In this document: positions 1 through 20,000 of the stretch, piece after piece
Position numbering within the stretch: position 1 is the first letter of the stretch
Layout: each line of letters starts with the position of its first letter
Source: an uncultured virus (IMG/VR IMGVR_UViG_3300034407_003469)
Lineage: Duplodnaviria > Heunggongvirae > Uroviricota > Caudoviricetes
Reading direction: 5' to 3' (one strand)
Virus record (IMG/VR): IMGVR_UViG_3300034407_003469
DNA: 20,000 nt
Program-made: the position numbers and the translations under genes
Notes under the pieces: generated by a model
Told to the model about the DNA's origin: nothing
The model's database searches: none
What the model saw: only the letters and a program-made list of their open reading frames with translations

Positions 1-1
1 G

Positions 2-3000
2 TTTAATTCTATCTGCCTGTTCTTTAGTTACTACCCCATCTTTTAAAGCCTCATCTAAATTAGTAATCCAACCCTTTTGAGGATAATCTCCACTAAATAA
101 TTTATCTAAATCATTTTTATTGGTTTTATAAAATTCTTGAACAGATTTTGGATATTCAGATATTTTAACTTTATTTTCTCCAACAAAATCCTGTTTCTGA
201 TATCTATAACCTGATTGGTATCTATCGTATTGAGAGTTTACCTTATCATATATAACTTGTGCTGATTTATTTACCTTTTCTACTATATTATCAATAGCTT
301 CTTGTGTATCTTCATTGCCTTCATCATATATTTCAGGTATTTTCAAACCTATATTTAATGATAAATTATCAAACCAATCGTTAAAATCTGAATCTCTTAA
401 TGAATTAGAAAATCTGCTTTCATTAGGCAAACCTCTTTTATCTTCAGGTAAAAAAGATGGTCGCCCTGCGGGTAAGTTTTTCAATTGGTCTTTAGCCATT
501 TCTAAAACTCCTTTGTCTGCTTCATTTCTTGTATCTTTTCCTTTTGGTTTTGATTTACCTTTCCATTTTGCTATAATTAATAATTGAGAAGGTGTGTATT
601 TTTTTAAACCTTTTACCCCTCCCTCTTTATCACTACCTATTAATATATTAGCTGATGCATTACCAAATTTGATTATATCAACTGCATCTGTTATATTATT
701 TCTTTTATTTCTTTCTAAAGTTTGCCAATTTGATAATAATCCTAAAGTTCCTGTTGTATCTCTTCCAATTATTTCATCTGCAAATTTTTCATATACTTGA
801 TTAGGTGTGAATACAATAGTTCGTGAACTTTCACCTGTTAACATCATATGGGACATCATAGCGATAGATGTCGTTGTTTTACCAAAACCTACTTCGTGTG
901 CTAAAAGACCTGAATTTTTGTTTGCTATGGCAAATTTCATTCCCTCAACTTGTGCATCTCTTAAATTAAATAGGAATGGATTAGGCAAAGACCCAAACCA
1001 TCTTGAATGTTCACAAAATATTGGGAATTTAGTATAATCAGCAATAGCCATATTGTTATATGTTTTATTCCAAACTTCTTCAATATTTGCTCTATAATAT
1101 GGTGTAAGTTGAATTTTACAAAAAGTAGTAAATAAATTATTACCCTCTAAAATTATTTGACTTTCTAATTTTTTATATTTATCAGTAATTACATTGAATA
1201 TTCTTTTGCCCTCGGCTTCTGTAATTGGAGTAAATAATTGTTTTGCCTTTATAGTATTTTTTGGGTTTTTTGGGTCAGGCATATTTACCTCAACTGCTAC
1301 TTTTTTCTTATTTTCAACTAAACCTATTTTTATTAAGTTTTCTCTACTTTGTTGTGTTAAATTACTAAATCCATATGGAGATTTAGGATTATATACATTT
1401 GTTAGTGTAAAGGTTTTTTGATTATTTCTTTTTAAGTAAGGAATAAACTGAAGAGGACAAGGTATATTATCACCTTCATCAGCAATCTTTTCAAATTTTG
1501 GCATTATGTGTTTCTTAATAAATGCTCCTGATGACATAGGGAATATATACCCATCAACTAAATAAAACTCATTTTGTTTTAAATATGGGCTACTAATAAA
1601 ATCCACTCCTTGACCAAATACCACAAACTCATAGAATTTTTTCAAATGATTATTAGTTAAGTTTAAAGGATTGTTTAATTTGAAATCATCATACTGTTGC
1701 TTTTTTGACATACCACCTAATGCAATAGGCTTGTATAAACTTTCTGCCTCTACTTCAATAGTTGAAATACGGGTCTTACCATCTCTAAATACACTATAAT
1801 CCTTACCTATTCTGCCTACAAATCCCTCATCATTAGTAAAAAATATAGGATTATGTATATTAACAATTAAGTTTTTTTCAGGATTTTTATCTCCAAATGT
1901 TAATCTATCAGGCTTATTATTATTTAATAAAGCATTTTGATTATCAACAATTTCTAATCCTTTTGACTCACCATAGTATAGTATTATATTATCTTCAAGT
2001 TCTCTATTTAAATAATTTAATTTTTTGTAAACATCTCCTGATGCATATTCATAGCTATAAGTGTATTTCTGCTCAACTATCTGTCCTGAATCTTTTTCAA
2101 AACTTAATCTTTCTATACATATAAGACCTTTCTCTATAAGTATCGGCAACAGTTTATCAGAAAAAATAAAATAATCAACTCCTAAAATTCTTTGGCTTAA
2201 TTTTCTAAAATAAGAAGAGTTGTCTTTTGAACTACCTCCTTTTGTAACAAAATATGCTAAAACTTCTTCAATATTCATATTTTGATTATTCATCCAAAAA
2301 GTTTCTCTTATATCATATATATAAAAGTAATCAGGGTTAGACCATCTACCTTTGCCAACTTTATCTTTAAAATAAGTGCCTTCAGATGAATCTAAAGACC
2401 ATTTAGGGTTCTTTTTAGTTTTCCATTGCAATTGCCCGTTTACACTTACTTGGTCGGCATATGTAAATATAAAAGATGCTATATTATCTATTAGTAACTT
2501 ATAAAACAATGGGCTTTCTTTTATATCTACTAATTTAGATTGTCTTATTAATGCATCTTGCAATGCTTCTGACTCTTCTATAATATCATCTGATAAAACT
2601 ATTTCTCTTACATTTTGCTCATCAAATAATTTACTCTTTTGTTGTAAAGATAATGATGGCTTATATAATTCTGCATATACAATATGTTCGCAATTAGATA
2701 ATCTTCCTGAACTTACTCCTTTAGCATATCCATATTGCTCTTTATTAGAATTTACAAAGTATGCTTCATCTGATTTAGGGTTAAAATATATGTCAATGGT
2801 ATCAGAATCCAAATCCATATATGTAGCACAAGTCAAAGCAAAATATAAATCATTAGACCTTATATTTATAAAAACTTCGTTTATTTTGTCAAAAAACAAT
2901 TTAATTGATATAGCTTTACTTCCTTTAGAACTTTGTTTTAATGCAGGATTTTCAGAAAAATTTGTATCGTAAAAATTCCTTGATAAAATATTAAAAGGTT

Positions 3001-3991
3001 CTACATTTTTTAATATGTCTTTACCTCTAATACCTGAAACTCTCACATAATCATTATTAGTGTCTAAATTTTTTACAAATTCTGCTTTATCAGATATTTT
3101 TTGTAAGTCGCCTTGACTACATTTAGACAAATCTGATACAGGTTTAAATTCATATTTTGTTGCATTACTATTAATATAATTCAAACTATACCCACCGTTA
3201 AAATAAGAGTTATCTACACTTGTTGATATAGAAAGGGGAGAGCAGATGTAATCTTCAGGTAGTAGTACAGATGTTCTATCATTAATTATATATCCTTCAG
3301 CTTTATTAAATTTATAGTTAATCTTTACACTATTTAAATCTTTATTTGCAACGGCATCAAAAAACTTGGATGTTCTTTCAATTGGTAGTTGTTCTAAATT
3401 TAAATTTTGAGGACATAATTTATACATCAAAAGTCCCATAATATCTACATCTAATGCTGAAGAATCATTTAAAAATCTGTAATCAGGATTTGAAAAAGAA
3501 CTTACAACTCCATTTGGCAAGGATGAAAAGTTAATGTTGGTATATATTTTGTCAAACATATAAACACTTTGACTTTGAAAAGCAACATTCATAACCTGAA
3601 AATTAATTAAGTTAGTTAATGCATCAACTAATTTAGCATAAAAAGAATAAGGCTTTCTATATAATCTTTCAATAAACTTTTTAACATCTGTGTCCAACTT
3701 TCCTTTCGGTGTTAATATTCTATCTCTAAAATATTCTAATTTATCTTTTCCTTGAGAATCGGCTTTTCTTTTTAATTCTTTCCAATAAATACTATTTACC
3801 CCAAATGTTCCATTTATTCTACCATCTCTTCCTTTTAAATATGGACTTTCATTCCCATATATAAAGTCAGGATTTTTTGCAACATACTTGGCAATTATGA
3901 ACATACCTTCATCTTTTAACAATGAATTATCATCAATTGTAGTATTTAATTTGCTTATTTGCTCTCCTATGTAATCTAATATATTTGCCAT
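2..3991 (-). CDS. Giant DarB/COG4646-like SNF2-family helicase (partial, >1330 aa, runs off the left edge; absent from ORF track)
   Basis: Hand translation from ATG at 3991 (MANILDYIGEQISK...) stays open to the edge. In-frame motifs: YASGDVYKKL (res 649; cf. YLSGNVREKL of COG4646), EEVWNKTYNN (res 971), Q-motif LRDAQVEG, motif I LLAHEVGFGKT (nt 907-875), motif Ia IVFTPNQVYEKF. Confidence 0.85.
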   Translation of the reverse strand, partial: MANILDYIGEQISKLNTTIDDNSLLKDEGMFIIAKYVAKNPDFIYGNESPYLKGRDGRINGTFGVNSIYWKELKRKADSQGKDKLEYFRDRILTPKGKLDTDVKKFIERLYRKPYSFYAKLVDALTNLINFQVMNVAFQSQSVYMFDKIYTNINFSSLPNGVVSSFSNPDYRFLNDSSALDVDIMGLLMYKLCPQNLNLEQLPIERTSKFFDAVANKDLNSVKINYKFNKAEGYIINDRTSVLLPEDYICSPLSISTSVDNSYFNGGYSLNYINSNATKYEFKPVSDLSKCSQGDLQKISDKAEFVKNLDTNNDYVRVSGIRGKDILKNVEPFNILSRNFYDTNFSENPALKQSSKGSKAISIKLFFDKINEVFINIRSNDLYFALTCATYMDLDSDTIDIYFNPKSDEAYFVNSNKEQYGYAKGVSSGRLSNCEHIVYAELYKPSLSLQQKSKLFDEQNVREIVLSDDIIEESEALQDALIRQSKLVDIKESPLFYKLLIDNIASFIFTYADQVSVNGQLQWKTKKNPKWSLDSSEGTYFKDKVGKGRWSNPDYFYIYDIRETFWMNNQNMNIEEVLAYFVTKGGSSKDNSSYFRKLSQRILGVDYFIFSDKLLPILIEKGLICIERLSFEKDSGQIVEQKYTYSYEYASGDVYKKLNYLNRELEDNIILYYGESKGLEIVDNQNALLNNNKPDRLTFGDKNPEKNLIVNIHNPIFFTNDEGFVGRIGKDYSVFRDGKTRISTIEVEAESLYKPIALGGMSKKQQYDDFKLNNPLNLTNNHLKKFYEFVVFGQGVDFISSPYLKQNEFYLVDGYIFPMSSGAFIKKHIMPKFEKIADEGDNIPCPLQFIPYLKRNNQKTFTLTNVYNPKSPYGFSNLTQQSRENLIKIGLVENKKKVAVEVNMPDPKNPKNTIKAKQLFTPITEAEGKRIFNVITDKYKKLESQIILEGNNLFTTFCKIQLTPYYRANIEEVWNKTYNNMAIADYTKFPIFCEHSRWFGSLPNPFLFNLRDAQVEGMKFAIANKNSGLLAHEVGFGKTTTSIAMMSHMMLTGESSRTIVFTPNQVYEKFADEIIGRDTTGTLGLLSNWQTLERNKRNNITDAVDIIKFGNASANILIGSDKEGGVKGLKKYTPSQLLIIAKWKGKSKPKGKDTRNEADKGVLEMAKDQLKNLPAGRPSFLPEDKRGLPNESRFSNSLRDSDFNDWFDNLSLNIGLKIPEIYDEGNEDTQEAIDNIVEKVNKSAQVIYDKVNSQYDRYQSGYRYQKQDFVGENKVKISEYPKSVQEFYKTNKNDLDKLFSGDYPQKGWITNLDEALKDGVVTKEQADRIK

Positions 3992-3993
3992 AT

Positions 3994-4236
3994 TTAATCG
4001 TTCAATGTTACCTCAATAGAAGAAATAGCTTCGCCTATTGAAAATACCCCCATACCACTATAAAGGTTGTTTATAATCGTTTCAATCAATTCTATTTTAC
4101 TATTATCATTTTCTATTTGCATAGTTACATTAGGATATTTATTTACATCTAAACTTCCTAATGCATTTACTATATTAGAAACAATTTCTTTTTTTTGTTT
4201 AATACTTTTTATACTATATAGTTTTGGTAATTCCAT
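3994..4236 (-). CDS. Hypothetical protein, 80 aa
   Basis: ATG start; 1-2 bp gaps to both neighbours; no recognisable motif. Confidence 0.8.
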   Translation of the reverse strand: MELPKLYSIKSIKQKKEIVSNIVNALGSLDVNKYPNVTMQIENDNSKIELIETIINNLYSGMGVFSIGEAISSIEVTLND

Positions 4237-4237
4237 A

Positions 4238-4489
4238 TTATCTTAAATACTTTTTTTCTATTTTACCCTCATCAGTTAATATCCAAAACTTATTATCTCC
4301 TGCACTACAAAGAGGTAATCTTGTGTTATATTCAAGATTAAAATTTATTTTTTTTATTGAGGTTTCTCCACCACCTAATAGTTCTACTTCTTCATATCCA
4401 AGTAATTTATCTGCACCACTATCTCTTAAAAATCCTATTGTTAGATTTTCAGAATTTACTATTTGAAAGTTTGGTCCTATGTAAGCCAT
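4238..4489 (-). CDS. Hypothetical protein, 83 aa
   Basis: ATG start; tightly packed in the operon; no recognisable motif. Confidence 0.8.
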   Translation of the reverse strand: MAYIGPNFQIVNSENLTIGFLRDSGADKLLGYEEVELLGGGETSIKKINFNLEYNTRLPLCSAGDNKFWILTDEGKIEKKYLR

Positions 4490-4500
4490 TTTATTATTTT

Positions 4501-4809
4501 TTAATTACAATTATATTCTTTTTTATTTTTTACTCTTGTTAAATAGTCTATTGCTGAATAAATTCTATCTACTTCTGCTTGACTATTTGCAAAATTTAAT
4601 TTACTATATAAATTCTCAAGTTCTAACTTTAAATATCTACAATGTGAAGATTTAACAGTAATTTTAATTGATTTAGGCACTTTATTTTCATCAAATGCGT
4701 GTCTATAAACAAATTCTCCTGAAGGTGTAAATTTATCTATTGTATCTCCTAATGGCATTTCAGATGCCCCTTCTTCATCTCCTGATTGATTAAACCAAAG
4801 TTTTTTCAT
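4501..4809 (-). CDS. Hypothetical protein, 102 aa
   Basis: ATG 1 bp after the upstream stop; no recognisable motif. Confidence 0.8.
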   Translation of the reverse strand: MKKLWFNQSGDEEGASEMPLGDTIDKFTPSGEFVYRHAFDENKVPKSIKITVKSSHCRYLKLELENLYSKLNFANSQAEVDRIYSAIDYLTRVKNKKEYNCN

Positions 4810-4810
4810 A

Positions 4811-5509
4811 CTAATCTTTTTTAAAAATTATTGCTTCATAAGATAAATATCTTAATTTATCATCTGTAAATCTTTTTACTATTTTCATTCCTGCTAATTC
4901 TTCTAATTTAATATCAGATAAATCATTATTAGGCTCATATATTAATACCAAATAACCATTATCATTAACAAAATGAGAACTTCTTTTAGTGTAATATTCA
5001 GTTGGGCTCATATCTCCAAGCCTTTTATTGTTATCTATTGCTTTGTAAAAACTCATTCCACTATTTGGTTGGGTAATTACGATATTATATTTTTTAGAGG
5101 TGTTTGTATTTATTATTGCAAAAAATTGTGAAATATCTCTTTCTGCTGATAAATATAGCCCTTGTGCATTTCTTTCTTGACAAACTAAATCTGTTAATCG
5201 TTTGCATACATAGTCTAAATTGTATGCAGTTATATTACTGTTATCGGGTGCCATATCTAAAATCTTACCTGCACCACTATTTGTATGCATAATACTTACA
5301 GGACTTGGTAAATTTTTATCTCCCTCTATTGAATAGTTAAATAACTCTTTAGAGAACCAACCCCATATATCCTCTACTAATCTATTTGATAGTACAAAAT
5401 CATCACACCCTGTATATCTTTTGAAATATGCCAATTCTTCAACAGATGCATAATAATTTGAAGGCAATGTTTTAATTAACTTCTCTATGTTTTTATTTAC
5501 CTTTTCCAT
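4811..5509 (-). CDS. Degenerate DarB-type N6-adenine DNA methyltransferase-fold protein (probably inactive)
   Basis: Collinear with the DarB-like MTase pattern: EELAYFKRYTG; FVLSNRLVEDIWG (cf. FYTP..V..MW); IMHTNSGAGKIL (cf. VLEPSxGxGRF); ITAYNLD (cf. GxELD); YNIVITQPNS (cf. FDLVIGNPPY); EYYTKRSSHFVNDNGYLVLI (cf. YFI.R.LDLLKPGGLLV.I). Confidence 0.7.
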   Translation of the reverse strand: MEKVNKNIEKLIKTLPSNYYASVEELAYFKRYTGCDDFVLSNRLVEDIWGWFSKELFNYSIEGDKNLPSPVSIMHTNSGAGKILDMAPDNSNITAYNLDYVCKRLTDLVCQERNAQGLYLSAERDISQFFAIINTNTSKKYNIVITQPNSGMSFYKAIDNNKRLGDMSPTEYYTKRSSHFVNDNGYLVLIYEPNNDLSDIKLEELAGMKIVKRFTDDKLRYLSYEAIIFKKD

Positions 5510-5514
5510 TCTAT

Positions 5515-6558
5515 TTAGTTTTTAACCATATCAATATACACCTCTTTTATTTTTTCATCATCCCTAATCCAACCTGCATATTTTTCAAGTGTTTCTCTTT
5601 GACCTTTTGATGTTACCCAAATTTGATTAGTAGGACCGTATTTTTTATAGTCTTTAAACTCACTTTGTCCAATTAACATATCACTAATAAATATAACACA
5701 CATTTCATAATCAGGATTTTCATTTTGCTTTGTTCTTTCTATATCTCCAAGTTTTCTAAATGCACCATCAAAACTTGTACCTCCTCCTCCGTGATAAATT
5801 AATCTGTCTGTTACATCTTTTAACGGTATTTGCTCGTTTGGAACACCAAATTTAGGGTCTTTATCATATGCACTCATTCCACAACTATCACAAACCCAAA
5901 ACTGCCCTGAATATTTTTTAGCTAATTCAGGAATAAACTGTGACAATAATTCTAAAAATGAAACTCCCCCATCAGTATAACTACCCATACTTCCTGATTG
6001 GTCCATTAAAACAACGACTTCTTTATCATTTTTTATTACTCTACTTTTTGCTTTTCTAAATACGGCAACCCCTTGCTCTATATATGTTTGTGCCCCTTCG
6101 TAATCTAAATGCTTTCTTCCCATTTTAGGAGCACCTATCAAATCGCCTAACCCTGCTTCTATTTCTGAAAACCATTCAGGCTCCCCACCTTGTGTTTCAG
6201 GAAGAGCAATAAAACCTAAATCAGTACCTTTTTCTCCTGCACTCGTACTTTCAGCAGGAACAATACTATCAGCTTCAGGAAAATCAATTTTGTTATTCAT
6301 TAACTCTTCTTTTATTTGAGTTACTTCAAATTCAGCTTCTCTAATATCAGTTAAATCTTCAGGAGATAATTTTTCATTTTGTTTAAATGCATTTTTTTCC
6401 ATTGAACCACAAGATGTAGGCATATCATAAGTCAATGGACTTACAATTTTGTTTTGTTGAGTTATTTCTTCTTTTAATCTACCAACAAGACCTTCAAGAT
6501 TTTCATTTAAATCTTTAATAATATTACTATATATTTTTGCCTTTTGTTTATACTCCAT
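5515..6558 (-). CDS. vWA (MIDAS) domain protein resembling the C-terminal half of DUF2201
   Basis: VVVLMDQSGSMG (DxSxS), HGGGGTSFDGAF (MIDAS Thr), VIFISD (MIDAS Asp). Start set at ATG 6558 (TAATG overlap with upstream stop); track start 6564 is an alternative. Confidence 0.85.
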   Translation of the reverse strand: MEYKQKAKIYSNIIKDLNENLEGLVGRLKEEITQQNKIVSPLTYDMPTSCGSMEKNAFKQNEKLSPEDLTDIREAEFEVTQIKEELMNNKIDFPEADSIVPAESTSAGEKGTDLGFIALPETQGGEPEWFSEIEAGLGDLIGAPKMGRKHLDYEGAQTYIEQGVAVFRKAKSRVIKNDKEVVVLMDQSGSMGSYTDGGVSFLELLSQFIPELAKKYSGQFWVCDSCGMSAYDKDPKFGVPNEQIPLKDVTDRLIYHGGGGTSFDGAFRKLGDIERTKQNENPDYEMCVIFISDMLIGQSEFKDYKKYGPTNQIWVTSKGQRETLEKYAGWIRDDEKIKEVYIDMVKN

Positions 6559-6773
6559 TACCATTTATTTTGTGGACATTGTTGCCCATCTAAAAGTGTT
6601 TTTGCTTTTAAAATACAACCACAAGTCAATTGATTTCCATTAACATCATATTCAGGTCTTAAAAGTGTTCCACAGGTCATTCCAACTCCGTATGTTTGTT
6701 TTACATAAGGACATCTGCCACATATATTAAGTCTGTCTTGTGCATTTAATCTTCTTGGTGTATTGCTCCACAT
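6558..6773 (-). CDS. Small Cys-rich putative Zn-binding phage protein (DUF6171-like)
   Basis: RLNICGRCP...TCG...TCGCILKAKT...QCPQNKW fits the CxxC...CGC..K..CPxxKW pattern common in aquatic phages; coupled on both sides. Confidence 0.75.
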   Translation of the reverse strand: MWSNTPRRLNAQDRLNICGRCPYVKQTYGVGMTCGTLLRPEYDVNGNQLTCGCILKAKTLLDGQQCPQNKW

Positions 6774-6774
6774 A

Positions 6775-8250
6775 TTATAATAAGTTTTCTAAATCCATTA
6801 AAGCCTTATCTATATCAGATATTTCTTCTTTTGTCAATTTATCTTGATGTTTATCTTTAATATTTTTAAAATTATTTATTGAATTTTTAATATTGTTTTC
6901 TAAATATACATTATCAATCTTTTCTTGTATATCATCTTTTCTTTTAGTCTGCTCTTTTGTCCAATCTTCTGATTTTTCTCCTTCTTCATCAGACTGTTCA
7001 CCATCTACATCGGTATCTTTTTCTTTTTCCTTTTTATCTCCTTTTTCTTCTTCCTTTTTATCTCCTTTTTCTGCTTCATCTTCACTTTCATCACTTAATT
7101 CATCTGACCAAACTTCATCTCCTTGAGTTTGCCCATCTATTCCTCCATTCATTAAATCTTCAAGTATTTCTTCTTTTTCTTTAATAATATCTTCGGGACT
7201 CTTATTTGCATCACCTTCACCTTCTTCTCCTTGACTATCTCCTTCTTGTTCTTCTCCATCTCCATCTTGCTCTTCTCCACCTCCTCCTTGAGGAGAATCA
7301 TCACCCTCATCTCCATAATCTCCTTGCTCACCCTCTTCTTCAGGAACGGCAGATATAATTTCTTTATCCGTATAAATACCTAATAATTCACCACTTTTTA
7401 CAAATTGTAAACCTTGGGCTCTTTGGTTTTCTACGGCTTTTAAAAAGTTTTCAAACTCTTCATCTGATATTCCCTCAATAATAAAATCACCTTTTTCATC
7501 TATGTCAACAATAACACCGGGCTCTCCATTATATTTTGAGGATTTTTTATCTATTATTACATAATCTCCAATTTCAAAACTTTCTTTTTTATTATCTTGT
7601 TTTTGGCTTTGATTATCTTTGCTTATTCTTTCATTTGCTTTATTAAACTTATCGGCTATAATATACCATTCAGGTACATATGGTCTTTCCTCATCATATG
7701 GTAATTCTATTTTTGGAAATTGTTGTTCAGGTACTAATAATTTTTGTTCTTTGTTTTTAAAATATAAGCACTTGTAAACTTGTTCTAAACCTTCTCTTTC
7801 AAGTTGGTCATTAATTCTTATGTCCATACAAGCATTGCTATTTCTAACTTTACTAAAAGACATAGTTAACAAGCAATCTCCTCTCAATATATGTCCCATT
7901 TCGTGCCTAAAAGATGCTTTCATACAAGGCTCCCAATAACACATATATTTAGTAAAAGTGGGATAACCTATGTAAAATCTTTTCCTTTGTTTAGAATATG
8001 CTGAATAAAAAGTGGTTGCTTTAGGGTCATATTTCAATAATATCTTTTCAGGTATCATACCTGCTTTTCTTATCAAGGGGTCAAGTGTATTTATTCTGAA
8101 ATTATCATCAATCCTTTCAAGAGATGTAGCTATTCTTGTAGAATTGTTTTTTATTACGGAAAATTTTTTAGTACCTATATCTTTTTTAACATTAGATATA
8201 TAAAAGTCCCAAAATTCATCCCAATCAGTAAAATACTTGTGTTCTTGCAT
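6775..8250 (-). CDS. HExxH putative metallopeptidase (DUF2201_N-like) with KOW/SH3-like segment and acidic low-complexity tail
   Basis: RHEMGHILRG (H116-H120) followed by NACMDIRIND (cf. NIAxDxxIN); FEIGDYVII..YNGEPGVIVDID is KOW-like; long E/D/G-rich stretch; TAATG overlap with the AAA gene. Confidence 0.8.
   Translation of the reverse strand: MQEHKYFTDWDEFWDFYISNVKKDIGTKKFSVIKNNSTRIATSLERIDDNFRINTLDPLIRKAGMIPEKILLKYDPKATTFYSAYSKQRKRFYIGYPTFTKYMCYWEPCMKASFRHEMGHILRGDCLLTMSFSKVRNSNACMDIRINDQLEREGLEQVYKCLYFKNKEQKLLVPEQQFPKIELPYDEERPYVPEWYIIADKFNKANERISKDNQSQKQDNKKESFEIGDYVIIDKKSSKYNGEPGVIVDIDEKGDFIIEGISDEEFENFLKAVENQRAQGLQFVKSGELLGIYTDKEIISAVPEEEGEQGDYGDEGDDSPQGGGGEEQDGDGEEQEGDSQGEEGEGDANKSPEDIIKEKEEILEDLMNGGIDGQTQGDEVWSDELSDESEDEAEKGDKKEEEKGDKKEKEKDTDVDGEQSDEEGEKSEDWTKEQTKRKDDIQEKIDNVYLENNIKNSINNFKNIKDKHQDKLTKEEISDIDKALMDLENLL
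7027..7072. repeat. 22-bp direct repeat, 24-bp period, encoding EKGDKKE twice
   Basis: ttcctttttatctcctttttct at 7027-7048 and 7051-7072. Confidence 0.8.
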
Positions 8251-10493
8251 TATAATTTATCTAATAAATCTTTTAATCTAACCCCTTGAGCAGACTTTTT
8301 CATATTTTCATCATATGAGCCTTCATAATAAGTTTCTAAAATGTTTTTAATCTTTGGTATTCTTAAAAAGTCCATAACCTGTTGATTATTTCCCTGTAAG
8401 AAAGCGATATACTTTTCATTATCATCTAAAATCTTACCTAATTCACTTGTAAGCACTCCACGGAAATAAAATCTTATATAAACATCAAGTGATAAAGAGT
8501 TTTCTGAATTATCTGTACCATACAAAGATAGTTTTTCAACTTGCTTTCTCTGTTGTGGTTTCATACCTTTTAACTTTTTCTTGGATGCTCCAAATAATAA
8601 TTTTTCAGTTTGCTCCTTATCTACTTTAAGTGAATGAATATCCCCTTCTTTACCTTTATTCAAAAAGTTTTGAAAGAAATCACTAATTAGTTTTAATTGA
8701 GAATTAAATAAATCAGTATCTAAATTCCTATCTCCTCTATAATTAATCATTAGTTCTTGATAAATAAAAGGTATCATCTTTTCTCCAACTCCTGCAATTT
8801 GGTCATATTCACCTGCTTCGTTTGTATTTGATGCAGATATATGCCCTAAAGCATTATTTGTCCAATTACTTAATGCTGATGGATTACCAATAGTTTTATC
8901 GTATTGTTCTCCTAATGTATTTTTTAACTCATCAAAATATAAATCTTTCAATAAATTATATTTTTCAGTTATTTCTTTTCTTAATCTCATCAATGGAGAT
9001 AAGTCACCCCCTCCTACTTTTGTGGCACCTGCCATAACAGTTTGACCATCTGTTCCTGATGCTATGTAATATTCTTTTGCCAAACACAAAAATAACTTTG
9101 CTAAATCTTGATATAAACTTTGCACTCCTTCATCACTTGAAGATGCACCACCCATAAAATTGTCTAACCATATTTTCCCCCAAGCCGTATTAGTATATAT
9201 TCCACTATCTTCTCTTATAGCAATTTCAGTAGAATCAAAATTTCCGTTATTTTGTCTTAATTTTTCAGCAAAATATGTATTAAAGTTTTGATACAAAAAG
9301 TTACCATCTACATCAGTATCATTTAACATCTTCGGCAAAAAACTATACTGCCATTGTAAATTAACTTCTTTTAAAAATGCAATTTTTCTTAATAATGTAG
9401 TTATATCCATTCTGTTGGGTAAATTATCATCAACACATTTCATTACATTACTCACTTCAACTGATGGTGGATAGAGAGCCATTGTGCTTTTCATAATTAT
9501 TTGGCAAAATCTTCTAAATAAGGCTTCTTCTATTTCTTTTGTAGCATTTGCTATACCAATTATTCTACAATCCATTAGAGGCAATCCATTGTCTATCTGT
9601 GTTCTAATTAAGTCAGCCATTCCACGATAATCACCATAATCTACACCCATCGGTATTGGCATACCCTTTTTATCGTTTATTTCTTTCATTGTCCAACTTT
9701 TCAAAGTTCTTTCACGGACAATATGTAAAAGTGGAGCATATTTATCTTGCTCATACTCTCCAACCTTATCTAATTCATCAAGAACTAACCAATAATTACC
9801 ATAACCCAACAAAGTACACAAGTACATACACATATCTCTAATATCATCTCTTCCTGCATTAATAGAGTCTAAAGTATATTCATATGCCGTAGTTGATTGT
9901 ATTTCAGTTTCAGGGCTTCTTTTAAACTCAAAACCTTTTGAATTAAGAATTTCAGGTGCACCTACAACATCAGACAAATTATTATCCCCTTTATCTTCTA
10001 AATTTGCCACGACTACATTTGTGTTAGGTGGATAGTCTACATCCATCAAACAAATTAAAATTTGATGTAATAATTTATACGAATAAGTAAAAGTTGTACC
10101 TGCTTTATCATAAACTTTTAAATATCTGTCAAATATAGATTGTCCGTTAGCTACTTGAGTAGATATTGTATTAGAATTTGGAAACCAATAAGGCTTTAAA
10201 AATTTTAATATATCTTCTCCTTTTGTAGTTACTTTGCCCTTACTATCTTTTTTTGTTTCATAATCTTCACTAATTAACTTTGCCAATCCTTCTATATTTT
10301 CAGGTTTTTCTGAACCAATGTATAATATTGATGAAGGCAATCTCCATTTTTGAGTTACTTCAATTATGGTGTAAGATTTACCTATTGAAGATTTTCCAAC
10401 TACTAATACAGGTATGTCGTACCTTACAAGTTGTAAGATAGTTTTTAGAGTGTTAGTTCCCTCCCTGTTGATTTCTGATTTGTTTAATGCCAT
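8250..10493 (-). CDS. MoxR/AAA_5-like AAA+ ATPase, 747 aa, with inserts and long C-terminal extension
   Basis: Walker A GKSSIGKS (33-40), SEKPENIEGL..PYWFP, Walker B WLVLDE (235-240), sensor-1 IIGIAN, Arg finger EALFRRF; adjacent to peptidase and vWA genes. Confidence 0.88.
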   Translation of the reverse strand: MALNKSEINREGTNTLKTILQLVRYDIPVLVVGKSSIGKSYTIIEVTQKWRLPSSILYIGSEKPENIEGLAKLISEDYETKKDSKGKVTTKGEDILKFLKPYWFPNSNTISTQVANGQSIFDRYLKVYDKAGTTFTYSYKLLHQILICLMDVDYPPNTNVVVANLEDKGDNNLSDVVGAPEILNSKGFEFKRSPETEIQSTTAYEYTLDSINAGRDDIRDMCMYLCTLLGYGNYWLVLDELDKVGEYEQDKYAPLLHIVRERTLKSWTMKEINDKKGMPIPMGVDYGDYRGMADLIRTQIDNGLPLMDCRIIGIANATKEIEEALFRRFCQIIMKSTMALYPPSVEVSNVMKCVDDNLPNRMDITTLLRKIAFLKEVNLQWQYSFLPKMLNDTDVDGNFLYQNFNTYFAEKLRQNNGNFDSTEIAIREDSGIYTNTAWGKIWLDNFMGGASSSDEGVQSLYQDLAKLFLCLAKEYYIASGTDGQTVMAGATKVGGGDLSPLMRLRKEITEKYNLLKDLYFDELKNTLGEQYDKTIGNPSALSNWTNNALGHISASNTNEAGEYDQIAGVGEKMIPFIYQELMINYRGDRNLDTDLFNSQLKLISDFFQNFLNKGKEGDIHSLKVDKEQTEKLLFGASKKKLKGMKPQQRKQVEKLSLYGTDNSENSLSLDVYIRFYFRGVLTSELGKILDDNEKYIAFLQGNNQQVMDFLRIPKIKNILETYYEGSYDENMKKSAQGVRLKDLLDKL

Positions 10494-10495
10494 AT

Positions 10496-11083
10496 TTATC
10501 TTATTGTTAGTTTGTCACAACTGTCATTTAATTCACTTATTTCAAGCATTTGACCCATACAATCATCATCCAAACACTCTATATTCATTACTGCTCCTTT
10601 TTTGTTAGATGCATCAATTACTGCTTGTGTATAATATTTATAGGTGTGTGAATTAGAAAATTCATTATCAATATTAATTTTTTCTATATTTAATAAATCA
10701 GGATTAGAATAATTTGGTTTTACTTTCATTTGACCAATTTTTCTGTTGTTGCTTCCATCGGAAACATAAAAATCATACTGATTACTATTTTTTCTGTATC
10801 TATCACAAACGGTTGGCTCATACATAACACCTCCTTTTTTGAAAAGAGTAATGTTTGCACCTTTATCAAAACTTACACCATTTCCATCTATTTCATTTAT
10901 TGCAGATGCAATTTCTCTTGGTGTACCTTCAACTCGGTATTTTCTATTGTCAGCCATTGATTTTTTGTTAATAATAGCCTCTCCACCCTCAACTTCAATC
11001 TTTTGACCTGTTGATTTTACAGTCATTGGTATTCCTCCATCTGCGTGAGATGGTCCTTTTGTAAATCCTCCTTTTGCGTTCAT
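10496..11083 (-). CDS. Phage protein with GPSHxxGGI/EVEGGE domain and degenerate GNAT-like C-terminus
   Basis: KGGFTKGPSHADGGIP..IEVEGGEAIINKKS..ASAINEIDGNGVSF; C-terminus IGQMKV..LNIEKINIDNEFSNSHTYKYYTQAVIDASNKKG resembles GNAT beta4-alpha3. ATG 11083 preferred over TTG 11092. Confidence 0.7.
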   Translation of the reverse strand: MNAKGGFTKGPSHADGGIPMTVKSTGQKIEVEGGEAIINKKSMADNRKYRVEGTPREIASAINEIDGNGVSFDKGANITLFKKGGVMYEPTVCDRYRKNSNQYDFYVSDGSNNRKIGQMKVKPNYSNPDLLNIEKINIDNEFSNSHTYKYYTQAVIDASNKKGAVMNIECLDDDCMGQMLEISELNDSCDKLTIR

Positions 11084-11102
11084 AATCAACAAAAATATAA
11101 AA

Positions 11103-11118
11103 TATATTTGTATATTTG
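11103..11118 (+). promoter_or_regulatory. Tandem Bacteroidota-type -7 promoter element (TATATTTG x2)
   Basis: TATATTTGTATATTTG about 66 bp upstream of the ATG at 11185; fits TAnnTTTG. Confidence 0.55.
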
Positions 11119-11184
11119 AATCATAATTAGGACAAGTTTTTTCAATTATTTGTCAAAAATTAAAAAATATTAAAATTTATTTTT

Positions 11185-11403
11185 ATGAAAAACGGAAAAG
11201 TTTTACCCTCGCAATTTACAACAGATAATGGAGAAATATCTCCCATTAGTGTAGCTTTCTTTGGCTTAACACTTGCCGTTATATTTTATCAGCTTACATT
11301 CTATCGTAAGTGGCTAAAGTCAATAGACCATAGCAAAGATTTGGAAGATAGATTAGAAAAATTAGAAGAGCAAAATTCTAAAAATAATGTAACAATCGTT
11401 TAA
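11185..11403 (+). CDS. Small single-pass membrane protein with C-terminal coiled coil, 72 aa
   Basis: Hydrophobic ISVAFFGLTLAVIFYQLTFY then DLEDRLEKLEEQ; lies in an otherwise mostly free gap with an upstream promoter motif. Confidence 0.75.
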   Translation: MKNGKVLPSQFTTDNGEISPISVAFFGLTLAVIFYQLTFYRKWLKSIDHSKDLEDRLEKLEEQNSKNNVTIV

Positions 11404-11617
11404 CAATATTTTTCAACTTTTCAAGCAAAACCAACACACACAAAATCGCTAAAATAAATAGAAAGTAAAGTACACTCCCAATAAAGTTATAGGGGAACAA
11501 CACTACACAAATAGGTATAAAAATGTATGGATTTCTAATAATTTTACGATTTAATAAGTAAAATTGAGGTAATAAAATAGTTTTATAATTTATTTTAGAG
11601 AATAATTTTTTAGTCAT
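11378..11617 (-). CDS. Possible small membrane protein, 79 aa
   Basis: ATGACTAA overlap with the glycosyltransferase stop and two hydrophobic segments; overlaps the convergent plus gene by 26 bp, so could be spurious. Confidence 0.45.
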   Translation of the reverse strand: MTKKLFSKINYKTILLPQFYLLNRKIIRNPYIFIPICVVLFPYNFIGSVLYFLFILAILCVLVLLEKLKNIVKRLLHYF

Positions 11618-12449
11618 AATTTAAGCCCAATTTGTCATTTACTTTTTTCAACTCAACCTCCAATGCTCCCCCGACCCAAGGAATTATGCCTTTATCTCCA
11701 TCTTTATAATTATTAAACCTTTCTATAACCTTATCATATCCTGCTTCAGCCTTTTCGTGTTGCTTGAATGAGGTATTGTTTAATTTTCTCTTTAAACTCT
11801 CTTCTCCACTTCTTATATAGGAATAGTGGTGCATTTTAATATCTCTACTATTCAAAATTATAAAGTCCTTACATTCAATGGTTCTTGTAGGGTCTACAAA
11901 AATTGGACTGACCCCACCACCATAATTTCTTTCATCACACTTTACTATAAATGATATATAACCTAAAGTAATACTTCTTTGATTAGTAGCTTTCATAAAT
12001 CCTTGTTTAGAAATTACAAGATTTGTCTTTTTATAATAATTGTCATATTCTACATAACTTGTATCATATCCATTTGTAATTACTTCTTCTTTTGCTTTTT
12101 CAAATTCTTCAGAAATAAACATCTCATCACAATCCATTGTTATATGATGAGTACATTTGCCAACCTTAACACATATATCTCTACCTATATTTCTTTTTAT
12201 AACTTCATTTATTTCCCCTCTTGCTTTTCCTTCTATATTTTTGGGTGTGTATTGATACAAATAGTCTATCAGACCTCTTTGCTTCAAATCCAATAGATAT
12301 GGCTCTAAATCCTCTCTAAACTCGCCATAGTTAGATGTAACTTGATAAACCACGCAAATAAAGTCCACATTCTCCCTTATGCATAAAATTGAATTTTCTA
12401 AATGCTCTTCTCCATCAAAAACATTATAACTAACCCCTAAATGTCCCAT
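11610..12449 (-). CDS. GT-A fold (GT2-like) glycosyltransferase
   Basis: LGVSYNVFDGEEHLENSI..VDFICVVY N-terminus, E..KRN motif, DxD motif MDCDE, C-terminal MHHYSYIR. Confidence 0.8.
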   Translation of the reverse strand: MGHLGVSYNVFDGEEHLENSILCIRENVDFICVVYQVTSNYGEFREDLEPYLLDLKQRGLIDYLYQYTPKNIEGKARGEINEVIKRNIGRDICVKVGKCTHHITMDCDEMFISEEFEKAKEEVITNGYDTSYVEYDNYYKKTNLVISKQGFMKATNQRSITLGYISFIVKCDERNYGGGVSPIFVDPTRTIECKDFIILNSRDIKMHHYSYIRSGEESLKRKLNNTSFKQHEKAEAGYDKVIERFNNYKDGDKGIIPWVGGALEVELKKVNDKLGLNYD

Positions 12450-12501
12450 ACACTTTTTCTTTTATATTTTATCCATTTATATTTTAACCAATTAATTATT
12501 C

Positions 12502-12906
12502 TCATATTCTGTTAGGATTATCTTTAATTGCACTTTTCACACTATGTTGAGGAATAATTTCTCCTGTATCTTCCACATAATAATTATGCTTTTCTTCTCT
12601 TCCAAATGGATTTACCACCCTTTTGATTTTTAAATCTTTTCTTTTGACTAAAACTATTTTTTCTCCAATGATATCTGTATAATAAACAGGAAGGTTGTTT
12701 GAGCCTATTCTTTTATTACTTCTTAATCTAAACCAAATTTTAACAAAGTCCTCTTTTTTATAATTCTTTATTACAATATCTGAAAAATGAAAGTAGCATA
12801 ATATAGAAACAAAATAAGGTTTTTTATTACGAGTTTTCATTAGAACAACATTTGTTATGTTCTCGTTAACATTATAAATATCATAAATTTTTCCTGTAAT
12901 AATCAT
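12502..12906 (-). CDS. OB-fold ssDNA-binding-like protein (DUF3127-like)
   Basis: MIITGKIYDI..VSILCY..KKEDFVKIWFRLRSN..YYTDIIGEKI follows the DUF3127/SSB strand pattern; no acidic tail. Confidence 0.6.
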   Translation of the reverse strand: MIITGKIYDIYNVNENITNVVLMKTRNKKPYFVSILCYFHFSDIVIKNYKKEDFVKIWFRLRSNKRIGSNNLPVYYTDIIGEKIVLVKRKDLKIKRVVNPFGREEKHNYYVEDTGEIIPQHSVKSAIKDNPNRI

Positions 12907-13265
12907 TGTTGCTTAACTTGAAGGTGCTTGTTCATTTTTTGTATAAGACAATCATATGAGCCACAGGTTTTACATTCATTTGTTGGTAATAATTTTAAAT
13001 ATAATGAGATTATTATCTCTATATCATTTTTTGCTAATTTATTTTCATCAAGAAATGATTTTATGGGAGTTTCTAAATGTGGCATAACATAGTTTTGAAA
13101 ATAGTCAAACCCACACATCTCTTTCTCAATTAATGTTTTTTTATCCTCACAAATATCTTTAAATATTGTCCATAAATCTTCTTTATCATCAGCCAAGTCC
13201 TCAAACCTACTCCATTCTTTAACCCCAATTCTTTTCGTTACATCTAAAGGGTATCTATGATACAT
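12903..13265 (-). CDS. Hypothetical protein, 120 aa, C-terminal CxxCxxxxC
   Basis: CKTCGSYDC; ATGA overlap with the downstream gene. Confidence 0.8.
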   Translation of the reverse strand: MYHRYPLDVTKRIGVKEWSRFEDLADDKEDLWTIFKDICEDKKTLIEKEMCGFDYFQNYVMPHLETPIKSFLDENKLAKNDIEIIISLYLKLLPTNECKTCGSYDCLIQKMNKHLQVKQQ

Positions 13266-14127
13266 TTTTTTTCATTGAATTTGTTATTTGACTACTCAAA
13301 GATAAATTATTTTTTAAAATATTCTCGTAATAATAGACTAAACCTAAATTTTTGCATATTCTCATTACTCTTTCTTGCTTATTATTATTTGCTATATTAT
13401 CTATTTCTAATTGAATTTTTATTTTATCATCACTATCTATTGATGTATGACTTTTGTGGCTTAATTCTTCTAAAGCCATCTCTTTTGCTTCTTCTAATAA
13501 TCTACTTTTAATATCATCATCAATATCAATTACACCTAAATTTTTCAAAAAGTCATAAGATATATATCCAAATGGATTATAAGTAGGTTCTCCTGTTTCT
13601 TCATAATGTAATTTAAAATTATCAAAATTATCTAATATGCTTTCTAACATAATAGCAGTTTGCTCTTTTTCAGTTGGCTTATTATTTTCTTTCTCTTGCT
13701 CCTCTAATTGGTCTTTATATTTAATGATATAGGGTCCTATGTATCTTCCATAAGAATTTATTATTTTAGATATGTAGACCACACTAAAAGATTGATAGTG
13801 TTCAGCACTCTCATCTAATTTACCTGCCGTTGCAAGATTAAAGGCATTATCTATCTCTAATAAAGAATAACGATAAAAATGCTCTGCAATATATTCTACA
13901 AACAATCTTATCTCCTCATCAGTCGGTAATGGCTTTACTCCTGTTAATATAGCCCACTTTATTAACAACTTGTGCAGGTTTTGAAATTGTTCATTTTTAT
14001 CATCAGAATCAAAGAAAGAAGCTATTTTTCTTTCAAAATGACCTTGTATGATTTTTTTACTTGTCTGCTCCCAATCCTGAATAATCTGTGTTTGAAGCCC
14101 CTTTGACTGCTTTATTAATTTGTTCAT
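13255..14127 (-). CDS. Helical phage protein, possible replication accessory or helicase loader, 290 aa
   Basis: FVEYIAEHFYRYSLLEIDNAFNLATAGKL..HYQSFSVVYISKIINSY resembles proteins that follow initiators in Bacteroidota phages (recollection). CDS is secure, function is not. Confidence 0.55.
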   Translation of the reverse strand: MNKLIKQSKGLQTQIIQDWEQTSKKIIQGHFERKIASFFDSDDKNEQFQNLHKLLIKWAILTGVKPLPTDEEIRLFVEYIAEHFYRYSLLEIDNAFNLATAGKLDESAEHYQSFSVVYISKIINSYGRYIGPYIIKYKDQLEEQEKENNKPTEKEQTAIMLESILDNFDNFKLHYEETGEPTYNPFGYISYDFLKNLGVIDIDDDIKSRLLEEAKEMALEELSHKSHTSIDSDDKIKIQLEIDNIANNNKQERVMRICKNLGLVYYYENILKNNLSLSSQITNSMKKNVS

Positions 14128-14782
14128 ATCTCTGTTTTTGTTTTTTATTTATAGGTTGTTCTTTTAATTGCATTAATATATTTGATAAACTTGAATTAAT
14201 ATCAGATAACTTAATTCTATTTCTATTGTAATCATCTAATTTATCCCAATTTTTCAATATGTATTCCCAACTTAACAAAACATTAGCATCTAACTGCTCT
14301 TTAGTTAAATTATCTTTTTTTCTTTTACATTGTTTCTCAAGAAATACAATTATTGATTTCATAGCCTTTCCTTGCATACCATCCATCTTACTTCCTACTC
14401 CTGTATGTTTCTGACAAAAATTGTCATAATGCTCAACCATTTTAGAGTATATAGTATTTGGAGTTGGCTTGGCTCGTTTTACGACCAATTTGGGCTCACT
14501 TTTTGGTTTTTTTGGAACCACTTTAGATTCACGCACCTCACTTAATATATTAATATGTAATGTGTTAGAAATCCATTTACAATCCATTTTAAAACCACTT
14601 ACTGACACACCATAACTTACAATCCGTTTCAATGTAGACTTTGGAACATTATACTTTACTGACATTTCATATAAATATATAGCACCTTTATTATCTTCAT
14701 CTAAACGAGAAAATATATAAGCCCATACTAAAAGGTATGTGTTTGGCTTTGATATAAGTTGTTGTATGAATTTTTTATTCAA
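14057..14782 (-). CDS. Putative replication initiator / replisome organiser, 241 aa
   Basis: wHTH-like LYEMSVKYNVPKSTLKRIV, K/P-rich linker, helical C-domain (WEYILKNWDKLDDY); follows an HTH regulator; TTG start. Confidence 0.5.
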   Translation of the reverse strand: MNKKFIQQLISKPNTYLLVWAYIFSRLDEDNKGAIYLYEMSVKYNVPKSTLKRIVSYGVSVSGFKMDCKWISNTLHINILSEVRESKVVPKKPKSEPKLVVKRAKPTPNTIYSKMVEHYDNFCQKHTGVGSKMDGMQGKAMKSIIVFLEKQCKRKKDNLTKEQLDANVLLSWEYILKNWDKLDDYNRNRIKLSDINSSLSNILMQLKEQPINKKQKQRYEQINKAVKGASNTDYSGLGADK

Positions 14783-14806
14783 TTATGGTGTGTTTATAGG
14801 GTAGGT

Positions 14807-15046
14807 TTACTCTTTTAATAGTTGTTTATCTAACTCATCCATCTCAACAATAGATTGAGGTTTAACTTTAAGTATTTTACATATTTTGACTACTGTTATA
14901 AGATGATAGTTTAATTTTTTACCATTTACTATTTCACTTAATGCATATTGTCCAATGGGAGTTTCATACCTCTTGGCAATGTTGTCATATAACTTCTTTT
15001 GACTAATTTTCCTTTTCTTTAGTAACTTCTTTAATTTAGTTTCCAT
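14807..15046 (-). CDS. XRE/Cro-type helix-turn-helix regulator
   Basis: LKKLLKKRKISQKKL..IGQYALSEIVNGKK..TVVKICKILKVKPQSIVE. Confidence 0.85.
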   Translation of the reverse strand: METKLKKLLKKRKISQKKLYDNIAKRYETPIGQYALSEIVNGKKLNYHLITVVKICKILKVKPQSIVEMDELDKQLLKE

Positions 15047-15414
15047 TATTTATTTTTTTTAAATGTAAAAATCTTATCATCTTTAATAAGTTCAGATTCT
15101 AACATTTCGTTCTGTTTTTTTTCAAGTTCTTCTTTTGTTAATCTTTCTTCATCAATTTTATACTGTTTAGATTTTTTATCTAAATCTTCGTGGTCATCAT
15201 CTGTCATTTGTTTTAATCCAACAAAATTAGCACCACCATCTAATATGAAGGAAATATAGTCTGTTTCTATTGCATATATTTTTCCCTCTTTATTTTTAAA
15301 TGGAAAGTTTGATTTGTTTTTTTTCAATGCAATTTTATACATTTTTATTAATTCATCGTAATTAGTATCATTAATAAATAATGAAGGTTTCAATTCAAAT
15401 TCTTTGATTTTCAT
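15046..15414 (-). CDS. Hypothetical protein, 122 aa
   Basis: ATG downstream of a promoter motif; TAATG overlap with the HTH gene. Confidence 0.8.
   Translation of the reverse strand: MKIKEFELKPSLFINDTNYDELIKMYKIALKKNKSNFPFKNKEGKIYAIETDYISFILDGGANFVGLKQMTDDDHEDLDKKSKQYKIDEERLTKEELEKKQNEMLESELIKDDKIFTFKKNK
15125..15153. repeat. 29-bp dispersed repeat, second copy at 18763-18791
   Basis: agttc[t/a]tcttttgttaatctttcttcatc, 28/29 identical; encodes DEERLTK[E/D]EL in both genes. Confidence 0.9.
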
Positions 15415-15435
15415 ATAAATTTTTTTTTAAAGTTT

Positions 15436-15464
15436 ACAAATATAACAATTATTTTAAAAAATAA
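15436..15464 (-). promoter_or_regulatory. Conserved promoter, copy 1 (TATATTTG -7 element)
   Basis: 26/29 identical to 17790-17818; about 22 bp upstream of ATG 15414. Confidence 0.65.
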
Positions 15465-15466
15465 GA

Positions 15467-15787
15467 TTAATGGTCTGTAATGAGTTCTAATTCATCACGA
15501 AATACTAACTCTTTAAGACCAAAAGTCATCTTGGGTGTAGTTCCTTCTATTCTTCCATAATAAGCAGGAATAATTGTATTACGAATATCTCCATTCATAC
15601 TTACTTGCCTTATCATAAAAGAAACAACGGCAGGAACCCTCATTCTATTTACCCACACATCTCCAAAAATCTCATTATCTCTTTGTAAATCAGTAATTAT
15701 AGGATTATAAGTGCCATATTTATTATAAAAATATTCGCTTTTTGCTACTATTCTGTATTTCTTCTTTGAGTTAATTCTTTTAATCAT
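15467..15787 (-). CDS. Hypothetical protein, 106 aa
   Basis: ATGATTAA overlap with upstream stop; no motif recognised. Confidence 0.8.
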   Translation of the reverse strand: MIKRINSKKKYRIVAKSEYFYNKYGTYNPIITDLQRDNEIFGDVWVNRMRVPAVVSFMIRQVSMNGDIRNTIIPAYYGRIEGTTPKMTFGLKELVFRDELELITDH

Positions 15788-15983
15788 TATTTTTTGAAAT
15801 TTTAATATTAAGATAGTTAGTAGGTTTATTTATTTTATATTGTGTTAATAGTTCTTTTACAAAATCTTGCGATATATAATCTTCCATATTTTTATCATTT
15901 ATAAAACAAGAAGATAATAATGTTTCTTGTTCTCTAATCATATCATCTAATATGTTGGTAGGAATGTCTATTTCTAATATCAT
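15780..15983 (-). CDS. Hypothetical protein, 67 aa
   Basis: ATGA overlap with upstream stop. Confidence 0.7.
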   Translation of the reverse strand: MILEIDIPTNILDDMIREQETLLSSCFINDKNMEDYISQDFVKELLTQYKINKPTNYLNIKISKNND

Positions 15984-16267
15984 CTTACTATATAATTATT
16001 TTTATAGTCTTTACTTAAAAAGTCGTAAATGTCTACTACATCATCTGATAGTTTTTTAGATTCCTGTATAGATTTAAATTCACTAACTAAATTTTTAACT
16101 AATTCTTTCATTTCTTTTTTTTGATATACTTCCCCTAATTCTGCTTTGATTTCTGTTTTTTTCACTTTAAATACTTTTATTTTTTTTACTTTATTTCTTT
16201 TTGCTTGAGCCTTTTCATATGTTCTATGTAAACAATCTAACCTGCTATTTTTATTATTTATTTCCAA
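15980..16267 (-). CDS. Lys-rich hypothetical protein (start uncertain)
   Basis: Track start 16306 overlaps the upstream gene by 49 bp; in-frame TTG at 16267 gives a 10-bp overlap. Confidence 0.6.
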   Translation of the reverse strand: MEINNKNSRLDCLHRTYEKAQAKRNKVKKIKVFKVKKTEIKAELGEVYQKKEMKELVKNLVSEFKSIQESKKLSDDVVDIYDFLSKDYKNNYIVR

Positions 16268-16602
16268 AATTGTATTGTTATTATTATTAGAGATAAAAAT
16301 ATACAAATTAATGTTTTCATATTCATTCCTTCGTTCATTAAATAATAATTTAATAATGCATTAACAATCATTCCTACTGAAAAACCCACAAACTTTATAG
16401 ACCATAAAGACCCATTTAATACAATAAAACCATTCTTTGTAGCCAATATCATAATATAAGATATTAGTGTTCCAAATACCAATGATAGTATAAATGGATT
16501 TTTAGCAAAAGAACTCCATAAAAATTGACCATTAGTCTGTACCCATATTAAAGCACTACCTAAAGACCAAAAAACCAAGAATATAATAGTTTTATTAATC
16601 AT
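16258..16602 (-). CDS. Four-TM small membrane protein, SMR/DMT-like, 114 aa
   Basis: Four hydrophobic helices; NALLNYYLMNEGMNMKTLICIFL resembles the DMT E-x-x-x-x-K loop; ATG 16602 overlaps upstream stop (ATGATTAA). Confidence 0.65.
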   Translation of the reverse strand: MINKTIIFLVFWSLGSALIWVQTNGQFLWSSFAKNPFILSLVFGTLISYIMILATKNGFIVLNGSLWSIKFVGFSVGMIVNALLNYYLMNEGMNMKTLICIFLSLIIITIQFWK

Positions 16603-17485
16603 TATTTTTAAAACCATTTTTATCATATGAATTAATAACAAAAGGTGTATAATCTTTAGAATAATTTAATAAAATGTTATGATTAATATATTTTTCTTCA
16701 TTGGCTTTAAAATCATACCACTTTAATTGTCTTGCCTCTAATTCAGTAAATTCTATATAAAAACTTTTATAATCATATCCGTGTTTATCTAATATGTCTG
16801 TTACTATTTTTTTATTATCTCTATCTACATAAACACAATCTGTAAGCCACATATAAAAATTATCACCCAAGGAATGTGCTATTTCCATCATTACTTCTGC
16901 TACATAATTAATAATTGCCCAATAAAATGGACTGTACTTATTTTTATATTCCCAATTAGTATCAGTATTTTTCAATTTACCATTTTTATAAGTTTCAATA
17001 GTTTCGTGTTTGTTAAGACTACCAATACTTGCTAATAAACCTAATTTGTTTTCTTTTCTTTTTTCCCAACCTTTTTTATATAAATTTTCATTTATAAAAC
17101 CAAGATTATATGCAGTTTTGAAATAACAAGCATTTATATCAATTGCATTAGTTAAATCACGAGGACTATTATTTATAGCTTTTTGAATTTGCATAAAATT
17201 ATATAAAACAAGTTTTGGTCTATATATAATTTTTGGAATAGGTTTGCCACTTTCAATATATGCATCAATATTCCTTCTAACAGAATTGACCATATGAACA
17301 CCGGGTAATATATCACTCTTTTGATGTCCAAAATATAATCGTTTGTTTTGAACTTTATCTTTTTTATTAAATATAATTTTTCTTGTTAACCCACTACTAA
17401 CAACTTGAAAGTCTGATTTGTTATTTTGTAATTTATTTATATCAACAGAAAATCTATTTAAATAACCACCCCTTATAGTTGTCAT
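16595..17485 (-). CDS. Minimal family-B DNA polymerase-like protein (palm/fingers only), 296 aa
   Basis: Motif A-like AIDINACY (D116, Y121), motif B-like KLGLLASIG (K147..G155, same spacing as KxxxNSxYG), motif C-like YMWLTDCVY (D216); no exonuclease motifs seen. Confidence 0.65.
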   Translation of the reverse strand: MTTIRGGYLNRFSVDINKLQNNKSDFQVVSSGLTRKIIFNKKDKVQNKRLYFGHQKSDILPGVHMVNSVRRNIDAYIESGKPIPKIIYRPKLVLYNFMQIQKAINNSPRDLTNAIDINACYFKTAYNLGFINENLYKKGWEKRKENKLGLLASIGSLNKHETIETYKNGKLKNTDTNWEYKNKYSPFYWAIINYVAEVMMEIAHSLGDNFYMWLTDCVYVDRDNKKIVTDILDKHGYDYKSFYIEFTELEARQLKWYDFKANEEKYINHNILLNYSKDYTPFVINSYDKNGFKNND

Positions 17486-17760
17486 TATTTAATTTCACTT
17501 TTTTCACATATTAATACATCTCCTACTATAAAATCTTGTGTTTTTATATATTTTCTAAAATAATAAGTTGCTACATCATTTACTTTTTTATTATTTAATT
17601 TACCTTCTTCATCAATTACCATTATATGTCCATTTATATATATAAACTCTACAATACTACTATTTGTATATTTATACATTTCTTCTAAACTAAATGTTTC
17701 ATTTTTAGGATATACTCTTTTTTCAGTAATTTGTTTGTCAACAGATATTAATCTTGCCAT
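17485..17760 (-). CDS. DUF3846-family protein
   Basis: FSLEEMY..IVEFI..MVIDEEGKL..VNDVAT..DFIVGDVLIC. Confidence 0.8.
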   Translation of the reverse strand: MARLISVDKQITEKRVYPKNETFSLEEMYKYTNSSIVEFIYINGHIMVIDEEGKLNNKKVNDVATYYFRKYIKTQDFIVGDVLICEKSEIK

Positions 17761-17789
17761 ATTTTTATTTGTATTAGTTTAATTTCAAA

Positions 17790-17820
17790 ACAAATATAAT
17801 AATTATTTTTAAAAACAAAT
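17790..17820 (-). promoter_or_regulatory. Conserved promoter, copy 2 (TTTG-N17-TATATTTG)
   Basis: Minus strand TTTGTTTTTAAAAATAATTATTATATTTGT, 30 bp upstream of ATG 17760. Confidence 0.7.
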
Positions 17821-17894
17821 GAATATATTTTAAAAAATGTATTTATATCATATAAAGTATGTAAAAATATATATATAAAAAAAGAATTATATAA

Positions 17895-17975
17895 AGTAAA
17901 AGGACTATATAGTTAAATATAGCCCTTTTGTGAAATCAAACACCACAAAGCAATGGACAGGGATGTCCCGTGGTA
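17895..17975 (-). ncRNA. Candidate ~80-nt small RNA
   Basis: Lies between a TATATTTG element (17979-17986) and the terminator; GC-rich nested stems ACCAC/GTGGT and GGACA/TGTCC. Confidence 0.35.
17898..17929 (-). terminator. Intrinsic terminator-like hairpin
   Basis: Minus RNA AAAAGGGCUAUAU-UUAACU-AUAUAGUCCUUUU pairs fully with one G-U (an A-C mismatch on plus), followed by U-rich sequence. Confidence 0.65.
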
Positions 17976-17978
17976 ACA

Positions 17979-17994
17979 CAAATATACAAATATT
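17979..17994 (-). promoter_or_regulatory. TAnnTTTG promoter element (AATATTTGTATATTTG)
   Basis: Shares 15 identical bp (ATATTTGTATATTTG) with 11104-11118. Confidence 0.5.
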
Positions 17995-18084
17995 TATTAT
18001 ATAAAGAATTTTTTGTATTATTGCATTAGTTAGATAATGGGATTGGTCAACCTAATTGACTGAACATAATACATTTTTGTTTTG

Positions 18085-18117
18085 GAAAAGCCAACTTTAG
18101 ATAGGAGTTGGTTTTTC
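18085..18117 (+). terminator. Terminator-like hairpin (possibly bidirectional)
   Basis: GAAAAGCCAACUUU-AGAUA-GGAGUUGGUUUUUC pairs fully on plus with three G-U pairs; abuts the DUF6165 stop. Confidence 0.55.
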
Positions 18118-18119
18118 TT

Positions 18120-18521
18120 TTAATAAGGTTTATATGATTTTTGTTCAGATATATCAGAACCCATTAATTTATCTATTGATTTTTTTATAGACATTCTTTT
18201 ATCATTAGTAATATATACACTTCTTGCTATATCAATAAAATCATTATCAAATTCTTTATTTCTTTCTTTATCTCTTATGTTATCTTCTATAATCCATAGT
18301 TTACTATTTATATTATATAAATCTTTATATAAAGTATTTATATTTTCTATAACATCTTTATCCATCATTTTATAATATTTTAAATAAACCTGATTTAAAC
18401 TATAAAATTCTATATCTATAAATTTAATTTTTTTTATATCAGTTATTTTTTCTGCCTTAATTTTTAATATAGTTAATTTATCTATTAACTCTCCAAACGA
18501 AACAGGGATGTGTACTGTCAT
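18120..18521 (-). CDS. DUF6165-family protein
   Basis: IPVSFGELIDKLTILKIK..INSKLWIIEDNIR..FIDIARSVYITNDKR..IK..I..LMGSDISEQKSY. Confidence 0.85.
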   Translation of the reverse strand: MTVHIPVSFGELIDKLTILKIKAEKITDIKKIKFIDIEFYSLNQVYLKYYKMMDKDVIENINTLYKDLYNINSKLWIIEDNIRDKERNKEFDNDFIDIARSVYITNDKRMSIKKSIDKLMGSDISEQKSYKPY

Positions 18522-18724
18522 TTTATTATTTTTTTTATAAATGTTTCTACACCTTTAGAAACATATGTTATTAATTCTCTTTCTCTTTTTAATGGAACTT
18601 TAAATACATAATATAAAATTGCATATATTAATACTACTAATGATAAACCAAAAGGTATTACTAATAATACTATATAAATAAATAATAATAATTTATCTAT
18701 AATAGTTAACTTATTGTTTTTCAT
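18518..18724 (-). CDS. Small membrane protein, 68 aa
   Basis: About 30-residue hydrophobic stretch; ATGA overlap downstream. Confidence 0.7.
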   Translation of the reverse strand: MKNNKLTIIDKLLLFIYIVLLVIPFGLSLVVLIYAILYYVFKVPLKRERELITYVSKGVETFIKKIIK

Positions 18725-18971
18725 TTTTATATATGTTATTTATAATTCTAATTTTTATCATTAGTTCATCTTTTGTTAATCTTTCTTCATCTTTATATAT
18801 GTTATTTATAATTCTACACTCTCTTGAACAATAATAATGTTTACCATTAGTTTTATTAAATTTATTTTCACAAACAATACAATTACCTATACCAAATTTA
18901 TGATTTCTTTTTTCAATTTTATTTAAATAAATATTATACGCATTAATATATTTAGATTTTATAGTTTTCAT
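18711..18971 (-). CDS. Small Zn-ribbon protein (CxxC...YCSxxC), 86 aa
   Basis: CIVCENKFNKTNGKHYYCSREC. Confidence 0.75.
   Translation of the reverse strand: MKTIKSKYINAYNIYLNKIEKRNHKFGIGNCIVCENKFNKTNGKHYYCSRECRIINNIYKDEERLTKDELMIKIRIINNIYKNEKQ
18720..18816. repeat. 31-bp direct repeat (30/31; 25-bp perfect core)
   Basis: ttcat[t/c]tttatatatgttatttataattcta at 18720-18750 and 18786-18816, encoding RIINNIYK[D/N]E. Confidence 0.9.
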
Positions 18972-19099
18972 TAACTTTTTTTAATTTTATTATTAATGTT
19001 ATTAATTTTATATTCTATCCATTCATTTAATTTACTTTGAGCATACATTCCAAATGCGAAACATCCACCACCAAATATAATTATTGCTATTGTTTCCAT
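18971..19099 (-). CDS. Small N-anchored membrane peptide, 42 aa (below ORF-track cutoff)
   Basis: METIAIIIFGGGCFAFGMYAQSKLNEWIEYKINNINNKIKKS*; its stop overlaps the next ATG (TAATG). Confidence 0.75.
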   Translation of the reverse strand: METIAIIIFGGGCFAFGMYAQSKLNEWIEYKINNINNKIKKS

Positions 19100-19121
19100 A
19101 TTATTTATTTATTTATATATA

Positions 19122-19220
19122 ATAATATAGTGGGAAGAACAAAAACATTTAATATTAGGGTATTCTTTATTGACCCATTATTATTATTGGTATTATTACC
19201 GAAACTTCCCACTATATTAT
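19122..19220. repeat. Perfect 16-bp inverted repeat enclosing 67 bp with two minor hairpins
   Basis: ataatatagtgggaag (19122-19137) and cttcccactatattat (19205-19220). Confidence 0.9.
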
Positions 19221-19999
19221 AGTTTATTAATTTTATTTTGTAAATCTGCTATCTCTTCATTTATATCATCTAACTCCATTCTATATTGTTGATATGTCAT
19301 TTCTTTATTTGCAAAGGCTTTTGATATGTTTTTTTTCATATCAGTATAATTACTTATTTGTTTTATATATTCACTTTTATCATTATAGCCTAATAAGTCA
19401 CCTATTGGCTTTGGTAATGGTGTTTGAGGTGTTTGTATTGATTTTCCTTTTGGTTGCATTGGTGATTGTATAACTGATGTTCCTGACCCAACACCATTCA
19501 ATACAAAAACATATATACCTTTTTTTATATTACTTTGATTTGGGTCATATTCAAATTCAAAATATGTACTCTTCTTTTTAACTGATTGTCTAAAGTTAAT
19601 ATTATTATATAATTTCTTATAATTACCTATAATGTTTTTATATGGAAATCTCATATTAGGTATTTTAGGTCTTATTAAACTTAAATCTAATATAATAGTA
19701 TCATTTAATTTAAAATAACTTTGACTAAAATTTGCAGTCATTTCATCTTCAAATTGATACCAAGGTATTCCTAATGTTAATGAAGGGGGAAATTGTCTTG
19801 TTCCTTTTTTTTGTATAACTATTCTATTGAACTGTGGAATTAATACACTTAATGGTGTATTAGAATATTCATCTCTTACTCTTCTATATTCTTTATATAA
19901 ATCTTTTCTCTTTAAAGGAGTTCCTGCTTTCTTATAATAATCACTTATAGCTTTAACAATCTGTTGATAACGATTAGCATCGCCTTGTGTAATAAGTTT
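19217..19999 (-). CDS. Hypothetical protein, 5'-partial (>=260 aa), C-terminal coiled coil
   Basis: Frame stays open upstream of the track start 19741 to the window edge (KLITQGDANRYQQIVKAISDYYKKAG...WYQFEDEMTANF...). Confidence 0.8.
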   Translation of the reverse strand, partial: KLITQGDANRYQQIVKAISDYYKKAGTPLKRKDLYKEYRRVRDEYSNTPLSVLIPQFNRIVIQKKGTRQFPPSLTLGIPWYQFEDEMTANFSQSYFKLNDTIILDLSLIRPKIPNMRFPYKNIIGNYKKLYNNINFRQSVKKKSTYFEFEYDPNQSNIKKGIYVFVLNGVGSGTSVIQSPMQPKGKSIQTPQTPLPKPIGDLLGYNDKSEYIKQISNYTDMKKNISKAFANKEMTYQQYRMELDDINEEIADLQNKINKL

Positions 20000-20000
20000 A

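Follow-up and report, generated by a model that had tools for sequence, protein, structure and literature searches.

Organization of the gene block

Ten consecutive open reading frames (ORFs), g1 to g10, lie on the minus strand between positions 2 and 11,083 of the 20-kb stretch of DNA that was analyzed, termed the window (Table 1). The spacings calculated from the ORF coordinates are, in gene order, 2, −1, 1, −7, 5, 1, 11, 1 and 2 nt. This agrees with the original prediction of closely packed genes on one strand. The largest overlap, the −7 nt spacing of g4 and g5, shrinks to −1 nt when the second Met of g5 (6558) is taken as its start. The gaps of 1–11 nt suggest common expression of g1 to g10. 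Several gene junctions are bridged by contigs from RNA libraries, which is not proof of a single transcript. The minus strand also carries every gene of the window beyond g1 to g10. The block is incomplete in the window, g10 being open at the edge.

The gap upstream of g1 is one of two in the whole window that exceed 250 nt between minus-strand ORFs, and it contains a weak 5-bp hairpin (11230–11243). Promoter-like sites in this gap show no excess over shuffled sequences (147 versus 143). The 5′ limit of the putative operon is a possible one, set solely by the gap with its weak hairpin.

Table 1. Features of the ten-gene block and its upstream gap, with positions in the window.
Feature	Position	Strand	Size	Description
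g1 upstream gap	11084..11377	.	285-294 nt	intergenic; possible transcription-unit start
g1	10496..11083	-	195-198 aa	ORF 10496-11092, ATG at 11083
g2	8250..10493	-	747 aa	AAA+ ATPase, AAA_5/MoxR class (probable)
g3	6775..8250	-	491 aa	DUF2201_N-type zincin domain at aa 1-215
g4	6558..6773	-	71 aa	small Cys-rich protein
g5	5515..6564	-	349 aa	DUF2201-type vWA domain
g6	4811..5509	-	232 aa	class-I SAM methyltransferase fold
g7, g8, g9	3994..4809	-	102, 83, 80 aa	small proteins (ORF list: g7, 4501-4809; g8, 4238-4489; g9, 3994-4236)
g10	2..3991	-	first 1,330 aa	giant SNF2-type helicase protein, open at edge

ATPase, zincin and vWA proteins

The predicted domains of the block are mostly upheld, and confidence in the identities is high. 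The g2 protein has an insert of ~130 aa ahead of Walker B and a C-terminal extension of ~400 aa. A Pfam search with g2 gave no match. By Atlas features, all ten best named clusters are AAA_5 (top score 0.95, 174 shared features). Walker A G33-K39-S40, Walker B D239-E240, N316 and R327/R328 are invariant in 23 sequences. Comparison by hhalign with bacterial MoxR partners of DUF2201 covers residues 24–109 only (E 0.0012, probability 19%). The MoxR class originally predicted is consistent with the clusters and the Walker motifs, and g2 is probably an AAA_5/MoxR-like ATPase, the sequence support being indirect.

The g3 protein displays a zincin signature, HExxH plus D, and its residues H116, E117, H120, D125, N139, D143 and N147 are invariant. 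The zincin domain is followed by a KOW/SH3-like segment (the KOW similarity consists of L24 matches, E 0.001), a long acidic and Gly-rich low-complexity region and a conserved C-terminal helix. The g3 profile has 63 matches in 1.84 billion representatives and extends to bona fide DUF2201_N proteins; seven of 12 distant matches that were scanned bear DUF2201_N and/or DUF2201 above cut-off. With the PF13203 HMM, a g3 homologue was the sole match in its metagenome-assembled genome (MAG) (E 0.011). When the g3 profile was compared directly with those of three bona fide DUF2201_N proteins, no match resulted. The zincin reading of g3, as a putative divergent DUF2201_N member, is upheld by the wider profile search.

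In g5 the MIDAS is intact (DxSGS, GGGGT, D), and 30 sequences show no variation at D188, S190, S192 and D295. The protein aligns by hhalign with a bona fide DUF2201 protein (probability 96.3%, E 1.5e-9), and the vWA domain assigned to it earlier is thereby upheld. A g5 homologue was the sole match of the PF09967 HMM in its MAG (E 1.5e-4), and the VWA_2 score of g5, 21.3 bits, is below the cut-off of 27. The g4 protein, limited to closer relatives (25 loci), matches phrog_13558 (E 7e-12), with DUF6171 below cut-off.

In all three bacterial loci examined, a MoxR gene immediately precedes a gene for a fused DUF2201_N-DUF2201 protein. This order indicates that g2, g3 and g5 represent the same set, with the second gene split.

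Methylase-like, terminal-domain and helicase proteins

The g6 protein shares homology with the Eco57I-type N6-adenine methylase domains found in polyvalent proteins. Its model has a pLDDT of 91, and the Foldseek and VIA matches are methyltransferases throughout (Z ~15); among viral matches, the highest TM-score (0.74) belongs to a methylase module in a 992-aa DEXDc phage protein. TQP stands in place of (D/N)PP(Y/F), and the canonical motif is found in 0 of 30 family members. Model, structure matches and alignment all agree with the predicted methylase fold devoid of its catalytic motif. The term pseudo-enzymes, also used in the prediction, applies only in the sense of lost canonical motifs.

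The N-terminal ~85 aa of g1, termed g1N, have invariant G, H, GGIP and E-x-E-G-x-E positions (alignment A9). No fold of g1N was obtained from the g1 model, whose pLDDT is 57.7 overall and <50 over residues 1–87. The C-terminal half (~aa 88–195) displays a weak GNAT-like fold. Structure matches to GNAT have Z 5–6.6, acetyl-/acyltransferase or GNAT stands in the titles of 36 of 50 rows, and the best Foldseek E is 9e-4; the GNAT reading of g1 is retained in this weak form.

One copy of g1N per locus is found upstream of the ATPase gene in 60 of 70 loci, adjoining it in 56 (g1N HMM). The domain is also present in 51 long proteins together with ART-PolyVal, Zeta_toxin, RelA_SpoT, Eco57I, DUF5661 and other domains. 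Most long relatives have it in a terminal position, which is the N-terminus in 36 of 52 matches. In one locus (L074), g1N begins a 2,567-aa ORF whose end meets the ATPase gene, and in Elizabethkingia phage TCUEAP1 it closes a 1,227-aa protein encoded upstream of capsid maturation protease and portal genes. The g1 protein is best described as a terminal domain of polyvalent proteins followed by a half with weak likeness to GNAT.

The g6 HMM matches the Eco57I domain of 12 of the 51 long g1N-bearing proteins, where GNPPYG lies opposite TQP. In relatives, a single polypeptide joins g1N to effector domains and to an Eco57I-type methylase with the canonical NPPY, and because of these fusions the block can fairly be called disassembled, as had been proposed.

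In g10, ~950 aa of unassigned N-terminal domains, for which no fold was found, precede helicase motif I; the window does not reach motifs II and III or the second lobe of the helicase. In near-identical contigs g10 is still open at 1,919–1,920 aa (at least 1,919 aa in locus L001), and a relative in locus L085 has 2,538 aa. Family matches are SNF2-rel_dom, ResIII and Helicase_C, with weak matches to phrog_62, phrog_1685 and a DarB-like PHROG. GFGKTT, DEIH and SATP are invariant or almost so, and an insert of ~380 aa separates motifs Ia and II. Both the family matches and the conserved motifs fit the giant SNF2-type protein that was predicted. Family searches with the small proteins g7, g8 and g9 gave no match; by blastp, they are found in 18, 14 and 29 loci, respectively, g9 being the most widely kept.

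Conservation and phage context

Among sufficiently long related loci, not de-replicated, profiles detect g3 (63 of 63), g5 (44 of 45), g6 (42 of 42) and g10 (38 of 38). All four are present in each of 38 sufficiently long related marine metagenome loci, and their order is the same in 37; the block is more than a chance arrangement. The exception is locus L071, where the vWA gene is shifted upstream yet remains within the cluster. Gene order persists down to 31% identity of the ATPase and ~20–25% identity of the giant protein.

A different view is that two unrelated neighbors are found here: a MoxR/zincin/vWA set with a general phage job, and a methylase-like protein and SNF2 helicase that act separately on DNA. 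The general job would be virion assembly and structural-protein processing, or a replication-phase task as in N4-like phages, and adjacency would be merely the conserved gene order of one phage lineage. In line with this, synteny reaches past the ten genes: u5, u7 and u8, upstream of the block, are likewise retained in distant loci, and the synteny is therefore partly plain lineage collinearity. The persistence of the block at low identity, the relocated vWA gene that stayed in the cluster and the short gaps with their suggestion of common expression argue against it. So does the gene content of divergent loci, where polyvalent-type genes lie on both sides of the ATPase gene; ART-PolyVal, LPD3, DUF5661, DUF6496 and topoisomerase IB are immediately upstream of it in distant loci. 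On balance, the unrelated-neighbor view is rather unlikely, though it is the strongest of the alternatives.

The exact window DNA is found complete in 14 marine DNA runs from five studies and partially in RNA libraries of two studies. Structural or packaging genes were not found across the fetched loci, except for one weak terminase-like PHROG match (E 2.5e-5), a point against the function proposed below. Relatives occur within MAGs, one labelled Gammaproteobacteria and one Bacteroidetes, and bacteria are known to have conflict systems in which a MoxR-vWA couple is joined by additional effectors (PMC7159879). The block might thus come from a bacterium or plasmid rather than a phage, as a conflict island akin to the MoxR-vWA "ternary systems". 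This is very improbable, however. The window and its relatives contain phage-type families (phrog_13558, phrog_26016, DUF3846, Phg_2220_C, RusA and PDDEXK_14), genes are on a single strand, GC is 18–32%, related contigs are 70–105 kb, and the MAG contig is a 32.6-kb piece whose gene content is equally phage-like. The block belongs to an abundant, uncultured, low-GC marine phage lineage.

Proposed function

Catalytic motifs are intact in g2, g3, g5 and g10 and lost in g6. The block may represent a "polyvalent protein" system spread over separate genes, with a chaperone-protease set that serves it; the chances of this whole reading are put at about even. The polyvalent pieces would be the terminal handle and GNAT-like half (g1), the NPPY-less Eco57I-like methylase fold (g6) and the giant SNF2-type helicase (g10). 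Among them would lie the MoxR-class ATPase (g2) and both halves of a normally fused DUF2201 protein, the g3 zincin peptidase and the g5 vWA adaptor with its intact metal site. The g2 ATPase ring, docked via the g5 vWA domain, would grip and remodel phage cargo proteins, and the g3 zincin would trim them. Zincin peptidases are described as the commonest hub domain of polyvalent proteins and have been proposed to process them (PMC5512222, in its account of these domains). The giant helicase, together with the methylase-like protein as its partner, would be likely cargo, as would proteins that bear the g1 handle. The purpose could be assembly or packaging, or activation after entry. In this mechanism we infer the physical contact, the client, the cleavage and the presence in virions, as well as any injection of products of the block. 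The client relation itself, with the g2/g3/g5 set acting on the helicase, the methylase-like partner and g1-handle proteins, is proposed tentatively, at slightly short of even chances.

The same intact motifs in g2, g3 and g5 would also suit a host-directed counter-defence, in which a host protein, captured by the vWA metal site, would be unfolded by the ATPase for destruction by the zincin, while helicase and methylase-like proteins shield phage DNA. Neighboring loci encode ART-PolyVal effectors, and the relevant part of PMC5512222 allows for some zincin domains as effectors on host proteins. No result points to a host target, however, and the DUF2201 pairs that lie beside MoxR in ordinary bacterial genomes, with no phage context, fit a housekeeping chaperone ancestry better than a weapon. 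Counter-defence is accordingly considered improbable. The preferred reading, with a chaperone/protease/adaptor set amid polyvalent pieces, offers a hint at the role of a widespread and unexplained phage chaperone set.

Comparison with known systems

A dyad of SNF2 and adenine methylase is described as fused or encoded by neighboring genes (PMC5512222, where the dyad is treated). As in the DarB-type dyad of phage P1 DarB and Leptospira phage LE1 gp15, a giant-protein SNF2-type helicase is found here near an adenine-methylase-type module. In a tblastn search with g10, the sole match from a cultured phage is LE1 gp15 (31% identity across 12% of the query), and the portal gene of LE1 precedes the gp15 gene by a few genes. 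The methylase module here differs in being separate, 232 aa in length and without NPPY, and the g10 helicase differs by its Ia–II insert and its N-terminus with no assigned fold. For antirestriction and packaging alike, the likeness is one of genes.

The MoxR-vWA ternary systems of multicellular bacteria share the tie of a MoxR-vWA couple to further effector genes (PMC7159879). As presented there, they serve bacterial defence, and their defining feature is a third component (VMAP, inactive STAND, FtsH or beta-propeller), whereas the context here is phage-like.

Bacterial operons of MoxR and DUF2201_N-DUF2201 share gene order with g2-g3-g5, but are rare among sampled genomes (1 of 101 and 3 of 301). 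In the ATPase, the Walker A region and then "GLP" and "W-FP" motifs align with g2, and the DUF2201 vWA domain is clearly homologous to g5. The bacterial ATPase, of 332–352 aa, is without the insert and tail of g2, and the second protein is fused (390–423 aa) rather than split.

By tblastn, 72 phage records match a bona fide DUF2201 protein, many of them 70–77 kb. In N4-like phages (Schitoviridae, N4 genes 24/25), an ATPase gene is directly upstream of that for a DUF2201_N/DUF2201 protein, as here. Both N4 genes are core middle genes; gene 25 is described as a "vWFA domain" gene, and gene 24 has no assigned function (PMC4193335, in its gene descriptions). From the gene order in Alteromonas phage A5, we infer that N4 gp24 may be the ATPase. 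The N4-like phage A5 encodes a 352-aa ATP-binding protein and, next in order, a 417-aa metallopeptidase; the pair lies between rIIA/rIIB-like genes and the genes for helicase and DNA polymerase. The A5 proteins show weak similarity to those of the block (hhalign E 0.025, 0.17 and 2.7e-4). In N4-like phages one protein comprises both peptidase and vWA; here they are split and, in closer relatives, flank the Cys-rich gene. The N4-like ATPase is ~350 aa against 747 aa for g2, and polyvalent-type genes here replace the rIIA/rIIB-like and replication neighbors. The A5 pair has no SNF2 or methylase neighbor, and so the pair can work outside the present neighborhood. This favors the unrelated-neighbor view, and it leaves unproven the claim that the AAA/vWA/peptidase machine is a dedicated one.

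For group 2.2 jumbo phages, the MoxR-vWA system of Acidianus two-tailed virus served as the model for a proposal that a pair of MoxR and metallopeptidase-vWA takes part in virion assembly and processes structural proteins by peptidolysis (PMC7824862, in the passage on this pair). This proposal also lends weight to unrelated neighbors. The pair has the same three domains as g2/g3/g5, with peptidase and vWA fused rather than split, and, compared by description only, that passage mentions no SNF2/polyvalent link. A MoxR/metallopeptidase-vWA pair is thus already known in phages, and the arrangement here, which the original prediction did not recognize as a described system, is not wholly undescribed.

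Organization of the gene block

The 20-kb window has a GC content of 18-32%, and every open reading frame of note in it is encoded on the minus strand. Ten consecutive frames run from position 11,083 down to base 2 and encode, in order, a protein with an N-terminal handle domain and a GNAT-like half (g1), a MoxR/AAA_5-like ATPase (g2), a DUF2201_N-type zincin (g3), a Cys-rich protein (g4), a DUF2201-type vWA protein (g5), a protein of Eco57I-like methylase fold (g6), three small proteins (g7-g9) and a giant SNF2-type helicase (g10). Successive spacings are 2, -1, 1, -7, 5, 1, 11, 1 and 2 nt; that between g4 and g5 becomes -1 instead of -7 if g5 begins at its second methionine. The window has two large gaps, one of them, of 285-294 nt, upstream of g1. 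The hairpin in the other (see the table) may show where the long series of minus-strand genes truly begins. A promoter scan gave no excess of promoter-like sites over shuffled sequence, and tRNA and Rfam scans found no tRNA and no Rfam family in the window.

Features of the window outside the ten-gene block
Feature	Position	Length	Remarks
Second large gap	17761-18119	359 nt	13-bp hairpin, then T's
13-bp hairpin with T-rich tail	17898-17929 (-)		Strongest terminator-like site in the window
91-aa protein	17485-17760		Matches DUF3846 (E 3.8e-9), phrog_3777 and phrog_18340
Cro/C1-type HTH protein	14807-15046		HTH_26, E 3.9e-8; upstream of the block
DUF6165 protein	18120-18521		E 1e-6; upstream of the block

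Relatives and occurrence

Neither the window nor g2 has a DNA or protein match in the cultured-phage collection, and searches of viral_contigs with g2 or its alignment gave no relative. Among 8,000 scored candidates, 227 relatives of g2 were found at E ≤ 0.001; a precomputed Pfam domain is absent from all 120 of these that are listed. The sources that name a sample are marine, and the contigs reach 160 kb. A scan of metagenome contigs confirmed 107 relatives, and 80 loci with 31-99% identity to g2 were kept.

The phage is common in seawater data sets, the exact and complete window DNA being present in 14 seawater or marine DNA runs from five studies. RNA-library contigs from two studies carry 22-54% of the words sampled from the window and reach 24 to 30 of its 30 bins; some pieces span g10-g9-g8-g7-g6, g6-g5 and g5-g4-g3. 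These contigs are compatible with expression. Phage-type families in the window and its relatives are phrog_13558, phrog_26016, DUF3846, Phg_2220_C, RusA and PDDEXK_14; no capsid, portal or clear terminase gene lies within the DNA examined.

Linkage of the block

Profiles derived from alignments were run over the 80 loci, near-identical ones included, and a locus was counted for g3, g5, g6 or g10 if it had at least 2.9, 5.2, 6.3 or 8.5 kb, respectively, downstream of the ATPase start. The zincin was detected in 63 of 63 loci, the vWA protein in 44 of 45, the methylase homologue in 42 of 42 and the helicase in 38 of 38. All four are present in each of the 38 longest-reaching loci, and their order is the same in 37. 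In the exception to this order (L071) the vWA gene lies upstream of that for the ATPase, and the only locus without g5 (L022) has a much longer frame carrying g3. Reading this linkage as functional has points against it: several genes further upstream of the block are also kept, and an N4-like phage has its homologous pair among replication genes and rIIA/rIIB-like genes. In distant loci, the genes directly upstream of the ATPase encode ART-PolyVal, LPD3, DUF5661 or DUF6496, or a topoisomerase IB fused to the handle domain.

Two of the loci (L052 and L053) are ranges of the same metagenome contig about 21 kb apart with identical positions of the block genes. A duplication of the block or a concatemer-type assembly could account for this.

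The MoxR and DUF2201 set

Eight residues of g2 (G33, K39, S40, D239, E240, N316, R327 and R328) are invariant in 23 sequences and agree with Walker A, Walker B, sensor-1 and the arginine finger. With Atlas language-model features computed for the first 420 residues, all ten of the best named clusters are AAA_5 (top score 0.95; 174 shared features). The window protein matches no Pfam family at E 0.01 or better, and the AAA_5 model (PF07728) gave no match at E up to 10 to the g2 homologue in another contig, C24; a long insert before Walker B may break the match. Aligned with bacterial MoxR proteins by hhalign, g2 gives a weak match confined to residues 24-109 (E 0.0012, probability 19%), running from Walker A through the 'GLP' and 'W-FP' motifs. 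Beyond the aligned part come about 130 inserted residues and, further on, a tail of some 400 aa. The MoxR clade is defined by a helix-2 insert. The partner expected of a MoxR protein is there as well: all but one of the 45 loci long enough to judge carry a homologue of the vWA protein. The designation of g2 as MoxR in the original prediction is upheld by its motifs and its vWA neighbour, but not by a match to the Pfam model.

In one metagenome-assembled genome (MAG) contig (L085:613-2649), the ATPase homologue consists of two open reading frames of 234 and 441 aa. A frameshift, a fault of assembly or a broken gene may explain the split.

In profile searches of PDB sequences, g1, g2 and g6 had no match, and g3 (KOW), g5 (vWA) and g10 (RapA) had only weak ones.

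The vWA assignment of g5 is confirmed. Its hhalign alignment with a bona fide DUF2201 protein covers 143 columns at a probability of 96.3% and E 1.5e-9. In 30 sequences the DxSGS and final Asp of the metal site (MIDAS) are invariant, and GGGGT is invariant or nearly so. PF09967 scores 21.7 bits with a g5 homologue, below its cut-off of 26.4. No fused vWA form longer than 652 aa was found, true fused forms, of about 400 aa, lying outside that size band.

In g3 the residues of the HExxH motif and a following Asp (H116, E117, H120 and D125) are invariant in 30-33 sequences, as is a stretch N-x-C-M-D-x-R-I-N. A search of 1.84 billion representatives with a profile of the first 215 residues yielded 63 proteins with E ≤ 0.001. 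There were 18 distant hits (library-wide E 6e-8 to 1e-3); the 12 of at least 200 aa were scanned and the six shorter ones left out. DUF2201_N and/or DUF2201 scored above cut-off in seven of the 12, and under cut-off in one; four had neither. Two of the scanned hits carry both domains in a single protein. PF13203 has no match to the window g3, and with a g3 homologue it reaches 14 bits (E 0.011), below the cut-off of 23.2. PF13203 and PF09967 have exactly one match each in a 1.2-Mb MAG, both under cut-off, on the g3 and g5 homologues, respectively. Comparison of the g3 family by hhalign with one and with three bona fide DUF2201_N proteins gave nothing, so the relation of g3 to DUF2201_N comes from the library-wide profile search only and the assignment is weaker than that of g5. 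The predicted zincin keeps its HExxH motif and its profile relation, but not a Pfam model match.

The g3 protein has three additions, namely a KOW-like segment, a long acidic region of low complexity and, at the end, a conserved helix. At 7022, in the acidic region, 18 nt are missing from one RNA-library contig, and another lacks 3 nt at 7220; these gaps look like in-frame length variation between strains in a low-complexity region. Long zincin homologues were seen in two loci (1,199 aa at L049:5115-8711 and more than 1,014 aa at L022:12249-15290), where about 700 extra N-terminal residues precede the g3 domain. The Cys-rich g4 protein, of 71 aa, lies between the zincin and vWA genes in the closer relatives.

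It is concluded that g2, g3 and g5 are the known MoxR and DUF2201 set, in which the second gene has become two separate genes.

The label 'HNH endonuclease' is given to many DUF2201-type genes of cultured phages (H4, H5, H8 and others) and also to phrog_1314, which matches the vWA homologue. It is probably a propagated misannotation.

The handle domain and the GNAT-like half of g1

The N-terminal 85 aa of g1 form a domain, g1N. Of 70 loci with room for this domain, 60 have a single copy upstream of the ATPase, and in 56 it adjoins the ATPase gene. It is present in 51 proteins of 343-2,000 aa, whose Pfam domains (ART-PolyVal, Zeta_toxin with AAA_33, RelA_SpoT, Eco57I, DUF5661, DUF5824, DUF3140 and DUF6496) are typical of polyvalent proteins. 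The domain is N-terminal in 36 of 52 hits and otherwise mostly near the C-terminus. Its structural model has a pLDDT below 50.

In the cultured Elizabethkingia phage TCUEAP1 (L096, 7615-11298), g1N stands at the end of a 1,227-aa protein annotated as a tail tape measure. Genes for the capsid maturation protease and the portal lie downstream of its gene; this position makes the annotation doubtful, and it may be wrong. A 448-aa protein at another locus (L057:3437-4780) combines g1N, DUF6496 and the core of a eukaryotic-type topoisomerase IB (Topoisom_I, E 8.6e-26).

The C-terminal half of g1 is modelled with pLDDT 62-87. Its matches to GNAT folds are weak, the best Z of 6.6 being below the tool's level of 8; acetyl- or acyltransferase or GNAT appears in the title of 36 of 50 match rows. 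GNATs bind acetyl-CoA with the motif Q/R-x-x-G-x-G/A. Inspection of the sequence by eye did not reveal this motif between the predicted strand 130-138 and helix 145-159.

A methylase homologue lacking the canonical motif

The predicted fold of g6 is that of a class-I SAM methyltransferase (pLDDT 91), and matches to the model are methyltransferases throughout (Foldseek E about 1e-9, VIA Z about 15). Ranked by TM-score, the best viral match (0.74, rmsd 3.5) is to the methylase module in a DEXDc phage protein of 992 aa, and other high viral matches are to modules in proteins that are named DNA methylase or helicase and are 1,200-1,500 aa long. The g6 HMM also matches 12 of the 51 long proteins that bear g1N (about 48-52 bits for the three matches with scores), and in three of three proteins checked the match overlaps the Pfam Eco57I (PF07669) stretch. 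The TQP of g6 aligns there to the GNPPYG of its fused relatives. The (D/N)PP(Y/F) motif occurs in none of 30 members of the g6 family, which have TQP, SQS, THPPA, SQPPA/K and similar variants in its place; g6 is for that reason not classed as an active adenine methylase. Many polar positions are invariant, which indicates that the protein is under selection.

The original prediction saw decayed active sites in two of the subunits. The missing motif of g6 agrees with that description, but a dead enzyme is not proven, and g6 is called a methylase homologue without the canonical catalytic motif. Of interest is that a g6-type methylase is kept in every locus despite the loss of this motif, and it may therefore be a non-catalytic partner of the helicase.

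The giant helicase

The g10 frame has 1,330 aa within the window and runs off its edge. It remains open after 1,919 and 1,920 aa in two contigs that share 98-99% identity with the window, and a homologue in a more distant relative (a MAG contig) has 2,538 aa. Among the helicase motifs, GFGKTT (motif I) and DEIH (motif II) are invariant and SATP (motif III) is nearly so. An insert of about 380 aa separates motifs Ia and II, and the second lobe lies near residues 1,800-2,090 in relatives. The SNF2-rel_dom score is 22.6 bits for the window, below the cut-off of 24.9, and 26.9 for L033; Helicase_C reaches 36 bits in both L057 and L072, all three being related loci. Matches to phrog_62 (E 1.7e-16) and phrog_1685 (E 1.3e-20) were found as well. 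Motifs and family models together bear out the prediction of an SNF2 helicase. The first 950 residues have no family match; Atlas features link the N-terminus to DUF8437 (0.78), as a lead only.

The sole cultured-phage match to g10 is a methylase-helicase protein of Leptospira phage LE1. The block had been likened to a DarB-like methyltransferase and helicase encoded as separate subunits. The genes are indeed separate, and the match of g10 to a DarB-like PHROG is weak (E 3.4e-5).

Possible role of the set

The ATPase and metallopeptidase-vWA pair is widespread in phages (72 cultured-phage records). A literature search found no functional study of DUF2201 in phage or of the vWA, ATPase and metallopeptidase of Schitoviridae, and in the passages covered no link of the MoxR/DUF2201 set to polyvalent or SNF2 genes. 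In the text available for the group 2.2 jumbo phages, the pair is proposed to act in virion assembly and processing, by analogy with a two-tailed archaeal virus (PMC7824862). Processing by zincins is a recurrent proposal for polyvalent proteins, and zincin peptidases are their commonest hub domain, as described in the main text of PMC5512222; the words MoxR, vWA and AAA+ are absent from that main text.

In this lineage, parts of polyvalent proteins surround the pair, and this provides a concrete, testable hypothesis as to its clients. By inference, the set would most likely remodel and trim phage cargo proteins encoded beside it. The zincin would then not be part of the cargo and would travel with an unfoldase-type ATPase and a peptide-binding adaptor. 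A wider proposal, which is rather unlikely, is that the set is a dedicated unfoldase-protease for giant injected cargo. The vWA metal site would recognise the terminal handle (g1N) or acidic tails, and polyvalent proteins would be threaded, trimmed or loaded by the set so that they can be packaged and ejected. By the same doubtful extension, the homologous pair of N4-like phages (genes 24 and 25) and the AR9/PBS1-type jumbo-phage pair would serve virion-packaged RNA polymerases.

Comparison with known systems

The block can be set against several described arrangements. The accessible text of PMC7159879 describes bacterial MoxR-vWA conflict systems, and that of PMC4193335 lists gene 25 (vWFA) as core in the N4-like genus. 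In bacteria, a MoxR-type gene of 332-352 aa lies directly upstream of that for a DUF2201 protein in three of three loci. DarB is a methylase and helicase in one virion-packaged polypeptide, whereas here the two are separate genes, g6 and g10. The methylase-SNF2 dyad of polyvalent proteins may be fused or neighbouring, according to the main text of PMC5512222, and, as the block shows, the parts of polyvalent proteins can also be encoded unbundled, in genes of their own.

The arrangement had been thought undescribed. For the pair of MoxR and metallopeptidase-vWA this does not hold, as the pair is already reported in group 2.2 jumbo phages in the available text of PMC7824862. The parts of the block are of known kinds; what is new is a split and enlarged MoxR/DUF2201 set fixed between unbundled polyvalent pieces.

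Follow-up and report, generated by a model that had tools for sequence, protein, structure and literature searches.

A motif-degenerate DarB-type methyltransferase module encoded upstream of a giant SNF2 helicase in an uncultured phage lineage

We propose that a 232-aa protein of an uncultured tailed phage is the detached, catalytically dead LPD36 and methylase module of a DarB-type dyad that is split into two genes, and that it is retained for a non-catalytic function alongside the helicase, a proposal in which we place roughly even confidence. The predicted structure of the protein is that of a class I SAM-dependent methyltransferase, and the protein aligns with the LPD36 and methylase part of DarB-type proteins. 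The residues that serve cofactor binding and catalysis in these proteins are replaced throughout its family, and a giant gene encoding a homologue of the helicase part lies downstream. The window, i.e. the whole stretch of DNA that was analysed, comprises 20,000 nt of the IMG/VR record IMGVR_UViG_3300034407_003469 (Caudoviricetes).

P1 DarB is the archetype of the very common giant methylase-helicase proteins that are delivered with phage or plasmid DNA. As described in the available part of PMC5512222, the dyad of which DarB is the archetype consists of an LPD36 domain (GXGU motif), an EcoKI/TaqI-like methyltransferase (TP motif and NPP(Y/F)) and an SF2 helicase; the same part of the text reports that coupling between methyltransferase and SNF2 helicase also takes the form of a conserved gene neighbourhood. 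With regard to the function of DarB-type proteins, that text puts forward the methylation of the entering DNA (PMC5512222), and the accessible sections of PMC12707154 propose physical shielding; the mode of DNA protection by DarB is called 'not defined' in the sections available from PMC11109961, and also in those from PMC12707154. The dyad and its occasional occurrence as neighbouring genes are therefore already known, at least from the available part of PMC5512222, and the novelty here lies in a DarB-type methyltransferase that is detached and degenerate throughout a family. The literature on LPD36 and on inactive DarB-like methyltransferases, as searched here, yielded no description of a degenerate, detached DarB-type methyltransferase family.

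Gene and genomic neighbourhood

The window is AT-rich (18-32% GC), and its minus strand carries the long ORFs, including all those treated here (Table 1). An earlier sequence-only reading had located the gene at 4811..5509, an interval that is correct and to which the minus strand has to be added. The stop codon of the upstream ORF (5515-6564) precedes the start of the methyltransferase-like gene by 5 nt, and the ORF that follows (4501-4809) has its ATG 1 nt beyond the end of the gene. No terminator-like site was found on the minus strand from 11230 to 2399, and promoter-like sites are not above chance (68 vs 74.6 +/- 8.9). From this layout, co-transcription of the gene with its neighbours is plausible.

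A scan of metagenome contigs yielded 31 loci with the methyltransferase-like gene, at identities ranging from 39 to 100%. The giant (~2160-2490 aa) is encoded downstream of it in 26 of the 31, the other five contigs ending first. The gene order, composed of a 747-aa P-loop protein, a 491-aa HExxH protein, a 71-aa Cys-rich protein, a 349-aa VWA-like protein, the methyltransferase-like protein, the small ORFs and the giant, is the same in all loci of sufficient length. It is retained in L031, where the methyltransferase-like protein shares 39% identity with that of the window and the giant has 2162 aa; at this locus the methyltransferase-like protein is better conserved than its neighbours (39% vs 25-34%). 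The upstream genes gave a weak match to VWA_2 and one to phrog_13558. The three small ORFs that precede the giant are syntenic in most loci, and they have neither family matches nor similarity to DarB-type proteins. In L019, extra genes without an informative family are inserted between the methyltransferase-like gene and the giant. A simple recent split of a fused gene is thus not evident, because three unrelated small ORFs intervene and further genes are inserted at L019; the two genes may stem from fission or may never have been fused.

Table 1. Features of the methyltransferase-like gene, its product and its neighbours, with positions in the window or residues of the 232-aa protein.
Feature	Position	Strand	Description	Basis
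Methyltransferase-like gene	4811..5509	minus	ATG at 5509, TAG at 4813-4811; 232 aa	
Upstream syntenic genes	5515..10493	minus	747-aa P-loop, 491-aa HExxH with acidic tail, 71-aa Cys-rich, 349-aa VWA-like	
Three small conserved ORFs (102, 83, 80 aa)	3994..4809	minus	Between the methyltransferase-like gene and the giant	
Giant SNF2 helicase, first 1330 aa	2..3991	minus	Window ends within the gene	ORF
Possible post-methyltransferase-core motif, FIIAKYVAKNPDFIYGNESP	3842..3901	minus	Giant residues 31-50	Weak hhalign match
N-terminal helices	Residues 1-55		LPD36-like part and helix preceding the core	AF2
Class I methyltransferase core, strands b1-b4	b1 71-76, b2 91-97, b3 119-123, b4 141-146			AF2
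Class I methyltransferase core, strands b5-b7	b5 181-191, b6 209-214, b7 225-230			AF2
Motif X / TP motif site	5387..5401	minus	(H/F/Y)YTP replaced by D37-F-V-L-S41	hhalign mapping
Motif I site	5261..5290	minus	LEPSxGxGxF replaced by M74-H-T-N-S-G-A-G-K-I83	hhalign mapping
Motif II site	5213..5224	minus	vELD at the end of beta-2 replaced by Y96-N97-L-D99	hhalign mapping
Motif IV site	5060..5074	minus	G-N-x-P-F/Y replaced by T146-Q147-P148-N149-S150	hhalign mapping
Helix motif Y172-Y173-T-K-R176	4982..4996	minus	DarB-type Y-F-x-x-R/K; common to both groups	

A family outside current libraries

A word-indexed search retrieved 15 relatives of the 232-aa protein (57-99% identity), and an exhaustive search, run over the representatives of 1.84 billion clusters (50%-identity library), retrieved 45 at E<=1e-3, 22 of them at E<=1e-10. 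Fragments aside, the relatives from the exhaustive search are 212-248 aa long, with the exception of two long proteins, P0036, a DUF7507/DUF11 repeat protein, and P0049, which shows weak, scattered matches only; both are probably spurious as fused or long members. Beyond these two, an all-length phmmer search gave no fused form of the family, and neither did a profile search limited to longer proteins, which constitutes weak evidence. Three alignments were built, of 14 close sequences (A1), 29 diverse sequences (A2) and 48 sequences (A3).

The 232-aa protein has no match in Pfam, PHROGs, NCBIfam or PADLOC. The Pfam families N6_Mtase (PF02384) and Eco57I (PF07669) were matched neither by the protein of the window (E<=0.1) nor by four remote relatives (E<=0.01). 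Sequence searches of the PDB with the protein, A2 and A3 gave chance-level matches only; the best match of the A3 profile was to an unrelated protein (E 0.14), and EcoKI HsdM, M.TaqI, BsaXI, BrxX and 2f8l were not found, all of which are matched in the PDB by a profile of DarB-type domains. Neither the 232-aa protein nor its 747-aa neighbour matched phage GenBank records by tblastn, and scans with family profiles of IMG/VR (A1 and A6) and of genome contigs (A6) gave no relatives. The more remote clades of the family have 22-35% identity. The present analysis thus brings to light about 45 sequence clusters, forming a family that none of the current family libraries covers.

Fold and homology to the DarB-type methylase

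The AlphaFold2 model of the 232-aa protein built on A3 is of high confidence (pLDDT 90.9, pTM 0.89), whereas a pLDDT of only 58.7 was reached with the 14 close sequences of A1. The A3-based model contains a seven-stranded Rossmann-like sheet of strand order 3-2-1-4-5-7-6 with flanking helices, which is the class I SAM-dependent methyltransferase fold; the Rossmann methyltransferase fold on which the sequence-only reading had relied is therefore present in the model. Foldseek returned at least 500 matches from the PDB at E<=1e-3; among the 50 matches listed nearly all are SAM-dependent methyltransferases, the top E among them being 1.3e-8 and TMq about 0.45-0.55. Type I HsdM subunits give the longest structural coverage, with 209-213 of the 232 residues. 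In a library of viral structures, the highest TM-scores belong to fragments of giant phage proteins that carry a helicase or methyltransferase annotation (for example A0A6J5LV26_1, TMq 0.73). In the ESM Atlas the protein has small viral neighbours of the Eco57I/N6_Mtase families (score 0.93), which we regard as a lead only.

Profile-profile comparison places the family next to the methylase domain of DarB-type proteins. With hhalign, A3 aligns to 10 DarB-type methyltransferase domains (A4) over 178 columns with a probability of 97.8% (E 7.9e-13), to 17 such domains with 97.95% (E 3.1e-13) and to Leptospira phage LE1 gp15 alone with 89.3%. LE1 gp15 has an Eco57I-type methyltransferase at about residues 624-715, before its SNF2 helicase, and homologues of this methyltransferase region occur in P1 DarB (26% identity, E 1e-14) and in some 100 phage records. 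At the level of hhalign, the 232-aa protein is thus homologous to the monophyletic EcoKI/TaqI-like methyltransferase clade of the polyvalent proteins, and the contention of the sequence-only reading that the pattern of a DarB-type N6-adenine methyltransferase domain is kept from end to end is upheld over the 178 columns. The core alone (residues 46-232) matches the DarB-type domains with E 1.1e-10, and residues 1-45 alone match the collinear LPD36 region (P 0.0032; aligned residues 3-36); the family's C-terminal 37 residues have no separate match to these domains. The GXGU motif of DarB-type LPD36 is replaced here by x-G/E-C-x-D, with Y32 in 97%, G34 in 39%, C35 in 94% and D37 in 78% of the 36 most diverged sequences.

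Loss of cofactor-binding and catalytic motifs

In M.TaqI-type enzymes the ribose is bound by the Glu of motif II and the target adenine by the Asn and the aromatic residue of motif IV; the TP motif contacts this Asn. We counted the residues at the motif positions, mapped by hhalign, in 17 canonical DarB-type domains and in the 48 family members of A3. All 17 canonical domains have the Thr of YTP, the Glu, Pro, second Gly and Phe of LEPSxGxGxF, the Glu of motif II, and the Asn, Pro and Phe/Tyr of motif IV. The Thr of YTP corresponds to L40 in the 232-aa protein and is found in none of the 48 members (L 27, I 10, V 7, Y 3, M 1). In motif I, the Glu has become H75 (acidic in 1/48) and the Pro T76 (Pro in 1/48); of the glycines, G79 is kept in 33/48 and G81 in 41/48. 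The position of the motif II Glu is occupied by N97, with N 33, D 7, Q 3, T 2, F 1, H 1 and S 1 across the family and never Glu, and the nearby D99 is kept in 38/48. The Asn of motif IV is Q147 here (Asn in 2/48) and the Phe/Tyr is S150 (aromatic in 0/48); the replacement residues vary across the family, position 147 carrying Q, C, E, H, T, N and others, position 149 S, N, D, E, K and others, and position 150 E, K, S and others. The pattern [DNS]PP[YFWH] does not occur anywhere in 73 family proteins, and all matches to the less strict [DNS].P[YFWH] lie at places other than the motif IV site. The SAM-binding signature of class I methyltransferases, composed of the acidic residue and G-x-G loop of motif I and the acidic residue at the end of beta-2, is not found at the sequence level.

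These counts extend to the whole family what the sequence-only reading had noticed in a single copy, namely that both the cofactor and the catalytic motifs are replaced. The mapping reproduces the changes that it had described from FYTP to FVLS, from EPSxGxG to HTNSGAG and from the acidic Glu of beta-2 to Asn. For the fourth change, from NPPY to TQPN, the absence of the catalytic Asn and aromatic residue stands, and the register has to be shifted by one residue, since the Asn maps to Q147 and not to T146, so that NxP[FY] corresponds to QPNS. To judge from the motifs, methyl transfer has most likely been lost, and SAM binding presumably with it.

The helix motif Y172-Y173-T-K-R176 is common to both groups and ranks among the best conserved parts of the family: in the 36 most diverged family sequences Y172 and R176 are each present in 97% and Y173 in 81%, and in the canonical domains the Y, F and K/R are present in 15/17, 17/17 and 14/17, respectively. 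Over the whole protein, the most conserved positions in these 36 sequences are F130 (100%), Y32, Y172 and R176 (97%) and C35 (94%), followed by G185 (89%) and by C102, D159 and F180 (86%); D125 is kept in 75%. Of the most conserved positions, Y32, Y172 (with Y173), R176 and G185 are common to the DarB-type domains, and C35 and C102 are absent there. Among the 14 close relatives, the HTNSGAG loop, T146 and P148 are invariant. Given these invariant residues and the fair retention of G79/G81, D99 and D125, a ligand pocket, for SAM or for another molecule, may still be used in the close clade.

The downstream helicase and the junction

The giant has 2462 aa in a near-identical locus (L002:11519-18907). 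Its Pfam matches are limited to SNF2/ResIII (~1009-1074) and Helicase_C (2018-2087), and its PHROG matches are phrog_1685, phrog_62 and a DarB-like family. Among cultured phages it matches only DarB-like and SNF2 proteins, the best match being LE1 gp15. An alignment of 10 giant homologues matched five full-length DarB-type proteins with a probability of 99.9% (E 3.4e-34) over 749 columns, corresponding to residues 950-2244 of the giant. No methyltransferase was detected in residues 1-1000 of the giant: Pfam gave no family there at E<=1, and hhalign gave no similarity to A3 or to A4; unlike in the DarB-type dyad, some 950 residues without a recognised family here precede the helicase.

Against DarB-type alignments, the N-terminus of the giant gave its top local match each time at the same place, residues 31-50; this match is weak (P 0.01, 0.037 and 0.03) and by itself not significant. 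These residues coincide with the motif 'n-K-Y-F-x-x-x-P-E-x-v-l-G', which in the fused DarB-type proteins directly follows beta-7 of the methyltransferase core; a KYFxxxPExvlG-like motif is conserved among the giant homologues and is not evident in L031. This match is suggestive of a giant that begins about where the methyltransferase domain of the fused proteins ends.

Purifying selection on the methyltransferase-like gene

Selection was evaluated on 28 loci, after removal of L002, in which the gene encodes the same protein as in L001, and of L020 and L028, where the contig end truncates the locus. The ORF is intact in 28/28 loci (223-260 aa), and, together with the strict synteny with the giant helicase gene, this agrees with the earlier view of an intact ORF coupled to its neighbours. 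Out of 378 pairs compared by the Nei-Gojobori method, 186 were saturated and five nearly identical. The nine least diverged informative pairs (dS 0.086-0.184) have dN/dS of 0.06-0.11, and the 187 pairs with 0.05<dS<1.5 have a median dN/dS of 0.26 and a maximum of 0.57. The pair L029/L030 has dN/dS 0.33, and the C-terminus of L030 is divergent. The gene is under purifying selection; the homologue alignment and dN/dS analysis that the sequence-only reading had suggested as a check accordingly speaks against neutral decay.

Discussion

The two genes described here, taken in order along the DNA, reproduce the domain order of P1 DarB and of DarB-like polyvalent proteins, among them LE1 gp15 and those of phage D6 and of Thermus phage Lalka27b. 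The LPD36 and methyltransferase part of the dyad is matched by the 232-aa protein and the helicase part by the giant. In contrast to the fused proteins, the dyad here occupies two genes that are separated by three small ORFs, the coupling to the SF2 helicase takes the neighbourhood form only, and the TP, EPS, beta-2 Glu and N-x-P-F/Y motifs have all been replaced. The EcoKI/TaqI-like (gamma-class) N6-adenine methyltransferases, such as HsdM, M.TaqI and lmo1582 (2f8l), likewise differ from the 232-aa protein, which lacks their cofactor and catalytic motifs and any target-recognition or HsdS-binding extension, ending right after beta-7. The 'stand-alone' protein of the sequence-only reading does have a gene of its own, and it is better described as split, since the DarB-type helicase downstream has no detectable methyltransferase and the 232 aa correspond to the LPD36 and methyltransferase part.

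We hypothesise that the DarB-type dyad is divided in this uncultured phage lineage into a small methyltransferase-like gene and a gene for a giant SNF2 helicase, the small gene encoding a module of LPD36-like helices and an EcoKI/TaqI-like adenine-methyltransferase core. This module has lost the residues for cofactor binding and for activation of the target adenine, so that it most likely transfers no methyl group, and purifying selection retains it, presumably for a non-catalytic job. As a subunit it would most plausibly make contact with DNA, help to place the helicase on the DNA of the phage, or do both. We prefer this reading, in which a split DarB-type machine has a non-catalytic subunit, because the DarB-type architecture is recovered when the two genes are taken together and because the methyltransferase half has kept its fold and remained under selection without the chemistry. 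The retained non-catalytic role that was proposed from the sequence fits the kept fold, the family-wide loss of motifs, the purifying selection and the strict synteny, the inactivity itself being read from the motifs; the DNA-recognition subunit, the restriction-modification decoy and the binder of another ligand named in that reading are candidate forms of such a role. The 232-aa protein and the giant would presumably associate physically, and by analogy with P1 DarB an anti-restriction role can be surmised. A parallel is offered by METTL14 (with METTL3) and DNMT3L (with DNMT3A), pseudo-methyltransferase partners that have degenerate motifs, are non-catalytic and are under selection. Like them, the 232-aa protein may be a degenerate methyltransferase fold retained under selection as the presumed non-catalytic partner of a larger enzyme. 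The lineages are unrelated, however, and the partner of METTL14 or DNMT3L is an active methyltransferase, whereas the presumed partner here is an SNF2 helicase in a system with no known active methyltransferase.

Three other explanations can be weighed against the split-dyad subunit, which we rank first, followed by an autonomous non-catalytic role and then by a cryptically active methyltransferase. The autonomous role, which we consider rather improbable, would be that of a non-catalytic methyltransferase mimic acting alone against the host and not with the giant helicase; examples would be an HsdM-like decoy by which type I restriction-modification or BREX complexes are poisoned, a small-ligand binder, or an assembly or packaging factor. 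The resemblance to HsdM-type subunits over almost the full length, the separate gene and a family met solely as proteins of ~215-260 aa are consistent with such a mimic, and the conserved C35 and C102, which the DarB-type domains lack, hint at a new site. HsdM binds HsdS through its C-terminal region, however, and this region is missing from the 232-aa protein. The linkage to the DarB-type helicase is moreover strict in all loci that reach far enough (26 of the 31), the linked helicase is itself devoid of a detectable methyltransferase part, and no direct evidence points to a host target.

That the protein is an active methyltransferase whose active site is non-canonical seems to us slightly less probable than the mimic. 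Its altered loops would still bind SAM, its substrate would be DNA or another molecule, and Y32/C35/D37, D99/Y100/C102 or Y155/D159 would be candidate catalytic residues. Many class I methyltransferases, for example O- and C-methyltransferases, have no NPPY-type motif, and the 232-aa protein has an intact class I fold, the retention of G79, G81, D99 and D125 given above, pocket loops that are invariant in the close clade and a gene under strong purifying selection. Against this, every cofactor- or target-contacting residue that is present in 17/17 canonical domains has been replaced (the Thr of TP, the Glu-Pro of motif I, the Glu of motif II, and the Asn and aromatic residue of motif IV). The substitutes at 147, 149 and 150 are variable and G79 is absent from 15/48 members, unlike what a conserved new catalytic site would show, and no methyltransferase family HMM of Pfam, NCBIfam or PHROGs detects the protein. 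That the protein is a decaying, functionless methylase remnant, as the loss of all catalytic motifs might suggest, is hardly credible and is contradicted by the selection data, with intact ORFs over 39-100% identity and low dN/dS at low divergence, by 45 representatives in a 50%-identity library (the two long, probably spurious proteins included), and by a gene that is conserved as well as its neighbours or, at L031, better.

On the preferred reading, that of a split-dyad subunit, this small and easily expressed protein provides a direct handle on what the fold does when it is unable to methylate. A bolder extension, which we advance tentatively and regard as doubtful, is that an entire lineage of DarB-type systems works without methyl transfer, the methyltransferase fold serving with the SNF2 translocase as a reader that grips DNA or flips bases, or mimicking the HsdM subunit of the host. 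If this were true, it would speak for a physical mechanism of DarB, in which restriction complexes on the entering DNA are occluded or remodelled, and against one of protective methylation, and Y32, C35, D37, D99, Y100 and C102 would mark a novel binding site.

Conserved cysteines and tail variation in the methylase-like protein

The degenerate DarB-type methylase-like protein has two cysteines, C35 and C102, which are kept in 94% and 86%, respectively, of the diverged family members and adjoin the conserved residues Y32/D37 and D99/Y100. DarB-type methylase domains have no counterpart of either. The two cysteines may constitute a new site, binding a metal or ligand or forming a disulfide. The closely related copies of metagenome loci L029 (223 aa) and L030 (260 aa), separated by a dS of 0.37, differ at the C-terminus, and their dN/dS of 0.33 is the highest among the low-divergence pairs. 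The tail may have been frameshifted or remodelled in one of them.

The helicase and the genes around the pair

In the giant helicase, as encoded in the near-identical locus L002, the SNF2 core contains very large inserts, given the approximately 940 residues between helicase motif I (~1035) and Helicase_C (2018-2087). The region of residues 1-950 is conserved across the giant homologues and matched no known domain. The spacer between the methylase-like and giant genes is apparently a hot spot for insertions: in locus L019, ORFs of 448 and 117 aa are inserted between the methylase-like gene and the small ORFs. In this locus, too, the homologue of the HExxH protein is lengthened to 1199 aa. Family searches gave no informative match. 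In Thermus phage Lalka27b and Bordetella phage PHB04, a gene annotated as 'Ulx-like anti-restriction' lies directly 3' of the DarB-like gene; for the three small ORFs beside the giant gene of the window, no relation to known proteins was found.

Four upstream genes (window 5515-10493, minus strand) are in strict synteny with the methylase-like gene. Together they resemble an ATPase/VWA/metallopeptidase set; no family library gave a confident match to any of the four proteins.

Coordinates of the features discussed
Feature	Location	Strand	Remarks
747-aa protein	window 8250-10493	-	P-loop VGKSSIGKS; Walker-B-like LVLDELD
491-aa protein	window 6775-8250	-	HEMGH (HExxH); long Asp/Glu/Gly-rich tail
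71-aa Cys-rich protein	window 6558-6773	-	phrog_13558
349-aa VWA-like protein	window 5515-6564	-	DQSGSM
Giant helicase	L002:11519-18907		window 2-3991 holds first 1330 aa
Methylase-like copy	L030:4322-5104
Methylase-like copy	L029:10001-10672
Inserted ORFs	L019:10678-12390
HExxH homologue	L019:5115-8714
79-aa HTH regulator-like ORF	window 14807-15046	-
86-aa ORF	within window 15000-20000	-	weak HNH-like PHROG match

The last 5 kb (15000-20000) are the lowest-GC part of the window, at 18-25%, and carry many small minus-strand ORFs.
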